From Hyalangium minutum (GTDB lineage Bacteria > Myxococcota > Myxococcia > Myxococcales > Myxococcaceae): 64,000 nt of DNA. The notes below the pieces were generated by a model. It searched no databases. It had not been told where the DNA came from and saw only the letters and a program-made list of their open reading frames with translations. The stretch covers positions 558,001 through 622,000 of the forward strand of contig NZ_JMCB01000002.1 in the NCBI RefSeq assembly GCF_000737315.1. Reading direction: 5' to 3'. The position numbers were made by a program, and so were the translations under genes. Numbering within the stretch: position 1 is the stretch's first letter; each line of letters begins with the position of its first letter. Shown here in pieces: positions 1 to 64,000 of the stretch.

Positions 1-1531
1 CCGTCACCGCCTGCACCGTGGCCGCGTCGTAGCCCAGCGCCTGCGCCGCCTGCACTGTGTACGTCTTCGCCTGCTCGAACGTGGTGCTCGCCGTGAACAG
101 ATCCGTGTTCGCCTTGTAGAAGATGCGGCCGGCCTTCTCCGGGCCAATCGCCGCCACGGAGACGCTCGTCTTGCCGCGCGGGTGCGTGCCGCCCTTGGAC
201 AGCAGCGCGAACACCAGGTTGCTGATGCCCGAGCTGTAGTGCACGTCCTGGCCCGCGTAGTCCCCGTAGAAGTCCAGCGAGACGCCGTCCTTGGCCGGGT
301 CATCCATGTAGCGCAGCGCATCCCCCGCCGTGCCCGGCGTCCAGATGTCCTCGCCAATCTTGAAGATGTCCGCGTCCACCGCCCAGCCGCGCGACCAGCT
401 CTCGCACACGCCCGAGAAGATGTCCGAGTAGCTCTCGTTCAGGCCGCCGGACTCGCCCGAGTAGATGAGGTCCGACTCGCTGTCCGTCACCGCGTGGCTC
501 AGCTCGTGGACTGTCACGTCCAGGTCCTTGCCCAGCTCGATGGAGTCCACGCCATTGCCGTCGCCGTACACCATCTGCGTGCCGTCCCAGTACGCGTTCA
601 CGTAGTTGCTGCTGTAGTGAACGGTGCTGATCAGCGCCGCACCCGCGTTGTTGTACGAGTCACGCCCGAACAGCGCGTTGTAGCAGTTGTACGTGGCGCC
701 CAGCTGGTCGTAGTTCATGTCCACGTGGGCATCGCCTACCGGCGCCTGGCCCTCGCTGCGCTTGAGCGTGCCCGGCGTGCTCGAGCCGTTGTTGGCCGAG
801 TACACCTTGCGGTTGAGCGCCGAGTGGATCTGCGGGTGGATGGCCAGCGTGCCGCCGCGCTGCGCGTCCACGTAGATGAGGTCATCCGAGGGCATGTCGG
901 CGTTGCCGCCGCCCTTCACCCGCACCTGCCACGCCAGCCGCAGCTCCGGGCTGCCCTCGGGCCGCAGGTAGACCAGGACCGGGGAGCCCTCGGCCTGCGC
1001 GTTGCTCGCGGCCGAGCTGTGCACCGCCGCCTGCAGCGCCGCCTCGGGGGCCACCTTTGCCTGCGCCGGCAGGGCCTCGCCGCCCCGTGCCGAGCCGTTG
1101 GCCGCGTAGATGAGGCCGTCCGCGTCCGCGTGCAGCACCAGCTCGCCGCCGACCACCTTCAGGCCGTTCAGCGTCTGCTGGAAGCGCATGTGCTGGTGGC
1201 CCTGGCTGTCCACCGAGCTCTTGCGGAACACCAAGTCATTGCTGTTGAGCCGGAACGCCGGGGCGATATCCGTCAGCGCTATCCGGGCCGTCTCGCCCAC
1301 GCGCTGCTGGGACAGCCGGGGCAGCTCGCCCAGCCGGCCTTCAATGTAATAGGGCAGGCCCTCGTCCGTGTTCGCTACCACCCGGGCCTTCTCGAACCGG
1401 GCCATCGCGGAGCGGATGTCCGCGTCCTTCGACGGCAACTCCTGCGCTGCCTCGTCCTGCATCGAACCGCATGCGGCCAGGCTCGCGCCCAGCCATGCCG
1501 CACCCACTGCCTTCAAGACCCGATTGCTCAT
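1..1531 (-). CDS. M4 family (thermolysin-like) zinc metallopeptidase lipoprotein, truncated at the window start
   Basis: Manual translation from ATG at 1531: MSNRVLKAVGAAWLGASLAAC (lipobox), FTP/PepSY propeptide, NAYWDG, HELSH zinc motif, GGLNESYSD, DVHYSSG. The track misses it and shows only the antisense shadow 182..1546. Confidence 0.92.
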   Translation of the reverse strand, partial: MSNRVLKAVGAAWLGASLAACGSMQDEAAQELPSKDADIRSAMARFEKARVVANTDEGLPYYIEGRLGELPRLSQQRVGETARIALTDIAPAFRLNSNDLVFRKSSVDSQGHQHMRFQQTLNGLKVVGGELVLHADADGLIYAANGSARGGEALPAQAKVAPEAALQAAVHSSAASNAQAEGSPVLVYLRPEGSPELRLAWQVRVKGGGNADMPSDDLIYVDAQRGGTLAIHPQIHSALNRKVYSANNGSSTPGTLKRSEGQAPVGDAHVDMNYDQLGATYNCYNALFGRDSYNNAGAALISTVHYSSNYVNAYWDGTQMVYGDGNGVDSIELGKDLDVTVHELSHAVTDSESDLIYSGESGGLNESYSDIFSGVCESWSRGWAVDADIFKIGEDIWTPGTAGDALRYMDDPAKDGVSLDFYGDYAGQDVHYSSGISNLVFALLSKGGTHPRGKTSVSVAAIGPEKAGRIFYKANTDLFTASTTFEQAKTYTVQAAQALGYDAATVQAVT

Positions 1532-1627
1532 CAGCACCCCAGGTGAAAGTGGAAGGGGCTGTCATGACATGCGGGGCTGACAGCGTTCGATGGAGGGGCG
1601 GATTCCCAGAAATGGGAATGGAGGCGC

Positions 1628-2695
1628 TCAGCTCCCTGTGGCGCGCTCTCGTTCACGGAGCCAGGAGGCGATGGCGCGCTCGCACTCGTCCGCGTGATCG
1701 AGGAAGGCGAAGTGCCCGCTGTTCACCTCGAAGGTGGTGGCGAGCGCTCCCGCGCGTTGGGCGAAGGCGCGCATCCGGTGCACGGGGAACATGGAGTCAT
1801 GCTGCCCCTGGACGAGGAGCACTGGCACGCGCGGGGTGTCCGCGATGCGAGAGGCGCCGGAGATCAGCACCAGTCCTCGCAGCTCGGGGCCCGAGCGGGA
1901 GAGCTTCCCCGCGAGCACGCTGGCACCCACACCTCCATTGGAGAGGCCCGCGAGGTACACCCGGCGGATACCTCGGCCCTGGAGCCAGGAGAGGGTGCGC
2001 TTCAGGGTCTCCTCGCCCTGCGGTGACCACCAGTCCCCCAGTGGGCCCACCGAGGGACACACGGTGAGCGCGGAGATGGCCCGGGCGGCCCGCGAGAGCT
2101 GCCAGCAGTAGACGGCGAAGTTGCCCGTGTAGCCGTGCAGCGCCACCACTGCCGTTTCCGGGGGCTTCGCTCCCTCGGACGGAATGACCACCGTGTCGAA
2201 GTCCTCGGAGGACTGGAGCCCGAGCCACGTGGCGACGGCGGGCGTGGCGATGGAGCCCTCGGTGGTGTGGAGCCGGTGGAAGGCCGAGTCGAGCGCCGGG
2301 AGGAAGTCTCGCGTGTCCGAGCGGGGCAACTGGCCGGTGAGCAAGAGCAGGTGGCCCGCGAACAGCGTCCCATCCCGCTCCTCCACGAGGCGGTTGATCA
2401 GCCGGTGGTCTCCCGAGGGCAGCCGGAGGGTGTCCATCCCGTTTCCCCCCGCGAAGACGAGCCGGGCGCTGGCCACGAGCAGCAGGAGCCCCAGGCCCGC
2501 GCGGGTCAGGCCCCGCCAGCGGCGCCACGGCATCGAGAGGAGGCCCGCCGCGGTGAAGGCCACCCCCACGGCATAGCCCCAGCCGGACAGGGAGGCGTGG
2601 AAGCCGATGGCCGCTACGATCATCAAGAGGGCGAGGGGGCCAGCGAAGAGCCCCACGAGAAAGGCGCTCCGCGAGAGGGTTCGCGACGGGTTCAT
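1628..2695 (-). CDS. Membrane-anchored alpha/beta hydrolase (esterase-like)
   Basis: N-terminal TM helices, HG-YTG oxyanion motif, GLSNG nucleophile elbow, C-terminal NSGHF His. Start placed at the ATG of MNPSR (2695). Confidence 0.8.
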   Translation of the reverse strand: MNPSRTLSRSAFLVGLFAGPLALLMIVAAIGFHASLSGWGYAVGVAFTAAGLLSMPWRRWRGLTRAGLGLLLLVASARLVFAGGNGMDTLRLPSGDHRLINRLVEERDGTLFAGHLLLLTGQLPRSDTRDFLPALDSAFHRLHTTEGSIATPAVATWLGLQSSEDFDTVVIPSEGAKPPETAVVALHGYTGNFAVYCWQLSRAARAISALTVCPSVGPLGDWWSPQGEETLKRTLSWLQGRGIRRVYLAGLSNGGVGASVLAGKLSRSGPELRGLVLISGASRIADTPRVPVLLVQGQHDSMFPVHRMRAFAQRAGALATTFEVNSGHFAFLDHADECERAIASWLRERERATGS

Positions 2696-3065
2696 GCCCC
2701 CAACATGCGTGGGCCGGAGCTCGGCTGGAGGCCAAAAAGGCCCGAACGGTCGCAGGGGCTCGGTGAGCGGCCGGCGGCGGAACCCGAGGGTGCCGCGATA
2801 CATGGTGGTGTCCGATACATGTCAACAGCCCATTACACTCGGAGCCTGTCTGGCTTCCTGCTCCAGGAGCGGAGTGCACAGTGCTGCGCGGAATTTCGCG
2901 CTCAAGTTGGAAGGAGTGCTTGGGTCTCGACGTAAAATCCTGACCACAGCGAAAACCCCAAAGGAGCACATTGCAGCGAGGGCCCTGGAGCGTATGGTGG
3001 AAGGCCTTCGCGCGCCGGAGGGTCGGCTCTCAGCGCGTGAGTCCCTGTGTAGTGGAGGCCCCCCT

Positions 3066-5786
3066 ATGAAGATGAGACGACTGCTTCAAGCCACGCTGCT
3101 CGCGGCGGTCTTGGCGGCTGTAGCGTGTGGTGACTCGGGCAAGGAGCCCGAGCCTGGTGAACCCAATAAACCCACGCCGCTGCCGACGGATCCGAACGAT
3201 CCCAACAACGCCACCAAGGACACGGACTGCGACGGCCTGAGTGACCTGGTCGAGTTCACGACGGACCGCGGTGGTGGCAAGAAGACGGACCCGGGTCTGG
3301 CGGACACCGATGGAGACGGGCTGCCGGACGGGCTCGAGCTGGGCATCGACACCCCCGTGCAGGGCACCAGCTGTGTCCTGCCCAAGGACGCGAGCGCCGT
3401 GCTGAAGACGGATCCGCTCAACCCGGACACCGATGGCGACGGCCTGAAGGACGGCATCGAGGACGCCAACAAGAACGGCAAGGCGGATGACAACGAGACG
3501 CACCCGCTGCTCAAGGACACCGACTGCGACGGCCTGCTCGACGGCCCGAGCGACGGCACCTTCAAGGGCGAGGACCAGAACGCCAACGGCATGGTGGACC
3601 CCGGCGAGCCGGATCCCCGCAAGCCGGACTCCGACGGGGACGGCCTCCTGGACGGCATCGAGCTGGGTGCCGTCAACAACCCGGATCCCGTCACCTGCAC
3701 CAACTTCCGGCCGGACACCCAGCCCACCACGACGACGGATCCGACCAACGCGGACTCGGACGGTGACGGGGTGAGCGACGGCGCCGAGGACACCAACCAG
3801 AACGGCCAAGTGGACCCCGGAGAGCTGGATCCGCGGACGGGTGACGCCTCGGGCCCGGTGGGCCAGGTGTGCACCGCCGCCAACCTGCGCCCGGTCATCT
3901 TCAAGGACTCGAGCGGGCCGGACATCAAGCTGGCGCTGCCGCCCACCTTCACGGAGGTGGAGGAGATCACCACCACCGGCTCCGAGGTCGGCGGCGACGT
4001 GAAGGGCCTGGTGGGCTACGACGCCGAGAACAAGGTCGCCTTCCTCGCGTTCCGTCAGGCCGCGCCCGCGCAGGCCACGGATCCGCTCGGTGACGAGGAG
4101 GCCCTGCGGACGATCATCCAGAACCAGGGCGCCCTGAGCAACCGCACCGCCCAGCGCTTCCAGACCTGGGATGGCCACAGCGCCTTGCAGGTCTTCTACG
4201 ACCAGGCCGGTGCCACCACGGACATCAAGGCCCGCACCAACGCTCTCGTGAACGCCCTGGTGCCCAACACCCAGGGCCGCCTGAGCACCGCGACGGCGGG
4301 CGGCAACGGCGACTTCCGCCTGCAGGCGCTCTTCGTCCACCGCTCCAACCAGAGCGTGGTGGTGCTCATCGCCATCACCCAGAAGGCGGCGGTGACGGGC
4401 GAAAACCGCAACACCACGACGGCCTTCTCCGCGCGTGACCTGTCGGACGGCTCGGCGCTGGCCCAGTTCGGCGAGCCCACGGCCATCCAGTGCGAGCGCT
4501 TCCAGCTGCAGTCGGCGAAGGTGGACTTCCTGTTCGTCGTGGACGACAGCGGCTCGATGCAGAGCTCGCAGAACTCGCTGGCCATCGCCGCGCAGGCCGC
4601 GGTGGACTCGCTCAACGCCTCGTCGCTGGACTGGCGCATGGCGATGGTCACCTCCAGCTACCACATCGGCGGCGAGCCCAACTCCGGCAAGCTGCGCAAG
4701 TTCACCCGCAACCTGAACAAGGTGAAGGCGTGGCTGACGCAGGGCAGCACGTGCACCAACCAGGTCTGCAGCGTGGTGCCCACCACTCCGCAGACCGCCA
4801 GCTGCCCTGGTGACACCTCCGAGGGCTCCAACGGCGGGTGCTGGATCAACATCGACGGCACCGGCAGCGAGGGTGTGCTCGGCGCGGCCCGCAAGGCGGT
4901 GGATGACCTGAACCCGGGCACCGAGCCGGGCGCTTCCGAGTCTCTCACGCTGGCGCGCAAGGATGCCGCCCTCGTGGTGGTCATCCTGGGCGACGCGGAT
5001 GACCAGACCAGCGGCAACACCTCGGTTTCTGGCTTCTGCGGCTCCGGCGGCAACGCGGACAAGCCGGGCTCCGGCTGCGAGCCCGTGCAGAACTTCATCA
5101 ACTTCTTCGGCAACGTCTCGTCCGGGACGGCGCCCACCAACGAGACCGGCAAGCTCATCACCGTGCACGGCATCGTGTGCCCGTCCGGCCAGAACTGCGG
5201 CTGTGACAGCAGCGGCTGCGAGTTCAACCCGAAGCCGGCCTTCGGTGGCCAGCGCCACGCCGCGGTCGTCAACGCCACGGGCGGCGTGCTGGGCGCCATC
5301 AGCGACACCAACTCCATCGGGGCCTCCATGGACGCCATCATCTCGGACGCGATCGGTAACGCGGGCTACCGCACGCTCAAGCCGCCGATCGGCGCGTCCA
5401 TCAAGGTGGCGGTGGACAACGTGAGCAACCCGGCGGTGTGCACCTCGAACAACAACATCCCGCGCAGCACCGTCAACGGCTTCGACTTCGACGGCAGCGC
5501 GCGGACGATCTCGTTCTTCGGCGCGTGCCGCCCGGCGAACACGAACGCCCAGGCCGCGGTGTCTTACCAGTACTGGATCGACTCGGTGAGCGATCCGAAC
5601 GGCGGCGTGCCGTGCGAGGACGACCCGAACTACAGCCCCACCGAGCCGGACCACTGCACGGGCCCCACGCTCGGCTGCAACGCCGCGGGCACGAACTGCG
5701 TGTGCAACCCGAACTGCGGCGGCACCTGCGGCGCGGGCACGCAGTGCGAAATGAGCACCTGCTCGTGTGAGGTGATCATCGGTTAG
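3066..5786 (+). CDS. cglD: Adventurous gliding motility lipoprotein CglD-like adhesin (thrombospondin type-3-like Ca-binding repeats, vWA domain, Cys-rich tail)
   Basis: MKMRRLL...LAAVAC lipoprotein signal from ATG 3066, repeated DTDxDGLxDGxE motifs including DTDCDG, vWA with MIDAS DDSGS, Cys-rich C-terminus. Confidence 0.8.
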   Translation: MKMRRLLQATLLAAVLAAVACGDSGKEPEPGEPNKPTPLPTDPNDPNNATKDTDCDGLSDLVEFTTDRGGGKKTDPGLADTDGDGLPDGLELGIDTPVQGTSCVLPKDASAVLKTDPLNPDTDGDGLKDGIEDANKNGKADDNETHPLLKDTDCDGLLDGPSDGTFKGEDQNANGMVDPGEPDPRKPDSDGDGLLDGIELGAVNNPDPVTCTNFRPDTQPTTTTDPTNADSDGDGVSDGAEDTNQNGQVDPGELDPRTGDASGPVGQVCTAANLRPVIFKDSSGPDIKLALPPTFTEVEEITTTGSEVGGDVKGLVGYDAENKVAFLAFRQAAPAQATDPLGDEEALRTIIQNQGALSNRTAQRFQTWDGHSALQVFYDQAGATTDIKARTNALVNALVPNTQGRLSTATAGGNGDFRLQALFVHRSNQSVVVLIAITQKAAVTGENRNTTTAFSARDLSDGSALAQFGEPTAIQCERFQLQSAKVDFLFVVDDSGSMQSSQNSLAIAAQAAVDSLNASSLDWRMAMVTSSYHIGGEPNSGKLRKFTRNLNKVKAWLTQGSTCTNQVCSVVPTTPQTASCPGDTSEGSNGGCWINIDGTGSEGVLGAARKAVDDLNPGTEPGASESLTLARKDAALVVVILGDADDQTSGNTSVSGFCGSGGNADKPGSGCEPVQNFINFFGNVSSGTAPTNETGKLITVHGIVCPSGQNCGCDSSGCEFNPKPAFGGQRHAAVVNATGGVLGAISDTNSIGASMDAIISDAIGNAGYRTLKPPIGASIKVAVDNVSNPAVCTSNNNIPRSTVNGFDFDGSARTISFFGACRPANTNAQAAVSYQYWIDSVSDPNGGVPCEDDPNYSPTEPDHCTGPTLGCNAAGTNCVCNPNCGGTCGAGTQCEMSTCSCEVIIG

Positions 5787-5796
5787 CGCGGCGGGC

Positions 5797-5833
5797 GCCC
5801 CTCCTCCTCTTTAAGTGGGGGAGGGGCCCCTCC
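5797..5833. terminator. GC-rich hairpin/palindrome between convergent cglD and alarmone synthetase genes
   Basis: GCCCCTCC (5797-5804) pairs with GGAGGGGC (5820-5827). GGAGGGGCCCCTCC (5820-5833) is also a perfect palindrome. Confidence 0.45.
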
Positions 5834-6926
5834 AGTCCGCGAAGCAGCGGACGAAGAGCCGGGCGATGCGGCGGGCCTCTGCCTCGTCGTCCGGGTAGTC
5901 CAGTTGTTGGTAGAAGCCCTTCATCCGCTCCAGCCGGTGCAGCTCCAGGTCCACCTGGCAGAGCGCGTGCCAGTGCGAGAGCAGGATGAGGCTGTAGCCC
6001 CGCTGCACGCTGTCCAGGTGCTCGCCGCCAAAACCCCAGGCCTCGGTGGTGAAGCGGAAGTAGCGCTCGGCGAAGGAGAGCAGCCGCGGGCTGAAGCCCT
6101 CCAGGCGCTGGAGGATGTGCGCGGGTCGGTCCAACTGCACCACGCGCAGCATGCGGATGACGTAGTCCGGGAAGAAGAGCGAGGCCGCGAGCGGCCGGCC
6201 CAGCTGCTTCGCCAGCACCAGGTCCAGCTCTGCCACCGGGCTGCTCTCGGCCAGGGACTGCAGAGACACCGCGTCGAGCCCCAGCGTGCCCTGCGCGAGC
6301 TGCACGGGCTGGCGCACATCCCGCGCGTAGTTCTCCATGAAGCGCCGCAGCTCCACGAACTCGCTGTCGGCCACTTCCAGCAGGCCCGCCAGCCGCGAGA
6401 AGCGCCGGCGGATGGGCAGGGGCACGGACTCGGGGGACTTGTAGCCCAGGTCGTGTTCAATCTCCGCCCACGCGTGCTGGAGGATGGTGCGGATCTGGAT
6501 CTCGAAGGGCCATTCCCAGTCGGGGTGCTGGGCCAGCAGCGCTGCGGGCGGGTGGCAGACGTAGTGCAGCGAGCGGTAGCCGAAGCTGTCCGGATCCTGG
6601 TGCAGCCGCTTGTCCACCGAGCGGTCGATGTCGACGCGGAAGTGCTCCTCGATGAGCCGCGCCACGTGCTCGATGGAGTCCTCGAAGAAGGTGATGACGC
6701 GCAGGCCGACCAGGTCCGTCAGGTCATCCAGGTGCTGGTAGATCTTGTCCGGGCGGGCCAGCTTGCCGGCCAGGCTCGCGGGCGACTTGATGCGGTGGCT
6801 GACGCCGTGGACGCTCACGCCGCCACGCTCGAGCACCTCTTGGAGGTGCGCGTGGAGCGCCCGGCCCAGGGCCTCGAAGGTGGGCTGACGGGCGAGAAAG
6901 GCGTCCAGCAGTTCCTGCTTCAGCAT
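5811..6926 (-). CDS. Small alarmone synthetase (stand-alone RelA/SpoT synthetase domain) with C-terminal helical extension
   Basis: RIKSPASLAGKL, DLVGLRVIT, GYRSLHY and FEIQIRTILQHAWAEIEHDLGYK motifs. No HD hydrolase, TGS or ACT domain. Confidence 0.88.
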   Translation of the reverse strand: MLKQELLDAFLARQPTFEALGRALHAHLQEVLERGGVSVHGVSHRIKSPASLAGKLARPDKIYQHLDDLTDLVGLRVITFFEDSIEHVARLIEEHFRVDIDRSVDKRLHQDPDSFGYRSLHYVCHPPAALLAQHPDWEWPFEIQIRTILQHAWAEIEHDLGYKSPESVPLPIRRRFSRLAGLLEVADSEFVELRRFMENYARDVRQPVQLAQGTLGLDAVSLQSLAESSPVAELDLVLAKQLGRPLAASLFFPDYVIRMLRVVQLDRPAHILQRLEGFSPRLLSFAERYFRFTTEAWGFGGEHLDSVQRGYSLILLSHWHALCQVDLELHRLERMKGFYQQLDYPDDEAEARRIARLFVRCFADWRGPSPT

Positions 6927-6969
6927 GCGCGGTCCTTCTTGCCACGGCCGCGTCTCGCTGGGAACAGGG

Positions 6970-6998
6970 GGAGGCGGGCCTGCACCGCGCCCGCCTCC
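6970..6998. terminator. 10-bp GC stem-loop downstream of the gltG-like gene
   Basis: GGAGGCGGGC-N9-GCCCGCCTCC perfect stem. The U-tract is weak. Confidence 0.4.
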
Positions 6999-7007
6999 GG
7001 AGGGGTG

Positions 7008-8891
7008 TTACTTGCCCGCCTGCTTGAAGATGAACGGGTAGCTGACCACCACGGTGCCGCCGCCCTTGGGCTTGGGGAACATCCAGAGGCGCACGCGGCT
7101 GGCCACGCACGCATCCAGCTCCGCGTTGCCCGTGGTGGACTGCGCCACCTTCGCCTCGAGCACCCGGCCATCCGGGCCGATGGTGAACTGCGTCTGCACC
7201 TTGCCGTTCAAGTCAGGGTCCTGGTTGAGCTGGCGCTCGAAGCAGGAGCGGATCTGGTTCTTGTTGTCCTGGATGACCTTGCGGACGAGCTCCCGGTCCA
7301 GCGAGCCCTCGTTCACCTTGAACTCCACGGGCGCGATGGTGGGATCCACGCTCTCCTTGCCCGTGAGGCCGGGCACCTTCTGACCATAGCCGTCGTTGCC
7401 TCCCGCCCGGCCCGCGGTGCGGATGCCGTCCAGGCCGATGGTGCTGCCGCCCGTGCTCGGGCCACCCGAGCCTCCCTTCACCATCAGTCCGCCGAAGGGA
7501 CCGTTCGAGCCCAGCGCCACGTTGCGCACATTGCTGATGGCGTTGCGCAGGTCGGAGTTCCCGCCCGAGTTGCCGAAGAGCGAGGCAGAGCCCTTGCCGC
7601 TGAAGAGGTTCTTCGTGAAGCGCTGGGCCGTGTCCTTCGGGTTCGAGGGAGTGGCGGTGGACACTGCGGGCTGCGTCTGCTTGCGGATGGGCTTCTTGGG
7701 CTCGGACGTGGAGGGTTGCACGGGCTGCTTCGGCTGCTGGCGGGCCTTCTGGTCGTTGAGCTGGGCGAGGAACCGGTTCGGCTGCGGCTCGGGCGGCTTG
7801 ATGATGAGCTTGGTCAGGCGCTCGTGGTCGCCGCTCAGCTCGTCCGCGAAGGCCTCCTCGTCACCGGTGCGGTTGAGCGCGCCGATGATGAACATGGAGC
7901 TGGCGAAGAGCATCAGCAGCAAGATGTTCAGCGCGCGGTAGTCCACGGACTCGCTCAGCGGGACGTGGACCCGCTTGGGCACCGGCTGGAAGCAGACTTC
8001 CAACGCCACGCCGCCCAGGTCCACCCAGAAGACGTCGTCCGGCTCGAGCGCCAGCGTGTACGCGGAGTCCTCGTGCGAGGCCTTGCCGGACTCGATGACG
8101 GCCTCAAGGTCCAGCGTCTCCGCGTTGCGGATGAGCTCGCCCTTCATCTTCCCGGTGAAGCAGACGGTGTACGTGTGCCCATCGGTGCGGAGGACCTCCA
8201 GCTTCGGGCTGCCGAGCCGGGAGTCGCCCATGACGAAGTCCACGCCCTCGGCGGTGCCCACGCTGAAGGACTTCTTCTGGCCCGGAGGCAGGAAGAACTC
8301 GCCCACGCGCTGATCGACCCACACGAAGCTCAGGGACGCTCCGAGCGGGCCGCTCGTGTGGCTCCGGCGCACGGGAGCCGCGGGCTCGGTGTGTGGAGCC
8401 TGGGCCTCCGTGGGAACGGTCTCGTTCTGCGCGGTGGTGGCCATGGACGGAGCAAGGGCCAGAGTCTCGGGCACAGCCGAGGTCTCCACCGCCACGGGGC
8501 TGGCCTGCGCAATGACCGGAGCGGGAGCCTGCGTGACAACAGCCACGTTCGTGCTCGCCACAGCGGCGGAGACGTTCATCGCGGCCACGGCGGCCGGGTT
8601 CTCGAGGCGGAGGGTGGTCTCGCCCAGGCGGATCTCATCGCCGAAGGAGATGCGGCCCTTGTTGACGCGCTTGCCGTTGACGTAGGTGCCCTCGACGCTG
8701 CCCATGTCGATGATGGAGAGCGAGCCATCGGCGGCGACCTCGATGACGGAGTGCACGCGGCTGACCTTCTCGTCATCCAGGCGCAGGTGCGCCGACGACA
8801 GCCGGCCGATCTTGATGATGTCGCGGGCGAAGTCCTGCGAGGTGACGAGCGTCTCGCCCTTGAAAACCTTGAGTGTCAGAGGAATGGCCAT
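7008..8891 (-). CDS. GltG/AgmX-like protein: FHA domain, TM helix, periplasmic TonB-C-like domain (orphan paralog)
   Basis: MAIPLTLKVFKG...IKIGRLSSAHLRLDDEKVSRVHSVIEV FHA domain matching the myxobacterial GltG N-terminus; TM LNILLLMLFASSMFIIGAL; Gly-rich linker; C-terminal GSLDRELVRKVI...FPKPKGGGTVVVSYPF. Confidence 0.85.
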   Translation of the reverse strand: MAIPLTLKVFKGETLVTSQDFARDIIKIGRLSSAHLRLDDEKVSRVHSVIEVAADGSLSIIDMGSVEGTYVNGKRVNKGRISFGDEIRLGETTLRLENPAAVAAMNVSAAVASTNVAVVTQAPAPVIAQASPVAVETSAVPETLALAPSMATTAQNETVPTEAQAPHTEPAAPVRRSHTSGPLGASLSFVWVDQRVGEFFLPPGQKKSFSVGTAEGVDFVMGDSRLGSPKLEVLRTDGHTYTVCFTGKMKGELIRNAETLDLEAVIESGKASHEDSAYTLALEPDDVFWVDLGGVALEVCFQPVPKRVHVPLSESVDYRALNILLLMLFASSMFIIGALNRTGDEEAFADELSGDHERLTKLIIKPPEPQPNRFLAQLNDQKARQQPKQPVQPSTSEPKKPIRKQTQPAVSTATPSNPKDTAQRFTKNLFSGKGSASLFGNSGGNSDLRNAISNVRNVALGSNGPFGGLMVKGGSGGPSTGGSTIGLDGIRTAGRAGGNDGYGQKVPGLTGKESVDPTIAPVEFKVNEGSLDRELVRKVIQDNKNQIRSCFERQLNQDPDLNGKVQTQFTIGPDGRVLEAKVAQSTTGNAELDACVASRVRLWMFPKPKGGGTVVVSYPFIFKQAGK

Positions 8892-9090
8892 GAGGGCTCC
8901 CTGCTTGCTGGGATGCCGGTACAGACAGCGCCTTTTTCGGAAGGTTCCCGCCCGTTCGTGGCGGCGTGCGTTCCTGTTGTCGGTTTGAGTGGGACGCTGA
9001 GGTGCGACAGTGAAACACATGTGCCTGCCAGGCCAGGCGCGAGCACGTGGCCCGCCTGCGCCACGTCGGCGACAGCCCCGCCTGAATGTG

Positions 9091-9447
9091 TCAGGCCCGG
9101 CGGGGGGGCTTCTGGGCCGCGCGCTTCTTGGAGGACTGGGAGCTCTTGGCGGCGGCCTTGGGCTTCGAGCGAGGGACGACGTCTTCGAATTCGTAGAACC
9201 GCCTGCGGACGAAGTACATGGCGTTCATCAGCGCGTCCACGGAGCCCACACCGAAGGCGTAGTCGATGCCCTGGGTGACATGCTCGAAGTACATCGGGCA
9301 GTACCAGTGCGTACCGTCTTCGAGCAGAGCCGGGCGGCCGATGATGATGCGAGAGACTCGCTTCGTCCCATCTTCCGTCCGGTACGACCAGTAGTCGTCG
9401 GCGATGGGGTCATCAATCGAGGTGAGTTTGGGACGCCAGTCTTTCAT
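9091..9447 (-). CDS. Hypothetical protein (DUF6968-like), possible partner of the upstream Cys-rich lipoprotein
   Basis: 118-aa ORF with IIIGRP...WYCP...AFGVGSVDALMNA pattern and a basic tail; 40 bp downstream of 9487..9873 on the same strand. Family name is from memory. Confidence 0.6.
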   Translation of the reverse strand: MKDWRPKLTSIDDPIADDYWSYRTEDGTKRVSRIIIGRPALLEDGTHWYCPMYFEHVTQGIDYAFGVGSVDALMNAMYFVRRRFYEFEDVVPRSKPKAAAKSSQSSKKRAAQKPPRRA

Positions 9448-9486
9448 GCATTTTCCTGTTTTCCTCGTGGGCTCCTGCTCACCCGA

Positions 9487-9873
9487 TCAACGGTAGATCG
9501 CGTGACACATACCAATGCATGCGGTCTTGGAACCGTGGGTGGCGGCCCAGCAAAGGGCTTGTCGTCGGGGGCTCTTCAGCCGCCTGCAGAAGTTCGCAAG
9601 CACTTCACCTCCCGCTTCACATGCATCCAAGCACTCACCCTTTCCAGTGGTGGCATCTTGGTCTTCGGGGGAGGAGGGTTCCAGCGGCGTCTGCTCTGGA
9701 GGGCAGCCCTCGGGATTCAGGGCACAGAAGCTTCCAGGACGACGGTCATACCCGTCGTGGAGGGCTCGAGGCACCCCGGTCCTTTGGACTCCTGTGCAGG
9801 CCAGCAGGCACGTTAGAAGTGCCCACCCACCGCGCGACACCACCGGAGAATCATTTCGTAGGCAGCGAGGCAT
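9487..9873 (-). CDS. Small Cys-rich putative lipoprotein
   Basis: WALLTCLLAC lipobox-like segment; C-terminal CLDAC..FC..LC..AC..MC module. The true start may be the downstream GTG. Confidence 0.55.
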   Translation of the reverse strand: MPRCLRNDSPVVSRGGWALLTCLLACTGVQRTGVPRALHDGYDRRPGSFCALNPEGCPPEQTPLEPSSPEDQDATTGKGECLDACEAGGEVLANFCRRLKSPRRQALCWAATHGSKTACIGMCHAIYR

Positions 9874-9950
9874 TCACACTGCTCCGGTAGGTCAATACGT
9901 CCCACCGTAGCTCCAGGGTAGCGGCCGAGCAATGCAACCAGCGCGAGTTC

Positions 9951-10739
9951 TTGATCGACTGGATGCGAGCGTGTGGCACACTGCGCGGCGCTATTCGACT
10001 CCTGTTCTCCATCGTCTTTTGGACGTTCTTCGCCGTCTCGAGCCTCGTGTTCTTCCTCGGGGCCGTGGTGGTGTGGGCCGTCACGACGCCGTTCGACCGG
10101 AACGGGCGGGTTTTGCACCTGTACTCGTGCTTCTGGGCCCAGCTGTACATGTACGTGAACCCGCTCTGGCGCCAGCGCGTCGAGGGCCGGGAGCGGCTCC
10201 CATGGAAGGGCCCCGCTGTCCTCGTCTCCAACCACGAGTCGATGGGCGACATCCTCGTCCTCTTCGGCCTCTACCGCCCCTTCAAGTGGGTCTCCAAGGC
10301 CTCCAACTTCAAGCTCCCCTTCATCGGTTGGAACATGGCGCTCAACGGCTACGTGCCCCTCGTGCGCGGCGACCGCGAGAGCGTCGGCCGAATGATGGTC
10401 CATTGCGAGAAGTGGCTCGAGCGCGGCGTCCCCATCCTCATGTTCCCCGAGGGCACCCGCTCCCCCGATGGGAACATCAAGGCCTTCAAGGACGGCGCCT
10501 TCCAGCTCGCCATCAAGATGAAGTGTCCCGTCATCCCCGTGGTCCTCACCGGCACCGCCAAGACGCTGCCCAAGCACGGCCTCGTGCTGCAGACCACCGC
10601 CAACTGCCACGTGCAGGTCCTGCCCCCGGTGGACCCCGCTCCCTTCAACGGCGACGTGCAGGCCCTCCGGGAGCACGTGCGCAACCTCATGGTCTCGGAG
10701 AAGGCCCGCATCGAGGCTCTCCCGGCCTCTGCCCGCTGA
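9951..10739 (+). CDS. plsC: 1-acyl-sn-glycerol-3-phosphate acyltransferase (PlsC family)
   Basis: NHESMGD (NHx4D) and FPEGTRS motifs; N-terminal TM helix. Confidence 0.9.
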   Translation: MIDWMRACGTLRGAIRLLFSIVFWTFFAVSSLVFFLGAVVVWAVTTPFDRNGRVLHLYSCFWAQLYMYVNPLWRQRVEGRERLPWKGPAVLVSNHESMGDILVLFGLYRPFKWVSKASNFKLPFIGWNMALNGYVPLVRGDRESVGRMMVHCEKWLERGVPILMFPEGTRSPDGNIKAFKDGAFQLAIKMKCPVIPVVLTGTAKTLPKHGLVLQTTANCHVQVLPPVDPAPFNGDVQALREHVRNLMVSEKARIEALPASAR

Positions 10740-10754
10740 AGCTCAGGTACAGAC

Positions 10755-11744
10755 ATGACTCCTCGAATCGGATCGCTCTGGGACGCGGTCGGGAATACCC
10801 CGCTGCTTCGAATCGGCTCGCTGTCCCGGCTCACTGGCTGTGACATCCTCGGCAAGGCCGAGTTCATGAACCCCGGTGGCTCCATCAAGGACCGCGCTGC
10901 CAAGGGCATCATCCGTCGCGCCGAGCAGGAGGGAAAGCTCGCCCCCGGCGGCACCATCGTCGAGGGCACTGCAGGCAACACCGGCATCGGCCTGGGGCTG
11001 CTCGGGCGCGAGCGCGGCTACCGCGTCGTCGTCACCATGCCGGACAACCAGGCCCGCGAGAAGTACGAGTACCTCGAGGCCATGGGTGTCGAGGTCCGCA
11101 AGGTGCCCGCTGTCCCGTTCTCCAACCCGAACCACTTCTTCCACTCCGCCCGCGCGCTCTCGGAGCAGCACGGCTGGTTCTGGGCCAACCAGTTCGAGAA
11201 CACCGCCAACGGGGACTTCCACTACGAGACCACGGGCCCCGAGCTCTGGGAGCAGTGCGAGGGCAAGCTGGATGTGCTCGTCATCTCGGTGGGCAGCGGC
11301 GGCACCGCTTCCGGTGTCACCCGCTACCTCAAGGAGAAGCACCCCGCACTGCGCGTGGTGATGGTGGACCCCCACGGCTCTGGCCTCTACTGCTTTGTGC
11401 GCGAGGGGAAGATGGAGGGCTCGGGAAGCTCCATCACCGAGGGCATCGGCATCATGCGGCTCACGGAGAACTTCCGCCACGCCCGCGTGGACGAGGCCAT
11501 GCGCCTGTCAGACCAGGACATGCTCGACATGCTCTACCACCTGGCCCGCGAGGATGCGCTGGTGGTGGGGACCTCGGCGGCCATCAACGTGCGCGCCGCT
11601 TATGAGGTGGCTCGCCAGCACCAGGGCCAGGGGCTGCGCATCGCCACCTTCCTGTGCGACCACGGCAGCCGCTACGCCTCCAAGGTCTTCAACCCCGAGT
11701 TCCTCGCCTCGAAGCAGCTCACCGTGAATCCCTTGCCGCGCTGA
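10755..11744 (+). CDS. cysK: Cysteine synthase (PLP-dependent O-acetylserine sulfhydrylase)
   Basis: GNTPL, NPGGSIKDR (PLP lysine), GTAGNTG, NQFEN, GSGGT, EGIG. Confidence 0.9.
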   Translation: MTPRIGSLWDAVGNTPLLRIGSLSRLTGCDILGKAEFMNPGGSIKDRAAKGIIRRAEQEGKLAPGGTIVEGTAGNTGIGLGLLGRERGYRVVVTMPDNQAREKYEYLEAMGVEVRKVPAVPFSNPNHFFHSARALSEQHGWFWANQFENTANGDFHYETTGPELWEQCEGKLDVLVISVGSGGTASGVTRYLKEKHPALRVVMVDPHGSGLYCFVREGKMEGSGSSITEGIGIMRLTENFRHARVDEAMRLSDQDMLDMLYHLAREDALVVGTSAAINVRAAYEVARQHQGQGLRIATFLCDHGSRYASKVFNPEFLASKQLTVNPLPR

Positions 11745-11746
11745 CC

Positions 11747-12433
11747 TCAGTAGTACGTGGAGATGTCCGCGTCCTCCAGGTAGCGCTTGCGCACCGCCAC
11801 CTTGCTCTTCTTCGAGGAGATGACGGTGTTCTTGTCCGTCTTCGGGTTGTACTCGCGCTGCTCGGTGACCTTCGCGCCGGTGAGCAGGTTGGTGCTCTCC
11901 ACCGTCGAGGTGCCCGCTCCCCGGTCCGCGTGCTCGACGTCCTCGCCGATGAACACGAACTTGCGCTCCTTCGGGTCGTAGCGGAAGCGCAGCACCGTGT
12001 GCACCATCTCGCGCGAGCCGCTCATCTGATCGACGATGAGCACGCCCTTCTCGATCCTCGTCACGCCGCCCAGGCCCGTGCCCAGCGTCCCCTGGCAGGT
12101 GGTGCAGTAGAGGACCTTGTTCGAGGCGCCCGCGCGGCGCAGCTTGCCCCCGTCCTCCGAGAGCAGGGCCACCAGCGCGCGGGAGCGCTCCGTGAACTCC
12201 CCCCCCGTGGCCTTCTTGGGATCCTCCTCGACCAGCTCGAGGACCACGTCCTCCTTGCCGTTCTTGTCCAGGTCCCCCTTCGTCGTGGCGTCGATCTTCC
12301 AGCCGGCGGGGACGAAGTCCTGCTCGGCCTTGCCCTCTTGAGGCACCTTGGAGAGGTCGAGGGGCGCGGGCTGAGCCCAGGCGGGCAGGGAGAGGCAGAG
12401 CAGCAGGCCAACGGTGAGCGGTGTCTTTTTCAT
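11747..12433 (-). CDS. Secreted hypothetical protein with an FG-GAP-like motif
   Basis: MKKTPLTVGLLLCLSLPAWA signal peptide from ATG 12433; KGDLDKNGKEDVVL motif; CxxC. Confidence 0.7.
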   Translation of the reverse strand: MKKTPLTVGLLLCLSLPAWAQPAPLDLSKVPQEGKAEQDFVPAGWKIDATTKGDLDKNGKEDVVLELVEEDPKKATGGEFTERSRALVALLSEDGGKLRRAGASNKVLYCTTCQGTLGTGLGGVTRIEKGVLIVDQMSGSREMVHTVLRFRYDPKERKFVFIGEDVEHADRGAGTSTVESTNLLTGAKVTEQREYNPKTDKNTVISSKKSKVAVRKRYLEDADISTYY

Positions 12434-12563
12434 GCGCGGGAGCTTGCCGTCCGGCCGAGGCTTCCGCCAGCTGTCGCTCATGCGACGAAGCACAGCGTGT
12501 GGAGGAGAGCACAGAGGCGAAGGCGCTGGTGATCTCCGGAGCTTGTTGGTCTCCTCCTCGCTC

Positions 12564-13031
12564 ATGCCCTTCACGCTCACCGTCAACGGCAAAGCCCATG
12601 TCATCGACGCAGAGGAGGACACCCCGCTCCTCTATGTGCTCCGCGATGAGCTGGGGCTGAATGGCGCCAAATACGGCTGCGGTGTGGGCCAGTGCGGCGC
12701 GTGCACGGTGCTGCGAGACGGGGCTCCGCTGCGCTCTTGCTTCGTTCCGGCCTCGTCTCTGGGAGGGCAGGCCATCACCACACTGGAGGGGCTGCGTGCA
12801 CCCAATGGCACGCTGCATCCTCTTCAGCAGGCGTTCCTCTCCGAGCAGGCAGGGCAGTGTGCCTACTGCATCCCAGGCATGATCATGGCTGCGGCCGCGC
12901 TCCTGCGGGAGAAGCCCCGTCCCACCGAGGCGGAGATCCGCACCGCGCTGGATGCCAACCTGTGCCGGTGCGGCTCGCACAATCGCATCGTGCGCGCCGT
13001 GCAGCGCGCTGCCGAGGAGCTGGCCCGATGA
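12564..13031 (+). CDS. (2Fe-2S)-binding small subunit of a xanthine/isoquinoline oxidoreductase (IorA/CoxS family)
   Basis: KYGCGVGQCGACTV and QCAYCIPG...NLCRC motifs; stop overlaps the next start (ATGA). Confidence 0.92.
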   Translation: MPFTLTVNGKAHVIDAEEDTPLLYVLRDELGLNGAKYGCGVGQCGACTVLRDGAPLRSCFVPASSLGGQAITTLEGLRAPNGTLHPLQQAFLSEQAGQCAYCIPGMIMAAAALLREKPRPTEAEIRTALDANLCRCGSHNRIVRAVQRAAEELAR

Positions 13032-15229
13032 GCGTACGCTTCGGACGCCGATCGTTCCTGCAAGGCTCGCTCGTGCTGGCCTTCTCCCTCGCCAGTTCAG
13101 AGGTCTTCGGCCAGAAGCCGGAGGCTTCGAAGCTCCCCAGGGACCTGGAGAAGAACCGCCAGCTCGATGCGTGGATCCGCATCGGCTCGGACGGCAAGGT
13201 CACGCTCAAGACGGGCAAGGTGGAGCTCGGCCAGGGCATTCTTACCGCCTTCGCCCAGCTCTGTGCCGATGAGCTCGACATCGAGCTGTCCCGGCTGGAG
13301 ATCATCTCCGGCAACACCGTCCTCTGTCCCAACCAAGGAGCAACGGCCGGCAGCATGTCCATGCCCGAAGGAGGCAAGGCCGTGCGCGCCGCCGCCGCAG
13401 AGGTTCGCTCCATCCTGGTCTCCATGGCCAGCGAGCACCTGCGCGTCCCGGCGTCCAAGCTGCGGGTGCAGGATGGGACCCTCACGGATCCTTCCAGCAA
13501 GCGCACCGTCACCTACTGGAGCCTCACGGGGGGCAAGGAGCTGAGACGCGAGGCGACGGGCTCTGTCGCTCCCAAGCCCGCCTCCGCTCGGCGCTACTCC
13601 GGCCGCTCGATCCCCCGCAGAGACTTGCCTCCCAAGATCACCGGCGAGGCCATCTTCGTGCACGATCTCCGGCCCGGCTCGCTGGTGCATGGCCGCGTGG
13701 TCCGTGCTCCCTCGTATGGTGCGACGCTCATCGAGGTGGACACCTCTGCCGTGGAGCGGATGCCCGGCGTCGTGAAAGTGGTGCGCGAGGGCAGCTTCCT
13801 CGCCGTCGTCGCAGCCAAGGAGTGGCAGGCCATCCGCGCCGCCGCGAGTCTCGCCCGCGCCGCCCGGTGGCGAGAGCAGGCCGCGCTGCCCGTGGATCCC
13901 TATGCGTGGTTGCTGACGCAGCCCACGCAGGATCTGCCCATCCACACCATCGCGCGCCCGGCGGAGACTGCTCCGGTCCGCACACTGGAGGCAACCTACC
14001 GCCGGCCCTACCAGATGCACGGAGCCATGGGCCCATCGTGCGCCGTGGCCGAGTGGAACGGTGACGTCCTCACCGTTCACACCCACAGCCAGACCGTCTT
14101 TGAGACCACCGAGGCCATCGCGAAGATGCTCGGCCTGCCAAAGGAAAAGGTGCAGGGCCAGCACATGAATGGCGCGGGCTGCTACGGCCACAACGGCGCG
14201 GACGATGCCGCCGCGGATGCCGCCTTGCTCGCCCGCGCGCTGCCCGGCAAGGCCGTGCGCGTGCAGTGGTCTCGCGAGGACGAGCACGCCTGCGAGCCCT
14301 ATGGCTCGGCGATGGTGACCCGGGTTCGCGCGGGAGTGGATGAGCGCGGCCATGTGCTGCAGTGGGACTATGAGCTGTGGTCCACCTCCCACGGCACGAG
14401 GCCCGGAGGTCAGCCCGGCAATCTGCTGGCGGGCCGCTCCCTGGCGACGCCTTTCCCCATGCCTGTCCCGAAGAACGGTGGGCCTCCGAACTACGCGGCG
14501 GATCGGAACGCCATTCCGATCTACACATTCCCTGGCCAGAAGGTGACCACCCACTTCGTGACCGAGATGCCGCTGCGCGTCTCCTCTCACCGCAGCCTGG
14601 GTGCCTACGCCAACGTCTTCGCCATCGAGTCCTTCATGGATGAGCTGGCTCACGTGGCTCACGCGGACCCCATCGAGTTCCGGCTCCGTCAGCTCAAGGA
14701 CGAGCGCGCCAAGGCGGTCATCCTCAAGGCCGCGGAGCGGTTCGGCTGGTCCTCGTATGCCAAGGCGCCTCAGAGGGGGCGAGGGGTGGGCTTTGCTCGC
14801 TACAAGAACTCCGCCAGCTACTGCGCGGTGTGCCTGGAGGTCCGTGTCGATCCTCAGAGCCACGCCGTGCAGGTGGTGCGCGCCGTGCTCGCCGCCGATG
14901 CGGGCGAGGTGGTCAACCCAGATGGGCTCAGCAATCAGCTCGAGGGCGGGCTCATCCAATCCCTGAGCTGGAGCCTCAAGGAGGCCGTCCGGTACGACTC
15001 CCGCCGCATCCTCTCGCGCGACTGGGCCACCTATCCGATCCTCACCTTCTCGGAGGTGCCTCCCGTGGAGGTGGCGCTCATCGATCGTCCGGGCGAACCC
15101 TTCCTGGGCGCGGGAGAAGCCTCCCAGGGCCCCACCGCCGCGGCGCTGGCCAATGCCCTCTTCGACGCCACAGGTACGAGGGTTCGCGAGCTGCCGCTGA
15201 CACCGGAGCGCCTCGCCGCGTCACGGTGA
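13028..15229 (+). CDS. Molybdopterin-binding large subunit, IorB/xanthine oxidase family, Tat-exported
   Basis: RRSFL twin-arginine signal; GKVELGQG, GCYG, RSLGAY, NQLEGG and GAGE motifs. Confidence 0.9.
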   Translation: MSVRFGRRSFLQGSLVLAFSLASSEVFGQKPEASKLPRDLEKNRQLDAWIRIGSDGKVTLKTGKVELGQGILTAFAQLCADELDIELSRLEIISGNTVLCPNQGATAGSMSMPEGGKAVRAAAAEVRSILVSMASEHLRVPASKLRVQDGTLTDPSSKRTVTYWSLTGGKELRREATGSVAPKPASARRYSGRSIPRRDLPPKITGEAIFVHDLRPGSLVHGRVVRAPSYGATLIEVDTSAVERMPGVVKVVREGSFLAVVAAKEWQAIRAAASLARAARWREQAALPVDPYAWLLTQPTQDLPIHTIARPAETAPVRTLEATYRRPYQMHGAMGPSCAVAEWNGDVLTVHTHSQTVFETTEAIAKMLGLPKEKVQGQHMNGAGCYGHNGADDAAADAALLARALPGKAVRVQWSREDEHACEPYGSAMVTRVRAGVDERGHVLQWDYELWSTSHGTRPGGQPGNLLAGRSLATPFPMPVPKNGGPPNYAADRNAIPIYTFPGQKVTTHFVTEMPLRVSSHRSLGAYANVFAIESFMDELAHVAHADPIEFRLRQLKDERAKAVILKAAERFGWSSYAKAPQRGRGVGFARYKNSASYCAVCLEVRVDPQSHAVQVVRAVLAADAGEVVNPDGLSNQLEGGLIQSLSWSLKEAVRYDSRRILSRDWATYPILTFSEVPPVEVALIDRPGEPFLGAGEASQGPTAAALANALFDATGTRVRELPLTPERLAASR

Positions 15230-15250
15230 GCGAGAGTCGCGGCTCGGCGT

Positions 15251-15922
15251 TCAGGGGCTCGGGCAGTGGGCGCCGGTGTCGATCCAGGCCTGGATCAGCT
15301 CTCCGAACGCCTTCTGAGTTCCTGGCACGGGCTGGAGGCCCAGACCCGGTGCCCAACCCCAGGCGACCAGGATGTCCTCCGCCATGTGGTGCTGGATCTC
15401 CGCGAGACTCTTTCCGCCGTTGCGCTTCGGATCCTTGAGCTGCTCGCAGATCTGTCCCAGCGGCCTCCCCAGCCATGCCATCTCGACGGGTGCGAGGGCC
15501 CACTTCGGGTTGCCCGGGATGCTTGGAAGCGTGGCCCCCACCGTGGGCGTGGTGGCCGCTTGATGGCACGCCGTGCACGGCAGGCCCGGGGGGCCGTGGC
15601 CGCTGGCGCCTCCCGAGACTGCCGGAACATGGACGTGCTGATCCATGCCCTGCCGAGGCCGGTCATCCGGCGGGTGGCAGTTGGTGCAGCGTGGGTGGGT
15701 GATCACCCGGCCCGCCTCGCGGAACAACGCAACCGAGCGCGCCTCCATGGGCGAGATGCCGGAGAACGCCGAGACCGGCTGGAGCTCCTCGCGTCCTTCC
15801 GGTTTGCTCTCGGGGCGGGCCGCTTGGCTCTGGGAACCGGAGGACTGCGGCGCGGCCTTGCTGCAGCCCGCTCCCATCAGGATCGCGCTCCAGGTCAGGA
15901 CGGTGGCGGCGAGACCTCGCAT
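15251..15922 (-). CDS. Diheme c-type cytochrome lipoprotein (family often linked to IorAB)
   Basis: From ATG 15922: ILMGAGC lipobox and two CxxCH motifs (CTNCH, CTACH). Confidence 0.75.
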   Translation of the reverse strand: MRGLAATVLTWSAILMGAGCSKAAPQSSGSQSQAARPESKPEGREELQPVSAFSGISPMEARSVALFREAGRVITHPRCTNCHPPDDRPRQGMDQHVHVPAVSGGASGHGPPGLPCTACHQAATTPTVGATLPSIPGNPKWALAPVEMAWLGRPLGQICEQLKDPKRNGGKSLAEIQHHMAEDILVAWGWAPGLGLQPVPGTQKAFGELIQAWIDTGAHCPSP

Positions 15923-16066
15923 AGGGGCCGACGGTGGCACAGCGCCTGGAGGCCAGCCACTGCGAGCAGCCCCATGCTCCGTGCCCCGCTCCCAGGGGTG
16001 TCCATGACTGGACGAAGGCTGTTGGCGTAAGGTCCAGCGCTCCTCTGTCTCGACGAAGAGCCGTCC

Positions 16067-16417
16067 ATGCGCCTGTTGATGCTCGCTGTCCTGGCTGCCC
16101 TGTCCCTTGTGGCCTGTAACACCAAGTTCGTGGGGGAGAGCTGTTCCAACTCCAATGATGTCTGTGACTCTGTCCTCTTCTGCCGAGAGGACTTCCCCGG
16201 AGGCTTCTGCACCGAGCCCTGCAGCCCGAGGGGCGACTCTGCGGGGTGCCCGTTGGACTCCCTCTGCATCAATGAGGGGGGGCGGCTGATGTGCTCGCCC
16301 GTCTGCACGCACGACACCGACTGCCGGAGCCAGGAAGGCTACGAGTGCAGGGGAGAGAGCGGCTCGAGCGTCCGGGCCTGCCGCGTCAAGCCGCAGACCG
16401 ATGGAGGCGTTCCTTAA
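16067..16417 (+). CDS. Cys-rich lipoprotein of myxobacterial type
   Basis: LSLVAC lipobox, ten further Cys, GGFCT and DTDC motifs. Confidence 0.8.
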   Translation: MRLLMLAVLAALSLVACNTKFVGESCSNSNDVCDSVLFCREDFPGGFCTEPCSPRGDSAGCPLDSLCINEGGRLMCSPVCTHDTDCRSQEGYECRGESGSSVRACRVKPQTDGGVP

Positions 16418-17470
16418 TCAGCCCACTTGGCGCAGCGGTGCGCCGTCGCCGGACACCCGCGCGGCCACCTCGTGGATCAGCTCGTCCGTGCGCAGCGGGC
16501 CCGACACGAAAGCGTGAGCCCCCATCGCCAGCGCCCGAGCCCGGTCGTGCGCCCGGCCTGCCACCAGCAGCTGCGCGCGAATGCCATGCCGCATCACCGA
16601 CTCGATCGACTGCAGCGGCGTCAGCACCACCGCGCGCGCTCTCGCCTTCTTCACGTCCTCGGTGCGCGCCACCCGCGCCCGCAGGTCCGCTTCCTCCAGC
16701 AGCTTCAGCAGCCCCTCGGTCGCCTTGACGCCCCAGCCGTACACCCACACCTCGGGCTCGGGCTCGGGCTCCGGCTTCGGCGCGGCCTGCGGTGCCAGCA
16801 CCACGGCGGGCATCTCCCGCTCGGTGACGCGCGCGTGCGCGGGAACGTCCGTCGACAGCGGCATCAGCAGCGGCAGGCCTCCCTGCTCCAGGGTGGTGCT
16901 CGCAGAGCGGGCCTGCAGCTGCTGGCCCAGCATCAGGCACTCGGCGCGATCCGTCACCAGCGGCAGCTGCTCGTCGGCCTCGGGAAGGGCAATGGGCTCC
17001 ACCGGACGCTGCGCGCCCAGCAGGTGGGGGTAGTAGAGGCGATCAATGGCGCGCGACACGGCGGCGTCCGTCGCCACCAGTGCCACCACGCGCGCCTTGC
17101 CGGCCACGCGGGCCACTTCGTCCAGCACCGTGGGCCGAGCCGGAGCCGCCGCGGCCACCACCAGCACCGAGCCCCGAGCGCCCTCGACGCGCAGCGGAAC
17201 CACCCGGCAGGCCTCGGCCGTCTCCACCGGGAGCACGTCCGTCATGCGCTCATCCAGCGGCTCCGCGTCCAGGTCCACCACCGGCAGCGCCAGCTGCCCG
17301 GCCAGCAGCTCCAGCACCTGCTGCGAGGTGCAGAAGCGCATGTCCACCACCACCTGCCCCAGCGGCACTCCCCACTTGTAGTGGAAGCCCAGTGCTGCAC
17401 GGAGCTGGATCTCATCCACCAGCCCCGCCTTCTGAAGCAATTCACCCAGTCGCTGCTTCCGCATCGCCAC
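16418..17470 (-). CDS. MshEN/T2SSE_N domain protein with a degenerate receiver-like C-terminus
   Basis: RLGELLQKAGLVDEIQLRAAL MshEN motif, followed by a GspE-N fold; no ATPase domain; C-terminal RALAMGAHAFVSGPL resembles receiver alpha4-beta5. Confidence 0.75.
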   Translation of the reverse strand: MAMRKQRLGELLQKAGLVDEIQLRAALGFHYKWGVPLGQVVVDMRFCTSQQVLELLAGQLALPVVDLDAEPLDERMTDVLPVETAEACRVVPLRVEGARGSVLVVAAAAPARPTVLDEVARVAGKARVVALVATDAAVSRAIDRLYYPHLLGAQRPVEPIALPEADEQLPLVTDRAECLMLGQQLQARSASTTLEQGGLPLLMPLSTDVPAHARVTEREMPAVVLAPQAAPKPEPEPEPEVWVYGWGVKATEGLLKLLEEADLRARVARTEDVKKARARAVVLTPLQSIESVMRHGIRAQLLVAGRAHDRARALAMGAHAFVSGPLRTDELIHEVAARVSGDGAPLRQVG

Positions 17471-17597
17471 ACCCTTCGGTTGTGGGTCCCTGTATTTATT
17501 GTCGGAAGGTGTGGGCGAAAGTTGCCTATGTAGTGAAAGAGGATCTTTTCGCTGGGACTGCGCTGGGGCTCCCTCGGAGCCGCGCCCCGTCGTTTTT

Positions 17598-20500
17598 CTA
17601 CGGCTTGGGCGCGATGGACACCTTCACGCCGTCCTGCCACGTCTTGTGCTCGTCCGCGTAATAAAGGTACGCGCGGCTGGCCGGGCCCGTGTAGGTGCCG
17701 GGCACCGCCGCCACCAGGGACAGCGGCACGTCCAGCTTCTTCCGCGGCTCCATGCCTCGCCAGTAGAGCACCACGTCGCGGCCGATCACCTCGTACGCGT
17801 CCACCGTCTTCTTCTTTACCAGCTCCTTGAGCTGGTCGTGCCGCACCTCGAGCCCGCCCGGCACTCCGAAGATGGCCACCGCCGTGGGCAGCTGCTCGTC
17901 TGTCTTGTTGGAGACCAGCACCCGCGCCTCGGTGGGCTCGCCCTCGGTCAGCGCGTTCTTCGCCAGCGAGACTTCCAGCGCCACCTTCGTCTCCGGCGAG
18001 CTGTCCGGCTTCAGCGCGTTGTAAGTCACTTCGATGGAGTAGGGCAGCTCCGCGCCGCCCTCCATCCGCAGCTCGATCTTCCGCTCGCCCGGGATGATGA
18101 GCTCGGCAATGTCCGGCAGCTTGATGGCCTCCTGCGCCGAGGGCTCGAACTTCACCGCGCTGCCCACCGGCTGGCCGTTCACGTACACCCGCACCGCGCC
18201 GCCCGAGCGCTTCGCCGCCCGCGCCTTGTCGTAGGCCACGATGGCGCGCAGCGCCAGCACCGTGCTCTGCGTGGAGCCGTACCGCCCACCGTCACACGAG
18301 CTCGCCAGGAACTTCATCGAGCGCTCCACGTTCGCCGCGAAGGCCGGGTCTCTCAGCCACGCCAGCGTTGCCAGAGCGGTGGTCTCGATTTGCAGCGTTT
18401 CGCCCATGCTGCCCACGATGGACTGCGTGCCGCCCTCCACCACGCCCTCCTTGCTCTGCTTGGCCGCCAGCCGCTCCATCAGCTTCTTGGCCTCCCCCCC
18501 CTCCCCGGACAGCGAGAGGGCGTTGGCCGCCAGCGCCACCACGTAGCTGTTCTTGCTGTCCGCCGCCGCCCGCCGCAGCGAGGACAGCTCCTTCGACAGC
18601 TCCTTCACCATGTCCGCCGTCTTCGGAGCGCTCTCCAGCAGCGCCCAGGTGATGTACGCGTTCGAGGTGTCGCGGTCCTCGATCCACACGTGCAGGGCGC
18701 GGCGCTTGCGCTCGAAGCCGCCCTTGCCGTCGCGCTGCTTGAGCAGCCACTCGCGCGAGCGGGTCAGCATCGCCGAGTCCACCTCGCGCACCTGCTGCAT
18801 GTCCCCGAAGTGCAGCAGGCCGAACGCCGTGAGCGCCTCGTGGCCCGGGGCCTCGCCGAACCACTCGTAGCCCTTCTCCTTCGTCTCGAAGCCCACCAGC
18901 CGCTGGTAGCCCCGCTCCAGTTTCTCGCGTGCCGAGGCCACCAGCTTCGGATCCACCCCGCTGTGCGTCTGGAAGTACTGCTGCGCCATCGTCATCGGGT
19001 ACGTCGTGGAGCTCGTCTGCTCGAAGCAGCCCGAGGGCTCCTGGATGAGCCGCGACAGGGACTCGGTCATGTTCGCCAGCGGGCTCGGGTACACCACGAC
19101 GGACGCCTTCACGCTGCCGCGCACCGTGTTGGCCGGCAGCGTCACCGTGTGCACCGCTGGCGCCTTCGCCGACACCCTCCCGCCGAACGACGCCGTGATG
19201 GGGAAGCCGTTGGGCTTGATGACCAGGGCCCGCTGCACCTTGTCCGCGTAGTCCCCCGCTGTCGCCGCCAGCGTCAGGTCGATGGGCTTGGACTCCTGGC
19301 CGATCTTCAGCTCGATGATGCGCCGGGCGCGCTCCTTCGCCGCCAGATCCACCGCGCCCAGCGTCGTGGCGCGCACGTCGCCCTTGAAGTCGAGCTTCAC
19401 GCCCACGCCCTTCAGCGCGGAGGACGTGCCGTTCACCAGCGCCACCGGCAGCTGGACCACGTCGCCCGAGGTGACCTCCAGGGGAATCTTGGGCTCCACA
19501 TAGAAGGGCTGCACGGACTCGATGGACGCCACCGCCGAGCCCAGCACGCCGTCGCTGCCCACCGCTCCGGCGAACGCCTTGAACGAGGTGACCGAGTCGT
19601 TCAGGCCGAACTGGACCTTGGCCTCGCCCGTCTTTGGGTTCGTGCGCACGCCCGCGTTCCAGTAGAGCGTCTCCGAGAAGTCCACGCGGTCTCCCGCCTT
19701 CCGGCCCGGCCGCACCGTGTGCGCGTATACGCGGAAGTAGACCTCCTGCTGGTCGTAGGGCATCAACTCATCGGCTAGGGCCTCATGATCCGCCGCGATC
19801 TTTCGCTCCAGCCGCTGAGCCCGGTTCGCCTTGCGCGCTGCCTCGGCCATGTTGCGGTCCTCTTGTTGGCGCACCGGCTGGGCTGGCATCACCTGGCCCA
19901 TGGGAGCAGGCGGAGGCGGAGGCGGAGCGGGCGGCGGCGGGGCAGGAGGTGCCACGGCCACGGGCGGAGCCGCCATGGCGGGCGCGGGCCTCGGAGGCGG
20001 CCTCCCGCCCCGAGGCGCGTCATCGAAGTCGGCGCCTGCGGCCGCGAGCTCCGCCACCACCGCGGAAGTCGGAGCAGGCACCTGGGGCACGCGCACCGCG
20101 AACACCCGGCGGGCCAGGTCGCCGTGCTGCTCCACGAAGCTCACGGGATTCGCCAGCGCGAACCGCCGCCAGCCCTGCGTGCCGAGCAGCAGGTCCACCG
20201 CCGGCTTCGCCTTCGGGTTCTTCTCGTCCAGGTACACCTGCGCGTCGGCCAGCTCCTTCACCTCGGGCTCCAGCAGCACCATCACCGGCAGCTGGGGCGC
20301 CTGGTCGCGCTTCTCGATGAGCTCCAGCACCGCGTCATCCGTCACGGTGAGCATCACCAAGGCGGACACGGGCTTGCCGTCCCGCGTCGTCCGGGCGGTG
20401 AGCTGCACCGAGTCCCCCGGCACGTAGCTGGCCTTGTCCAGCTTCACCTCGACGTCGAGCGCCTTGGCTGGCTGGCGGAACACGAGCCGCTCCGCCAGGG

Positions 20501-21737
20501 GGCGCCCGTCGTGGTCCCACACCGTGGCGATGAGCACGCCGTCCGCGTCCTTGGGATCCAGCGTCACCTGACCCTGCGAGCCCACCTCGGCGGACGCCAG
20601 CTCCACCTCCTGCTTGCTCAGCGTCACCTTCGCCTTGCTCAGCCCCGAGAGCGCCACGGAGAGCGTCACCGGCTTGCCCGCCGCCGCCACGTCCTCGCCC
20701 GAGCGCAGCACGGCGCCCTTCGCCTTCGCCTCCGGCAGCGGAAAGCGCTTCTGGATGCCCGAGGGCTGGTCGATGCGCAGCGCGTACTTCGCGCCCGTCT
20801 TCGGAGTGAACTCGAAGCGGCCGCGGCCCTCGTGCTCGGAGCGCACCGAGGCCACCACCTGCCCGCTGGCCAGATCCACCACCGCGCCCACCAGGTCCGC
20901 GGGCTTCTGCGCCGGCGTCTTCGCCTCGAAGTAGACGCGCGAGGGCAGCCCCGCCACCAGGTCGCCGCCCTCCGGGTAGAAGGACAGGTCCAACGTCTGC
21001 AGCAGGATGGGGATCGTCTTGGCCGCTGTCTCCACCACGCCGCCGTCCTCGATGGAGAAGGCCAGCGAGCCCTCGCCGCGCTCGATGCGGGTGGGTAGCT
21101 TGAAGCTCACCGTGCACAGCCCCTTGTCGTTCACGGTGCCGGACACCTGCGCCGCGGTAGCGCCGTCCACCAGGGCGATGGCGGTCACCTTGGCGCCCGC
21201 GGGCACTCCGCCCTCGGCGCGCTTCACGTCCAGCGTGGCCGTCACGGTGTCACCCGGGCCGTAGCCATCCCGGAGGAACTCGATCTGCGACTTGAGCCGT
21301 GGGGCCCGGTAGGCGCGCACGTCGAACTTCCGCTCCGCGGGCGCGTCTCCCGTCCAGGGGTAGTTGACCCTCAGCGTGTACTCGCCGCCGGGCTGATCCG
21401 CGGGGATGGTCCACGCGTAGCCCCACACCGAGTCCTCCGTGCTCACCCTCGCGGAGGTGACCACGTCGCCCTTGGGCCCGCGGATCTCCAGCTGCGCTTG
21501 ATAAGGAGACGGGTTCAGCGTGTGGCGCACCGCTTCGAGCATCAGGCCGCGCGCCAGCACCTGCTCTCCGGGGCGGTACAGCGGCTTGTCCGTGGAGACA
21601 TAGGTACGGAAGCGGTTCGCGCCTCCCAGCGAGCCCGCGTCCGCCTTCGTGACGAGTACCTGATGAAAGGTGACAGGGACGGCCAGGCTCACGGTGAGCA
21701 TTGCCACGAGCACACGGGGAGTGAGTTCAACGAGCAT
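17598..21737 (-). CDS. Secreted alpha-2-macroglobulin/thioester-containing protein (MG2, bait region, TED, receptor-binding-like domain)
   Basis: TDKPLYRPG (MG2), FSETLYWN, Pro-rich bait region, PSGCFEQ thioester motif, YGSTQST, C-terminal receptor-binding-like domain; N-terminal hydrophobic signal without a lipobox. Confidence 0.9.
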   Translation of the reverse strand: MLVELTPRVLVAMLTVSLAVPVTFHQVLVTKADAGSLGGANRFRTYVSTDKPLYRPGEQVLARGLMLEAVRHTLNPSPYQAQLEIRGPKGDVVTSARVSTEDSVWGYAWTIPADQPGGEYTLRVNYPWTGDAPAERKFDVRAYRAPRLKSQIEFLRDGYGPGDTVTATLDVKRAEGGVPAGAKVTAIALVDGATAAQVSGTVNDKGLCTVSFKLPTRIERGEGSLAFSIEDGGVVETAAKTIPILLQTLDLSFYPEGGDLVAGLPSRVYFEAKTPAQKPADLVGAVVDLASGQVVASVRSEHEGRGRFEFTPKTGAKYALRIDQPSGIQKRFPLPEAKAKGAVLRSGEDVAAAGKPVTLSVALSGLSKAKVTLSKQEVELASAEVGSQGQVTLDPKDADGVLIATVWDHDGRPLAERLVFRQPAKALDVEVKLDKASYVPGDSVQLTARTTRDGKPVSALVMLTVTDDAVLELIEKRDQAPQLPVMVLLEPEVKELADAQVYLDEKNPKAKPAVDLLLGTQGWRRFALANPVSFVEQHGDLARRVFAVRVPQVPAPTSAVVAELAAAGADFDDAPRGGRPPPRPAPAMAAPPVAVAPPAPPPPAPPPPPPAPMGQVMPAQPVRQQEDRNMAEAARKANRAQRLERKIAADHEALADELMPYDQQEVYFRVYAHTVRPGRKAGDRVDFSETLYWNAGVRTNPKTGEAKVQFGLNDSVTSFKAFAGAVGSDGVLGSAVASIESVQPFYVEPKIPLEVTSGDVVQLPVALVNGTSSALKGVGVKLDFKGDVRATTLGAVDLAAKERARRIIELKIGQESKPIDLTLAATAGDYADKVQRALVIKPNGFPITASFGGRVSAKAPAVHTVTLPANTVRGSVKASVVVYPSPLANMTESLSRLIQEPSGCFEQTSSTTYPMTMAQQYFQTHSGVDPKLVASAREKLERGYQRLVGFETKEKGYEWFGEAPGHEALTAFGLLHFGDMQQVREVDSAMLTRSREWLLKQRDGKGGFERKRRALHVWIEDRDTSNAYITWALLESAPKTADMVKELSKELSSLRRAAADSKNSYVVALAANALSLSGEGGEAKKLMERLAAKQSKEGVVEGGTQSIVGSMGETLQIETTALATLAWLRDPAFAANVERSMKFLASSCDGGRYGSTQSTVLALRAIVAYDKARAAKRSGGAVRVYVNGQPVGSAVKFEPSAQEAIKLPDIAELIIPGERKIELRMEGGAELPYSIEVTYNALKPDSSPETKVALEVSLAKNALTEGEPTEARVLVSNKTDEQLPTAVAIFGVPGGLEVRHDQLKELVKKKTVDAYEVIGRDVVLYWRGMEPRKKLDVPLSLVAAVPGTYTGPASRAYLYYADEHKTWQDGVKVSIAPKP

Positions 21738-22000
21738 GAGGGTTCCCGGAAGAGGAGAGAGACGAGCGTCGCCGAGGAACGGGCCAGCTCGCAGAAAGTT
21801 CTCAGCGGCCCGCTCTGGGCGAGTCCTTCGAATGCCCCTTGCTTCTCAAAGCATGGATTGGCATTTCTGTTTTAACTGGTTTCAGGGGCCAGGGTCCCGC
21901 ATGACGCCTTTTGCCTCGCGTGAGGCAATCTGCCTCAAACGCCCCAAGCCTCCCTCCAGACGCTGAGTGCCAGCGATTCCCGAGGCTTGCTGGGACAGGC

Positions 22001-22017
22001 TGTAAACACCTGATACA
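22001..22017. promoter_or_regulatory. Putative enhancer (UAS) for a sigma54 activator
   Basis: TGT-N11-ACA (TGTAAACACCTGATACA), about 90 bp upstream of a -24/-12 element. Confidence 0.4.
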
Positions 22018-22105
22018 TTTTTCGCATGAGGCTGTGAGACATGCATGTGCCAGCCCTTTGGGGAAGGTGCACGCCAACCGCCTGAATTACGAGGATTTTT
22101 GGGAT

Positions 22106-22121
22106 TGGCCCGGTCCCTGCT
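22106..22121 (+). promoter_or_regulatory. Putative sigma54 (-24/-12) promoter of the M4 protease gene
   Basis: TGGCCCGGTCCCTGCT: GG-N10-GC spacing, close to TGGCACG-N4-TTGCT, about 50 bp before the start. Confidence 0.55.
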
Positions 22122-22171
22122 TTGTCCGGAGCGTTCCATCGGCGCCTCGCCGTGGACAGGAGGATCCCCCA

Positions 22172-24079
22172 TTGGTTCGCAATCGCATCGTTGCTGCTCT
22201 GCTCGCCACTCTCCCGCTCGCTGCCTGCGAGATGGCTGACCCCGACACCGCTGCTCCGGGGACGGAGAAGGTAGATGAGCTGGCGATCGGAGATGTGCAG
22301 TCCGCGCTCGCGGCGCTGCCGAGCGCCCGCGTGCTGGGCACTCACGCCAACGGCGTTCCCTACATGCTCGACGGCCGCCTGGGCACGGCGTCCGGCTCGG
22401 TGCAGGGGCTGGCGGGGCTGAACGCGAGCGACCAGGTGAGCCAGGCGCTCGCGAGCATCGCTCCGGCGTTCCGGCTGAACGCTTCGGATCTGGCCGTGCG
22501 CCGCGTCCGCACGGATGAGCAGGGCGTCACCCACATCCGCTACGCGCAGCTGAAGAACGGCCTGCCGGTGGTGGGCGAGGAGCTCATCCTCCACGTGAAC
22601 AAGGACGGCGCCATCGTCGCGGCCAACGGCACGGCGCGCGACGGCGAGCTGGTTCCCTCCAAGCCGGCCATCTCCGCGCTGGCGGCGGTGTCCGCGGCCC
22701 TGCGCTCCACGGTGGGCCGTCACATCGAGACCGAGGGCGAGGCGCGCCTGGTGTACCTGCGCACCGGCTCGGACGAGAAGCTGAAGCTGGCCTACGAGCA
22801 GATGGTGGTGGGCGAGGGCCAGGAGCTGCCCATCCGCGAGCGCGTGTACGTGAGCGCGGCGGACGGCTCCATCCTGGAGCGCCGCACGGAGATCTTCGCG
22901 GCGCTCAACCGCGCGCTGTACAGCGCCAACAACGGCACCTCGCTGCCGGGCACGCTCAAGCGCTCCGAGGGCGGTGCGGCCACGGGTGACAACCACGTGG
23001 ACACCAACTACGCGAAGCTGGGCGGCACCTACAACTGCTACAAGAACAACTTCAACCGCGACTCGTACAACAACGCGGGCGCGCAGCTGAAGAGCACGGT
23101 GCACTACAGCAGCAACTACGTGAACGCCTACTGGAACGGCACCCAGATGGTGTACGGCGATGGCGACGGCGTGAACAGCACCCAGCTGGGCCTGGACGCG
23201 GACGTCACCACGCACGAGCTGACGCACGCGGTGACCAGCTCCGAGTCCAACCTCACGTACTCGGGTGAGTCCGGCGGCCTGAACGAGGCCATGTCCGACA
23301 TCTTCGGCGCCTACTGCGAGAGCTACGACAGCGGCACCTGGAGCACCGGCGCGGACATCTGGAAGGTCGGCGAGGACATCTGGACCCCGTCCACCGCGGG
23401 TGACGCGCTCCGCTACATGGACGACCCGGCCAAGGACGGCGTGTCCAAGGACTTCTGGGTGTCGGGCGTCGGCAGCGCGGACGTGCACTACACCTCGGGC
23501 ATCGCGAACCTGGCGTTCAAGCTGCTGTCCACGGGCGGTACGCACCCGCGCGGCAAGTCCACCGTCAGCGTGACGGGCATCGGCGTGCAGAAGGCCGGCG
23601 CCATCTTCTACAAGGCCAACGTGGACCTGATGACGGCCTCCACCACCTTCGCCCAGGCGAAGACGTACACGGAGCAGGCGGCGGCCTCGCTGGGCTACAC
23701 GACGGCGGAGCAGGCCTCGGTGTCTGCGGCGTGGCAGGCGGTGGGCGTGGGCGCGCCCATCACCGCCATCGCGCTGACCAACGGCGTGGCGAAGACCGGC
23801 CTGGCGGGCTCCACGGGCTCGCAGACGTTCTACTCGCTGGCGGTTCCCTCGGGGAAGGCCGTGACCTTCGCGATGAGCGGTGGCACGGGTGACGCGGACA
23901 TGTACGTGAAGTTCGGCGCGCTGCCGACCACCACCGCGTACGACTGCCGCCCGTACCTCTCCGGCAACGCCGAGACGTGCAACATCGCGGCGAAGACCAC
24001 CGCGGGCACGTTCTACATCATGCTGAACGGCTACAGCACGTACTCGGGCGTCTCGCTCAAGGGCTCCTACACGCCGTGA
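22172..24079 (+). CDS. M4 family metallopeptidase lipoprotein with a C-terminal PPC domain
   Basis: TTG start after a GGAGG SD; LPLAAC lipobox; HELTH, GGLNEAMSD, DVHYTSG; PPC domain (GGTGDADMYVK, YDCRPY). Confidence 0.92.
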   Translation: MVRNRIVAALLATLPLAACEMADPDTAAPGTEKVDELAIGDVQSALAALPSARVLGTHANGVPYMLDGRLGTASGSVQGLAGLNASDQVSQALASIAPAFRLNASDLAVRRVRTDEQGVTHIRYAQLKNGLPVVGEELILHVNKDGAIVAANGTARDGELVPSKPAISALAAVSAALRSTVGRHIETEGEARLVYLRTGSDEKLKLAYEQMVVGEGQELPIRERVYVSAADGSILERRTEIFAALNRALYSANNGTSLPGTLKRSEGGAATGDNHVDTNYAKLGGTYNCYKNNFNRDSYNNAGAQLKSTVHYSSNYVNAYWNGTQMVYGDGDGVNSTQLGLDADVTTHELTHAVTSSESNLTYSGESGGLNEAMSDIFGAYCESYDSGTWSTGADIWKVGEDIWTPSTAGDALRYMDDPAKDGVSKDFWVSGVGSADVHYTSGIANLAFKLLSTGGTHPRGKSTVSVTGIGVQKAGAIFYKANVDLMTASTTFAQAKTYTEQAAASLGYTTAEQASVSAAWQAVGVGAPITAIALTNGVAKTGLAGSTGSQTFYSLAVPSGKAVTFAMSGGTGDADMYVKFGALPTTTAYDCRPYLSGNAETCNIAAKTTAGTFYIMLNGYSTYSGVSLKGSYTP

Positions 24080-24105
24080 TGTGCTGAGCGCTAACTGAGT
24101 GACTG

Positions 24106-24143
24106 CACCCCCGGGGGATTCTCCTCCCCGGGGGTGTTTCATT
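24106..24143 (+). terminator. Rho-independent terminator
   Basis: Perfect 11-bp stem CACCCCCGGGG-N9-CCCCGGGGGTG followed by TTTCATT, just after the protease stop. Confidence 0.7.
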
Positions 24144-24215
24144 TGCGGGGGAACGCTGCGCGGGGAGCTGCTTCTCACGCTGACGCGGCCCTACGCCAGA
24201 GGTAGGCTGCTGCTC

Positions 24216-25619
24216 ATGGACCTTCCCCCCTTCCAGGCATCGCACCCGGCCCTGCTCCCTCCGGGGACGGTGATAGGGGACTGGCGCGTGGAGGACTGGG
24301 CAGGCCGCGGCGTCTACGGCGCCGTCTACCGCGCGGCGCCGCTGCGAGCGGGGCCCGTCGCACCCGTGGCCCTCAAGATGGCGGTGCATTCAGAGGATCC
24401 CCGCTTCGTCCGGGAGGTGGAGCTGCTCTCCCGCTGCGACCACCCGAGCATTCCGAGGCTGTTGGGGCAGGGCTCGTGGCAGTCGCCCTCGGGCACCGTG
24501 TACCCTTTCTATGTCATGCAGTGGGTGGAGGGCGTGCGGCTGTACGCACAAGCCCGGCGCCACCCTGTCACTCCGGAGCAGGTGCGGCGCTGGCTGGCCC
24601 AGCTTGCGAGCGCCCTTGCAGTCCTGCATGCCCAGGGCGCCGTCCACCGCGACCTGAAAGGGGACAACGTGCTGGTGCGCCGCGCCGACGGGCGGGCCGT
24701 GCTCATGGACTTCGGCACGTGCTTCTACCCCGGGGCCGCCACGCTCACACCCCCGCTGGGGTTCCCTGGCACGCCGGCCTACCGCGCTCCCGAGTCCTGG
24801 CTCTTCGAGCTGCAATTCGAGCGCGACGCGATGGCCCGCTACCGCGCCACTCCGGCCGATGACCTCTACGCCCTGGGAGTCACCGCGTGCAGGCTCCTCA
24901 CGGGCGAGTACGCCGAGCCGGCCAACGCCTTCCAGGATGAGCACGGCACGTGGCACTTCGAACGAGTCGTGACACCGCCCGGGTTCCAGGATGACTCCCG
25001 GGTGGAGCCTTCGCTGCGCGCCGTGGTTCTGCGGTTGCTGTCGCTGCGTCCCGAGCAGCGAGGCACCGCGGAGCAACTGGCCGCCGAGCTGGAACAGGCT
25101 ACCGGGCCCCACAAGCCTGCGCAGCCCGTACGCGTCACAGTCCCTGAAATGCGAAAGTCTCTCGCCCGGCGGAGGTGGCCCTGGGCCGCCTTGGCCGCGG
25201 CGAGCGGGGGGTTGGCCGTGTGCGTATGGCCGGACGCTTCCCGTGAGTGGCTGGAGAAGGTGACCCTCGCCTGCATCGCCCCCGCCGGAGGGGACTCGCC
25301 GAGTCCGAGTACCAAGACACGAGGGCTCGCGGAGGAAGCAGCGGCCACATCCACGCAGCCAGCGCCTGCGGCTTCACCTCCGGACGGAATCGCCGAGGAC
25401 ACGCCGCCCAAGCCCCTGCTAGGGCAAACGCGGCCGGATGAGAAGGGGCGCTGTCCTCGCAGGTGGCAGGTCTCCCTCAATGGAGCTTGCTGGGCACAGT
25501 TCGCGCATGAGCGCGAGGCGTGTGATCTCATCAACGGGCAGATGTTCAAGGGCCTCTGCTACGTGCCAGTTCTTCTTCCGGGACGTAGCCCCACCTCCAG
25601 CCCCACGAACAACCCCTGA
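24216..25619 (+). CDS. Hanks-type Ser/Thr protein kinase with TM segment and Cys-containing C-terminal domain
   Basis: GRGVYG, VALK, HRDLKGDN, DFG, APE and DLYALG motifs; TM WPWAALAAASGGLAVCVW. Confidence 0.9.
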   Translation: MDLPPFQASHPALLPPGTVIGDWRVEDWAGRGVYGAVYRAAPLRAGPVAPVALKMAVHSEDPRFVREVELLSRCDHPSIPRLLGQGSWQSPSGTVYPFYVMQWVEGVRLYAQARRHPVTPEQVRRWLAQLASALAVLHAQGAVHRDLKGDNVLVRRADGRAVLMDFGTCFYPGAATLTPPLGFPGTPAYRAPESWLFELQFERDAMARYRATPADDLYALGVTACRLLTGEYAEPANAFQDEHGTWHFERVVTPPGFQDDSRVEPSLRAVVLRLLSLRPEQRGTAEQLAAELEQATGPHKPAQPVRVTVPEMRKSLARRRWPWAALAAASGGLAVCVWPDASREWLEKVTLACIAPAGGDSPSPSTKTRGLAEEAAATSTQPAPAASPPDGIAEDTPPKPLLGQTRPDEKGRCPRRWQVSLNGACWAQFAHEREACDLINGQMFKGLCYVPVLLPGRSPTSSPTNNP

Positions 25620-25679
25620 GCGCCACTGCAGTCCATGATGCAGGGTGTTTCATCTGTGGGAGCGCGCTAGGGTGGTGTC

Positions 25680-26486
25680 ATGAAGCTCGTTGCCAGCGTG
25701 AAGACACCGGCGGACGCGGAGGGCGCGGCGGTGGCGCTCGCGAAGGCGCTGGGCTTGAGCCTCGCCGAGGCGCGCATCCGCCTGGCACCCGAGCCGCCCG
25801 CCATCCTCGCCCAGCTTGCGCCCGAGTCCGCCGATGCGCTGGTGGCCTCGCTGCGGCAGGTGGGGCTGGCGGCGCTTGCGCTGGAAGCAACAGGGCCAGC
25901 AGAGGGGCTGCGGGTGGTGGCACGCACGGCGGTGCTGGGGCCCACGAAAGGCACATTCCAGGCGCGCACAGGAGCTCCGGTGGAGCTGCCGTGGAGCGAG
26001 GTGATCAGCATCCTTCGGGGCTCCAGCACGGTGCGCTCGGAGACGGAGAGCACCCAGAAGTCATCGAAGTTCTCCCTGGCGACGGCCATCGCCACCCAGG
26101 GGCTGAAGATGTCGCGGACGCAGGAGAAGACGGCGCGCTCGCAGCAGGAAGACACCGAGCAGGCCATCCTGGTGCACGGCCGCCAAGGCCAGCGTGTGGT
26201 GCTGCGCGAGCGCGAGCTGGACTTCGCGTGCCTGCACGCGGCGATGCAGCCCACCCGGACGGCCAACATGCTGGCGCTGGCGAAGCTGCTCAAGGAGCGG
26301 TCCCCCACGGCCTTCTATGACGAGCGCCTGTTGCGCCTGGGCCGGCGCCCGCTGCCGATGTTCGTCGGCGGAGAGACGCGCGAGCAGAGCGGTGGAGTGT
26401 CGCAGACGCGCCTGGACACCGCTGGAGGCATGGAGGTGCTCGCGGAGATCCTCACGCGCGCGGTCGAGGAGCGGCTCCTACCGTGA
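25680..26486 (+). CDS. Hypothetical protein
   Basis: 268-aa ORF with strong GC3 bias and a plausible SD; no motif recognised. Confidence 0.7.
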   Translation: MKLVASVKTPADAEGAAVALAKALGLSLAEARIRLAPEPPAILAQLAPESADALVASLRQVGLAALALEATGPAEGLRVVARTAVLGPTKGTFQARTGAPVELPWSEVISILRGSSTVRSETESTQKSSKFSLATAIATQGLKMSRTQEKTARSQQEDTEQAILVHGRQGQRVVLRERELDFACLHAAMQPTRTANMLALAKLLKERSPTAFYDERLLRLGRRPLPMFVGGETREQSGGVSQTRLDTAGGMEVLAEILTRAVEERLLP

Positions 26487-27641
26487 GGTGAGCGGAAGCG
26501 CGCCCCGGGGACACTCCACCGGCTCGCAGCGCCCCTGGCCGTGGGCTTCGCAGCAGTAGAGCGGCTCCCGGCGCTCGTTGAGGAAGTGCATGCTCCAGCC
26601 GGTGGGGAAGACCTCCAGCACGGCGAACCCCCAGGCCGTGGAACCGAAGCGCAGGCGCGCTCCCGGAGCGGGCTCGGGGCCGAACTTCTCGAAGCGGGTC
26701 TTCGCCGCGCTCCCAGACACGAACACGTCGTAGCCCTTCGCCGTGACGGAGTGTTGCAAGTCGTGGTCGTGACCGGACAGCCAGGCGTCGATGCGGCCCG
26801 CCTCTTCCAGGCGACGCGCACGTTCCTGGTACGCCGGGGTGAGTGTCTCTGGCTGGTGCTTACCCGCCGTCACGGACATGTGGTGCGACACCAGGAAGCA
26901 CCGGCGCTCACCACAGCCCGCCACGGCCTCCTTCACGAAGGCCAGCTCCTCCTCGAACGAGAATGCATAGTCGTCGTGCGCCAGCGTGTTCGAGTCGAAG
27001 AGGACGAACCGCGCTGTGGGCGTGTCGACCACGAAGTGCCGTCCCGGCATGGTCCAGTTCGGCCCTTGGTGCGCCACCTCCAGGCACGCCTTCAGCCGCG
27101 AGGTGCGGGTGGGCACCTTGCCAGTCCAGAAGCACGACCGGGAGTAGCCCGCATCGTGGTTCCCCAGCACCGTGTGGATGGGCAGTGGGGAGCCATCCGC
27201 CCGCTTCAGATCCTCCAGCGGCGCGTGGAACACGGCCTGGAACTGCTTGTCCTCCGGCGGCTGGTAGCCGGGCGTGACGGTGTTTTCGTCCGCGCTGAAG
27301 GTGCAGTCCTCGGCTCCGGGCAGGGACAACTCCGGGCCGCACGGGTACAGGTTGTCCCCGAGCAGCAGGCCGAAGTCGAACGGCTTGGCGCGGTGCTCCT
27401 CGGCCATGGCGCGCGCCACGGCCGTCTGTTGCCGGCCATGGAGGCCAAAGTCTCCGAACACCAGCACCCGCACCAGCGGCGCCGGTGTCCGCTCGAGCGT
27501 GGGCGCGGGCGGCGCGGGATCCGCGACGTACGTCTCCCGCTGCACGTAGCTCCACGTCACGATCGCGGCGGGCGCCAGCAGCGCCACCACCGCGAGGGTC
27601 AGGGTGACGCTGAGGCGCCGCTTGGACGGAGCAGGGCGGAT
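26478..27641 (-). CDS. Metallophosphoesterase (purple acid phosphatase-like), N-terminally anchored; start codon uncertain
   Basis: GDFG, GDNLY, GNHD, SHH and GHDH motifs. The frame stays open upstream of GTG 27590 as far as an ATC at 27641. Confidence 0.85.
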   Translation of the reverse strand: MRPAPSKRRLSVTLTLAVVALLAPAAIVTWSYVQRETYVADPAPPAPTLERTPAPLVRVLVFGDFGLHGRQQTAVARAMAEEHRAKPFDFGLLLGDNLYPCGPELSLPGAEDCTFSADENTVTPGYQPPEDKQFQAVFHAPLEDLKRADGSPLPIHTVLGNHDAGYSRSCFWTGKVPTRTSRLKACLEVAHQGPNWTMPGRHFVVDTPTARFVLFDSNTLAHDDYAFSFEEELAFVKEAVAGCGERRCFLVSHHMSVTAGKHQPETLTPAYQERARRLEEAGRIDAWLSGHDHDLQHSVTAKGYDVFVSGSAAKTRFEKFGPEPAPGARLRFGSTAWGFAVLEVFPTGWSMHFLNERREPLYCCEAHGQGRCEPVECPRGALPLTSR

Positions 27642-27644
27642 GGA

Positions 27645-28979
27645 CTACCCCGCAGCGCGGATGGACTCGCGGAGGACCTCGGTCATGCGGCGCAGCTCGT
27701 CCGGCGTGGAGATGAACGGCGGGCCCATGGCGAGGATGTCGCCCGTGAAGCGGAACAGCACGCCCCGCTTGAGCGCCTCCTCGAACACCTTGAGGGCGCG
27801 CAGGCCAGGCTTGCCCTCGATGGGCGCCAGCTCCACCGCCGCCGCCAGCTGGCAGTTGCGGATGTCGATGACGTTGGGCTCGCCCTTCAGCGAATGCGCC
27901 GCGTCCTCCAGCACCGGCACCAGGGACTTCACGCGCTCGTTGATGCCCTCGGTGGCCAGGATGTCCAGCGTGGCGTGCGCGGCGGCCACCGCCAGCGGGT
28001 GCCCCGAGTACGTGTACCCGTGGAAGAACTCCACCGCGTGCTCCGGGCCCGTCATCAGCGTGTCGTACAGGTCCTTGCGGGCGATGACGCCGCCCATGGG
28101 CACCGTGCCGTTGTTCACGCCCTTGGCGAAGGTGATCATGTCGGGCGTCACGCCGAAGTGCTGCGCCGCGAAGTGGGTGCCCATGCGGCCAAAGCCGGTG
28201 ATCACCTCGTCGAAGATGAGCAGGATGCCGTTCTTGGTGCAGATCTCCCGCAGCCGCTCCAGGTAGCCCTTGGGCGGGACGATGACGCCGGTGGAGCCCT
28301 GCATGGGCTCGACGATGACGGCGGCGATGGTGGAGGCGTCATGCAGGGCGATGAGCCGCTCCAGCTCGTTGGCCAGGTGCGCGCCCCAGGTGGGCTCGCC
28401 CTTGGTGAAGGCCATCTCCTTGGGGTTGTACGTGTGGGGCAGGTGGTCCACGCCCGTCAGCATGGCCGAGGCGTACATCTTCCGGTTGGCCACCATGCCG
28501 CCCACGGAGATGCCGCCAAAGCCCACGCCGTGGTAGCCGCGCTCGCGGCCGATGAAGCGGGTGCGGCTCGCCTCACCCTTGGTGCGGTGGTAGGCCAGGG
28601 CCATCTTCATCGAGGTGTCCACCGCCTCGGAGCCCGAGTTCACGAAGAACACCTGGCCCATGCCCGCTGGCGCCATGCCGACGATGCGCTCGGCCAGCTT
28701 GAAGGTGGGGCCGTAGCCCATCTGGAACGCGGGGCTGTAGTCCACGCTGTCCAGCTGCTGCTTGACGGCCTCGACAATCTTGGGGTGGCGGTGGCCCAGC
28801 CCGCAGCACCACAGGCCGGACAGGGCGTCGAAGAGCTTCTCGCCCTCGGTGGTCCAGTAGTAGGCGCCCTCGGCCTTGGCCAGCATGCGGCGCGAGTGGT
28901 GCTGCTTGAAGTAGCGGTTGTGGGTGAACGGCATCCAATACGCCGCCAACTCCCGATCGTTCGGCTCGAGGCTTCCCAT
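27645..28979 (-). CDS. Class III PLP aminotransferase (omega-amino acid/beta-alanine:pyruvate type)
   Basis: YWMPFT, GLWCCGLGH, NSGSEAVD, YHG, DEVITGFGR, FAKG (PLP lysine), GYTYSGHP. Confidence 0.9.
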   Translation of the reverse strand: MGSLEPNDRELAAYWMPFTHNRYFKQHHSRRMLAKAEGAYYWTTEGEKLFDALSGLWCCGLGHRHPKIVEAVKQQLDSVDYSPAFQMGYGPTFKLAERIVGMAPAGMGQVFFVNSGSEAVDTSMKMALAYHRTKGEASRTRFIGRERGYHGVGFGGISVGGMVANRKMYASAMLTGVDHLPHTYNPKEMAFTKGEPTWGAHLANELERLIALHDASTIAAVIVEPMQGSTGVIVPPKGYLERLREICTKNGILLIFDEVITGFGRMGTHFAAQHFGVTPDMITFAKGVNNGTVPMGGVIARKDLYDTLMTGPEHAVEFFHGYTYSGHPLAVAAAHATLDILATEGINERVKSLVPVLEDAAHSLKGEPNVIDIRNCQLAAAVELAPIEGKPGLRALKVFEEALKRGVLFRFTGDILAMGPPFISTPDELRRMTEVLRESIRAAG

Positions 28980-28994
28980 GGCACTCTCCGGCTT

Positions 28995-29040
28995 GGACTG
29001 TCCCCCCTCCCTATCGCATCCCTGGGAAGTGGGACAGTCC
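28995..29040. repeat. 10-bp perfect inverted repeat in the aminotransferase leader
   Basis: GGACTGTCCC-N26-GGGACAGTCC. Confidence 0.7.
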
Positions 29041-29115
29041 TCGGTGCACCCAGGAGAGGCGCAGGACGCAGGAGGGGCGAGAGAGCAGCCGGGGCCCAGG
29101 GCTCGCCGCTGGCGC

Positions 29116-32100
29116 CTACGCGGGGGGAGGGGCGGAAGCCGTCAGCCCCTCGAAGTGGCCCTTGAGGCGTCCCGCGAAGCGGTCTGCCGCCTCGGGCGGG
29201 AGCTGGGAGCACGTCTGCAGGTGGAGGCTGCCGTCGAGCACGTAGCAGTAGACGGCGAGGGCCGGGATGTCCTGCAGCACCTTGACGCTCCGCATCTTGA
29301 AGCGCCCGAGGTTGGAGTCGAGAACGCCCAGGTTGACGATGAAGAGGCGGCCCGGCGCGGTGAACATCTCCCACACCCCGGGGATCCAGAGCAGCTTGGC
29401 TACCGCTCCAAAGCCGTCCGCCATCTTGTTGTAGTGCGCGGGCTCCATGCCCGCGTAGGTCCGCTTGTCGACATAGGCCTGGTGTTCCTGGTGGAAGTGG
29501 CGGGCCAGCTCCCAGAAGCCGGTCGCCGGGCCGACGTCCAGCACGAACTTCGGATAGGTGGCGTAGTACCCCAGCGTGTCAGTCGGGAGGTTGAGCAGCG
29601 GCCGTGCGTCGAACGAGCCCACGAGCATCAAGCGGTGGGGCTTGGGGGCCGGGCAGAAGAGCTCCCGCGCGGTGAGGCACAGCGCCGCCGACAGGGCTCC
29701 GGTCACCGAGCTCTGCTGGCGGGCCGCGGTGCCCAGCACCTGGCGCGTCGCGTCTCGGCCCATCGTCACCATGCGGGACGCGCCTGCCACCGAGATCTCC
29801 TGATCCCGCTTCTTCTGGGCTCCGAACGGCGCCTTGAACTTGTTCACCCGGAAGACCTCCAGGGGGGAGAGGACCTCCTGGCCGGTCTTGGCGACACCCT
29901 CCTCGGGGTGAAGGGCTACCGGAGCCAGGCCTCTCGCCGGTAGCTGGGAGAACAGGTCCTCGCGCGCGGCCGGGAGCGGCTGGGGCTTGACGTCCACAGG
30001 CGCCCCGGTCAGCAGCCGCTCGTAGATGTCGAACAGATCGCGCACCAGCATCACGAAGGCGTGAACCTCGAGGTAGCAGTGCCAGATGATGGGGATGACT
30101 TGGTAGGCCTCGGGCTCGCCCTTCGAGCGGATGAAGAGGATCTTCTTCTGCCCGGGGTCGCGCAGGTGGCGAGCGACGAGCTGCTCCAGCGGCTCCGTTC
30201 CCATCTCGGGGAGGAACACGAGCTCCAGCTGGCGGCCCGGCTGGTACTCCAGGAAGAACTCGCCGCGCTTCTTCTCGACGATGGAGGCACCCAGATAGGG
30301 GTAGCGCTTCTCCAGCAGCGCGGCCGCCTGCCGCATCCGCTCCGGATCGATGGAGCCCTCGATGTCCATCACGGGGTTGATGTGCAGGAGCCCCCGGCGG
30401 TTGGCCTGATAGACCAGGGACTCGAAGGCACCCAGGCGCCGCTGCACGGTCGCGCTCCAGGAGGCCAGCAGCGCGCCGTTCAGGAGCGGAGGGGCTTCCT
30501 GGCGGGTGGGCACGTCACCCTGGGGCTCGGTGGGCGCCTGCGCGATCGCCTGGGCGATCTTCTCGATCGTGTTGTGCTGGACCAGGAAGTTCGGGTCCAG
30601 CTTGAGCTGGAACTCTGTCTCCAGCTCCCGGAGGAGCGTGATGAACAAGATGGAGTCCAGCCCCAGGCTCCACAGGGTCGCCGTGGCGGGCAGCGGGCCC
30701 TCGGCCGACACGCTGATCCCCTGGACGATCTTCGAGACACGCTCGACGACGCCGGTGCGAGGACGGGCGCGCGGGGCGGGAGCCGCCGCTCCGGGCGTGA
30801 CGCCGTCCCGAGGAGCCTTCTGGGCCTCCCGGTTCTTCAGGCGGAGCTTGTCCACCTTGAAGGTGCCCGTCATCGGCATCTCGTCGATGAACTCCACCTC
30901 GACAGGGACCTTGTAGCCCGCCAGGTGTCCCCGGCAGAAAGCCGTCACCTCTCGCGGGGACAGGGAGTGTCCTGACCGGAGGCGGATGACCGCCTTGACC
31001 ACCTCTCCCGCCGTGGGGTTTGGGATGCCGTAGACTGCGGCCTGCTGCACCGCCGGATGGAGCGCGAGGACACGCTCGACCTCGCTCGGGTACACGTTCT
31101 CCCCGTACGAGATGATCATGTCCTTCTTGCGGCCCGCGATGGTCAGGTAGCCGTCGGGCCGGATCGTCGCGAGGTCTCCTGTCTTGAACCAGCCATCCTG
31201 GAAGGACTCCCGGGTCGCGGGGCCGTCATTGAAGTAGCCGTTGAAGACCGTCAGGCCGCGGATCCACACCTCCCCTGGCGTCTGGTTGTCGCGAGGCACG
31301 TCCGCGCCCCGGTCATCGACGATGCGCACCTCCATGAGCTTGAACGGCCGGCCGGAGGTGGCGATCAGCTCGAACTGCTCGGCGCGGGTGCGCTGGCGGT
31401 GTTCCTCTGAGAGGAGCGACATGGAGATCTTTCCGCAGCACTCCGTCATGCCGTAGGACATGAAGATCTCGCAGCCGAAGAGCTGGATGAGCTTGTCCAC
31501 CGAGGCGGCGTCGAGGGCCGAGCCTCCGCAGGAGAGGATCCGCAGCCGGCTGAAGTCGTGCGTTCCCACATCGGGGCTGTGGATGAGGAAGTGGGCCGCG
31601 GCCGCGGCGAGGTTCGTGCAGGTGATGCGCTCGCTGGCGAGCAGCCGCAAGAAGTGGGTGGGGTCCGGCTCCGAGACGATGACGTGCTGTCCACCCAGCC
31701 ACGTCAGTGCGTAGATCGCGAAGGCATCCACCACATGGTACATGGGCGAGAAGTGCCCCCAGACATCCTCGCCGGTGATGCGCATCTCCTCGGCGGTCGC
31801 GATGGCGTGGTGGAACACCTGGCGATGGGAGAGGAGCACGCCCTTGGGGAAGCCCGTCGTGCCGCTCGTGTAATAGAGCTGGAACGCATCGAACTCGGTT
31901 CCCCGGTTCGGGACGAAGGGAGCGGCTGAACCGGCGAGGGCCTCCTCGTAGCCGCGCGAAGTGGCGAGCTTCGAGGCCTGCTCGGGGAGCGTCTGGCGCT
32001 CCGGGCCGCTGTCGACCCACAGGACGCCGCTGAGGTTCAGCCCTCCGAGCCCCACGGCTTCTGACAGGGTCTGCGCGAAGTCCGCCGAGGTGATGATCCA

Positions 32101-35100
32101 GCTCACGCCCGACTGCTGGAAGATGTGGTGCACCTCTCTCGCGGTGAGCCTCACGTTGACGTTCAGCACGACGGCTCGCAGCCCGGACGCAGCGAAGTGC
32201 GTCTCGATGACCTCCGAGCGGTTGCGGAGCATCACCCCCACGACCTTGCCGGGGCCCACGCCTTGCTCGCGGAGGAACTGCGCGAGCCGCGACGCCCGGG
32301 CATGCAGCTCGCCATAGGTGTGCTGCCGGGCGCCGTCCCGGATCGCCACACGCTCCGCGAAGTGCTCCTTCGCACGCTCGATGACGGCCCACATGTCCGC
32401 GGGCGGTCCCTCGATGGAAGGGAGCTGAGGAGTCTTTCTGGGCACGGGGACTGCCGCCGACGTGAGCGCCCCTCGGAAGAAGTATGACTTCTTCTCGGGA
32501 TCGACGAGGCACTCGATGAGCGTGCTCTGCCCCGCCTCCCAGGCGGCACGCGCGGCCTGAACGCACGGGGCCAGCTCCTCGGGGGTGGACACCGAGGCGA
32601 AGCGCAGGCCCGGGTGCCGGTCCTTGAACGCGCTCAGATCGAACTCGGCGAGCTGGGTGCAGACCTCCGGCCGGTTCGTCGCCCGTTGAATGTCGCCGAT
32701 CATTCCCAGGCGGCGGTCCCGGAGCACGACGGTGATGATGGCCGGGGCGCCGGGCTCGCCCAGCAGGCCCTTGAGCCCCGTCATCAGGAACGCGCCATCG
32801 CCTACGAACGACACCACGGGTACCGACGGATGCGACCAGGCGGCGCCAATCGCGGCGGGGACCGAGTACCCCATGCTGTTGTAGTCCGCAGGGCAGAGGA
32901 ACCGGTCCGGCGCGGTGAGCCGGAGCGCCTCGATCGCGTGAATCGTCCCATTGCCCGAGTCCGCGCAGAAGATCGTCTCGGGAGGCAGCTGTGCCTGGAC
33001 CGTGCGGACGAGCTCATAGGGGTCCAGCCCGCTCCCATGCTGCTTCCGGCTGCGGAGGTCCTCTTCCACCCAGGCGTGGGCCGCCCGGAGCCGCTCCACG
33101 AGGCCATCCGCACGGCGCGGGAAGTCACCGCGGTAATGCCTGTCGAGGTGCTTCAGCAAGGCCTGGAGGAAGGCCTTGGCATCCGCAGTGATACCGATCG
33201 CGGCCGCCGCCTTGTTGGGGACCGCCGGGTCGATGTCCACGTGGAAGCAGTACGCCGGGAAGCGGGCACGGTAATGAGCACTTCCCAGCTCACTGAGCCG
33301 TGCTCCGAGGATGAGCGCGCCGTCGCACTCCTCCGCGAGGGTCTTCATGGGGGGAGGGGACAGGGGACCGAAGCCGCTCCACAACCACAAGGGGTCCGTC
33401 TCGGGGAACACGCCCTTGCCGGAGAGCGTCGAGGCGACGACGGCGCCTGTCCGGTGAGCCAGCTCCACGAGCTCGGCGGAGCCCTCGCGTGCGCCGCGTC
33501 CCACGAAGATCACGGGCTGCTTCGCGCGGATGAACATCTGCGCCACGGCATCCAGCGCGGCCTCCGTGGGAGTGGCGGCTGGAGCCTCGGGTTGGACCTT
33601 CAAGGCGACAGCGGACGCAGCGGTGGACTCCGCCGTGAAGGTGGCCGGGCACACGAGACAGACAGGGCCCGGAGCCGAGGCCGTGCTGCGCTGGACCGCT
33701 TCCTTCAGGGCGCCCGCCAGCTCCTCGGCCGAGGCGATGACTGTCACCGACTTCGACAGGTGTCTCAGGGAGCCCAGCCACGGCTCGGGAGGAGAGGAGG
33801 CCACGATCAGGACGACGAGGGGAACCTGGTCGAGGTGGGCCTCACCGACTCCCGACAGGACCGAGGAGAGCGCCCACTCTTCCGGGAGGATGAGGGCAGC
33901 GGGCTGCTTGGAGGAGCGTGAGGCTCCGTCCGCGACAAATCCCAGGTTCTGGTCATGGCGCACGGCCTTGACCGGCACTCCGTCCGAGGACAGGGCCGCG
34001 GCCGCGGCCTGCAGCCGTCCGTCCCCGGCGATGAACACGGAGCCAAGCCCGCTGCCCTGGACGCCTTGCTTGAGGGCTGAGAGCCACGAGGCACTGAGGG
34101 CGATGGGGCTGGGAGCCACCACCCGGGGCGCGGCCTGCTCGACCTCGCAGATGACGACCTCGGGAGTGCGCATCGTCTCCACGAGCTCCCGAGCCAGAGA
34201 GGCATCGTCCTGGGCTCGTAGGAGCCGGACGCGGGTCAGCTTCGCGATGAGCTCGACGGTGCCCTCTGGAGCGGAGCCGCGCTCGACCCGAATCACGAGG
34301 GGGAGGCGCCGCTCGGCCGCCAGGGTGAGTTCGGGCGCGAAGGCCATGAGCGAGTCGGCATCCGTGAGCGCGATCGCAAGCTGCTGCGAGAACGCGGCGC
34401 CCAACGCCAGTGCCACCGCGCCTCGGCGAGAGGGGACGCCCTGGTGGTTCACATCGCTGACGGCGTAGAGCCCACTGCGGCTCACGGCAGCCGCACACGT
34501 CTCCAGCGCGCGGGCCAGCTCCGGAGTGAGGTCGGCGTTCTTCCACTCGGGAGTCTTCGCGGAGGGGCTCACGGCCCGTGGGGCGCCGCGGAAGACCGAT
34601 GGACGCCGGAGCAGGTGCATGGGCACCTCGAGCGCACACGGACCGGGCTCGCCGCCCAGCGCTGTCTCCACGAGCCGTGCCACGACTTCGTGCACATCAT
34701 CGGTCTCGGTCAGGCGGTGGGTCGCCTTGCAGAGCGGCGCGAGGACGCCCAGGTTGTCCACATCATGCAGTTGGTACGAGCGGCCCTCGTCCCGCGCGCA
34801 GCCCGTCGTGAGGACGAGGAGCGGCGTCCGGGTGCGAGACGCGAACTCGATGCCCGGCAGTGCGTGGGTGATGCCGGGGCCGCCGATGACGTTGACGCAG
34901 CCGAGCTGGCCGCTGCTCTGGTACTGCCCTGCGGCGAGGTACGCCGCGCTCGCCTCGTTGGCGATGAGCACGGGCTCCAGCACGCCGCGCCCGAGCATCT
35001 CGTACAGGCGCAGGTTCTGGACTCCCGGAATCCCAAAGCAGCGAGTGATTCCCGCGGCCCGGAGTGCCATTCCGAGGAGCTGGGTGGTGTCGTAGGTCTC

Positions 35101-35193
35101 GTTGGGCTGGGGCTGCTCGAACAGCTCACTTTGTATCCGCATGCTTCGCCTCGCATCTCCCATGCTTCCCGCCATGCCGGGAGAGATAACCAT
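29116..35193 (-). CDS. Multidomain biosynthetic protein: duplicated ThDP-dependent (ALS-like) unit, acyl-adenylate ligase, carrier protein, condensation/PapA5-like acyltransferase
   Basis: FGIPG and NEASA (PYR), GDGAFLM (PP), YYTSGTTGFPKG, YGMTE, TGD and GRKKD (ANL ligase), LGLDSIL (Ppant serine), and a C-terminal CAT-fold-like region (WHCYLEV, VNLG). 2025 aa uninterrupted; the start could also be 35163 or 35141. Confidence 0.85.
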   Translation of the reverse strand: MVISPGMAGSMGDARRSMRIQSELFEQPQPNETYDTTQLLGMALRAAGITRCFGIPGVQNLRLYEMLGRGVLEPVLIANEASAAYLAAGQYQSSGQLGCVNVIGGPGITHALPGIEFASRTRTPLLVLTTGCARDEGRSYQLHDVDNLGVLAPLCKATHRLTETDDVHEVVARLVETALGGEPGPCALEVPMHLLRRPSVFRGAPRAVSPSAKTPEWKNADLTPELARALETCAAAVSRSGLYAVSDVNHQGVPSRRGAVALALGAAFSQQLAIALTDADSLMAFAPELTLAAERRLPLVIRVERGSAPEGTVELIAKLTRVRLLRAQDDASLARELVETMRTPEVVICEVEQAAPRVVAPSPIALSASWLSALKQGVQGSGLGSVFIAGDGRLQAAAAALSSDGVPVKAVRHDQNLGFVADGASRSSKQPAALILPEEWALSSVLSGVGEAHLDQVPLVVLIVASSPPEPWLGSLRHLSKSVTVIASAEELAGALKEAVQRSTASAPGPVCLVCPATFTAESTAASAVALKVQPEAPAATPTEAALDAVAQMFIRAKQPVIFVGRGAREGSAELVELAHRTGAVVASTLSGKGVFPETDPLWLWSGFGPLSPPPMKTLAEECDGALILGARLSELGSAHYRARFPAYCFHVDIDPAVPNKAAAAIGITADAKAFLQALLKHLDRHYRGDFPRRADGLVERLRAAHAWVEEDLRSRKQHGSGLDPYELVRTVQAQLPPETIFCADSGNGTIHAIEALRLTAPDRFLCPADYNSMGYSVPAAIGAAWSHPSVPVVSFVGDGAFLMTGLKGLLGEPGAPAIITVVLRDRRLGMIGDIQRATNRPEVCTQLAEFDLSAFKDRHPGLRFASVSTPEELAPCVQAARAAWEAGQSTLIECLVDPEKKSYFFRGALTSAAVPVPRKTPQLPSIEGPPADMWAVIERAKEHFAERVAIRDGARQHTYGELHARASRLAQFLREQGVGPGKVVGVMLRNRSEVIETHFAASGLRAVVLNVNVRLTAREVHHIFQQSGVSWIITSADFAQTLSEAVGLGGLNLSGVLWVDSGPERQTLPEQASKLATSRGYEEALAGSAAPFVPNRGTEFDAFQLYYTSGTTGFPKGVLLSHRQVFHHAIATAEEMRITGEDVWGHFSPMYHVVDAFAIYALTWLGGQHVIVSEPDPTHFLRLLASERITCTNLAAAAAHFLIHSPDVGTHDFSRLRILSCGGSALDAASVDKLIQLFGCEIFMSYGMTECCGKISMSLLSEEHRQRTRAEQFELIATSGRPFKLMEVRIVDDRGADVPRDNQTPGEVWIRGLTVFNGYFNDGPATRESFQDGWFKTGDLATIRPDGYLTIAGRKKDMIISYGENVYPSEVERVLALHPAVQQAAVYGIPNPTAGEVVKAVIRLRSGHSLSPREVTAFCRGHLAGYKVPVEVEFIDEMPMTGTFKVDKLRLKNREAQKAPRDGVTPGAAAPAPRARPRTGVVERVSKIVQGISVSAEGPLPATATLWSLGLDSILFITLLRELETEFQLKLDPNFLVQHNTIEKIAQAIAQAPTEPQGDVPTRQEAPPLLNGALLASWSATVQRRLGAFESLVYQANRRGLLHINPVMDIEGSIDPERMRQAAALLEKRYPYLGASIVEKKRGEFFLEYQPGRQLELVFLPEMGTEPLEQLVARHLRDPGQKKILFIRSKGEPEAYQVIPIIWHCYLEVHAFVMLVRDLFDIYERLLTGAPVDVKPQPLPAAREDLFSQLPARGLAPVALHPEEGVAKTGQEVLSPLEVFRVNKFKAPFGAQKKRDQEISVAGASRMVTMGRDATRQVLGTAARQQSSVTGALSAALCLTARELFCPAPKPHRLMLVGSFDARPLLNLPTDTLGYYATYPKFVLDVGPATGFWELARHFHQEHQAYVDKRTYAGMEPAHYNKMADGFGAVAKLLWIPGVWEMFTAPGRLFIVNLGVLDSNLGRFKMRSVKVLQDIPALAVYCYVLDGSLHLQTCSQLPPEAADRFAGRLKGHFEGLTASAPPPA

Positions 35194-35199
35194 GTCCCG

Positions 35200-35409
35200 T
35201 CAGGGGACCTCTTGTCGTGCGAACCCACGGAAGACCCCGGTGGGTCTCCCCTGCTCATCCCACGAGACCACGTGAAGGGTCTGCCGGCCGTCCCGGGTAC
35301 CCTTCCTTCGGGCGAAGACCTGCACCGGTCCTCGGGGGACAGCGTAGAGATCCGCGGCCTCGATCTCCAGGGGCAGCAAGGTCCTCGCGCAGGACATCAC
35401 TCCCTTCAC
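35200..35409 (-). pseudogene. Remnant of the C-terminal half of a PKS dehydratase (hot-dog) domain
   Basis: LLPLEIEAADLY...VQVFAR...HVVSWDEQGRP..VFRGF matches the PKS-DH C-terminal pattern; the catalytic His and Asp portion is absent. Confidence 0.55.
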
Positions 35410-36092
35410 CAGGCGATGGGCCCGCCCCGGAAGTCGAGGAAGGTTCCGCTGTCCTGAAGGGTGAGCCGGTCGATGAGGCCGATGAGGCCCGCGGCGGACT
35501 CGGCCACGGGTGTCGGAGCCTCCGAGCCGCCCATGTCGGTCTGCACCCAGCCGGGGCTGAGCACCACGGCGATGAGTCCCTCGGCGCGCAGGTCCTGCGC
35601 CAGCGAGCGTGTCGCCATGTTCAGCGCGGCCTTGGACATGCGGTAGCCATAGCTGCCGCCGGAGGTGTTATCGGCGATGGAGCCCAGCCCTGAGGTGATG
35701 TTGGCGATCTTCGCACCTGCGGAGCGGCGGAGCATGGGCAGCAGGGCGGAGGTGACGCGCAGCGCGCCGAGCGCGTTCACCTGGAAGGTCCGGGCGGCGT
35801 CATCCAGATCGAGCGCTTCGAGGCTGTCGGGCCGGCTTCTCACGCCCGCGTTGTTGATGAGCACATCGATGGGCTCGGAGACGGTGGACGCGAACGTGCG
35901 GACACTGGCCTCCAGAGACACATCGCAGGCGTGGAGTTGGAGCCGGCCGCCCGAGGGAGCCAGGAGGGCCGCGAGCTCGCGGGCGCGTCCGGGTGTCCGG
36001 GCACCGGCGTAAACGGAGTCACCGCGGGCGAGGTACTGACGGGTCAGCTCCAGTCCAATGCCGCGGTTGGCTCCAGTGATGACGATCTTCAT
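35406..36092 (-). CDS. Short-chain dehydrogenase/reductase, CsgA (C-factor)-like
   Basis: MKIVITGANRGIG, NNAG, YRMSKAALNM, PGWVQTDMGG; about 228 aa, matching CsgA p25 by eye along its length. Confidence 0.88.
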   Translation of the reverse strand: MKIVITGANRGIGLELTRQYLARGDSVYAGARTPGRARELAALLAPSGGRLQLHACDVSLEASVRTFASTVSEPIDVLINNAGVRSRPDSLEALDLDDAARTFQVNALGALRVTSALLPMLRRSAGAKIANITSGLGSIADNTSGGSYGYRMSKAALNMATRSLAQDLRAEGLIAVVLSPGWVQTDMGGSEAPTPVAESAAGLIGLIDRLTLQDSGTFLDFRGGPIAW

Positions 36093-36481
36093 GGCGGCGA
36101 TCTTACTGATGCCCTGGAGGTAGAGGTGCCCAAAGTGCTCACGCTGGCTCGCCCCCTCGTCCTCCATGCTCACCATGCGAGCGAGTGCAAAATACTTCGC
36201 CACCTTCGCGTCATGGACGCTTCAGGGAGCGCTGCGGAATGACACTGGGAGACGGACGGCACGGCGGCGATGAAGGGCAACGATCCGGATGCATGCGCGC
36301 TCACGTACCCCCGCGTCCCTGAAAGGTTCCCAGAATTGAAGCGGGAGTTCCCTGTCTCTCTCGATGAGCGAGTTTCCAGGTTCACCGAAGGGGTAGGGGA
36401 CAGGGGCTTACTTTGGGTTCGGCGCCATGCGAGGCGGGTTGTGCTAGGACTTGGGTGAGCGACCGCTGCCCACCGTACACC

Positions 36482-39400
36482 ATGGAATCCCCAGGAGCTG
36501 GACGACCGCGCCATCGGTTGGCTCGAATCCTCGCAGGCGTGCTCCTGGGGCTCCTGACGGTCCTCGTGCTGGTGCTGGTCACCGCGGTGGCCGCCCTGCA
36601 CAACCTCCATCACCCCTGGCTGAAACAGCGCATTGTTTCCAAGGTGGAGGCGGCCACGGGCCTGCAACTGGACTACCAGACAGCGCAGGTCGCTGTGCTC
36701 TCGGGGCTGCGGCTGGAAGGGCTGGTGGTGCGCACCCCGCCCTCATTTCGAAGCGTCGCGCCCGAGCTGCTCCGCGTCGGCTCGCTGGAGGTGCAGTGGT
36801 CGCCCCGCGCGCTGCTGAGCGGGACCCCCCGGGCCGAGCGCGTGGCGGTGCGGGATGTGGCCTTGGCCCTGGTGGCCGACGAGGCCGGGCCCACGTCTCT
36901 CTCAGAGTTGATGGGGCCCAAGGCCCCGGAACCACAGCCCGCTGAACCGCCACTCGGAGCCTCTCAGCAGCTCGCGGCCTTCCTGGCCTCCGCGCCTCCC
37001 TTCGGGAAGGCCGAGGTCTCAGGCGTGTCGTTGAGCTACGTCCGCGTTCGGAACGGCGAAGTGATGGAACGCTGGACCTTGCGCGGGCTCGCAGCCACGG
37101 TCGAAGCGAAGCATCAGGACGGCGGATGGAAGGTCTTCGCGGACATGGGCCAGTCCGGCACGCCGCTCCCACTGGAGGTGAGCCGTGAAGGTTCCGCCCT
37201 TCCAGCGGCTCAGGCCCAGCTGGAGCTGACCCTCTCGGCCGAGGCGGAGGCGTCGGCCGCTCGTGTGCGGGTGGACCTCGACGCCGCACGGCAGACATTC
37301 GAGCCGCGGTTCACGTCCCGTGCATTGCTGCACGGCGCGGCCGTGGCGCGGTTCGATGGGGAGAAGCGGCACATCACCCTCGAGCTGGACCGCACCCAGC
37401 TGACCGATGGTGCCGAAGTGCAAGCCCAGGTGGTGCTTCCGGATGCGGCGGAGGTCCCGCCCGTCGTGACGCGGGCCTTGGCGGACGTGGATCTCGGACG
37501 GTTGCTGCAATGGGTCCCGGCTGATGCGAAGCCGTTCTCGATCGAGCGCGGCAAGATGCATCTGGACGCCCAGGAGCTCACGCTCAGCGCCATGCCGCAG
37601 CTGGGAGCCCAGGGCAAACTCGGGCTGGACGTTGACGTTGCGGCGCTCCAGCTTGTGCAAGACGGGCTTCGGGTCGCTCTCGGCAGTGGGCGTGTCTCCG
37701 TGGTGGCGACCCCCGATCCTGAGAGAGGGCTGGCTGCGCAACTCACATGGGCACTCCAGGGGCTCGATGTCCGGGGGCCCACCACGCTGCTGGTTCCGAA
37801 GGCCTCCGGCGAGCTGAAGGGACGTCAGCTACGGCCCGAGCTCTCATCACCCCTCCAGGTGGCGGGGGATGCGGCTCTGTCCGGAAAGGTGGAGGCACTG
37901 GAGGTCCGCACTGCTGGGCTCCGTGCGACGGCGAAGAGCTTGGGATTTCGGCTCCAGGTCCCCTTGGCGGGGGAGCCTCCCTTCGCGCTGAAAGCGGATG
38001 TGCCCGTGGGGGCGCTCCAGGTAGTCATGGCGGATGGACGCGAGGTGCTGAACGGCCCTGTGCACGTGAAGCTCGACGCATCGGAGGTGTTCCCTCAGCA
38101 GGACGATCCGCGGCGGAGCCGGGCCCGTGCCCAGGTGGAGCTCGACGTGGGCTCGATGCACGCATCGCTGGATGCCACCAAGGGGACGGATGACGTGGCG
38201 TACGCCTTGGGAATCCAGACGCCGGACCTCGTGGCCGTGAGGCCCTTCATCCCCGAGTCTGTCGCCGCGCGCATCCCCTGGAAGCACCTGGGCGTGAAGC
38301 TGGACTCCACAGGCAAAGTGGCGGCGCTCTTTTCTCCCTCGCCACGGGTGGAGCACCGGACGGAGCTGCACCTGCAGCAGCCGGGCTGGGATGACGTGTC
38401 GGCCCGTACCGTCGCCTTCGTGATGCGTTCGCAAGGAGATGCCTGGCGGCATCAGGGCGAGCTGGACCTGCAAGTCGAAGCGCTGCGCGCTGGTGAGAAG
38501 GACCTGGGGGCTCAGCACCAGACCCTGACGCTGGACGTGGATCGCCGGAAGCCGTCGCTTCGGCTGGGGCTCACCAGCCATGCAGGGCTGAAGATCGCGC
38601 TCGATGCCGCGCTGGCGTTCGACCGGAAAGCCCGCGCGCTCCGCTTCGATGTGAAGGGCGACCTTCCGGAGATCGGTGCACTGGCACCGCTCCTGGCCAA
38701 GGCGCAAGTGCCCGCGGAGCTGGACCCCTCGAAGCTCGCGCTGAAGGCCGAGCTTCAGGGCACGCTGCTCGGCGTGATCACGGACCTCTCCGCCGATGGA
38801 ACCCCCATCTTGGCCTCTGATCCTCTGCGGACGGGCAGCTTCGAGGGAAAGGCAGTGGTGGACGCGAGCGGCATCCGATGGAGAGAGGACGCCTACTCGA
38901 TCAACCTTCCGGCGCTGCATTGGCAGGTCGAGTCGCACGTCGATGGGCCTCGGCGATCCGTCCACAGCAACCTGAAGGTGGAGAAGCTCAACGTGGGACT
39001 GAGCGATCGCCGGCTGTCCTTCGCCGGTATGTCCAGCGACACCACCGCCACCTTCACCGAGAAGTGGGACGCGGACGAGATGGAGCTGACACAGCTCTTG
39101 AAGGTCGGCTCGCTCGAACAGAAGCCGGCGCTGCCCTATCCGGTTCAAGATTTGGAGGGGTCGTTCTCCGTTCGCCGCAAGCCTCAGGGCGTCATTCACA
39201 TCCCTGATCTGCGGCTCGCCAATGCGGGGACGAGTACCCAGCTGAATGTCAAAGGCCGGCTCGATCTCAGCGACAACCGCCGCCAGCTGGCGTTCCAGGG
39301 GCAGCTGGAGCAGGACCTGTCCAAGTTGGCGCAGCCTGGCCTCATGGAGGGCAACGGGAAGGTCGCGGTCGACTTCCGGGTGGCTTCGCCCGACCTGGTG

Positions 39401-40168
39401 GTCTTCCGAACCCTCTCCAATGTGCTGTTCCAGAACGTGAACCTGCGGCTGCCCGAGTCGGGGATCGCGATCGAAGCGCTCGATGGCAACGTGCCGGTGA
39501 CCGAGAACGTGGAGCTCACCCAAGACCGGGTGCGGCTGCTGAAGGACATCGACGTGAACCCGTACTCGATGATCCGTTTCGCCGACCAACACCCCTTGCT
39601 CTCGCGCAGTGGCTTCATGTCGGCGGCCAGCATCACCTCGCCGTTCATCTCCATCGCGCCCCTGGCCGGAAACCTGTCTATCAACCAGAACATGTTCTCC
39701 ATGAGCCAGCTGGAGATGGGCGTCCGGGGTGGGCGTGTCACCGGGCAGTGCGTGCTGGACTGGCAGGGAGCGCGCTCCACCCTGGAAGCCCACGTGCGGG
39801 CTACCGGCGTGCAATCGTCCCGGGGCGAGCCCTTTGACGGAAACTTCGCCGTGGTCATCTCCGGCAAGGATCGCAGCGTCAACGGCCGGGCGGAGATCCT
39901 GCGCATTGGCAACCGGCACTTGCTGGACCTGCTCGACCTCAGCGATCCGCACCACACGGATCCCGCCACCAACCGCGTCCGCTACGCGCTGGAGGTGGGG
40001 TACCCGGAGAACGTGCGGCTGAGCTTCAACCACGGCTTCGGCAGACTGAGCATCACCATGGGCGGGATGGCCCGGCTGCTCAGCATCGACGAGATCCGGG
40101 GCATCCCCATCGGCCCCATCGTCGACCGAGCCATCAGCTCCTTGCCCCTCTCGGAGGCTATGCCATGA
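36482..40168 (+). CDS. AsmA/TamB/YdbH-like intermembrane beta-groove (lipid bridge) protein
   Basis: Single N-terminal TM followed by about 1,200 aa of amphipathic beta-strands; directly upstream of a YdbL-like lipoprotein. Confidence 0.65.
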   Translation: MESPGAGRPRHRLARILAGVLLGLLTVLVLVLVTAVAALHNLHHPWLKQRIVSKVEAATGLQLDYQTAQVAVLSGLRLEGLVVRTPPSFRSVAPELLRVGSLEVQWSPRALLSGTPRAERVAVRDVALALVADEAGPTSLSELMGPKAPEPQPAEPPLGASQQLAAFLASAPPFGKAEVSGVSLSYVRVRNGEVMERWTLRGLAATVEAKHQDGGWKVFADMGQSGTPLPLEVSREGSALPAAQAQLELTLSAEAEASAARVRVDLDAARQTFEPRFTSRALLHGAAVARFDGEKRHITLELDRTQLTDGAEVQAQVVLPDAAEVPPVVTRALADVDLGRLLQWVPADAKPFSIERGKMHLDAQELTLSAMPQLGAQGKLGLDVDVAALQLVQDGLRVALGSGRVSVVATPDPERGLAAQLTWALQGLDVRGPTTLLVPKASGELKGRQLRPELSSPLQVAGDAALSGKVEALEVRTAGLRATAKSLGFRLQVPLAGEPPFALKADVPVGALQVVMADGREVLNGPVHVKLDASEVFPQQDDPRRSRARAQVELDVGSMHASLDATKGTDDVAYALGIQTPDLVAVRPFIPESVAARIPWKHLGVKLDSTGKVAALFSPSPRVEHRTELHLQQPGWDDVSARTVAFVMRSQGDAWRHQGELDLQVEALRAGEKDLGAQHQTLTLDVDRRKPSLRLGLTSHAGLKIALDAALAFDRKARALRFDVKGDLPEIGALAPLLAKAQVPAELDPSKLALKAELQGTLLGVITDLSADGTPILASDPLRTGSFEGKAVVDASGIRWREDAYSINLPALHWQVESHVDGPRRSVHSNLKVEKLNVGLSDRRLSFAGMSSDTTATFTEKWDADEMELTQLLKVGSLEQKPALPYPVQDLEGSFSVRRKPQGVIHIPDLRLANAGTSTQLNVKGRLDLSDNRRQLAFQGQLEQDLSKLAQPGLMEGNGKVAVDFRVASPDLVVFRTLSNVLFQNVNLRLPESGIAIEALDGNVPVTENVELTQDRVRLLKDIDVNPYSMIRFADQHPLLSRSGFMSAASITSPFISIAPLAGNLSINQNMFSMSQLEMGVRGGRVTGQCVLDWQGARSTLEAHVRATGVQSSRGEPFDGNFAVVISGKDRSVNGRAEILRIGNRHLLDLLDLSDPHHTDPATNRVRYALEVGYPENVRLSFNHGFGRLSITMGGMARLLSIDEIRGIPIGPIVDRAISSLPLSEAMP

Positions 40169-40707
40169 AACACCGTGGGTTGCTGCTGCTTGCCGCCCTC
40201 GCCGCTCCCGGGTGCATCAGTGCCCCGGAGATCGTCATGGTGGATCGCGCGACAGCGCTCGAACAGCAAGCCTCCGGCTCGTTCAAGGACGTGGAGCAGC
40301 GGCTCGCTCGAGCGGGCATGAGCCCGACGCCGGTGCCGCTCACGCCCAACCAGCTGGAGGACCTGGGCATCCAGCCCACGCCGTTGGTCGAGAACACGGG
40401 CAAGACGCAGGCGGACCGAGTCGATGATCTGCTGCTGCGGCACTGCGTGGGCGAAGGGCGTAATGGACTGTTGGTGGTGGACAGCCGGCGCCGCTGCCAG
40501 ACCGGCCGGATGACGTCGGATGACGTGGCCCTGGTGGAGCGCGTGAATCGGGCCCGGCTGCAGCTGTGGCAGTGGATGGGGACCATGCGCCCCGGTGTGC
40601 CTGAGGAGGCGCTGCGCCGGAACTGGCAGCAGGTGCACGCGGCGGGGGTGATCTGCGGCGGCAAGGTGGAAGCCGAAGACGGCACCTGGGGAGCGAAGAA
40701 GTGCTGA
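40165..40707 (+). CDS. YnbE/YdbL (DUF1318)-like lipoprotein
   Basis: LAAPGC lipobox; LVERVNRARLQLW...GGKVEAEDGTW pattern; ATGA overlap with the upstream gene. Confidence 0.6.
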   Translation: MKHRGLLLLAALAAPGCISAPEIVMVDRATALEQQASGSFKDVEQRLARAGMSPTPVPLTPNQLEDLGIQPTPLVENTGKTQADRVDDLLLRHCVGEGRNGLLVVDSRRRCQTGRMTSDDVALVERVNRARLQLWQWMGTMRPGVPEEALRRNWQQVHAAGVICGGKVEAEDGTWGAKKC

Positions 40708-43700
40708 CGCGTCGAGGTCGATACTTCCTGGCCCTCGTCGTGCTCATCACGGGCAGTGTCTGGGCGCAGGATGATGAGAACGACGGAGGTCTGCGCACGC
40801 CCACGCGGCTCACGGTGGGCGTGGGAGACCAGTTTCTGGGGCAACTGGTGCCGGATGGGAACACGCTGATCTTCGCCTCCAACCGGAACATCGCGACCGA
40901 GATCTACGCTCAGGATGTGGAAGGGGGCCGAGAGCGCCGCCTCTTCGACGAAGGCGCTGACGTGACCTGGCCGCGGGTGAGTCCCGATGGCAAGCACCTG
41001 CTCTACATCTCGTTCCGAGACCAGGCCAGCGGCCAGCTGTGTGTGCGGGAGCTGCCCGGTGCGGAAGAGCGCCGCTGCCTCGAGGAAGAGACGAGCGCGC
41101 TGCAGGCGGAGTGGATCGATGCCTCGCACATCGCGCTGGTGAGCCGGGCGACCATCCAGGGCGATCTGCGGTTGTCGCGGGTCACGCTGGAGCGCAAGCT
41201 GAGCTCGAGCGCGCTGCTCGATCGCAACCTGACCAGTCCCACCCTCTCTCCCGATGGGCGCTGGCTGGTGTACGTCCCGGTGGAGCGCTCCGTGCAGCAG
41301 GTGGGCCCGGGCTTCGCCGCGCGCGCCGCGTCTCATCTAGAGGCCATTCGGCTGGATCGCCCTGGAGCGGTTCCCGTACCGCTGACGCTCGAACTCCCGG
41401 GACAGACCGGGCAGCCGGTGTTCTCGCGCGATGGGCGCTTCCTGTACGTGGTGCAGTTCTTCACGGACTCGAATGCGGACGGGGTGATCGACGCGAGCGA
41501 CAGCGGGGTGCTGTTCCGGGTGCCTTTCGAGGCCGAGCGCGAGGACGCGCCCGAGCGGGCCTCCGCCTCCAATCCGGACCAGCTCACCAGTGAGTCCTGG
41601 AACTGCGAGTACCCGGCGCCTGCGGTCGCGCTCCTCATCATGACGTGTTCACGCGACCAGTCGCTGGACGTGTATCAGCTGCCGCTGGATGGCCAGGTTC
41701 CCAGCACCTGGGACGTTTCTCGCCTCAGCGAGGAGCTGAAGATGGTGGGCCGGCGCGCGGATGAGCTCCTGCTCTATCGCCACCGCTTGCTGAAGGAGGA
41801 GCGGCCCAGGCTCCGCCGGCTGCTGATGATGCGCATGAGCCGGCTCCATCTCGCCTTCGAGGACTTTGGTGCGGCGGAGTTCTACGCCCGCCATATGTCC
41901 AAGGTGGAGGATCCTGACACCAAGGGACTGTCGGAGCCGCTGCGGATCCTCATCGACCACCGGCGCGACATGAAGGAGCGCGACCGCGGCCGCATGTTGG
42001 ACGAGCTGAGCGAGGCCGAGCAGCAACGCATGGCTGCTTTGGATCCCTCGGCCGCTCCCAGCCCGCCTTCCGCTGTCTTTCAACACGTGGTGCGCAGTGA
42101 GCTGGCGCAGTCCGCCGGTGACTTCACGCTGGCGCGCCGGGAGCTGGAGGCGGCGCAGATCGCCGACACCACGCCGCGCTCGGTGCTGGAGGCCTATTAT
42201 GATCAAGCGGACGCGCTGTACCGCCAGCTCGACGATCGGGAGGCGCTGGTGGAGGCCGGCCGACGGCTCTCGATGCACAGGGCCTTCAAGGAGGACGATC
42301 AGCTCGACTTTGCTCGGGCTGCCGTCCGCGCGCTGTACCGGGGACGCCCCTACGACGAGGCGGATGCCGCCATGGCCCAGGCGCTCGCATCGGCCCCGGC
42401 CGGCTCTGCCTACGCCTTCGCCTTGGAGCTCGGGCGGCACATCAACGCGATACACGAAGAGCGTCCGCCGCGCCCCGTCCGGGATGCTTTGATCGGGTTC
42501 TACAAGCAGCAGCAGGATCCCCTTCGGCGGCGGGCCGTGGTGCAAGACGCCGTCGAGCGCGCGGGGAGCCTTGGCGCCGACGGCGTGCTGGAGGCGGTGG
42601 CGACGGTCTACATCGATGATGCCCCGCCCGGCACCGAGGAAGGCCGCCGGGCCGAGCGGTTGTTTCGCAGGGCGATGATGGGCCGCGCCTACCGCCGGTT
42701 GGGGAGGCAGCGCCAGGACGAAGCGCGTGCGGACTTCGACCTCGTGACTCAGCGGACGGGCTCGCTGGAGAGCGCGGTCGAGTCCATGAACCTGCGTCTG
42801 CGCGCGGGCGTCAGCCCCGAGGTGGTGGAGAAGGAAGTCACCACTGCCTCCGCGAAGATGAAGCAGCCGCTCGCGCACTTCGTGAAGGCCTACGTCACGA
42901 CGCGCCAGCTGTCGAAGCTGGATGACAAAGCCCACGCGCAGGCGGTGGAGGCGGCTGTGAAGGAGCTGCGCGCCTCCTGGACCGAGCTCAAGAACCAGCG
43001 CGCGGTGCAGGCCCTCTATGGCGCCATTCAGCATGAGGACTTCCTGAGAGGCGGAGATCCTGCCGCCGCCGAGCGCGCCAACCGGCACTACCTGATTGCG
43101 CTGGACCTGGTGCGCAACAACATCCGCTACAAGGCGATGATCCTGGGCGCGCTGGGGACGTTGAACACGCAGGTGGGCAACTTTCACATCGCGCTGGGCT
43201 ACCTCGATCAACGGGACATGTATCCCTACGCGGACAACTGGGCGGGGTTGTCGGTGTCCCTGGAGCGCGCTCGGGCGCTCTTGCACGTGGGCCGCGAGGA
43301 GGAGGCGGCGAAGGCGGCGGATCGAGCGCTGGCCATGGTGGATGCCACGCCGAAGCTGGCCCGGTTCCTCCCCTTGGTCTTGGATCGCGCGGCGCTCTAC
43401 AACCTCGCGGCGGGCCGCTTCGAGCGTGCGTTGGCGCTCTACGATCGTGAGCTTCCCACCGTGGAAGCGGGCCCCCGAGACGCGGAGGGGCTGCGCAACC
43501 GCCTGGTGGTGCGGCTGGCCCGCTGCGCTGCGGAGCTGGGAGCGGATCAGCCCCAGCGGGCGTTGGAGGACCTGGCCGCCGTGGATCGCGACCTGGCGGC
43601 TCCCGCCGTGCAAGCCACACTGAATTGGCCACACGCCACACCCGAGCAGGTTCAGCGCTCCTATCGCATCATCGCGGCGGGCCTGCGCGCCAATGCGGAG

Positions 43701-44204
43701 ACGCGGCTCGGGCGCCTGGACGCCGCGGCCCGTGCCATCGAGCAGCGGCGCGCGCTGTTCCTGGAACAGTTCGCCGAGTCGGAGCGTGATGAGGACCTCG
43801 GCGCGGTGATGCTGGCGGAGCTGCGGCTGGCCGAGAACGCCGTGGATCGCCGGGAAACAGCGCAGGCGGCCCGCTGGCTGGGTGAGGCGATTGCGCACGC
43901 CGACACGCTGAAGGAGCGCACGCACGCATCGGTGGATGCTGGTCAGCTGGATGTGCTCTGGTTCGCGGCGCAGTTGCACGCGGACGGGAGCACACAGCTG
44001 CCTTTCGACGTGCCCAAGCGTCTGGGCCAGGCGCATCGGACGCTCATCGACCAGCGTCAGTCTTCCTGGCGATCTTATCTGGCGTGGTTCGAGATCTATC
44101 TGGCACTCGGAACCACCCCACCAGCGGGGGTTCGAGAGGCACTGCTGGTGCCCGCGCAGCCAGAGTCGGCAGACGGCCTGGGTCGAACTTCTCCAGGGCC
44201 ATAG
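40701..44204 (+). CDS. Secreted TolB-like (PD40) beta-propeller plus TPR-like helical repeat protein
   Basis: Signal peptide; repeated P..SPDG.(W/H)L.Y motifs; DSNADGVIDASD EF-hand-like loop; long helical repeat C-terminus; start overlaps the upstream stop. Confidence 0.75.
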   Translation: MLTRRGRYFLALVVLITGSVWAQDDENDGGLRTPTRLTVGVGDQFLGQLVPDGNTLIFASNRNIATEIYAQDVEGGRERRLFDEGADVTWPRVSPDGKHLLYISFRDQASGQLCVRELPGAEERRCLEEETSALQAEWIDASHIALVSRATIQGDLRLSRVTLERKLSSSALLDRNLTSPTLSPDGRWLVYVPVERSVQQVGPGFAARAASHLEAIRLDRPGAVPVPLTLELPGQTGQPVFSRDGRFLYVVQFFTDSNADGVIDASDSGVLFRVPFEAEREDAPERASASNPDQLTSESWNCEYPAPAVALLIMTCSRDQSLDVYQLPLDGQVPSTWDVSRLSEELKMVGRRADELLLYRHRLLKEERPRLRRLLMMRMSRLHLAFEDFGAAEFYARHMSKVEDPDTKGLSEPLRILIDHRRDMKERDRGRMLDELSEAEQQRMAALDPSAAPSPPSAVFQHVVRSELAQSAGDFTLARRELEAAQIADTTPRSVLEAYYDQADALYRQLDDREALVEAGRRLSMHRAFKEDDQLDFARAAVRALYRGRPYDEADAAMAQALASAPAGSAYAFALELGRHINAIHEERPPRPVRDALIGFYKQQQDPLRRRAVVQDAVERAGSLGADGVLEAVATVYIDDAPPGTEEGRRAERLFRRAMMGRAYRRLGRQRQDEARADFDLVTQRTGSLESAVESMNLRLRAGVSPEVVEKEVTTASAKMKQPLAHFVKAYVTTRQLSKLDDKAHAQAVEAAVKELRASWTELKNQRAVQALYGAIQHEDFLRGGDPAAAERANRHYLIALDLVRNNIRYKAMILGALGTLNTQVGNFHIALGYLDQRDMYPYADNWAGLSVSLERARALLHVGREEEAAKAADRALAMVDATPKLARFLPLVLDRAALYNLAAGRFERALALYDRELPTVEAGPRDAEGLRNRLVVRLARCAAELGADQPQRALEDLAAVDRDLAAPAVQATLNWPHATPEQVQRSYRIIAAGLRANAETRLGRLDAAARAIEQRRALFLEQFAESERDEDLGAVMLAELRLAENAVDRRETAQAARWLGEAIAHADTLKERTHASVDAGQLDVLWFAAQLHADGSTQLPFDVPKRLGQAHRTLIDQRQSSWRSYLAWFEIYLALGTTPPAGVREALLVPAQPESADGLGRTSPGP

Positions 44205-44207
44205 AAG

Positions 44208-44558
44208 TTACCCGGGGTCTAGAGCCCAGGTGCCTTCTTCCCAGCGCTTTAAGGCCTCTGAGGCTGAGAAGGAAACCAGTCCTTCTCCCTGAGCCGCGTC
44301 TTTCAACACTGCTTGGGCTTCTTCAGTTCGATGACGAAGGAGGAAGGCTGCTGCCTTGACTCGAACGTCCAGGCGGGAATGCGTGAACAGAGCCGCGAGC
44401 GCATCTCTTCCGGAGTTGCCCTGCGCGCACAGCTTGTCGAATGCCGCATTCACCTGCTTGGCGTGTTTGTTGGCGGTCTTCGAGTCTCCTCGGCTGATGG
44501 CATCCGTCTGAGCAGCGGCGTGGCGGGCAAACGCCTCCACGAGTTTCTCAAGGGTCAT
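44208..44558 (-). CDS. Putative immunity protein (DUF2019-like, HEAT-like helices)
   Basis: MTLEKLVEAF...DVRVKAAAFLL; ATGA-coupled to the toxin stop. Confidence 0.7.
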   Translation of the reverse strand: MTLEKLVEAFARHAAAQTDAISRGDSKTANKHAKQVNAAFDKLCAQGNSGRDALAALFTHSRLDVRVKAAAFLLRHRTEEAQAVLKDAAQGEGLVSFSASEALKRWEEGTWALDPG

Positions 44559-45865
44559 TGTCCAACTCCCCAGGTTCCATTCCGGATCTGCTCGAGGGCC
44601 TGCAATCCGAACTGGCGCTGGGTTCCATAGGATTGCGTGCTCAGCCACTGCCGCACCGTCAGGCTCCTTGAGCCAGTGATTTCCTGCTGGATTGACGAGT
44701 AGAACCCACTGACACGGGTGTGTAGGCCTTGTTCCAGCGGGATGACGTTTTCGGTGTTGTGCAGGGCATGAGGACCGAACCGGTCCACGTTACCTGGTGT
44801 TTGCTCGACGATGTGGTGCCACTGCTTGCCTTTTCCTGCAGAGCCCAAGGCACTCCTGAGGCCGCTGTACGAGCCCCACGATCGGAAAGCAGAAGGATGC
44901 TCCCCGGCTGCAGCTACGCTACCGCCCATACTCTGGGCCGTCATGGCGACGGCTGTTGCAGGCAGGGAGATGACGATGGTGCTTCCGACAACGGCCACCG
45001 AAGTCACCTGTCCCACGTTCGCGAGGTTGAGCCCCAGCCGCGCGGCCCCAGCCGCCGCTTCCGAGCAGCTGGGCAGCATCGGAAGGCGGGAGGCCAGCAA
45101 GACGGCGCCCCCAGTCATTCCCTGGCTCACCACCAGCGTCACTGCGAGCACGAGGACACGTGCGACCTTGGGGCCGATCCTCTTCGCAAAGCGCTGGCTT
45201 GCGTGCTCCAACTCCTTCCATGTCGTGGCTCGGTCGGTGGTCCACTTCAACTCATGGCTCGCGTCGACCACCTCCAGAAAGGTCTCCGCGCCCAGGTAGA
45301 CCAACAGCAGCACGGAGATGAGAGCCGCCGCCTTGGTGAAGACGGGCTCGGGGTTGGCTGCCAAGACGGCCCAGGTGATGAGCCCCGTCGCAATGACGGT
45401 GTAGAAGAGCTGAGGCGCCAGGGTGTCTTGCACCGCTTGGGAGATGCTCTCCTTCAGGGGATCCAGTGACAGGCCCAGAGCAACCCCCAGTTTGTCCCAC
45501 TCGCTCAGGCCCATCATGTCATCGAGCAAAGAGAGGCAATGTTCGCTGCGCTGGCCGGGCTCACAAAGACCGCCGAAGCTCTTGCTCATGAGGCGCTGCC
45601 AACGAGTGTCTTCTCTGGGGCCTGGGTGGGAGGCGCGCACCAGCCAGCCTTGCTGTGCAGGACGGAGCTTCAGCGGCGCGTTCAGTACCAACTGTGTCAG
45701 CGACTCCTCGAACGCTTCTGTGTCCACCTTCACGGACTGCTGCGAGGAGGACGGTCTGTACTCCCAGCGCGGACCCTGGCCCGTGTCGAGGCGAACCAGA
45801 GGTGGGGTGGCGCACGCGGAGAGCAGAGCCAGGAGAAGGACTGCAGCAGTCAGCCGAGATGCCAT
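44555..45865 (-). CDS. sitA5: SitA5-type polymorphic lipoprotein toxin with a C-terminal His-rich nuclease-like domain
   Basis: LLSAC lipobox, VRLDTGQG N-terminal motif, hydrophobic middle region, C-terminal WHHIVEQ...HNTEN...LH. Confidence 0.7.
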   Translation of the reverse strand: MASRLTAAVLLLALLSACATPPLVRLDTGQGPRWEYRPSSSQQSVKVDTEAFEESLTQLVLNAPLKLRPAQQGWLVRASHPGPREDTRWQRLMSKSFGGLCEPGQRSEHCLSLLDDMMGLSEWDKLGVALGLSLDPLKESISQAVQDTLAPQLFYTVIATGLITWAVLAANPEPVFTKAAALISVLLLVYLGAETFLEVVDASHELKWTTDRATTWKELEHASQRFAKRIGPKVARVLVLAVTLVVSQGMTGGAVLLASRLPMLPSCSEAAAGAARLGLNLANVGQVTSVAVVGSTIVISLPATAVAMTAQSMGGSVAAAGEHPSAFRSWGSYSGLRSALGSAGKGKQWHHIVEQTPGNVDRFGPHALHNTENVIPLEQGLHTRVSGFYSSIQQEITGSRSLTVRQWLSTQSYGTQRQFGLQALEQIRNGTWGVGQ

Positions 45866-45920
45866 GAGGGCCTCCCACCTCCGGGGGCTCCAGCCTACGA
45901 GATCATCCGAGGCAAACCTC

Positions 45921-46291
45921 GACTATTTCCACTGTGGCTTGACGGTGTCCCCCGATGGAGAGTGGCTGGTGGACGACGGGTGGTTTTGGGCACCCGTGGA
46001 GATGTTGCGGAGCTTCAACCTGCGCCTTCGGTGAAGGAACTGCGTAGCTGCAGCTACCTCTGGGACGCACCGCGGTGTTTCGAGGGAGAGCGCACGTTGG
46101 TGGCCTGGGGATTCGGCACGGACGACCTCCACATGGTGGACGCCGCGATGCTCTTCGACGTGGAGAGCGGGAAGTTGCTTCGCTGGTTCGCGGGACCACC
46201 CCGAGGGGAGTTCAGGCTCGTGCGGGACTACCTGCTGACGAGCGCGAAGGGCCACGGCACGTCCATTTGGGACATTGAGACGGAGTTGTAG
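45921..46291 (+). pseudogene. Frameshifted gene fragment with no start (beta-propeller-like hypothetical)
   Basis: DYFHCGLTVSPDGEWLVDDGWFWAPV in one frame (stop 46034) continues as SVKELRSCSYLWDAPRCF...GTSIWDIE in another frame (stop 46291). Confidence 0.5.
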
Positions 46292-46329
46292 TGCATGGTG
46301 TCTTCGCTCCAGGCGCGAAACCTCGCTCA

Positions 46330-46995
46330 TTAGAACCGGCCGCCGAGGCCCAGCGCGCCGCCCCTGGCGGAGACGGACAGCAGGGGCTGGACACTGGCCA
46401 CCGAAGTGGGCTGCTCCGGGGACTCCGAGGAGAAGGACAACTCGTAGCCGACCACGGAGCCGACCAGCGCGAAGAGGGGAATGACGAAGGGCTGGATGTC
46501 GTCGTTGTAGACCAGGTACGTGGTTCCCAGCCCCAGGACCGCCGCCACGCCCATGCCCAGGTACGCTCCGATCAGCGTGCCGCGCCCGCCCATGAGCTTC
46601 CCGCCCCACCAGACTCCTAGAGGCGCCGCGAGGGACATCCCCGCGAGGAAGCCGTACCCCGCGTAATCCAGGCAGGGGAACCACCCACCTGTGCTGAGCC
46701 CGAACTTGCCGCAGACCGCAACTCCGGCCACCGCGCCCGGGGCGCCCGCCACGAGGCTTGTGACCAACTCGACTCCAATCTCCGCGGACACTCGCGCAAT
46801 GGGGTGAATGAACTGCACCGGCTCGGCTTGGCGATCCGCCTCCACCAGATGCAGGGTCTTACGTGCAGATGTGCCCGGCAGAGGCGGAGGACTCAGGGAA
46901 GGCCCCTCTGCGGCAAGGCCCACCCCAGGAATCAGGACCCACAGGGATATCAGGACCGACAGCTTCCAGGTGCAGTGTGTCATCGCGTTCGTCAT
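46330..46995 (-). CDS. Hypothetical secreted/membrane protein
   Basis: Signal peptide, Gly/Ala-rich hydrophobic helices, C-terminal GGALGLGGRF. Confidence 0.65.
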   Translation of the reverse strand: MTNAMTHCTWKLSVLISLWVLIPGVGLAAEGPSLSPPPLPGTSARKTLHLVEADRQAEPVQFIHPIARVSAEIGVELVTSLVAGAPGAVAGVAVCGKFGLSTGGWFPCLDYAGYGFLAGMSLAAPLGVWWGGKLMGGRGTLIGAYLGMGVAAVLGLGTTYLVYNDDIQPFVIPLFALVGSVVGYELSFSSESPEQPTSVASVQPLLSVSARGGALGLGGRF

Positions 46996-47211
46996 GGCCC
47001 GGCCAAGTGCAAGGCACGGACCTGGAGCCCTCCAGAGCGGAGAGTGCTCGGTCCCCCGCAGGGGTGTGCAGCGGGTGTGCAAGCCCTGGCACAGCCCTCG
47101 CTGCTTACGCTCACATCCGCGACGTCAATCTCTCGCGAGTTGGAGTCTTCCCAGCCCGCGCATGGCCCTAGGCATTGCGTACTGGCGGGCCAGGAGCGTC
47201 TCACAACGGGC

Positions 47212-50527
<3,316 letters not shown>

Positions 50528-50732
50528 GCGGCCGTCACTAGCACACGCCCGGCGAGAGCGCTCGGCTGTCGGGCACGAGTCGCGCCCGGCGGGCATCCAG
50601 GCGTTTCTGAACCCGGCCTGGAAGATTGACCCCTTGGCTTGGAAGGGGCACGCTCGCCCGAGGCTGTGGGTGGAGGTCGGCGCCCGGTGCTGGGCCGGGC
50701 TGACGCCTCGCGAGAAGGTCTCCAGGAGCGCC

Positions 50733-52934
50733 ATGTTGGAAGGTTCCGTGAACGATCCGGCGAACGCCGCGCTGACGCCCTTGAACGTCATGCGCTACGT
50801 GCGCGCGTTCTGGCGCCGCAAGTGGATCGTCCTCGGGGTCGCTGTGCTCATTACCGGCCTGACCGCGCTCCACACCACCCGCAAGCCCAAGGTGTACGCC
50901 GCCAGCACCTCGCTCATCATCGACGTCACCGCCCCGCGCGTGCTCGACACCGACGTGAAGGAGTTGATGGGCGACGAGCGCAGCAACTACTGGTTCAACA
51001 AGGAGTACTACGCCACCCAGAACCAGGTGATTACCTCGCGCGCCGTGGCCACCCGCGTGGCGGAGAAGCTCGGGCTCCAGCATGACGCCGCCTTCCTGGG
51101 CCTGGCTCATCTCCAGGACGAGAAGGCCCGGCTCCAGGCCATGCAGCTCGCGGACGCCGCGGGCATGCTCCAGGCGCGCATCAGCGTGATTCCGGTGAAG
51201 GACTCGCGCGTGGTGAACATCGCCGTGGAGGACCTGGATCCGCAGCGCGCGGCGCTCCTGGCCAACGAGGTGGCTCAGGCCTACATGGCGGAGAACCTCG
51301 CGCTGCGCCTGCGCACCACGGAGACGGCCACCCAGTGGCTCGAGGAGCGCAAGGTGGAGCTGGAGCGCGCCTCGCAGGCCAGCGAGCTGGCCCTGTACGA
51401 CTTCAAGAAGGACGCGGACATGCTCTCTGTGTCCCCGGAGAACAAGAAGAGCAGCGTCACCGAGCGCATCAACAGCTATGAGGCCACGCTCACCCAGGTG
51501 CGCACGAAGATCGCCGCGCTCCAGGGCCGCGTGGAGGCCATCCGCCAGCTGCAGAAGAGCTCCCAGCCCGGCGACGAGACGTGGGCCGAGGCGGTGCCCG
51601 GCGCGAGCGACTCGGCGATTCAGGAGCTCAAGCGCCGCTACGTGGAGCAGCGCGCCGTGTGCGTCGAGCTGAGCGAGCGCTACCTGGCCGAGCACCCGAA
51701 GATGCTCGAGTGCAACACCAAGCTGGCGGTGGTGCGCGAGGACTTCGTGCGCAGCCTCGCCAACGTGGTGCGCAAGGCGGAGACGGAGCTGGCGCAGGCT
51801 GTGGCCGAGGAGAAGAACCTCATGCGCCTGCTGGCCGCCGCCCAGGACGAGTCTTTCCAGTTCGGCAAGCGGCAGATCGAGTTCGACCGGATGAACCGCG
51901 AGGCGGAGAACAACCGCCGCCTCTACGAGTCGGTGCTGCGGCGGCTCAAGGACATCGAGCTGTCGGGCCTGCTGCGCACCACGAACGTGCGCGTGCTGGA
52001 CGCGGCCCGGCCGAGCTACGGCCCCATCAAGCCGGACGTGCAGCGCTCGGTGATGCTGGCGATGCTGGTGGGCCTGCTGGCCGGGTGCGCGGTGGTGGTG
52101 CTGCTGGAGATTCTGGAGAACACGGTCGCCACCCAGGCGGACGTGGAGGAGCGTTTGGGGCTGGCTTTCCTGGGCTTCGTGCCGCGCGTGGAGGGCAAGG
52201 GCGAGAGCCCGAAGGACCGCGATCTGTTCGTCCACCGTCAGCCGAAGTCCTCGGTGGCCGAGTGCTGCCGCGCCATCCGGACCAACCTGCTGTTCATGTC
52301 TCCGGACAAGCCCTTCAAGACGCTGGTGGTGACGAGCAGCGGGCCGCAGGAGGGCAAGTCCACCTCGTGCATCTTCTTGGGCGTGGCCATGGCCCAGAGT
52401 GGCAACCGCGTGCTGCTGCTCGACACGGACATGCGCCGGCCCCGGCTGCACAAGGCCTTCGGCGTGCCGAACGACGTGGGCATCAGCTCGCTCGTGGTGG
52501 GCGAGGGCTCGCTGGACAAGGCCGTGAAGAGCACCGAGGTCCCCAACCTCTTCGTGCTCCCGTGCGGCCCCATTCCTCCCAACCCGGCCGAGCTGCTCCA
52601 CACCCAGGCCTTCGCGGACCTGCTCAAGGCTGCGGGCGAGAAGTTCGATCGCATCATCCTCGACAGCCCGCCGCTCAATGCGGTGTCGGACTCGGCGGTG
52701 CTGGCCACCCAGGCGGATGGCGTGGTGCTCGTGCTGCGCGCCGGGAAGACGAACCGCGATGCGGCGGCCCGGGCCCTGCGCTCGCTGGCGGATGTGCAGG
52801 CGCAGATGTACGGCGCGGTCCTCAATGACCTGGATGTGACGGACTCGCGGTATCGGGACACCTATATGAGCTACCGCGGCTACTACGGCCACTACGCCGC
52901 CGAGGAGTCGAAGGACGGAGCGGCGTCGTCGTGA
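50733..52934 (+). CDS. wzc: Wzc polysaccharide co-polymerase with a fused BY-kinase (WzcB-like)
   Basis: Two TM helices flanking a coiled-coil; Walker A GPQEGKST, A' DTDMRRP, B IILDSPP; C-terminal Tyr cluster YRDTYMSYRGYYGHY. Confidence 0.92.
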   Translation: MLEGSVNDPANAALTPLNVMRYVRAFWRRKWIVLGVAVLITGLTALHTTRKPKVYAASTSLIIDVTAPRVLDTDVKELMGDERSNYWFNKEYYATQNQVITSRAVATRVAEKLGLQHDAAFLGLAHLQDEKARLQAMQLADAAGMLQARISVIPVKDSRVVNIAVEDLDPQRAALLANEVAQAYMAENLALRLRTTETATQWLEERKVELERASQASELALYDFKKDADMLSVSPENKKSSVTERINSYEATLTQVRTKIAALQGRVEAIRQLQKSSQPGDETWAEAVPGASDSAIQELKRRYVEQRAVCVELSERYLAEHPKMLECNTKLAVVREDFVRSLANVVRKAETELAQAVAEEKNLMRLLAAAQDESFQFGKRQIEFDRMNREAENNRRLYESVLRRLKDIELSGLLRTTNVRVLDAARPSYGPIKPDVQRSVMLAMLVGLLAGCAVVVLLEILENTVATQADVEERLGLAFLGFVPRVEGKGESPKDRDLFVHRQPKSSVAECCRAIRTNLLFMSPDKPFKTLVVTSSGPQEGKSTSCIFLGVAMAQSGNRVLLLDTDMRRPRLHKAFGVPNDVGISSLVVGEGSLDKAVKSTEVPNLFVLPCGPIPPNPAELLHTQAFADLLKAAGEKFDRIILDSPPLNAVSDSAVLATQADGVVLVLRAGKTNRDAAARALRSLADVQAQMYGAVLNDLDVTDSRYRDTYMSYRGYYGHYAAEESKDGAASS

Positions 52935-54163
52935 TCCGGGCCAGCGCCGGGCTGCGCGTGCTGCACCTGGGCAAGTTCTACCCGCCGGCCTCGGGGGGCA
53001 TGGAGGTCCATGTCCAGACGCTCGCCCGCGCGCAGGCCGCCCTCGGCGCCCGCGTGGAGGTGCTCTGCATCAACCACGCGCAGGGAGGCGATGGCGTCAG
53101 CCACGAGTTCCACGGCCGCAGCCCCACCCGCGAGGAGTGGGATGGGCCGGTGCGCGTGACGCGCGTGGGGCGGTGGGCCTCGGTGCTGCGCATGGATGTG
53201 ATGCCCGAGCTGCCTCGCGCGCTGTTGCAGGCGCTGATGCGGGGCGTGGACATCGTCCATCTGCACACGCCCAACCCGACCATGGTCCTGGCGCTGGATG
53301 CACTGCCGTGGCTGCCGCCGCTCGTCATCACCCACCACAGCGACATCATCCGACAGAAGGTGGCCGGGGCCCTGTTCCGCCCATTCGAGCTGGTGCTCTA
53401 CACGCGGGCGCGGCGGCTCATTGCCACCAGCTCGGCGTATGTGCCGGGCTCGCCGCTGCTGAAGCGCTTCCGGAACAAGGTGCGCGAGCTGCCGCTGGGC
53501 CTCGAGCTGGATCCGTTCCTGACGCCCTCGCCCGCGGCGCTGGCAGCCGAGGCCCGCTGGCGCGAGCAAGCGGGGACTCCGCTGTGGCTGATGGTGGGGC
53601 GGCTCGTCTACTACAAGGGCTTGTTCACGGCGCTCGAGGCGCTGACGCGGGTGTCCGGCCAGTTGATGGTGGTGGGCGTCGGCCCTCTGGAGCAGGAAGG
53701 CAAGGCGCGGGCGCGGGCGCTCGGCGTCGAGGGCCGGGTGACGTGGGCGGGCTACCTGCCCCCGGACGAGCTCGTGGGGGCCTACCGTGCCGCCACGGCT
53801 CTCTGGTTCCCGAGCAATGCGCGCAGCGAGGCGTATGGGCTCTCGCAGATCGAAGCCATGGCCAGTGGCGTGCCGGTCATCAACACAGCGATTCCGCACT
53901 CGGGCGTGCCGTGGGTGAGCCTGAGCGGGCAGACGGGCCTTACGGTTCCCGTGGGCGATGCCGAGGCGCTGGCTCGGGCCGCTCGGCGGCTGCTGGAGGA
54001 GCCGGGGCTCGCGGAGCGGCTCGGGCAAGGCGCGAGGGCTCGGGCCGTGGAGCAGTTCCGCCATGACGTGATGGCCGAGCGCAGCCTGGCCCTGTATGCC
54101 GAGGCGCTGAGCGTCCCCTGGGAGGAGCGTCCCCGGGGCACGCCCGCGGAGGGAAGATCATGA
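52931..54163 (+). CDS. GT4 glycosyltransferase
   Basis: HLGKFYPP, GRLVYYKG, EAYGLSQIEAMASG. Confidence 0.9.
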   Translation: MIRASAGLRVLHLGKFYPPASGGMEVHVQTLARAQAALGARVEVLCINHAQGGDGVSHEFHGRSPTREEWDGPVRVTRVGRWASVLRMDVMPELPRALLQALMRGVDIVHLHTPNPTMVLALDALPWLPPLVITHHSDIIRQKVAGALFRPFELVLYTRARRLIATSSAYVPGSPLLKRFRNKVRELPLGLELDPFLTPSPAALAAEARWREQAGTPLWLMVGRLVYYKGLFTALEALTRVSGQLMVVGVGPLEQEGKARARALGVEGRVTWAGYLPPDELVGAYRAATALWFPSNARSEAYGLSQIEAMASGVPVINTAIPHSGVPWVSLSGQTGLTVPVGDAEALARAARRLLEEPGLAERLGQGARARAVEQFRHDVMAERSLALYAEALSVPWEERPRGTPAEGRS

Positions 54164-55116
54164 GCACGCACATCTCTGGACAGCAGACGGGAGCCGCGCC
54201 GCTGTGGATGAAGGCCGCCGCGCGCGTCGTCCGGCGCCTGCCGTTCGCCCGCTACCGGGTGATGAATGCCCTGTCCACGCTCTCGCCGGTGCGGGGGCCC
54301 TTCGTGGCTCGGATTCCCACCTCTCGCCAGGGGCTGCGGTTCGAGTGCGATCTGCGCAATGGCTTGGCGCGCGAGGTCTTCTTCACGGGCCAGTATGAGC
54401 CGCAGGAGACGTGCCTCGTGCGGGCGCTGCTGCGGCCGGGGGACACCTTCGTCGACGTGGGCGCTCACTGGGGCTACTTCACCTTTCTGGCCGCCGAGGC
54501 CGTGACGCCCTCCGGGCGCGTGGTGGCCATCGAGGCGGATCCGCGCATCCACCGGACCCTCATGGCCAACCTGTCGCTCAACCGGCTGCCCCAGGTCTCC
54601 GCGCTGCACGTGGCCGCCGCGGCGGAGGAGGGCACGGTGAAGCTGGAGGGGTATGACGAGTCCGGCGACAACTGGGGCATCTCGCGCGTGCGCGACGCGT
54701 CCCAGGCCTCTGCTCGGGCCTTCAGCGTGCCGGCCCGCCCGGTCGATGCCGTGCTGGACGAGCTGGGCGTGGGCCGGGTGAGCCTCGTGAAGATGGACAT
54801 CGAGGGCGCCGAGGTGTTCGCCCTGGCGGGCATGCGCCAAGGGCTCCAGGCGCACCGTTATGAGCGGCTCCTGCTGGAACTGCACCCGTCCCAGTTGCGC
54901 GAGCATGGGACCGATGCCGCCGCGCTGGCCCGTCTCCTGACGGAGGCCGGTTACCAGGGGTGGGCGGTGGACCACTCCGCCGAGGCCACCCGTCGCTGGG
55001 CCTACGCGCGGCACATCGAGCCGCGCATGCTGCTGCGTCCGCTGAGCCCGGGCGAGCCGCTGGACGACTGGCCTCACATTCTCTGGATCGCTCCGGGGGT
55101 TCCCTCTCCCGTCTAG
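54160..55116 (+). CDS. FkbM family methyltransferase
   Basis: YEP, FVDVGAHWG, VKMDIEGAE. Confidence 0.9.
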   Translation: MSTHISGQQTGAAPLWMKAAARVVRRLPFARYRVMNALSTLSPVRGPFVARIPTSRQGLRFECDLRNGLAREVFFTGQYEPQETCLVRALLRPGDTFVDVGAHWGYFTFLAAEAVTPSGRVVAIEADPRIHRTLMANLSLNRLPQVSALHVAAAAEEGTVKLEGYDESGDNWGISRVRDASQASARAFSVPARPVDAVLDELGVGRVSLVKMDIEGAEVFALAGMRQGLQAHRYERLLLELHPSQLREHGTDAAALARLLTEAGYQGWAVDHSAEATRRWAYARHIEPRMLLRPLSPGEPLDDWPHILWIAPGVPSPV

Positions 55117-55121
55117 CGCTT

Positions 55122-56240
55122 ATGCGGATCCTCCACGTCTACAGCGGCAACCTCTATGGAGGCATCGAGACGTTCCTGCGGACGCTCGCCCGCGTTCAGG
55201 GCCGTGCCTCGGAGCTGGTGCACGAGTTCGCCCTCTGCTTCGAGGGGCGGCTGAGCCGGGAGCTACGGGAGGCGGGGGCTGTCGTGCACCTGCTCGGGGA
55301 GGTGAGGGTGCGCCGCCCGTGGACGGTGTGGCGTGCGCGCGCCGAGCTGTCGCGGCTGCTGGAGCGGGGCGAGTATGCGGCGGTGGTGTGCCACGCGGCC
55401 TGGCCGCAGGCGATCTTCGGCCCGGTGGTGCGGGAGAGCCGCGTGCCGCTCGTCTTCCATCAGCACGATGCGCTGAACGGCCGGCACTGGCTGGAGCGGT
55501 GGGCTCGCGTCACCCGGCCGGACCTGATCATCTCCAACAGCCGTTTCTCGGCGACCACGCTGGCGAGCGTCTATCCGGAGGTGCCCTACGAGGTGCGTTA
55601 CTACCCGGTGCTTCCCCTGCCGCCCGTGGAGCCAGGAGAGCGGGAGCGGGTGCGCGCCGAGCTGGGTGCGCGCGAGCAGGAGGCCGTCATCCTGCAGTCA
55701 TGCCGGATGGAGGCGTGGAAGGGGCACCGCCTGTTGCTGGACGCGCTGGGGCGGTTGAAGGGCCTGCCGGGCTGGGTGCTTTGGGTCGCTGGCGGCGCGC
55801 AGCGTCCTGCCGAGGCGGACTATCTGGCGGAGCTGGAGGCGCAGGCCACCCGGTTGGGCATTCGCGAGCGCGTGCGCTTCCTGGGCCAGCGCACGGATGT
55901 TCCCCGGCTGCTGCGCGCGGCGGATCTCCACTGCCAGCCCAACCTGGGGCCGGAGCCGTTTGGTTTGGCGTTCATCGAGGCGCTGCAGGCGGGCCTCCCG
56001 GTGGTCACCACCGCCATGGGCGCGCCGCTGGAGACGATCGACAGCACGTGTGGCGTGCTGGTTCCTCCGGAGCCGGAGGCCCTCGCCGAGGCGCTCCAGG
56101 GATTGATTCAGGACGGCGAGCGGCGGCGCCAGCTGGGCGCGGGCGGCCCCGCACGTGCCGAGGCGCTGTGTGCCCCGGAAGTCTTTCTGCGCGGGCTGGC
56201 CAGTGACCTGGGTTTCCTCGGGGCGTGGGCACGTCCATGA
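55122..56240 (+). CDS. GT4 glycosyltransferase
   Basis: GGIE, WKG, EPFGLAFIEAL. Confidence 0.9.
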   Translation: MRILHVYSGNLYGGIETFLRTLARVQGRASELVHEFALCFEGRLSRELREAGAVVHLLGEVRVRRPWTVWRARAELSRLLERGEYAAVVCHAAWPQAIFGPVVRESRVPLVFHQHDALNGRHWLERWARVTRPDLIISNSRFSATTLASVYPEVPYEVRYYPVLPLPPVEPGERERVRAELGAREQEAVILQSCRMEAWKGHRLLLDALGRLKGLPGWVLWVAGGAQRPAEADYLAELEAQATRLGIRERVRFLGQRTDVPRLLRAADLHCQPNLGPEPFGLAFIEALQAGLPVVTTAMGAPLETIDSTCGVLVPPEPEALAEALQGLIQDGERRRQLGAGGPARAEALCAPEVFLRGLASDLGFLGAWARP

Positions 56241-57787
56241 GAGGCCCTCGTAGCGGAGGCTCCTCCGCACCCGTGCGACCGCAGCTTCAAGGGCCGGGAG
56301 TCCTGCGGCGGCGCTACACCCGGAGCGTGCCTCCTCGGGTGGGGCCAGGAGCCGGGGAGAGCCGCGAGAGCCCTCCTTTGGCTCCAGAGCCAGGGCCCGC
56401 TGCTCGGGAGACGGTGGACGGCGAGGCGGCATCCTGGCGCAGGTGGGCTCCCAGCCATCTGGTGCCCGGCTTCATCGCTCTGCAAATTGTCTGTCAGCTC
56501 GCGCTGCTGCTGGAGAGTATCTCCGCGGTGCGAGTGGTGGTGCGGGTGCTCGCGTTCGGCCTCAGTCTGGCGCTGCTGGCGTTCGTCCCGGGGCAGCGGC
56601 TGCGGCACCCGGCGATGCCCGTATTGATCGCCTCGATGGCGATCACCGCGCTGAACATGTTTCACCCGCAGACGAGCAACGTGCTGGCGGGGACGGCGCA
56701 GTTGGGCATCCAGGTGGCGGTGCTCGCGCCACTCTTCTGGGTGACGCGGGTGCGCATCGACGCGGTGACCTTTCGGCGAGCGCTGGCGTTGCTGTTCCTC
56801 TTCAACGCCGCGAGCGCGGGCATGGGCGTGCTCCAAGTGTATTTCCCGGGGAGCTTCCAGCCGGCCCTGTCCACGGCCATCGGGAGCATGGGAGAGAGCT
56901 ACACCAGCAGCCTCCAGTTCGAGGCCGCCAGTGGCCAGCGCATCTTTCGGCCCTTCGGGCTCACGGACGTGCCCGGCGGCGCGGCCACGGGGGCCTTCTA
57001 CTCGGTGCTGCTCGGCACCGGGTTCTTGATCAGTGCCCGGCGGGGGCTCGTCAAGGTCCTGAGCCTCGGAGGAATCTTCGTGGGCGTCATCAGCTTGTAC
57101 CTCTGTCAGGTGCGAGCCATGGCGCTCATGTTGGGGGTGTGCCTGTTGGCCATCGGGGCGGTGCTCGCGCTCCGGGGCCGTCTGCTGCAGCTGGTGAAGC
57201 TGGTGGCCCTGGTGGGTGGGTTGGCCGTGGTGGGCTTGAGCTGGGCCGTCGCGGTGGGCGGGCAGTCCGCCCTGACGCGCTGGGGCAGCCTCTTCGAGCA
57301 GGATGCGGCGGACGTCTACTACAGCAACCGTGGCTACTTCCTGGAGGGTACGTTTACTCACTTCCTCCCGCAGTTCCCGCTGGGTGCAGGCCTGGGACGC
57401 TACGGCATGGCCAATGCCTACTTTGGCGGCGCCCGGGACCCCTCGCGTCCTCCGCTGTGGGTGGAGGTGCAGTGGACGGCGTGGGTGTTCGACGGAGGCG
57501 CGGCGGTGCTGGTGCTCTACCCGCTCGCGGTGCTCCTCACGGCGATCTGGGCGCTGCGGGTGGCGCTGCGCCGGAATGATTCCGAGGAGTTCTGGCTGTG
57601 GGGCACGCTCATCTTCGCGTATGACGTGGGCGCCATTGCCCTCACCTTCAGCTATCCCTTCTTCATGAGCCAGGCCGGCATGGAGTTCTGGCTGCTCAAC
57701 GCCGCGCTCTTCGGCGCCTTCTTCCATGCGACCCGGCAGGCGCCTCGCTCCGCACTGCATGAGACCGTACACCCTGATCGCCGGTGA
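56237..57787 (+). CDS. Wzy-like polymerase / O-antigen-ligase-superfamily membrane protein
   Basis: About 11 TM helices, large periplasmic loop with RIFRPFG, late PLGAGLG motif; inside a Wzc cluster. Confidence 0.7.
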   Translation: MRGPRSGGSSAPVRPQLQGPGVLRRRYTRSVPPRVGPGAGESRESPPLAPEPGPAARETVDGEAASWRRWAPSHLVPGFIALQIVCQLALLLESISAVRVVVRVLAFGLSLALLAFVPGQRLRHPAMPVLIASMAITALNMFHPQTSNVLAGTAQLGIQVAVLAPLFWVTRVRIDAVTFRRALALLFLFNAASAGMGVLQVYFPGSFQPALSTAIGSMGESYTSSLQFEAASGQRIFRPFGLTDVPGGAATGAFYSVLLGTGFLISARRGLVKVLSLGGIFVGVISLYLCQVRAMALMLGVCLLAIGAVLALRGRLLQLVKLVALVGGLAVVGLSWAVAVGGQSALTRWGSLFEQDAADVYYSNRGYFLEGTFTHFLPQFPLGAGLGRYGMANAYFGGARDPSRPPLWVEVQWTAWVFDGGAAVLVLYPLAVLLTAIWALRVALRRNDSEEFWLWGTLIFAYDVGAIALTFSYPFFMSQAGMEFWLLNAALFGAFFHATRQAPRSALHETVHPDRR

Positions 57788-58904
57788 CTTCGTCGCCACA
57801 GGAGGCATGGACCGCGCGAACCTGGCGCTGGCGCACTACCTCGCGCGCCAGGGCGGCCCTGTGCGGCTTGTGGCGCATCGGGTGGCGGACGAGCTGCTCG
57901 CCTTCTCCAACGTGCGCTTCGTGCAGGTGCCCAAGCCCGCGGGGGCGTACATGCTCGGCGAGCCCATCCTGGATGCAGTGGGACGGCTCTGGGCGCTGCG
58001 CACGCACGCCGAGGGTGGGCAGGTGCTGGCCAATGGTGGCAATTGCTCGGTGCCTGCGGCCAACTGGGTCCACTATGTTCATGGAGCGTATGCCTCCTCG
58101 GGTACCGGTTCCCTGCTCCGGCGCATCAAGGGCCGGATAAGCCACCGGCTGTACCTGCGCGGCGAGCGCCAGGCCCTGCGGCGCGCTCGCGTCATCATCG
58201 CGAACTCGGAGCGGACGAAGGCGGACCTCGTGGCGGCCACCGGGGCGGTTCCCGAGCGCGTCCACGTCATCTATTACGGCATCGATTCGGAGCGCTTCCG
58301 GCCGCGCACGGCTCAGGAGCGCGTGGAGGCTCGCGCGGCGCTGGAGTGGCCGGAGGGGCGGCGGGTGGCGCTGTTCGTGGGCGCGCTGGGAGACCAGCGC
58401 AAGGGTTTCGACACGGTCTTCCCGGCGTGGGTGCAGCTGTGCGCTCGCGGCGACTGGAACGTGGATCTAAAGGTGGTGGGCGTGGGAGCACAGCGCGAGC
58501 ACTGGGAGCGCGAGGCCCGGGAGCGCGGGCTGGGCGAGCGCATCCAGTTCCTGGGCTTCCGCAAGGATGTTCCCCAGCTGATGGCCGCTGCGGATCTGCT
58601 GCTGGCGCCTACTCGCTATGAGGCCTACGGGCTCGGCGTCCACGAGGCGCTGTGCACGGGGCTTCCGGCCCTGGTGAGCCGGACGGCGGGAGTGGCCGAG
58701 CGCTACCCATCCGAGCTGAAGGCGCTGCTGCTCGATGATCCGAATGATGTCGGGGAGCTGGTGCGGCGGCTGGAGGACTGGAGGACTCACGAGGCGGAGT
58801 TCGCGCCGCACATCGCGGCATTGGCCGAGCGTCTGCGGTCGCACACGTGGGACTCCATGTCGGCTCAGATCGTGGAGTTGCTGGAGCGCGAGCACTACCG
58901 GTAG
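57759..58904 (+). CDS. GT4 glycosyltransferase
   Basis: GGMD, RKG, YEAYGLGVHEAL. Confidence 0.9.
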   Translation: MRPYTLIAGDFVATGGMDRANLALAHYLARQGGPVRLVAHRVADELLAFSNVRFVQVPKPAGAYMLGEPILDAVGRLWALRTHAEGGQVLANGGNCSVPAANWVHYVHGAYASSGTGSLLRRIKGRISHRLYLRGERQALRRARVIIANSERTKADLVAATGAVPERVHVIYYGIDSERFRPRTAQERVEARAALEWPEGRRVALFVGALGDQRKGFDTVFPAWVQLCARGDWNVDLKVVGVGAQREHWEREARERGLGERIQFLGFRKDVPQLMAAADLLLAPTRYEAYGLGVHEALCTGLPALVSRTAGVAERYPSELKALLLDDPNDVGELVRRLEDWRTHEAEFAPHIAALAERLRSHTWDSMSAQIVELLEREHYR

Positions 58905-58913
58905 GGCCGGGGC

Positions 58914-60056
58914 TCAGCCGAGCACGGACTCGAAGAAGCTCAGGTGCTCGCGCGCCACCACGGGCCACGCGAACCGTGTCACGGCGCGCTCGCGCCCCCG
59001 TGCGGACAGCTCGCGGCGGCGGTCCGGGCTCTCCAGCAGCTCCGCCAGCGCCGAGGTCCATGCCGCCACATCCGTCTCGGGCACCACGCGGGCCGCGTCG
59101 CCTGCGGTGTGGGGGATCTCTCCAGAGTCACTGGTCAGCACGGGCACGCCGCATGCGAACCCCTCCGCGAGCATCCGGCCGAACTGTTCCTTCCAGCGCG
59201 GCGTCGTCTGGCTCGGGGCGCACAGCACGTCCATGGCGTTGAGCACCTGAGGCACCTGGGCGTGTGGCACCCCCGTGACGATGCGGACCTTGTCACCGTG
59301 GGGCTCGGCCCACGCGCGCAGGCTCGCCTCCAGCGGGCCGCCTCCGACGAAGAGGGCTCGCCAGGGCGTGGTGAGTCTCTCCAGCACGCGCCGCAGCAGC
59401 TCCACGCCCTTCTCCGGCACGAAGCGCCCCAGGTACCCCACCACCGGTGGGCCCTGCTCCTGCCACCCGAGCTCCCGGAGGAAGTCCTCCCCCGCAGCCC
59501 TGTCCGGCTGGAAGAGCTCCACGTCCACGCCCATGGGGATGTAGCGCGCCGGGCGCTCGGCATAGCCGGGCCGTGCGAGGAGGTTCTGCTTCACCGTCTC
59601 TCCGAAGGCGATCCACCCCGCCGAGCGCCGCACCACCCAGCGCTCGAGCTGGGCGAACGGCGGCGGGTAGCGCTTGGACAGGTTCTGCGCCGTGGAGAAC
59701 ACGAGCGGCACGTGCTTCGGTGCGAGCAGCGCCACCTCCGCTCCCGCGAACACGTAGGGCTCCTCCCACGCGTGGACCAGGTCCACGCCTCGCGCCAGCT
59801 TCTCGCGCAGCGCTGGGCCGTAGACGAACACATGCGCCGAGCGGCTGAAGAGGGCGCGCACCGGCTCCACGAAGCTGGCCTCTCCCGGCTCGCGCTGAAG
59901 CTGAATGGGGCTCAGGTCCCCGTGGAAGAAGCGCGGCGCCACCGCCGTCACCTCCCACTGGCCTGCGCCCACCCGCGCCATCTCGTTGGCCAGCCGCCGG
60001 TTGAGCGTGACGACGTACGAGTGAGAGACGCTGACCAGCCGGCGGGCTCGCTTCAC
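58914..60056 (-). CDS. GT4 glycosyltransferase
   Basis: GRFVPEKG, EQFGRMLAEGFACG; GTG start at 60056 overlaps the upstream TGA. Confidence 0.9.
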   Translation of the reverse strand: MKRARRLVSVSHSYVVTLNRRLANEMARVGAGQWEVTAVAPRFFHGDLSPIQLQREPGEASFVEPVRALFSRSAHVFVYGPALREKLARGVDLVHAWEEPYVFAGAEVALLAPKHVPLVFSTAQNLSKRYPPPFAQLERWVVRRSAGWIAFGETVKQNLLARPGYAERPARYIPMGVDVELFQPDRAAGEDFLRELGWQEQGPPVVGYLGRFVPEKGVELLRRVLERLTTPWRALFVGGGPLEASLRAWAEPHGDKVRIVTGVPHAQVPQVLNAMDVLCAPSQTTPRWKEQFGRMLAEGFACGVPVLTSDSGEIPHTAGDAARVVPETDVAAWTSALAELLESPDRRRELSARGRERAVTRFAWPVVAREHLSFFESVLG

Positions 60057-61288
60057 GGTGCGTCCCCGGCGCTCACGAGCGAGCGATAGATGTCCAGGAT
60101 CTCCCGTGCGTAGCGGTCCCGCGAGAAGCGCTCGACCGCCGTGCGCCGTGCCGCCTGTCCCAGCCGCTCGCGCAGCGCCGGATCCTCGGCCAGTTGGCGC
60201 ATCGCTCGCGCCAGCGCCTCCGTGTCTCCCGAGGGCAGCGTCAGTGCATCCACGCCCTCGGTGAGCAGCTCCGCCGCGCCACTCGCACGAGAGATGATCG
60301 CCGGCCGCCCGCAGGCCAGCGCCTCCGCGATGGTGAGGCCGAACGGCTCCCGGCGGGTGCTCGCGTGGACGAAGATGTCGAGCGCCCGGTAGACGGCCTC
60401 GGGCTCGCGCTGGAAAGGCACCAGCCCCACGTGCCCTCCCAGTCCCCAGTGACTCATGCGTCCTCGCAGCTCCTCCTCGGAGTACTGCGAGTCCTGCGTA
60501 CGGTAGAGCGGCGAGCCCACGAGGTAAAAGCGCGCGGGCAAACCCGGACGCTGCTGCAGCAACCGGGCCGCTGCCTCGAGGAACACCTCCTGGCCCTTCC
60601 ACCGTGCATAGGTGGCCACCAGCCCTATGCGCAGGATGCCCTCGGGGGCAGGTGGCAGCCCGGCCAGCGCATCCAGCCGTGAGCCTTCTCCCTGTGCCGG
60701 AGCGAAGCGCTCCACGTCCACTCCGTTGTAGACGACCTGCACAGGCACCGAGCCCAGCACCTCGCGGGCATCCATGCCCACGGCGCGCGAGTTGGCGATG
60801 GCCAGCGTCGCCAGGGGCCGCAAGCCGCGCAGGGCCTGGCGCACCAGCGGGCGCTCGCCGATGAAATCATGGATGTGCCAGACGCGCGGCACGGGCAGGC
60901 CCACGGTGGCGGGGCTCAGCAGGTGCGTCTTGATGCCGTTCGAGTGGATCAGCTGAGGCCGCAGCGCGCGGACCTCGCGGCGAAGCTCCCGGAGGTAGCC
61001 CGTGAGCAGCCCGGGCGCCGGTGCCAGTCCCTTCGCGAGCCCCCACAACGCCCGGGCCCCCTGGCCGCGCAGGCCACTGTCGCCCAGCGCGGAGAGCTGC
61101 TCGGGAAGTGGAAGGAGCCGGGCATCCACACCGAGCGCCCGCGCCTCGTCCAAGAGGGGGCCCTCGGTACCTGCCAGCAAGTGCAACGAGAGCGTGGGCT
61201 CGAGCCGGCGCAGGCACGCGAGCAGATCCAGCAGCGCGCGCTCGGCCCCGCCAAGCACTCCCACGGGATTGAGGAAGAGGATGCGCAA
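60053..61288 (-). CDS. GT4 glycosyltransferase
   Basis: GGAE, WKGQ, EPFGLTIAEALACG. Confidence 0.9.
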   Translation of the reverse strand: MRILFLNPVGVLGGAERALLDLLACLRRLEPTLSLHLLAGTEGPLLDEARALGVDARLLPLPEQLSALGDSGLRGQGARALWGLAKGLAPAPGLLTGYLRELRREVRALRPQLIHSNGIKTHLLSPATVGLPVPRVWHIHDFIGERPLVRQALRGLRPLATLAIANSRAVGMDAREVLGSVPVQVVYNGVDVERFAPAQGEGSRLDALAGLPPAPEGILRIGLVATYARWKGQEVFLEAAARLLQQRPGLPARFYLVGSPLYRTQDSQYSEEELRGRMSHWGLGGHVGLVPFQREPEAVYRALDIFVHASTRREPFGLTIAEALACGRPAIISRASGAAELLTEGVDALTLPSGDTEALARAMRQLAEDPALRERLGQAARRTAVERFSRDRYAREILDIYRSLVSAGDAP

Positions 61289-61341
61289 GGCCCGGAGACC
61301 GAATCAGACCGGCTCCGGGCGGTCAAGCCAGACGCGAGCGG

Positions 61342-61974
61342 CTAGTTGCAGTTCACGTCGTTGTTGATGTTGAACGGCTCGCCGGGAGTGACGTGCACCG
61401 TCACGCCGCCGGTGGACGGGCAGGCGGCGGCCACCTCTCCCTCGGTAGAAGAGACGAGCCAGGTGTCCGCGCCATCGGCGGGGTTGTTGTCCACGTCGCC
61501 CGCGGCGAACGCCAGGAAGTCCCAGCTCCCATCATCCCCGAAGATGCCCGCCTCTGTGCTCATGCCGGGAGCATTGTTCCAGCTGGCGCTGGGCGGGTTC
61601 ACCACGGTGAACGCATCCGGGAAGGCGGCGTTCTTGAACGTGTCCGCACCGATGCACGTGTCATGCGGGTGAATGATGGGGTGCTGGTTGCGGCGATCCT
61701 CGAAGGAGCTGCAGGAGTCCTCGAGGTGGTAGCTGTAGCGGTTGCCGCGCTCGGGGGTGAAGCCAGTGGCGTGCACGTCCGCCACGGGCATGCGCTGCAG
61801 GGTGCGCATGCTCGTGTAGAGGCTCTTGAGGTTGGTGCCCACCTCGGCCTGACGGGCGCGCGCCTGGAAGCGCAGGAAACTCGGAATAGCGATGCTTGCC
61901 AGGACTCCGATGATCGACACGACGATCATGAGCTCGATCAGGGTGAATCCGCGCGAGTGAAGACGGCTCCTCAT
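61342..61974 (-). CDS. Type IVa major-pilin-like protein (PilA paralog)
   Basis: RG|FTLIELMIVV prepilin cleavage site; FQARARQAE..TNLK.LY and GF.PERGNRY.Y segments typical of myxobacterial PilA; C-terminal cysteines. Confidence 0.9.
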   Translation of the reverse strand: MRSRLHSRGFTLIELMIVVSIIGVLASIAIPSFLRFQARARQAEVGTNLKSLYTSMRTLQRMPVADVHATGFTPERGNRYSYHLEDSCSSFEDRRNQHPIIHPHDTCIGADTFKNAAFPDAFTVVNPPSASWNNAPGMSTEAGIFGDDGSWDFLAFAAGDVDNNPADGADTWLVSSTEGEVAAACPSTGGVTVHVTPGEPFNINNDVNCN

Positions 61975-62019
61975 GGGGGCTCCTTGAGAGGGACCTGAAA
62001 GTCAGTGCCCAGCCAAGAG

Positions 62020-62035
62020 AGCAAGCGGCGAGCCA
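62020..62035 (-). promoter_or_regulatory. Putative sigma54 promoter of the pilA paralog
   Basis: Minus strand TGGCTCGCCGCTTGCT: GG-N10-GC with TTGCT, 45 bp upstream of the ATG. Confidence 0.6.
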
Positions 62036-62269
62036 TACGCCACGTGGCGAACACCCCCTCCTTGTGACGAAAAGCGGCGGTGGAGGCAGGTGCAGAGAGA
62101 CTGTGAGAGATCCAACCATCTTGGATCCTCACAATGCGGGAAGCGGGATCAGATCCGCGCGGACTGTCCTGGGTGCAGTGGGCCTGCACACCGCGTCAGG
62201 ACCGCTGTGTGTTCACTGCAGACCGCGACCCGCGTCACACTCCGATGCAAGGGAGTGAACGACATGCCC

Positions 62270-62294
62270 AAAATTGTCAGGAGGTGACAATTTT
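62270..62294. promoter_or_regulatory. AT-rich perfect palindrome, candidate activator/operator site
   Basis: AAAATTGTCA-GGAGG-TGACAATTTT, with a further TTGTC half-site at 62294-62298. Confidence 0.6.
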
Positions 62295-62399
62295 TGTCGC
62301 TGTCTCCAGGAGCGGGGTTCCACGGGCGCACAATCTTTCCACCGGTGCCACACAGGGGCACTCACAGGGGCGGCGCACAGCGAGGAACGAAGAGCAGTA

Positions 62400-63596
62400 T
62401 TACCCGAGTGCCCCGGTTCTCGCAACTCTCCTGGGAGCCTTGCGTAACCAGTGGCGGGCGGGCTCTTCCACGAACTGGAAGAGGACGAGCGAGGCGGCCA
62501 CGGCGGCGGGGGCGAGGAGCAAAGCGACGGTGTTGTGGGGAAGGGTGAGGGTGCGCGTGTTGAGGGCCAGCGCGAAGCCCATCAGCGAGCCGTGAGTGAG
62601 GTAGAGCGCGTAGCTGGCGCCGCCGAGCCGGAGGAGCGGTCGTGTCCCCATCCCCATCCCACTCCAGGCCACGCCGCATGCGAGCAGCCAGATGCAGACA
62701 GCGAACAAGGGGACGAGCACCCCCATCTGGACGATGGCCGAGGGCGTGGGAGGCAGGAGGATGAGCACGGCGGCGATGGCGCCGATGGTGGTGATCAGGC
62801 CCGCCGTGCGCCAGGCCTGGCTGCCCTGACGCGTGCGGCGGCAGAACAGCAGTCCGAGGCACAGGCCCAGGACGAACTCGGGCAGCCGCAGGAGCGGGAC
62901 GAGCTGGCTCGGCAGTTCGCTCCAGGCCGTGAGGATACGCACGGTGAGCGCGCCGGTGCCCTGCGCGCCGAGGCTCGAGACCAGCTCACCCGCGAGGAAG
63001 GGAGCCATGCCGAGCACCCAGGCGCTTACGGCCACGGAGAGCAGCCGCCGCGAGGACTGCCGTGCGAGCCAGACGCCCAGGAAGGGGAACAGCGCGTAGA
63101 AGAACGCCTCGGCCGAGAGCGTCCACGCCATGGTGTTCCAGACGGGGCGGCCGCCCTCGAGCCAGGCCTGGGTGAGGGTGAGCGTGGCGGCGCAGATTTG
63201 GGCCACCTCGCCGGGGGCCGCGGTGGGCTCGGCGTGGGAGAGCAGACGCAGGAAGAGGGGGAGGTCCACCGCCAGCGCGAGCAGGTAGATGGGGTAGATG
63301 CGCGCGAAGCGGGCCCGGTAGAAATCGCGCGTCGTCCCGACGAACCCGCCCCGCTCGTCCAGGTAGTTGTAGGCGAGGATGAAGCCGGACAGGACGAAGA
63401 AGAGGCTCACCGTGGTGAAGCCCGCTCGGAACAGGTTGCCGAGGAAGGCCGGAGCGTTGGGCTCACAGGGCGGGCAGTAGAAGTGGTAGCTGACCACGCC
63501 CAGGGCGGCGAAGAAGCGCAGGCCGGTGCACGCATCGAGCGGCGGACGGCGAAGGGCGGGAGCGGGGGAGGAGGCCATGAACGCGGAGGGCGCCAT
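62400..63596 (-). CDS. Acyltransferase family 3 (OafA-like polysaccharide O-acetyltransferase)
   Basis: LDACTGLRF, LFFVLSGF, RFARIYP, WTLSAEAFFY, SYALYLTH, VEEP. Confidence 0.9.
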   Translation of the reverse strand: MAPSAFMASSPAPALRRPPLDACTGLRFFAALGVVSYHFYCPPCEPNAPAFLGNLFRAGFTTVSLFFVLSGFILAYNYLDERGGFVGTTRDFYRARFARIYPIYLLALAVDLPLFLRLLSHAEPTAAPGEVAQICAATLTLTQAWLEGGRPVWNTMAWTLSAEAFFYALFPFLGVWLARQSSRRLLSVAVSAWVLGMAPFLAGELVSSLGAQGTGALTVRILTAWSELPSQLVPLLRLPEFVLGLCLGLLFCRRTRQGSQAWRTAGLITTIGAIAAVLILLPPTPSAIVQMGVLVPLFAVCIWLLACGVAWSGMGMGTRPLLRLGGASYALYLTHGSLMGFALALNTRTLTLPHNTVALLLAPAAVAASLVLFQFVEEPARHWLRKAPRRVARTGALG

Positions 63597-63617
63597 CGTA
63601 TCAGCCCCCCAGGGCGC

Positions 63618-64000
63618 TCAGCGTTGGAGACGCTGTTGGTAGGCCGCGAGCACCGTGCGCGCGTGTGCCTGCCAGGTGAAGTGCCGGGCACGCTCGAGGC
63701 GCAGCTCACGAGGGGGAGGCAGGTGCCGGCCGGACAGGAGCGCATCGATCGTCTCCGTCCACCCGGTGACGTGGCCGACCGGGCAGTAGAGGCACGCGGT
63801 GTCGCCCACTTCGCGCAGCACCGGGAGCGCGCTGGCGACCACGGGCGCTCCGCAGGCGAGCGCTTCGATGACCGGGAGCCCGAAGCCCTCGGCTTCGCTG
63901 GGAACGAGCACGGCCTGGGCCCGGCGGTAGAGCCCCGCGAGTGTGGCCCGGTTCAGCTTGGGAGGCTGCAGCAGCGCATCGCCGATGCCGAGGCGCGCCA
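63618..64000 (-). CDS. GT4 glycosyltransferase, C-terminal part (5' end outside the window)
   Basis: Frame open to the window edge; PSEAEGFGLPVIEALACG. Confidence 0.85.
   Translation of the reverse strand, partial: ARLGIGDALLQPPKLNRATLAGLYRRAQAVLVPSEAEGFGLPVIEALACGAPVVASALPVLREVGDTACLYCPVGHVTGWTETIDALLSGRHLPPPRELRLERARHFTWQAHARTVLAAYQQRLQR

Follow-up and report, generated by a model that had tools for sequence, protein, structure and literature searches.

A predicted exported thioester protein of Hyalangium minutum resembles animal thioester proteins and carries a histidine at the C3/C4B catalytic position

The analyzed window, a 64-kb stretch of Hyalangium minutum DNA, contains a complete open reading frame for an exported thioester protein of the A2M/C3 superfamily (Table 1). 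According to the ORF list and its translation, the frame starts with ATG and comprises 1379 codons and a stop codon on the minus strand, a strand assignment that the sequence-only reading of this DNA had not given. The N-terminal motif MLxELxPR is common to the orthologues and backs the chosen start codon. Hydrophobic windows cover residues 1–30, and AF2 predicts a helix at residues 6–17, followed by a low-confidence linker, in the signal peptide region. As had been proposed from the letters, the N-terminus holds no lipobox, because no cysteine lies upstream of residue 208; the protein thus carries an export signal without a lipobox. It contains only three cysteines in total, which suggests that it forms few or no disulfides. 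The translation shows neither a C-terminal sorting signal nor any indication that the protein crosses the outer membrane. The protein would be located in the periplasm or in the immediate surroundings of the cell.

Neighboring genes encode an M4 peptidase, a kinase, and an MshEN-domain protein, among others. The M4 gene, which specifies a secreted thermolysin-like enzyme, adjoins divergently both here and in the closest relative (92% identity). We regard it as a recent insertion, because it is missing at all 80 family loci, including those of Hyalangium relatives of 86–88% identity. Around the family loci, we found no conserved partner gene that points to a function, and no receptor, convertase-like, regulator, or LRIM-like partner is conserved nearby. 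A tblastn search with E. coli PbpC returned no match at E ≤ 1e-3, so that the earlier remark that pbpC is not adjacent holds for the entire 64 kb.

Table 1. Features of the thioester protein gene, with positions in the window.
Feature	Positions	Strand	Basis
Complete CDS, exported A2M/C3-superfamily thioester-containing protein	17598..21737	-	Translation; Pfam MG2, A2M, TED_complement
Probable Sec signal peptide, aa 1–34	21636..21737	-	Hydrophobic core aa 9–24, then KADA; putative cleavage site
Four complete MG domains (aa 43–140, 148–241, 250–333, 341–421) and first three strands of split MG6 (aa 428–466)	20340..21611	-	AF2, Pfam MG2, Foldseek
Conserved helical linker/bait-region-domain scaffold, aa 468–540, with LLLGTQGWRRF	20118..20336	-	AF2 helices between aa 468 and 546; identity 0.68–0.94 (118 orthologues)
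Hypervariable bait-like insert, aa 541–660	19758..20117	-	Orthologue identity, pLDDT, composition
Second half of MG6 and MG7, aa 668–841	19215..19736	-	Pfam A2M; beta strands in both AF2 models
CUB, first part, aa 845–882	19092..19205	-	AF2 strands just before helical TED; Foldseek to native A2ML1 and C3 over MG7-CUB-TED-MG8
Thioester domain (TED, alpha/alpha barrel), aa 886–1173	18219..19082	-	Pfam TED_complement; AF2
Thioester motif GCFEQ, aa 903–907 (Cys904, Gln907)	19017..19031	-	Sequence; conservation
Catalytic-residue loop GGFERKRRALH, aa 1006–1016 (His1016 codon 18690–18692)	18690..18722	-	Sequence; profile alignments
CUB, second part, aa 1180–1241	18015..18200	-	AF2 strands after TED
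C-terminal MG8/receptor-binding-domain homologue, aa 1252–1379	17601..17984	-	AF2; profile alignment

The protein combines the domain set of a thioester protein with intact conserved motifs and a hypervariable bait-like segment. Pfam assigns MG2 to residues 45–140, A2M (PF00207) to residues 690–776 (E = 3.5e-13), and TED_complement to residues 888–1169 (E = 1.5e-31). The N-terminal AF2 model, with pLDDT mostly above 90, shows four blocks of seven strands, and in Foldseek this part matches the MG ring of the C3 beta-chain over about 515 columns. MG1 is absent, because the first MG domain aligns to MG2 of animal TEPs (query residues 23–153 with C3 residues 89–215), and the number of MG domains is one fewer than in animal TEPs. 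MG2 directly follows the signal peptide, and the extra N-terminal MG0/NIE domains are also absent.

The bait-like insert sits between the two halves of MG6 and is, judged by sequence and model, a candidate protease-accessible activation segment. It includes a Pro/Ala-rich disordered stretch (approximately residues 567–627), followed by a charged helix (residues 628–656), and contains no cysteine; it is disordered or forms a single helix, with pLDDT below 50 at residues 573–598 and 613–627. Among 118 orthologues, identity within the insert is 0.12–0.40 with 22–53% gaps, while its flanks are well conserved. Across the family, the insert ranges from 125 to 634 residues and varies in composition.

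In the AF2 model of residues 680–1379 (pLDDT 89.5, pTM 0.80), the TED comprises thirteen helices (fragment residues 207–494) with beta strands on both sides. The MG8 region is a beta sandwich with one helix (residues 1300–1308, DQLKELVKK), in which Tyr1325 and Tyr1360 are invariant. Pfam run on this protein alone yielded no A2M_recep match and, at the C-terminus, nothing beyond a bMG10 match below threshold (E = 0.015). The family profile, by comparison, runs through human A2M to approximately residue 1431 (chain 7von) or 1457 (chain 6tav), where 'SRAYLYY' faces 'VKVYDYY', and this homology to MG8 bears out the earlier impression of a receptor-binding-domain-like C-terminus. Pfam found no ANATO match at E ≤ 0.1 and no C345C/NTR match in the protein, which stops after MG8.

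The intact GCFEQ motif with Cys904, and a histidine eight residues past Phe1008 and 112 past the thioester cysteine, had been picked out by the sequence-only reading, and both are confirmed in the translation. GCFEQ is present in all 120 closest homologues and, of 150 distant cluster representatives, in 146; orthologues as distant as 57% identity retain the histidine in GGFx(R/K)xRRALH (119 of 120). Because of this conservation and the TED_complement match, together with the MG2 and A2M domains, the two motifs are not chance resemblances. A profile of 147 bacterial TEDs places His1016 in the column of C3 'VIH' and A2M 'LLN' (posterior about 0.9), and a second profile places it with A2ML1 'NLLH', CD109 'RVIH', and A2M 'LLN'. 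The human motifs quoted in the earlier comparison, with His in C3 and Asn in A2M, are also accurate: C3d 'DGVFQEDAPVIH' is 100% identical to PDB 6rmt, and A2M 'GCFRSSGSLLN' is present in the PDB alignment. As had been suggested, His1016 is, by both profile alignments, the positional equivalent of the catalytic His of C3/C4B.

It is distinctly unlikely, in our judgment, that His1016 is non-catalytic, with a remodeled loop, a thioester that reacts uncatalyzed and, like that of A2M, mostly with amines, and a structural or pH-sensing histidine. Several features of the loop would fit such a role: residues 1013–1017 (RALHV) have pLDDT below 50 and are the least confident part of the AF2 model, the loop is four residues shorter than that of A2M and eight shorter than that of C3 and lacks the GG found after the catalytic residue in animal TEPs, and a pairwise phmmer alignment puts a four-residue gap before the His and pairs it with a Lys of A2M. 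However, both independent profiles assign the His to the catalytic column at high posterior. In more than 140 divergent clusters, this column admits little besides Asp and His and has switched between them repeatedly, a pattern not expected of a purely structural loop residue. We infer from the sequence that the protein forms the thioester and that His1016 catalyzes its reaction.

Relatives of the protein form a very large bacterial family distributed over Myxococcota, Planctomycetota, Obscuribacterales, Lentisphaerota, and their relatives; we found no biochemical work on any of its members in the literature. Among 147 distant cluster representatives, the catalytic residue is Asp in 109 (~74%) and His in 34 (~23%). 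A neighbor-joining tree analyzed by parsimony gave approximately 14 changes at this column, and on this tree Asp and His have switched repeatedly. The two loop forms, ALDxF and ALHxW, differ beyond this residue: Phe is found at +2 in 105 of the 109 Asp-type sequences and Trp in 26 of the 34 His-type sequences, whose loop is one residue shorter. The column appears to tolerate essentially only two residues, both with known and distinct thioester chemistries, and by analogy their alternation across the family parallels C4A/C4B.

Elsewhere in the family, proteins carry an inner-membrane anchor, and in a His-type planctomycete clade, an N-terminal cytoplasmic extension and one TM segment precede the TEP body. 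These anti-sigma-like fusions, together with ECF sigma genes located 141 nt upstream at one family locus (L066) and adjacent at others (L031, L069, L075, and L039), raise the idea of a protease sensor instead of an effector: a cut in the bait would alert a signaling pathway to proteolysis in the envelope. For the Hyalangium minutum protein, we consider this highly improbable: it has only a cleavable-looking signal peptide, with no TM anchor, anti-sigma-like extension, or adjacent sigma factor, and the neighboring kinase gene belongs to a lineage-specific insertion.

The sequence-only reading took the histidine as a sign of a possible opsonin and not simply of a protease trap. This step is not supported: A2ML1, the top Foldseek match, is a protease inhibitor with the same His. 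Because CD109, also a protease inhibitor, carries it too, the residue is not diagnostic, and His1016 lends no specific support to an opsonin role. A secreted complement- or TEP1-like opsonin or tag, in which, once a protease had activated the protein extracellularly, His-catalyzed esterification of carbohydrate hydroxyls on the prey envelope or the cell's own matrix would mark or glue rather than inhibit, is possible but unlikely. Besides the position of His1016, such a role would suit the lack of a membrane anchor and the arrangement of MG ring, CUB-TED, and MG8 without C345C, which is also the layout of insect TEP1; for insect TEPs, protease inhibition has not been demonstrated (PMC9156758). 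The divergent M4 peptidase could serve as an activator, and the Asp/His switching in the family may mirror the target preference of C4A/C4B. On the other hand, the M4 gene is a recent insertion, the translation gives no sign of passage across the outer membrane, the partners that an opsonin might have are not conserved nearby, and the inner-membrane-anchored relatives point to periplasmic action for the family. A broader version appears quite doubtful to us: the family would perform bacterial complement-like tagging with C4A/C4B-like division of targets (Asp for amines, His for hydroxyls), and the myxobacterial His-type protein would be released, switched on by secreted proteases (the neighboring M4 enzyme, for example), and ester-linked to carbohydrate surfaces of the prey envelope or the cell's own matrix as an opsonin or adhesive and not as an inhibitor. 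If true, a large bacterial family that is nearer to animal TEPs than YfhM is would bear on the origin of animal thioester proteins.

In the most likely reading, a protease triggers the protein to trap or tag its target covalently, and we lean, with somewhat better than even confidence, toward a Sec-exported, non-lipidated, probably monomeric TEP of the A2M/C3 superfamily that acts as an A2ML1-like covalent protease trap. We favor the trap because A2ML1 sets the precedent of a His-bearing, monomeric, conjugating inhibitor, because the hypervariable, disordered bait-like segment resembles those of A2M-type inhibitors, and because anaphylatoxin and C345C domains are absent. In the resting state, as the native-like model suggests, the Cys904–Gln907 thioester would be buried between TED and MG8. 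Cleavage of the exposed, fast-evolving bait-like segment by a protease would trigger a rearrangement that exposes the thioester; His1016 would then attack it to form an acyl-imidazole, from which the Gln907 acyl group could pass to any nearby hydroxyl or amine. Because the acyl-imidazole is short-lived, the most probable target would be the attacking protease itself. Activation by bait cleavage, the identity of the target, and the cellular location are all inferred. In a bacterium living amid many proteases, such a trap may guard the periplasm or the immediate vicinity of the cell. Observations that speak against a trap are the shortened, low-confidence His loop, a domain architecture that fits the opsonin TEP1 equally well, a poly-Pro/Ala stretch that many proteases would cut poorly, and family loci that offer no conserved partner as a clue to function.

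In sequence and predicted fold, the protein is much closer to animal A2M, A2ML1, CD109, TEP1, and C3 than to E. coli YfhM. Profile E-values are 3e-75 for human A2M, 3.5e-69 for A2ML1, 1e-64 for CD109, 6e-63 for TEP1, and 1e-54 for C3, compared with approximately 1e-32 to 1e-28, at partial coverage, for YfhM. Against the bacterial TED profile, human A2M scores 133 bits, C3d 95, and YfhM 19. In Foldseek, residues 680–1379 match native A2ML1, C3, C5, frog A2M, CD109, A2M, and TEP1r at TM 0.70–0.78, but C3b or induced A2M at only 0.33–0.38, and no YfhM-type structure is among the 50 best matches.

C3 and C4B share with the bacterial protein the thioester motif and a His at Phe+8, catalytic in C3 and C4B ('PVIH') and located about 112–116 residues past the Cys, and the model resembles native C3 (TM 0.76–0.77); the bacterial protein differs in lacking the anaphylatoxin, C345C/NTR, and MG1 domains and any convertase or regulator context. 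TEP1 of Anopheles gambiae (PDB 2pn5, 4d94; TM 0.70, identity ~18%) likewise has no ANA or C345C domain and has a protease-sensitive region where ANA would be. TEP1 is an opsonin stabilized by LRIM1/APL1C, whereas no LRIM1/APL1C-like partner was seen near the bacterial gene. CD109 has the same-column His, and its native structure matches at TM 0.75, but it is GPI-anchored and eukaryotic, contains MG1, and is only ~19% identical in the Foldseek alignment; the same His occurs in CD109 and in some invertebrate TEPs (PMC7016707). The MG7-CUB-TED-MG8 model matches A2ML1 best (E = 1e-41, TM 0.78), and A2ML1 shares the His, the absence of ANA and C345C, and a bait-type segment within MG6. A2ML1 acts as a monomer, and its inhibition of proteases depends on conjugating them covalently, by means of its His, via hydroxyl and amino groups (PMC9156758). 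Identity to A2ML1 is ~20%, and the bacterial protein differs by the absence of MG1, CFEQ instead of CGEQ, a shorter His loop without the following GG, and a much longer Pro/Ala-rich insert.

Type I bacterial A2Ms, YfhM (ECAM) and Salmonella A2M (PDB 4ziq, 5a42, 4u48), are likewise bacterial and exported and have a CxEQ thioester and an MG2-like domain. YfhM differs in its lipobox (LALAGC), adjacent pbpC, length of 1653 residues, extra N-terminal domains, and CLEQ motif, and the contrast with the E. coli type drawn in the sequence-only reading is therefore upheld by the missing lipobox and pbpC and by the weak similarity. The type II proteins, exemplified by MagD, are described in the abstract of the relevant study as lacking the thioester motif and as encoded in the mag operon (PMC5764988); on that description, they differ from the present protein, which has the motif and no conserved operon partners. 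With type II taken at this abstract-level definition, the Hyalangium minutum protein represents a third, animal-TEP-like bacterial class, unlike both characterized types.

The TEP gene, which encodes a thioester-containing protein of the A2M/C3 type, was confirmed from the ORF list and by translation (see table), and the motifs on which the sequence-only reading had been built are present in its product. The thioester motif GCFEQ is intact at aa 903–907, with its cysteine at Cys904. GGFERKRRALH occupies aa 1006–1016, so that His1016 follows the Cys by 112 residues and Phe1008 by 8. The human motifs used for comparison had also been quoted correctly: A2M contains GCFRSSGSLLN and C3d contains DGVFQEDAPVIH (the C3d sequence used is 100% identical to PDB 6rmt). 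Pfam assigned MG2 (aa 45–140), A2M (aa 690–776), and TED_complement (aa 888–1169, E=1.5e-31) to the protein, with sub-threshold matches to A2M_BRD and bMG10 and no anaphylatoxin or NTR/C345C domain. NCBIfam gave no specific model for it, and a promoter/terminator scan at the locus was uninformative.

The AF2 N-terminal model (pLDDT 83.5) starts with a signal-peptide helix and four complete seven-stranded MG domains (aa 43–421), which are followed by the initial strands of MG6. This domain is split: a conserved helical linker, a Pro/Ala-rich disordered stretch (~aa 567–627), and a long charged helix (aa 628–656) come before its remainder. MG1 is absent: in alignments with C3 and A2M, the counterpart of the first MG domain is MG2. 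The C-terminal model consists of MG7, CUB, a 13-helix thioester domain (TED), CUB, and MG8. Foldseek searches with the C-terminal half ranked A2ML1 in its native un-activated form first (TM 0.78) and also returned native un-activated C3, C5, frog A2M, CD109, A2M, and TEP1r, whereas activated C3b and induced A2M reached a TM of only 0.33–0.38. The N-terminal half matched the MG ring of the C3 beta-chain. Similarity to the family profile decreases in the order A2M, A2ML1, CD109, TEP1, C3, C4, and then YfhM (ECAM), the E. coli-type lipoprotein A2M, which is matched at only ~1e-32 to 1e-28 and with partial coverage; likewise, the bacterial TED profile yielded 133 bits for human A2M, 95 for C3d, and 19 for E. 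coli YfhM. In sequence and predicted fold, the bacterial family is closer to animal A2M, A2ML1, CD109, TEP, and C3 than to YfhM. The lack of a lipobox and of pbpC, both part of the sequence-only reading, was borne out: the first Cys of the protein is residue 208, and tblastn found no PbpC homologue anywhere in the window. The N-terminus is conserved among orthologues and resembles an ordinary Sec signal.

That His1016 occupies the position of the catalytic His of C3 is supported by two profile alignments. In an HMM of 147 bacterial TEDs, the His1016 column (here called the catalytic column) aligns to 'VIH' of C3 and 'LLN' of A2M with a posterior of ~0.9, and in a second profile (alignment A2) it coincides with A2M 'LLN', A2ML1 'NLLH', and CD109 'RVIH'. 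A pairwise phmmer alignment with human A2M opened a 4-residue gap before His1016 and set the His on an A2M Lys; this arbitrary placement was dropped in favour of the catalytic column, on which the His falls in both profiles. With the profile placement, the deletion relative to animal TEPs falls after the His, so that the 'xxGG' following the catalytic residue is missing. The RALHV loop (aa 1013–1017) has a pLDDT <50 within an otherwise well-scored AF2 model of aa 680–1379 (pLDDT 89.5, pTM 0.80); that His1016 is non-catalytic in spite of its place in both profiles nevertheless seems improbable. For YfhM, hhalign and MAFFT put 'PYAD' at the catalytic column, a low-confidence assignment that was left unused.

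The alternation of Asp and His at this column across the family is notable. Cluster representatives carry Asp in 109/147 and His in 34/147 cases, and the genomic loci His in 52/79 and Asp in 25/79. Parsimony on a neighbour-joining tree (151 sequences) requires ~14 changes with Asp at the midpoint root, and maximal single-residue grouping of the same tree yields 13 separate His groups. Among them are three adjacent groups into which the lineage of the window protein itself is split, a planctomycete clade of 10 members, and several single D-to-H replacements within loops that are otherwise of the Asp type. The loop reads ALDxF in 105/109 Asp-type sequences and ALHxW, which is one residue shorter, in 26/34 of the His-type. 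Asp and His likewise tell human C4A from C4B, where they determine which nucleophile is preferred, and both occur among invertebrate TEPs (PMC7016707). Together with this parallel, the pattern argues for this column as the position that functionally modulates the thioester, and it makes the His a subfamily hallmark rather than a peculiarity of the TEP gene. If the thioester chemistry carries over, the family would offer a natural, genetically tractable series for the tuning of thioester targeting. A natural variant without the His that keeps GCFEQ was found in Myxococcus llanfairpwll... (P0120), which alone among 120 close homologues lacks the RKRRALH loop; it reads GGFTPPGDQADTSNAY.

The insert in MG6 is bait-like and lies between conserved flanks. 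Among 118 full-length orthologues, identity at aa 541–660 is 12–40% with 22–53% gaps, compared with 60–95% identity in the flanks; in close relatives, the insert is charged and rich in Pro and Ala, and it measures between 125 and 634 aa in the family as a whole. Being hypervariable in both sequence and length, it behaves as the bait of A2M or the protease-sensitive region of TEPs do, unlike a folded anaphylatoxin domain. A partial planctomycete protein (P0170) has two strongly hydrophobic TM-like segments within the bait-equivalent region, which is odd for a bait.

Within a large annotated family, the TEP gene is an ordinary member. The 120 best database matches are orthologues from Hyalangium, which provides the closest named relatives, and from Vitiosangium, Archangium, Cystobacter, Stigmatella, Corallococcus, Pyxidicoccus, and Myxococcus; they are named only 'MG2 domain-containing protein', 'A-macroglobulin complement component', or 'YfaS-family'. 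With the C-terminal 700 aa as query, an exhaustive HMMER search retrieved 2154 clusters (50% identity) at E<1e-30. The 150 best of these all have E<1e-129, and GCFEQ is present in 146 of their 150 representatives. A genome scan located the family in Myxococcota, Planctomycetota, Obscuribacterales/Melainabacteria, Lentisphaeria, Victivallales, and Kiritimatiellia. PADLOC defence models matched neither the window protein nor its neighbours, and a search of the literature library used here found no papers on the bacterial family or on myxobacterial A2M/TEPs. To our knowledge, bacterial A2M studies have so far dealt solely with two types, the lipoprotein YfhM/ECAM and MagD, which lacks a thioester. 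A 2021 survey described archaeal A2M homologues and, for bacteria, cited the E. coli type alone (PMC8416519). The TEP gene stands for a bacterial family that is far larger and unstudied, with >2000 clusters at the above identity and E-value, which provides a way to ask what role covalent protease traps or tags have in predatory and envelope-complex bacteria, and which bears on whether an ancient transfer links animal and bacterial TEPs.

Features of the window at and around the TEP gene
Feature	Position	Strand	Remarks
ORF, >1000 aa	2607-5786		no Pfam match
ORF, >1000 aa	5904-9278		no Pfam match
MshEN-domain protein	16418-17470	-	350 aa; 127 nt downstream of TEP gene
TEP gene	17598..21737	-	1379 aa; ATG start
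M4 thermolysin-like peptidase, secreted-type	21911..24079	+	FTP, M4, M4_C, PPC domains; divergent from TEP gene
Ser/Thr protein kinase	24099..25619	+	506 aa; follows M4 gene
Metallophosphoesterase	26478-27590	-
Class-III aminotransferase	27645-28979	-
NRPS-like protein	29116-35193	-	2025 aa; TPP enzyme, adenylation, PCP, condensation-like domains
AsmA/DUF748-like protein	36413-40168	+	1251 aa
Protein with PD40 beta-propeller repeats	40701-44204	+	1167 aa

The flanks of 80 family loci contain no conserved partner gene; only promiscuous families recur in them (Ser/Thr kinases, histidine kinases, and ECF sigma factors). The M4 peptidase and kinase genes adjoin the TEP gene also in a 92%-identical relative (L082) and are absent beside it in three relatives of 84–88% identity (L001, L083, and L006) and in all 80 family loci. 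The pair is therefore a recent lineage-specific insertion of ~3.7 kb that separates the TEP gene from a conserved ORF of 268 aa, and the M4 peptidase was dismissed as a cognate activator or target for this reason. The MshEN gene keeps its place in L001 and L082; MshEN is a cyclic-di-GMP-binding domain type seen at the N-terminus of secretion ATPases. The block of NRPS-like, aminotransferase, and metallophosphoesterase genes lies upstream of the TEP gene on the same strand and is conserved in close relatives only. At the window's GC content of ~69%, the two long ORFs without a Pfam match may not be real genes.

Members of a second myxobacterial His-type paralogue group, ~58–60% identical to the window protein, occur in four other loci (L009:11510-14409, L010, L011, and L013), and in 4/4 of these a pair of M16 (insulinase-like) peptidase genes lies 0.7–1.4 kb downstream on the same strand. 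Members of a planctomycete His-type clade (L066:1250-7308, L080, P0162, P0183, P0188, P0203, P0209, and P0216) have an N-terminal extension of ~100–150 aa, in which Pfam found nothing and which contains a conserved motif (LLELHYGLL..E.A); after it come one TM-like segment and the complete TEP body. In L066, the end of an ECF sigma-70 gene lies on the same strand, 141 nt upstream of the TEP gene; L031, L069, L075, and L039 also have ECF sigma genes near their TEP genes. The extended planctomycete proteins look like anti-sigma-factor/TEP fusions, for which a protease-sensing switch is conceivable. For the window protein, which starts with a Sec-like signal, a role as a protease sensor is very hard to credit.

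The sequence-only reading had taken the His as a sign of a secreted opsonin-like protein, a step that is not borne out, since A2ML1, CD109, and some invertebrate TEPs (PMC7016707) carry the same His. A2ML1 is a monomeric protease inhibitor that conjugates proteases via hydroxyl and amine groups by an acyl-imidazole route (PMC9156758). By itself, the His cannot tell an opsonin from an inhibitor, and the architecture without ANA and C345C, being common to inhibitors (A2ML1 and CD109) and to the opsonin TEP1, does not discriminate between these roles either. We found no signs of export of the window protein beyond the periplasm, and an N-terminal TM segment anchors other family members in the inner membrane, suggesting that at least part of the family acts in the periplasm. 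Opsonization or surface tagging, for which TEP1 is a precedent of like architecture, appears unlikely. The reading we lean towards is a protease-triggered covalent trap, probably a Sec-exported, soluble, and monomeric thioester protein. That the thioester forms, how it is activated, the catalytic part of His1016, the target, and the cellular location are inferred, and the proposed course is as follows. At rest, a Cys904–Gln907 thioester would be buried at the TED–MG8 interface. Cleavage of the exposed bait-like insert by a protease would rearrange the protein, and His1016 would turn the thioester into an acyl-imidazole, which could then acylate the nearest hydroxyl or amine, most probably of the attacking protease, as in A2ML1.

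The domains, the motifs, the positional equivalence of His1016, the hypervariable bait, and the lipobox-free export signal are observed in the window protein, and every defining feature of the TEP (A2M/C3) superfamily that can be checked by sequence or model is present. Compared with known systems, the protein differs from YfhM, which has a lipobox (LALAGC), an adjacent pbpC, and extra N-terminal domains, all three of which it lacks. It is not of the MagD type, which is thioester-less, whereas the window protein has the thioester motif. Nor is it of the complement type, since C3, C4, and C5 contain ANA and C345C and it has neither. These two domains are likewise missing from A2ML1, CD109, and insect TEP1, and the window protein would work most like A2ML1, CD109, or an insect TEP.

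Follow-up and report, generated by a model that had tools for sequence, protein, structure and literature searches.

What would an enzyme make that joins, in one chain of about 2,000 residues, a thiamine diphosphate (ThDP)-dependent unit, an ANL adenylate-forming ligase, a carrier domain and an acyltransferase-like domain, and does the product of its ThDP unit pass through the ligase or meet the ligase's product only later? The Hyalangium minutum gene that raises this question lies in the window (the whole stretch of 64,000 nucleotides analysed) at 29116..35193 on the minus strand, the strand being a detail that the preliminary description did not give. As claimed there, it is a single uninterrupted frame: 2,025 codons plus a stop, with no internal stops and with GC contents at codon positions 1, 2 and 3 (0.69, 0.48 and 0.89) like those of other real genes in this 69% GC window. 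The true start is likely Met18 (ATG at 35142), which has a GAGG 6 nt upstream; WP_158620025.1, the NCBI model of an orthologue, begins at the equivalent Met. Corallococcus sicarius and C. terminator encode collinear, full-length orthologues with 78% identity, and a third collinear, full-length orthologue, a 2,003-aa protein, comes from a separate Logan assembly. Since collinear orthologues about 78% identical occur in two Corallococcus species and a further assembly, the gene is not an assembly chimera, and the hidden stops that had been another concern are likewise lacking, as none of the four independent sequences contains a stop or frameshift. The catalytic domains are 81–89% identical among the orthologues, the linkers just 7–50%. 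Pfam domain calls and these orthologues bear out the four-part ThDP–ANL–carrier–acyltransferase architecture (ThDP–ANL–T–C). The fusion gene is confirmed as real and very rare: the T–C version of the ThDP–ANL pair forms one protein cluster only among 1.84 billion representatives. In the literature we found no paper describing the architecture and no characterised enzyme that has it, which agrees with the earlier statement that none was known.

Judged by its domain matches, the ThDP unit is AHAS-like and internally duplicated, in the order Pyr1–PP'–Pyr2'–M–PP. A three-domain Pyr-M-PP chain is present, all three Pfam models scoring above the gathering score, together with two extra degenerate domains. 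Pyr1 (aa 32-200; 34594..35100, minus strand), the predicted live pyrimidine-binding domain, contains the better of two TPP_enzyme_N stretches above the gathering score (aa 38-147) and aligns with BbmA residues 5-178, the catalytic Glu80 (in LIANEASAAY) standing opposite the HE of BbmA; N79-E80 is invariant across the family alignment. The middle domain, M (aa 541-700; 33094..33573, minus strand), matches TPP_enzyme_M (548-679, 97.5 bits) and aligns to BbmA from residue 194. The last domain, PP (aa 735-905; 32479..32991, minus strand), which is predicted to be the live diphosphate/Mg-binding domain, is recognised by TPP_enzyme_C (745-895) and by the BbmA alignment, and carries VGDGAFLMTG (797-806, with GDG at 798-800) and VVLRDRRLGMI (822-832, with D826 at the metal-ligand position). 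The NN position of the GDG...NN motif is R825-D826, a variant motif whose Asp is invariant in the family, as are G798 and G830; Asp is chemically able to bind metal.

Between Pyr1 and M lie PP' (aa ~215-350; 34144..34551, minus strand), a truncated, degenerate diphosphate-binding copy with TDA where GDG is expected and VE at the NN/xD position, and Pyr2' (aa ~365-525; 33619..34101, minus strand), a second Pyr-like domain corresponding to the second TPP_enzyme_N stretch, in which Asp413 (RHDQ) occupies the position of the catalytic Glu and within which the plant AHAS alignment starts (aa 376). With hhalign, PP' matches the intact PP (probability 97.3%, E 1.9e-11; controls at most 3%) and Pyr2' matches Pyr1 (probability 98.1%, E 6.4e-14), and in the relatives L086 and L087 Pfam itself finds a second TPP_enzyme_C stretch. 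Of the whole unit, just Pyr1, through Glu80, and the final PP, through GDG…D826, retain cofactor motifs. Pyr1 (87% identity to the Corallococcus orthologues), M (88–89%) and PP are the best-conserved parts of the whole protein (85–89%), compared with 62–76% for the degenerate copies and just 62–68% for PP'. An AF2 model of aa 1-930 reaches a pTM of 0.81 and resembles complete AHAS monomers, with target-normalised TM scores of 0.74-0.81. This model and the duplication suggest that the unit may fold as a pseudo-dimer within a single chain, just one of its sites being live. The ALS-like ThDP domains placed earlier at aa ~30-900 are therefore AHAS-like domains, but not a plain ALS, given the internal duplication. 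The best solved relative is BbmA/CsmA (PDB 8x3x, 8x3z; E 7.7e-46 versus ~1e-32 for AHAS). The title of entry 8x3x reads 'ThDP-dependent HKA synthase', where we take HKA to be alpha-hydroxy-beta-keto acid, and by analogy with this closest solved relative an HKA synthase/AHAS-type activity is the most likely one for the unit.

The ANL ligase (aa 936-1460; 30814..32388, minus strand) is of the acyl-CoA-synthetase type according to Pfam (AMP-binding 939-1321 and AMP-binding_C 1371-1446; 259 bits, above the gathering score), NCBIfam (PRK06187, 438 bits) and its nearest structures (8weu/8wev, which are feruloyl- and fatty-acyl-CoA synthetases, followed by 1ult and FadD13). Its core motifs are intact, namely YYTSGTTGFPKG (1107-1118), YGMTE (1247-1251), WFKTGD, GRKKDMII and the Lys in PMTGTFKVDK, and GENVYPSEVE lies inside 1354-1373. 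Oxalate-CoA ligases and MenE models and structures are also among the matches. The ANL-T-C part was considered as a canonical NRPS module (A-T-C) and rejected, as NRPS A domains score far below acyl-CoA synthetases. Next comes the carrier (thiolation) domain (aa ~1480-1555; 30529..30756, minus strand; Pfam PP-binding 1501-1550, 37.6 bits, cut-off 20.8), with its predicted phosphopantetheine site at Ser1514 (codon 30652-30654) in LGLDS (1510-1514). The ligase and carrier motifs and Ser1514 are all where the preliminary description had put them. Pfam finds no KR or KS between or after the ligase and the carrier, the gap being about 40 residues (ligase end ~1460, carrier start ~1480-1500).

The C-terminal domain (aa ~1568-2015; 29149..30492, minus strand) resembles condensation and PapA5-like acyltransferases through weak matches to PapA_C, PapA5 and NRPS C domains. 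PapA_C (1811-1914; 23.7 bits, under its cut-off of 30) is the only Pfam match reported here below the gathering score, and the Condensation model gives no match in this domain. The top PDB match is PapA5 (1q9j, E 0.011-0.03), aligned on its HHxxxDG, and the domain profile gives many weak collinear matches to the N-lobes of NRPS C domains with HHxxxD in register. At this position the protein has W1704-H1705-CYLEV (30061-30084), which keeps the second, catalytic His (the first His is Trp, the Asp is Glu and the Gly is Val) and is invariant in the three orthologues. A model of the domain by AF2, built from a three-sequence alignment, has a mean pLDDT of 38.6, too low to bear on the fold. The CAT-fold-like domain proposed earlier is a candidate on the strength of the PapA5/condensation-like register and its His, with PapA_C below the cut-off, and the matches support membership of the condensation/PapA5 superfamily, as a divergent member, at the level of the superfamily only.

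The first two parts also occur together elsewhere. Among the best 150 matches from the 1.84 billion representatives, ten place ThDP-type domains before an ANL of this subfamily (38–45% identity), the ThDP part being degenerate in some of them, and each of the six metagenome proteins related to the ThDP part has the pair as well. The ThDP–ANL pair is, on these alignments, a conserved unit, and it heads giant proteins in algae, protists and some bacteria. All of these relatives with a scanned downstream part continue as ANL-KR-ACP, mostly followed by KS (one contig stops inside the ANL), with no ester-forming joining domain after the carrier.

The neighbourhood of the gene differs between genera, and no partner gene is kept. 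In Hyalangium, the fusion gene lies within a strain-specific island of about 18 kb. The same island holds an SDR gene (35406..36203, minus strand; Pfam adh_short, 120 bits) 212 bp upstream and on the same strand; its product may supply ketoreductase activity in trans, a link that is uncertain. The SDR gene is absent beside the Corallococcus orthologues, and its product does not specifically resemble the cis-KR of the relative P0029. In Corallococcus, the orthologue gene ends an operon of PUFA-synthase-like KS/CLF/DH genes and is also preceded by a PPTase gene.

The reading that we tentatively favour is that of a self-contained, linear 'make-then-load' enzyme, in which the ThDP product would be the acid that the ANL domain loads. 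In the order of steps that we infer, Pyr1 and the C-terminal PP domain would form the one live site, with PP' and Pyr2' as a dead structural copy, and the ThDP unit would decarboxylate a 2-oxo acid and couple the resulting ThDP-bound carbanion with a second carbonyl compound. What it makes would keep a carboxylate and most likely be an alpha-hydroxy-beta-keto acid of the acetolactate type. The ANL domain would then adenylate this carboxylate and load it as a thioester onto Ser1514, which would at the same time shield a product otherwise prone to CO2 loss, and the condensation/PapA5-like domain, with His1705 as general base, would transfer the acyl group to a hydroxyl or amine acceptor. This reading is more economical because the ThDP–ANL pair recurs in ThDP-ANL-KR-ACP proteins that have no joining domain: a KR right after the loader points to a keto group in the loaded unit, and the missing joining domain suggests that the ThDP product enters via the ANL domain. 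That no partner gene is shared between the genera agrees with an enzyme supplied with 2-oxo acids by primary metabolism. There is precedent for the order of chemistry, as in two pairs of enzymes, MenD then MenE and carboxyethylarginine synthase then beta-lactam synthetase, the carboxylate of a ThDP product is adenylated. Counting against the linear reading, the ANL domain is of a generic acyl-CoA-synthetase type whose best models are fatty-acid and feruloyl ligases, and is uninformative on a tertiary alpha-hydroxy acid; the KR of every scanned relative is missing here, so that the steps that follow loading may not be the same; O-acylation of alcohols, the characteristic reaction of PapA5-type domains, would fit a convergent scheme equally well; and the Corallococcus PUFA-synthase-like operon could supply a separate acid. 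If the linear reading holds, the enzyme probably produces an unusual building block and activates it itself.

In the convergent, furanolide-like scheme put forward earlier, the ThDP unit would release a free acyloin or alpha-hydroxy-beta-keto acid, the ANL domain would load a different acid (of the fatty, aryl or cinnamoyl type), and the C-terminal domain would O-acylate the acyloin hydroxyl to give an ester, perhaps a butenolide or furanolide. For the T–C variant such an acyloin-ester or butenolide scheme is possible, if less economical, and we consider it a real though lesser possibility. It agrees with a C-terminal domain closest to PapA5, a carrier-fed O-acyltransferase, with the fatty-acid and feruloyl-CoA ligases as best ANL models, and with the PUFA-synthase-like PKS and PPTase gene ahead of the Corallococcus orthologues as a possible acid source. 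The logic itself is established by CybC, CybE and CybF of the cyanobacterin pathway, and cybE and cybF homologues occur in myxobacteria (PMC8777810). However, the scheme leaves unexplained why the same pair heads ThDP-ANL-KR-ACP-KS proteins that lack a joining domain, CybF is KAS III-like rather than condensation-like and has no counterpart nearby, and the Hyalangium-type window contains no PKS within 64 kb. The adjoining aminotransferase is a conserved housekeeping neighbour and is unusable as support for this scheme.

Two further readings place the ThDP chemistry differently. The ANL domain may first load a 2-oxo or other small acid (2-hydroxy acid, oxalate, formate) and the ThDP site act on the thioester, either adding a decarboxylated donor to a tethered 2-oxoacyl group or carrying out C1 chemistry of the 2-hydroxyacyl-CoA-lyase/oxalyl-CoA-decarboxylase type. 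These lyases and decarboxylases match Pyr1 strongly (E ~3e-28) and are also among the fold matches, as oxalate-CoA ligases are among the ANL matches. Depsipeptide synthetases are known to use A-KR-T modules to load 2-oxo acids, and loading of this kind would explain the KR of the relatives. We nevertheless regard this as unlikely, since over its two halves together the ThDP unit is matched best by the HKA synthase BbmA, not by these enzymes, and since the unit comes first in the domain order. Less likely again is that the unit supplies a plain acid one carbon shorter, by pyruvate-oxidase-like oxidative decarboxylation or by decarboxylation and then oxidation, for the ANL domain to load: pyruvate oxidases match aa 489-897 (E ~5e-29) and appear among the fold matches, and the linear ThDP-to-ANL logic of the family would be retained, but the carboligases BbmA and AHAS outscore the oxidases and the KR universal in the scanned relatives would be left without a keto group to reduce. 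It is very improbable that the ThDP region has no catalytic role and serves as a scaffold or regulatory module, leaving only ANL-T-C acyl transfer, or that the whole gene is a decaying, inactive relic. In favour of this, clear degeneration is seen in two of the five ThDP-type domains, some algal relatives (P0029, P0040 and P0092) no longer have the Glu and GDG motifs, and the gene sits in a variable island, but Glu80, GDG and D826 are intact in the Hyalangium protein, Pyr1, M and PP are its most conserved parts, and four independent sequences lack stops and frameshifts.

In the cyanobacterin pathway, which the preliminary description had outlined correctly, CybC is the ligase, the ThDP carboligase CybE makes an alpha-hydroxy-beta-keto acid, and CybF, annotated as a KAS III-type 3-oxoacyl-ACP synthase, carries out O-acylation and also cyclisation (PMC8777810). 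The fusion shares with it an acid-activating ligase, a probable ThDP carboligase and a putative O-acylating partner, whereas the cyanobacterin enzymes are three separate proteins that use CoA rather than a carrier domain, and CybF has no homology to the Hyalangium C-terminal domain. We also considered the fusion as a cyanobacterin-type furanolide system and set this aside, as no KAS III-like synthase and, by Pfam, no ketoacyl-synthase/thiolase-fold domain is found in the protein or its neighbouring genes. The idea that the protein runs cyanobacterin logic in one chain is partly supported: the likeness stays at the level of logic, CybF is unrelated to the C-terminal domain, and the ThDP–ANL pair favours the linear reading.

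BbmA/CsmA and AHAS, the best sequence and fold matches, have the same Pyr, M and PP domains, catalytic Glu and GDG. However, they are stand-alone proteins of ~550-600 aa that form intermolecular dimers, whereas the Hyalangium unit is fused to ANL-T-C, has PP' and a Pyr-like domain inserted between Pyr and M, and carries an xD rather than an NN metal motif. MenE and CEAS appear among the matches (MenE for the ANL domain, CEAS for the ThDP fold), but MenD/MenE and carboxyethylarginine synthase/beta-lactam synthetase are separate enzymes of different pathways that have no carrier domain. PapA5 (phthiocerol dimycocerosyl transferase) and NRPS condensation domains are collinear with the C-terminal domain, with HHxxxDG in register and the catalytic His kept, and the domain directly follows the carrier as in A-T-C units, yet it is very divergent, with sub-cut-off Pfam scores and WHxxxEV in place of HHxxxDG. 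Other close counterparts are proteins that, like the Hyalangium fusion, are all uncharacterised. For instance, KAK3277853.1 of Cymbomonas tetramitiformis, Cvel_3347 of Chromera velia and P0143 share with it the duplicated ThDP unit, with an ANL of the same subfamily directly behind; the algal, protist and bacterial giants then continue with KR, ACP and either PKS modules or a hexapeptide transferase, whereas the Hyalangium protein lacks the KR and ends in a condensation/PapA5-like domain.

The gene for the ThDP-ANL-T-C protein (T, carrier; C, C-terminal condensation/PapA5-like domain) occupies window positions 29116..35193 on the minus strand as an uninterrupted ORF of 2,025 codons, and its third-position GC of 0.89, in a window of ~69% GC, is typical of the real genes there. 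The probable start is Met18, an ATG at 35142 with GAGG 6 nt upstream, and NCBI models the orthologue as beginning at the corresponding Met. Collinear orthologues with 78% identity are present in Corallococcus sicarius, Corallococcus terminator and a separate read-archive assembly, with 81–89% identity in the catalytic domains and only 7–50% in the linkers. An assembly chimera is ruled out by these orthologues, including that in the separate assembly, together with the domain conservation, and the hidden stops also considered in the preliminary description are absent. The fusion joins known domain types and is genuine, undisrupted and very rare. The single fused chain of ~2,000 residues read from the sequence alone is borne out, and the motifs and Ser1514 picked out in that reading are found in the protein where they had been placed. 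Domain calling with Pfam, judged against gathering scores, likewise recovered the ThDP, ANL and carrier domains, with TPP_enzyme_N (two stretches), TPP_enzyme_M (aa 548–679), TPP_enzyme_C (aa 745–895), AMP-binding (aa 939–1321), AMP-binding_C (aa 1371–1446) and PP-binding (aa 1501–1550) all above threshold and PapA_C (aa 1811–1914) under its cut-off. Promoter/terminator, Rfam and tRNA scans returned nothing, and no TPP riboswitch was found.

The ThDP part contains two Pyr-like domains, as indicated by the alignment of its closest solved relative, BbmA, to aa 32–199 and then 541–830, with ~340 residues skipped, and by that of plant AHAS, which begins at aa 376 and runs onward. In a profile–profile comparison of the ThDP segments, performed within a seven-member family alignment, homology was found between aa ~257–335 and the C-terminal PP domain (probability 97.3%, E 2e-11) and between aa 376–525 and Pyr1 (probability 98.1%), with three control pairs at ≤3%. 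These homologies give the domain order Pyr1-PP'-Pyr2'-M-PP, where PP' and Pyr2' are degenerate copies. The cofactor-activating Glu (Glu80) is found only in Pyr1, with Asp at that place in Pyr2', and GDG (798–800) and the metal-ligand position D826 are found only in the last PP, PP' reading TDA and VE. Residues N79-E80, G798 and D826 do not vary in the family alignment, and the live ThDP domains are the best conserved among the orthologues (85–89% identity), whereas PP' and Pyr2' reach 62–76%. AlphaFold modelling, proposed in the preliminary description, gave an AHAS-like AF2 model, confident overall, for the ThDP part (aa 1–930; pLDDT 76, pTM 0.81), which superposes on whole AHAS monomers with TM 0.74–0.81 normalised to the target. 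In the AHAS-like superfamily, each active site is built where the Pyr domain of one subunit meets the PP domain of its partner; hence, from the duplication, we infer that the ThDP unit is a pseudo-dimer within a single chain, in which one site is live and the other dead. If so, it would show how an obligately dimeric cofactor enzyme can function as a single unit within a megasynthase.

The ANL domain is of the acyl-CoA-synthetase type, with NCBIfam PRK06187 as its best model (438 bits) and feruloyl- and fatty-acyl-CoA synthetases, Thermus LC-FACS, FadD13 and MenE as its best structural matches. Its core motifs are intact, and the matches point to no particular substrate. Ser1514 lies in a canonical carrier domain. 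The last 460 residues have diverged strongly, and the AF2 model of this C-terminal domain has a low pLDDT of 38.6. PapA5 is its top PDB match, a weak one, with single sequence and profile alike, and the alignment sets IIWHCYLEVH on YLHHCMADGH of PapA5; a second PapA5 entry gives a weak, collinear match to the C-lobe, the same lobe on which the Pfam PapA_C hit falls. The C-terminal profile also weakly matches the N-lobes of dozens of unrelated NRPS condensation domains, usually over profile positions ~35–175 and in register with HHxxxD where alignments were inspected, and W-H1705-CYLEV is invariant in the three orthologues. Based on the agreement of these weak matches and the invariant motif, we conclude that the domain is a predicted acyltransferase of the condensation/PapA5 superfamily that keeps the catalytic His, an assignment made at superfamily level only.

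An exhaustive HMMER search with aa 826–2025 against 1.84 billion representatives returned only one full-length relative, the Corallococcus sicarius cluster, whose members are annotated 'AMP-binding protein' or 'hypothetical protein', and a word-index search with the C-terminal domain yielded one 302-aa metagenome fragment (68% identity). The ThDP-ANL pair is much commoner than the full architecture. Ten of the best 150 matches, from Cymbomonas tetramitiformis, Chromera velia, a picozoan, metagenomes and an AT-rich bacterium, have ThDP-type domains before the same ANL subfamily (38–45% identity), with the duplicated arrangement in most of the ten and a degenerate ThDP part in some. The metagenome relatives of the ThDP part are ThDP-ANL fusions in six of six cases. 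Wherever the downstream part of a ThDP-ANL relative is present and was scanned, the order is ANL-KR-ACP, a tally that excludes the contig L087, which stops within the ANL; KS modules follow or, in the bacterial protein P0143, a hexapeptide transferase. P0143 (ThDP-ANL-KR-ACP-hexapeptide transferase in one 2,178-aa protein; L081 5468–12004) gives the family a second compact bacterial form, which differs in its off-loading domain. Its gene adjoins a ProRS gene, has ankyrin-repeat neighbours and lies outside any obvious gene cluster, in a bacterium of very low GC content (26% in L089). A match to aa 40–1455 in the Hyphomicrobiaceae MAG L069 was rejected as a fusion; the locus (9719–15928) encodes a ThDP enzyme of 543 aa and an ANL protein of 544 aa as separate genes on the same strand, with a 587-aa ORF between them. 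In sequence, these two genes resemble the fused pair only distantly, and they may represent its unfused counterpart. The literature search found no description of ThDP-adenylation-carrier fusions or of ThDP domains in PKS loading modules, and no characterised enzyme with the ThDP-ANL-carrier-acyltransferase architecture, in agreement with the preliminary description.

The window segment from 29.1 to 47.2 kb (29100–47200), which holds the ThDP-ANL-T-C gene, an SDR gene, genes for an AsmA-like 1,251-aa protein and a PD40/TPR 1,167-aa protein, and small genes, is without counterpart in Hyalangium gracile (L082) and a related MAG (L083), and both of its flanks are syntenic. The gene is therefore placed in what looks like a strain-specific island of ~18 kb, in which neither a tRNA nor an integrase was seen. 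Both genomes show synteny with the window at the aminotransferase, M4 peptidase and alpha-2-macroglobulin genes, H. gracile also at the exopolysaccharide genes and the MAG also at the metallophosphoesterase gene. The class-III aminotransferase downstream of the ThDP-ANL-T-C gene is of the beta-alanine–pyruvate-transaminase type and 90–92% identical in Hyalangium genomes. It and the metallophosphoesterase were rejected as pathway partners, as the same conserved neighbourhood, with the metallophosphoesterase next in the MAG, occurs without the ThDP-ANL-T-C gene in other Hyalangium. The upstream SDR was considered and rejected as a displaced cis-KR; it has no specific similarity to the KR of P0029, a relative with the ThDP-ANL pair. 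Within the segment, a 436-aa lipoprotein-like ORF ends in '...GKQWHHIVEQTPGNVDRFGPHALHNTENVIPL', a WHH/HNH-like toxin motif that had no Pfam hit, and a 146-aa DUF2019 protein follows; the two (44208–45865, minus strand), in DNA whose GC falls to 0.63, may form a polymorphic toxin–immunity pair. Elsewhere in the window are two secreted M4 (thermolysin-like) peptidases and a bacterial alpha-2-macroglobulin (1,415 aa) by a Ser/Thr kinase gene (1–1561, 17598–24079), a small RelA/SpoT-domain (alarmone synthetase-like) gene directly downstream of an FHA-TonB_C gene (5811–9224, minus strand), and an exopolysaccharide-type cluster, syntenic with H. gracile, with a Wzz/GNVR/P-loop tyrosine-kinase-type gene, at least four GT4 glycosyltransferases, an FkbM methyltransferase and a GT2-methyltransferase fusion (49181–63617).

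The Hyalangium and Corallococcus neighbourhoods have only the ThDP-ANL-T-C gene itself in common. In Corallococcus, a run of co-directional genes with little space between them ends with the orthologue, in the order AAT-DH, KS-KS, KS-KS-DH, PPTase, DH, orthologue, after which come AHH nuclease toxin and immunity genes. The preceding genes (L001 1–9130; L080 1–9942) resemble a PUFA synthase, with AAT-DH-DH, two KS-KS proteins (KS/CLF-type), a PPTase and a free DH; this set runs on past the compared DNA, and the gene list is a lower bound. The AHH-family nuclease toxin and then an Imm11/SUFU immunity gene stand directly after the orthologue (L001 16411–19086; L080 16414–19038), and in C. terminator a DDE transposase lies ~2.3 kb downstream of it (L002 18385–19554). 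Given these Corallococcus genes, the ThDP-ANL-T-C gene borders toxin-type variable DNA in both genera.

For the ThDP-ANL-T-C protein we favour a linear make-then-load model, to which we give slightly less than an even chance. The live ThDP site would decarboxylate a 2-oxo acid and couple it to a second carbonyl compound, and the product would retain a carboxylate and most likely be an alpha-hydroxy-beta-keto acid, as suggested by the PDB title of the closest solved relative, 'ThDP-dependent HKA synthase' (HKA is taken as alpha-hydroxy-beta-keto acid). The ANL would adenylate this product and load it on Ser1514, and the C-terminal domain would release the loaded unit by passing it to an acceptor with a hydroxyl or amine group. 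The main argument comes from comparison: ThDP and ANL parts are inherited together as one unit, the relatives are without any domain able to join a free acyloin to the chain, and all the scanned relatives have a KR directly after the loader, which is what a ketone in the loaded unit would lead one to expect. The preliminary description had instead proposed a convergent, furanolide-like scheme following the CybC/CybE/CybF logic of cyanobacterin, in which an acyloin and a separately loaded carboxylic acid would be joined. This agrees with the PapA5-like end and the Corallococcus PKS neighbourhood but leaves the ThDP-ANL relatives unexplained, and CybF is of the KAS III type, unrelated to the condensation/PapA5-like C-terminal domain; we consider the scheme unlikely. 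ThDP chemistry taking place on the carrier is improbable, and a pyruvate-oxidase-like supply of a plain acid more so. That the ThDP part is a dead scaffold is very unlikely.

If the make-then-load model is true, the protein would represent a new starter-unit route, in which two 2-oxo acids are C–C coupled and trapped as a thioester before CO2 loss, and would account for the N-termini, left without annotation, of many giant algal polyketide synthases, the products of which include ecologically important compounds. We tentatively suggest, with doubt somewhat outweighing confidence, that the duplicated ThDP unit is a new assembly-line loading domain, a single-chain pseudo-dimeric carboligase that makes its own starter and passes it to the fused ligase and carrier. 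The starter would then be an alpha-hydroxy-beta-keto acid from two 2-oxo acids of primary metabolism, and the family would extend from myxobacteria to AT-rich (possibly intracellular) bacteria and to giant polyketide synthases in many algae, with the myxobacterial protein as its smallest and most experimentally tractable member. At 2,000 residues, the bacterial enzyme lends itself to expression and assay, unlike the algal proteins of 4,000–5,000 residues, and it is valuable mainly as a tractable bacterial way into a ThDP-ANL loading unit that is widespread and uncharacterised.

The domain types are all familiar; what was not found described is a ThDP carboligase as the first domain in a carrier-protein assembly line. 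For the make-then-load order itself there are precedents in which the carboxylate of a ThDP product is adenylated, namely MenD followed by MenE, and carboxyethylarginine synthase followed by beta-lactam synthetase.

Follow-up and report, generated by a model that had tools for sequence, protein, structure and literature searches.

Acetolactate-synthase/pyruvate-oxidase-type ThDP enzymes (the DC superfamily) are the textbook case of an obligate dimer with two sites. At each site one subunit provides the PP domain that holds the cofactor and the other provides the PYR domain whose Glu activates it. It has long been asked whether the two sites need to communicate, through half-of-the-sites or alternating reactivity. 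AHAS, pyruvate oxidase and BbmA (1YBH, 6LPI, 8X3X, 1POX) are single PYR-MID-PP chains that need to form homodimers, each with two equivalent sites. PYR carries the catalytic Glu and PP a GDX25-30N motif (PMC2831816), and this Glu activates the cofactor (PMC11350588).

Here we analyzed a window of 64,000 nucleotides from Hyalangium minutum, which contains a megasynthase gene whose first 900 or so codons specify two fused copies of such an enzyme, each lacking the opposite half of the cofactor site. The module shares with AHAS, pyruvate oxidase and BbmA the PYR, MID and PP folds, the PYR Glu, and the GDG and second Mg ligand of PP; it differs from them in comprising two fused units, the first without MID, with the opposite half-site defective in each. 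Closer to it are single-unit relatives annotated as thiamine pyrophosphate-binding proteins (P0070, P0072, P0073, P0001), which have about 40% identity to its PYR1, MID and PP2 and share the motifs YQLHDVD, GDGAFLMTG, L(R/N)D and a C-terminal DYS..T.F, but have neither the inserted PP-PYR pair nor the adenylation, carrier and acyltransferase domains. A GMC oxidoreductase gene adjoins the genes of some of these relatives.

Several other systems offer partial parallels. PFOR and DXP synthase have an intramonomer active site built from PYR and PP of one chain (the Duggleby classification and the DXP synthase structure); they belong to other superfamilies, have other domain orders and are homodimers with two live sites and no degenerate half-sites. 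The likeness is taken here as a functional analogy only. Sulfopyruvate and phosphonopyruvate decarboxylases have PYR and PP without a middle domain, like the first unit described here, in which the two are joined by a short linker; they are active oligomers, whereas the PP domain of our first unit is predicted to be unable to bind the cofactor. In mammalian adenylyl cyclase C1/C2 and in ABC transporters with one degenerate site, a head-to-tail pair has one catalytic composite site and a degenerate symmetry mate, an analogy again, with unrelated folds and chemistry.

As for assembly lines, contig 34829 of Karenia brevis encodes a hybrid NRPS/PKS of the order tpp-A-KR-PP-KS-..., annotated merely as having a TPP-binding domain, with no mention of a duplication or pseudo-dimer (PMC5725682). 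Judged by this published order, it has an IlvB-like ThDP region right before the adenylation domain of a megasynthase, as have the Chromera velia protein P0074 and the metagenomic P0071, whose domain order is the same. Our search of the literature on BbmA/CsmA, pseudo-dimeric ThDP enzymes and assembly-line ThDP domains found only this mention and general reviews; BurA, a suspected precedent, was rejected, as its published architecture has no ThDP domain.

Domain layout of the megasynthase and its neighbors

The ORF encodes, from the N- to the C-terminus, PYR1, a degenerate PP1 (PP1d), a degenerate PYR2, MID, an intact PP2, an ANL adenylation domain, a carrier domain and a PapA5-like acyltransferase. 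Its true start is probably the ATG at 35142 (Met18), in which case the residue numbers used here, those of the longest ORF, are 17 too high.

29116..35193, minus strand: megasynthase ORF, 2025 aa
34594..35100, minus strand: PYR1, intact pyrimidine-binding domain, aa 32–200, with Glu80 and a GGPGITH loop
34954-34956, minus strand: codon of Glu80, the catalytic Glu of PYR1
34090..34551, minus strand: PP1d, degenerate and shortened diphosphate-binding domain, aa 215–368, with T277-D278-A279 for GDG
34357-34365, minus strand: codons of T277-D278-A279, G-D-G in the profile register
33574..34050, minus strand: PYR2, degenerate PYR domain, aa 382–540, with Asp414 and no GGPG loop
33952-33954, minus strand: codon of Asp414, at the catalytic Glu position of PYR2
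33133..33561, minus strand: MID (TH3) domain, aa 545–687, MID HMM 145 bits
32464..33024, minus strand: PP2, intact diphosphate-binding domain, aa 724–910, with DSGNG, GDG and Asp826, PP HMM 140 bits
32794-32802, minus strand: codons of GDG 798–800, the metal/diphosphate motif of PP2
32716-32718, minus strand: codon of Asp826, at the second Mg-ligand position of PP2
30814..32388, minus strand: ANL-type adenylation (acyl-CoA-ligase-like) domain, aa 936–1460, NCBIfam PRK06187 at 438 bits (cut-off 476)
30514..30756, minus strand: carrier (T) domain, aa ~1480–1560, with GLDS 1511–1514 (30652-30663) and serine 1514
29119..30426, minus strand: C-terminal PapA5-like acyltransferase (condensation fold), a weak match, NCBIfam PapA5 E 6e-9, 35 bits (cut-off 396)
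35406..36203, minus strand: SDR oxidoreductase, directly upstream of the megasynthase ORF
27645..28979, minus strand: AptA-like omega-aminotransferase, directly downstream, 672 bits (cut-off 500)

The NRPS-like A-T-C features found are the ANL core motifs (YTSGTTGFPKG, GWFKTGD and GRKKDMI in the translation) and a carrier with its phosphopantetheine serine; an orthologue is named "Carrier domain-containing protein" in the database. In the eukaryote-like homologue L004, the adenylation domain has been co-inherited with the ThDP module (39% identity). The C-terminal domain matches PapA5 (PDB 1q9j) weakly, at E 0.03; WHCYLE aligns there with HHCMAD of the HHxxxD motif, retaining the catalytic His (H1705) and having Glu (E1709) for Asp. 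The SDR and omega-aminotransferase genes were not found beside the megasynthase orthologues; their membership in the pathway is therefore uncertain, and we do not count them as established members of the cluster. Acetolactate synthase was likewise rejected as a name, since TIGR00118 (acetolactate synthase large subunit) scores 228 bits on the whole protein and 161 bits on the second unit, far below its cut-off of 538.

Two units with complementary half-sites

We used 186 single-unit relatives to make profile HMMs of PYR, MID and PP; these recognized PYR1 over aa 38–198 with 160 bits and PYR2 over aa 400–528 with 58 bits. PYR1 matches BbmA (8x3x) with E 5e-22, and its Glu80 aligns with the catalytic Glu, the cofactor-activating residue of the DC superfamily.

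The segment that follows PYR1 is weakly PP-like in the window sequence alone (BLAST against PP2, E 0.064; pieces of the PP HMM, E 0.05 and 0.001). When residues 205–368 of 11 family members are made into a profile, hhalign pairs it with the PP profile at a probability of 98.3% (E 2e-14, 143 columns), and neither the MID profile (2.9%) nor the PYR profile (4.1%) is matched; on the former value a middle domain was rejected for this segment, and the first unit has no MID (TH3) domain between PYR1 and PP1d. Both glycines of GDG are missing from PP1d, as are the second Mg ligand (Arg306 stands at that position) and about 30 residues beyond it; the Asp of T-D-A is kept in Corallococcus. Compared with the pattern GDG-X(25-30)-N, PP1d thus has TDA, an Arg as second ligand and a deletion, and PP2 has a variant form: G798-D799-G800, 26 residues, then Asp826 for Asn. 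This Asp, in place of the second Asn in the GDG..NN of most ThDP enzymes, is a trait of the whole PP2 clade.

In PYR2, Asp414 stands opposite the catalytic Glu in alignments with Arabidopsis AHAS (rhdq versus rheq) and with the single-unit relatives, and PEEWALSS replaces the GGPG loop. An internal duplication is a plausible origin of this second PYR, because it retains the motifs FVADG..R and LSGVGEA.LD of the clade, the latter in the helix LSGVGEAHLD.

These results bear out the original prediction in its details: NEASA at 79–83 (Glu80), TDADS at 277–281, RHDQ at 412–415 (Asp414) and GDGAF at 798–802 are where it placed them, and the order PYR1, degenerate PP1, PYR2, middle domain, PP2 was recovered by the profile HMMs and hhalign. 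Its view of PP1 as degenerate, with TDADS in place of GDG, holds by profile identity and by the register of TDA, and the alignments with Arabidopsis AHAS and the single-unit relatives agree with its claim that Asp414 substitutes for Glu in PYR2.

Conservation and predicted structure

The layout is common to about nine diverged relatives from Corallococcus, Chromera velia, Cymbomonas and eukaryote-like metagenome contigs. An orthologue with 77% identity exists; it was missed by the first homologue search, and the family was recovered only by an exhaustive search of representatives. A search for homologous proteins with aa 192–480 (PP1d and the start of PYR2) gave no matches.

In the nine family members, the NE and GGPG motifs of PYR1 are invariant, GDG occurs in no PP1, and the GGPG loop is absent from every PYR2. 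The GDG of PP2 is usually retained; it is also gone in two members (P0101 and P0201), so the scaffold can persist without catalysis. The acid position of PYR2 is Asp or Glu in six of eight members and Pro or Ala in the other two. Three members (P0074, P0094 and P0101) keep the Glu, so its loss from PYR2 is not universal, and PP1 is dead in all three.

Rates of change follow the same division. Among three Corallococcus orthologues, dN/dS is 0.13–0.15 for PYR1, 0.11–0.18 for PP2 and 0.11–0.22 for PYR1, MID and PP2 together, versus 0.33–0.43 for PP1d and 0.22–0.28 for PYR2; the values for PYR1 and PP2 are equal to or below that of the adenylation domain. Identity between the window protein and the eukaryotic members is 27–44% for PYR1, 33–40% for MID and 34–41% for PP2 (21% to P0101, whose PP2 has no GDG), and 4–17% for PP1d and 13–28% for PYR2. 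PYR1, MID and PP2 have their closest single-unit relatives in common, namely P0070, P0072 and P0073, at about 40% each (40–48% for MID).

AlphaFold2 folds the module as one chain into a compact five-domain body (pLDDT 88.3, pTM 0.91). PYR2-MID-PP2 forms a canonical subunit in this model, with a Foldseek TMt of 0.71–0.83 against AHAS, BbmA, CDH and POX chains, and the PYR1-PP1d sub-model superposes on whole AHAS, HACL and BbmA chains with a TMq of 0.66–0.76. Among those listed, all sequence and fold matches belong to the DC superfamily. When PYR1 is forced onto the same-subunit PYR in Foldseek alignments, TMt is merely 0.56 and the rmsd is 17.6 Å; in the model, PYR1 is thus placed outside the same-subunit position relative to PP2. 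By rough arithmetic on assumed dimensions, about 175 residues moved by about 30 Å and about 355 at about 3 Å would give an expected rmsd of about 17 Å for PYR1, MID and PP2, and such a displacement of about 30 Å presumably corresponds to the neighboring PYR position in a dimer.

The PP1 profile, the family pattern, dN/dS, the shared relatives and the AlphaFold2 model agree with the proposal that, after reciprocal decay, the one PYR/PP pair still complete is that of PYR1 with PP2.

A candidate single-site pseudo-dimer

Residues ~30–910 are, we consider, probably an intramolecular pseudo-dimer of the DC-superfamily type. PYR1-PP1d would be one pseudo-subunit, without a middle domain, and PYR2-MID-PP2 the other; the only competent halves would be PYR1, with its Glu80 and GGPG loop, and PP2, with GDG..D, so that one ThDP-Mg per chain is expected at their interface. 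The symmetry-related PP1d/PYR2 site would be dead and retained as a structural core only. From its sequence the chain is predicted to have one site that is live and one that is dead, and we infer the exact PYR1–PP2 contact and the single ThDP per chain. Against this proposal counts the fact that in some ThDP enzymes an Asp can partly do the work of the activating Glu. The further idea that the enzyme works without homodimerizing is weakened by its eukaryotic relatives, which place the module before KS-containing PKS modules.

Such PKS modules are generally dimeric, and to our knowledge every characterized DC-family enzyme is at least a dimer. Both facts favor a domain-swapped homodimer in which Glu80 in PYR1 of each chain activates the ThDP bound to PP2 of its partner, giving two sites per dimer; the AlphaFold2 run, being of a monomer, is blind to other chains. 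We nevertheless regard this arrangement as unlikely: the pTM means that the five domains pack confidently within one chain, the linker from PP1d to PYR2 is short (pLDDT 81–87), and the canonical core of two PYR and two PP domains is complete in a single chain.

Still less probable is a conventional enzyme in which PYR2-MID-PP2 homodimerizes with Asp414 as a weak activator, PYR1-PP1d being a regulatory, docking or second-substrate-binding appendage. The canonical fold of PYR2-MID-PP2 on its own (TMt up to 0.83) and the acid kept in six of eight PYR2 domains would suit it, but the cofactor loop is lost from PYR2 in all members, the acid has become Pro or Ala in two, and the evolutionary rate of PYR2 is about double that of PYR1. 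It is PYR1, not PYR2, that co-evolves with MID and PP2, and PYR1 retains all its catalytic hallmarks under strong purifying selection, a constraint for which an appendage would have no need. That the ThDP region binds no cofactor and is merely a structural or dimerization element of the megasynthase is the least probable reading, for although P0101 and P0201 lack the PP2 GDG, the window protein and most members have Glu80, GGPG, DSGNG, GDG and the Asp ligand intact, with dN/dS for PYR1 and PP2 (0.11–0.18) no higher than that of the adenylation domain.

What reaction the pseudo-dimer would catalyze is a more speculative matter. It would probably carry out decarboxylative carboligation of 2-oxo acids, and an acid product could pass to the co-inherited adenylation domain and then to the carrier domain, with release by the PapA5-like domain. 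More broadly, it is conceivable, though we hold it only tentatively, that the tandem module is a conserved, obligately single-site "starter-unit factory" of myxobacteria and photosynthetic eukaryotes (chromerids, prasinophytes and probably dinoflagellates), whose PYR1/PP2 site makes an unstable acid derived from 2-oxo acids, for example an alpha-hydroxy-beta-keto acid, and hands it straight to the fused adenylation domain. Algal polyketide synthases carry the same tandem layout, and in this tentative reading the module would likely have spread between myxobacteria and photosynthetic eukaryotes by horizontal transfer.

Several PKS/NRPS megasynthases of algae and alveolates begin with a "tpp-A" region that has so far been annotated just as TPP-binding or AMP-binding. 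Taken together, these results mark it as a module in its own right, conserved and with a defined set of catalytic residues for mutation. A chain in which nature has kept one site live and let the other die would be a ready test case for active-site communication, and the module is a possible template for engineered monomeric, fusable ThDP carboligases. If the single-site starter-unit reading is true, ThDP catalysis in the DC superfamily would need no second, communicating site.

Domain organization of the megasynthase and its family

The megasynthase is a single long ORF, for which NCBIfam and PDB sequence searches gave the following domain map:

29116–35193, minus strand, megasynthase ORF, 2025 aa
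aa 32–200, lone PYR domain
aa 382–903, complete ALS-like PYR-MID-PP unit
aa 936–1460, ANL adenylation domain
around Ser1514, carrier domain
C-terminal, PapA5-like acyltransferase (weak match)

At least two in-frame ATG codons lie at the 5′ end, at 35193 (longest ORF) and at 35142 (Met18). GAGG stands 6 nt 5′ of the latter, and the RefSeq orthologue WP_158620025.1 begins at the equivalent position. Met18 is thus probably the real start, which would make the residue numbers of the original prediction 17 too high; we nevertheless keep its longest-ORF numbering. The four motifs named there, NEASA (79–83), TDADS (277–281), RHDQ (412–415), and GDGAF (798–802), are found at the residues claimed.

An exhaustive search of representatives turned up relatives that share the N-terminal layout of the megasynthase ahead of an adenylation domain, named 'AMP-binding protein' or 'Carrier domain-containing protein' in the databases:

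P0069, Corallococcus
P0071, metagenomic, 5021 aa
P0074, Chromera velia
P0082 and P0094, metagenomic
P0101, Cymbomonas tetramitiformis, KAK3277853.1
P0201
P0038 and P0039, fragments

Orthologues from Corallococcus sicarius and C. terminator are 77–78% identical, pointing to a Corallococcus-type myxobacterium as the source of the window. The metagenomic, G+C-rich P0038 (L004 150–6700, L005 568–7114) is colinear with the window protein in frame-switching pieces, looks like an intron-bearing eukaryotic gene, and runs on into KR, ACP, and KS domains. An N-terminal 'tpp' is also present in a Karenia brevis NRPS/PKS transcript, the description of which makes no remark on duplication (PMC5725682); besides this, we found no published mention of such a ThDP module.

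Identity of the inter-PYR segment and decay of the half-sites

For the window sequence alone, the similarity of the segment between PYR1 and PYR2 to PP2 is weak (BLAST E 0.064), and the PP HMM matches it in two colinear pieces (E 0.05 and 0.001). The same HMM is significant in several relatives (30 bits in P0071, three colinear pieces in P0038), and comparison of profiles, with the segment represented by 11 members, gives a probability of 98.3% for PP (E 2e-14, 143 columns), against 2.9% for MID and 4.1% for PYR. The AF2 model of aa 26–375 (pLDDT 76, pTM 0.77) superposes on whole AHAS, HACL, and BbmA chains with TMq 0.66–0.76 across 484–566 aligned columns; since PYR1 is only half of this query, such values need a PP fold for the segment (PP1d), in the place of the same-subunit PP. 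The profile match and this superposition bear out the predicted order of PYR1, degenerate PP1, PYR2, MID, and PP2.

The cofactor-site motifs of PYR and PP domains in ThDP enzymes have been described (PMC2831816). In the profile register, T277-D278-A279 of PP1d stands at G-D-G, Arg306 occupies the second Mg-ligand position, and about 30 residues are missing after it; none of the family members has GDG in PP1, where NPR, TDR, ANA, STA, and similar variants occur. PYR1 retains 'NE' and GGPG(I/V)TH in all nine members that have this domain. The loop GGPG(I/V)TH is absent from PYR2 of every family member compared, whereas the LSGVGEA.LD helix is retained. The residue at the Glu position of PYR2 varies: Corallococcus, P0071, and P0038 have Asp there, P0074, P0094, and P0101 still have Glu, and in P0082 and P0201 the residue is Pro or Ala. 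An unlikely rival reading, in which PYR2, through Asp414, is the true activator, would fit the acidic residue of most members; it would have to accommodate the lost loop and the Pro or Ala of two members.

In PP2, DSGNG, GDGAFLMTG, and the second-ligand Asp are present in the window protein, P0071, P0074, P0082, and P0094. This Asp (Asp826, window 32716–32718) replaces the second Asn of GDG..NN, and these members read L-R-D, L-N-D, or L-C-D at the site; because the closest single-unit relatives also carry the Asp, the substitution characterizes the whole clade and does not reflect damage. The catabolic ALS of Klebsiella also has Asp at this position. The proposed reciprocal decay therefore holds: PP1 never has GDG and PYR2 never has the loop, with PYR1 intact, and PP2 intact in most members. 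In P0101 and P0201, GDG is gone from PP2 too (GEE, or nothing) and the five-domain scaffold is retained; judging from their motifs, both cofactor sites look dead.

Selection on the domains of the ThDP module (dN/dS among three Corallococcus orthologues; identity of the window protein to eukaryotic members)
Domain, dN/dS, identity
PYR1, 0.13–0.15, 27–44%
MID, 0.17–0.22, 33–40%
PP2, 0.11–0.18, 34–41% (21% to P0101, PP2 without GDG)
PP1d, 0.33–0.43, 4–17%
PYR2, 0.22–0.28, 13–28%

By these ratios, the PP1d/PYR2 pair is relaxed yet under purifying selection, as a structural core would be. The best single-unit relatives are the same for PYR1, MID, and PP2 (P0070, P0072, and P0073, ~40% each), a pattern that PYR2 and PP1d do not share, indicating that the competent parts behave like one enzyme split by a decayed PP-PYR pair.

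Predicted structure and the probable active site

In the AF2 model of aa 26–915 (29-sequence alignment; pLDDT 88.3, pTM 0.91), the mutual arrangement of all five domains within a single chain is predicted with confidence. Foldseek aligned the full model with AHAS, BbmA, CDH, and POX subunits in the PDB over contiguous stretches of 556–603 columns (TMt 0.71–0.83), for which only PYR2-MID-PP2 is long enough, so that PYR2 takes the same-subunit position. Just two alignments extend across the whole query, placing PYR1 and MID-PP2 on 8xod_A and 8xod_C; these reach only TMt 0.56 with an rmsd of 17.6 Å, which puts PYR1 outside that position. It is established that a PYR of the same subunit in this superfamily is unable to serve its own PP site; ThDP bound at PP2 thus needs another PYR, and the sole competent one is PYR1.

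Overall, the best-supported reading, which we regard as probable, is that each chain would hold one ThDP-Mg at a predicted PYR1/PP2 interface, that PP1d/PYR2 would be the symmetry-related, dead pseudo-site, and that the whole module would be a pseudo-heterodimer made by fusion. The original prediction saw here a way of working without homodimerization. The module lies ahead of KS-containing modules in eukaryotic relatives, and PKS modules with KS are generally dimeric, so avoiding dimerization cannot be the sole reason for the design. A less likely rival reading, completion of the site in trans between two chains, would suit such a dimeric setting and has to be weighed against the confident placement of all five domains in one chain. 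An entirely dead scaffold, also unlikely, would fit the loss of GDG from PP2 in P0101 and P0201 and leave the intact motifs and low dN/dS of PYR1 and PP2 unexplained.

Proposed chemistry and genomic setting

All scores of the ThDP module fall below the NCBIfam equivalog cut-offs, and the PDB entries most closely related to it belong to carboligases and lyases (BbmA 'HKA synthase', HACL, AHAS). The module is co-inherited with the adenylation domain from bacteria to algae; a ketoreductase comes next in the eukaryotic versions, and an SDR gene adjoins in the window. On this basis, we tentatively propose a pathway that we consider less likely than not: decarboxylative carboligation at the ThDP site would give a labile acid, which the adenylation domain would capture and the PapA5-like domain would release from the carrier domain. 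The closest single-unit relatives, P0001 and P0002 (L006 6059–9722; L007 3048–6734), directly follow a GMC oxidoreductase and a ~145-aa ORF, Gluconate_2-dh3-like in L006; the GMC neighbours suggest an ancestral pathway of alcohol oxidation followed by the ThDP step.

The window (G+C ~68%) also carries the following genes, and no additional PKS/NRPS genes were seen near the megasynthase within its 64 kb:

2607–5786, plus strand, CglD gliding-motility lipoprotein
12692–15229, plus strand, molybdopterin (xanthine-dehydrogenase-type) oxidoreductase
21911–24079, plus strand, M4 metalloprotease
24099–25619, plus strand, Ser/Thr kinase
44555–45865, minus strand, SitA5-family polymorphic-toxin ORF, ~10 kb or less from the megasynthase

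Another SitA5-family ORF lies directly downstream of the C. sicarius orthologue (L001 16411–17817).

The DNA conserved with C. sicarius and C. terminator comprises only the megasynthase gene and ~210 nt upstream (window 29113–35404 versus L001 9783–16060 and L002 9775–16035, 80–81% nucleotide identity), both flanks being unrelated. The SDR and aminotransferase genes are not beside the orthologues at these two loci, and PfaA-like KS genes lie upstream in place of the window neighbours. Since only this gene is conserved and its neighbours differ, the megasynthase is a self-contained cassette in variable surroundings.
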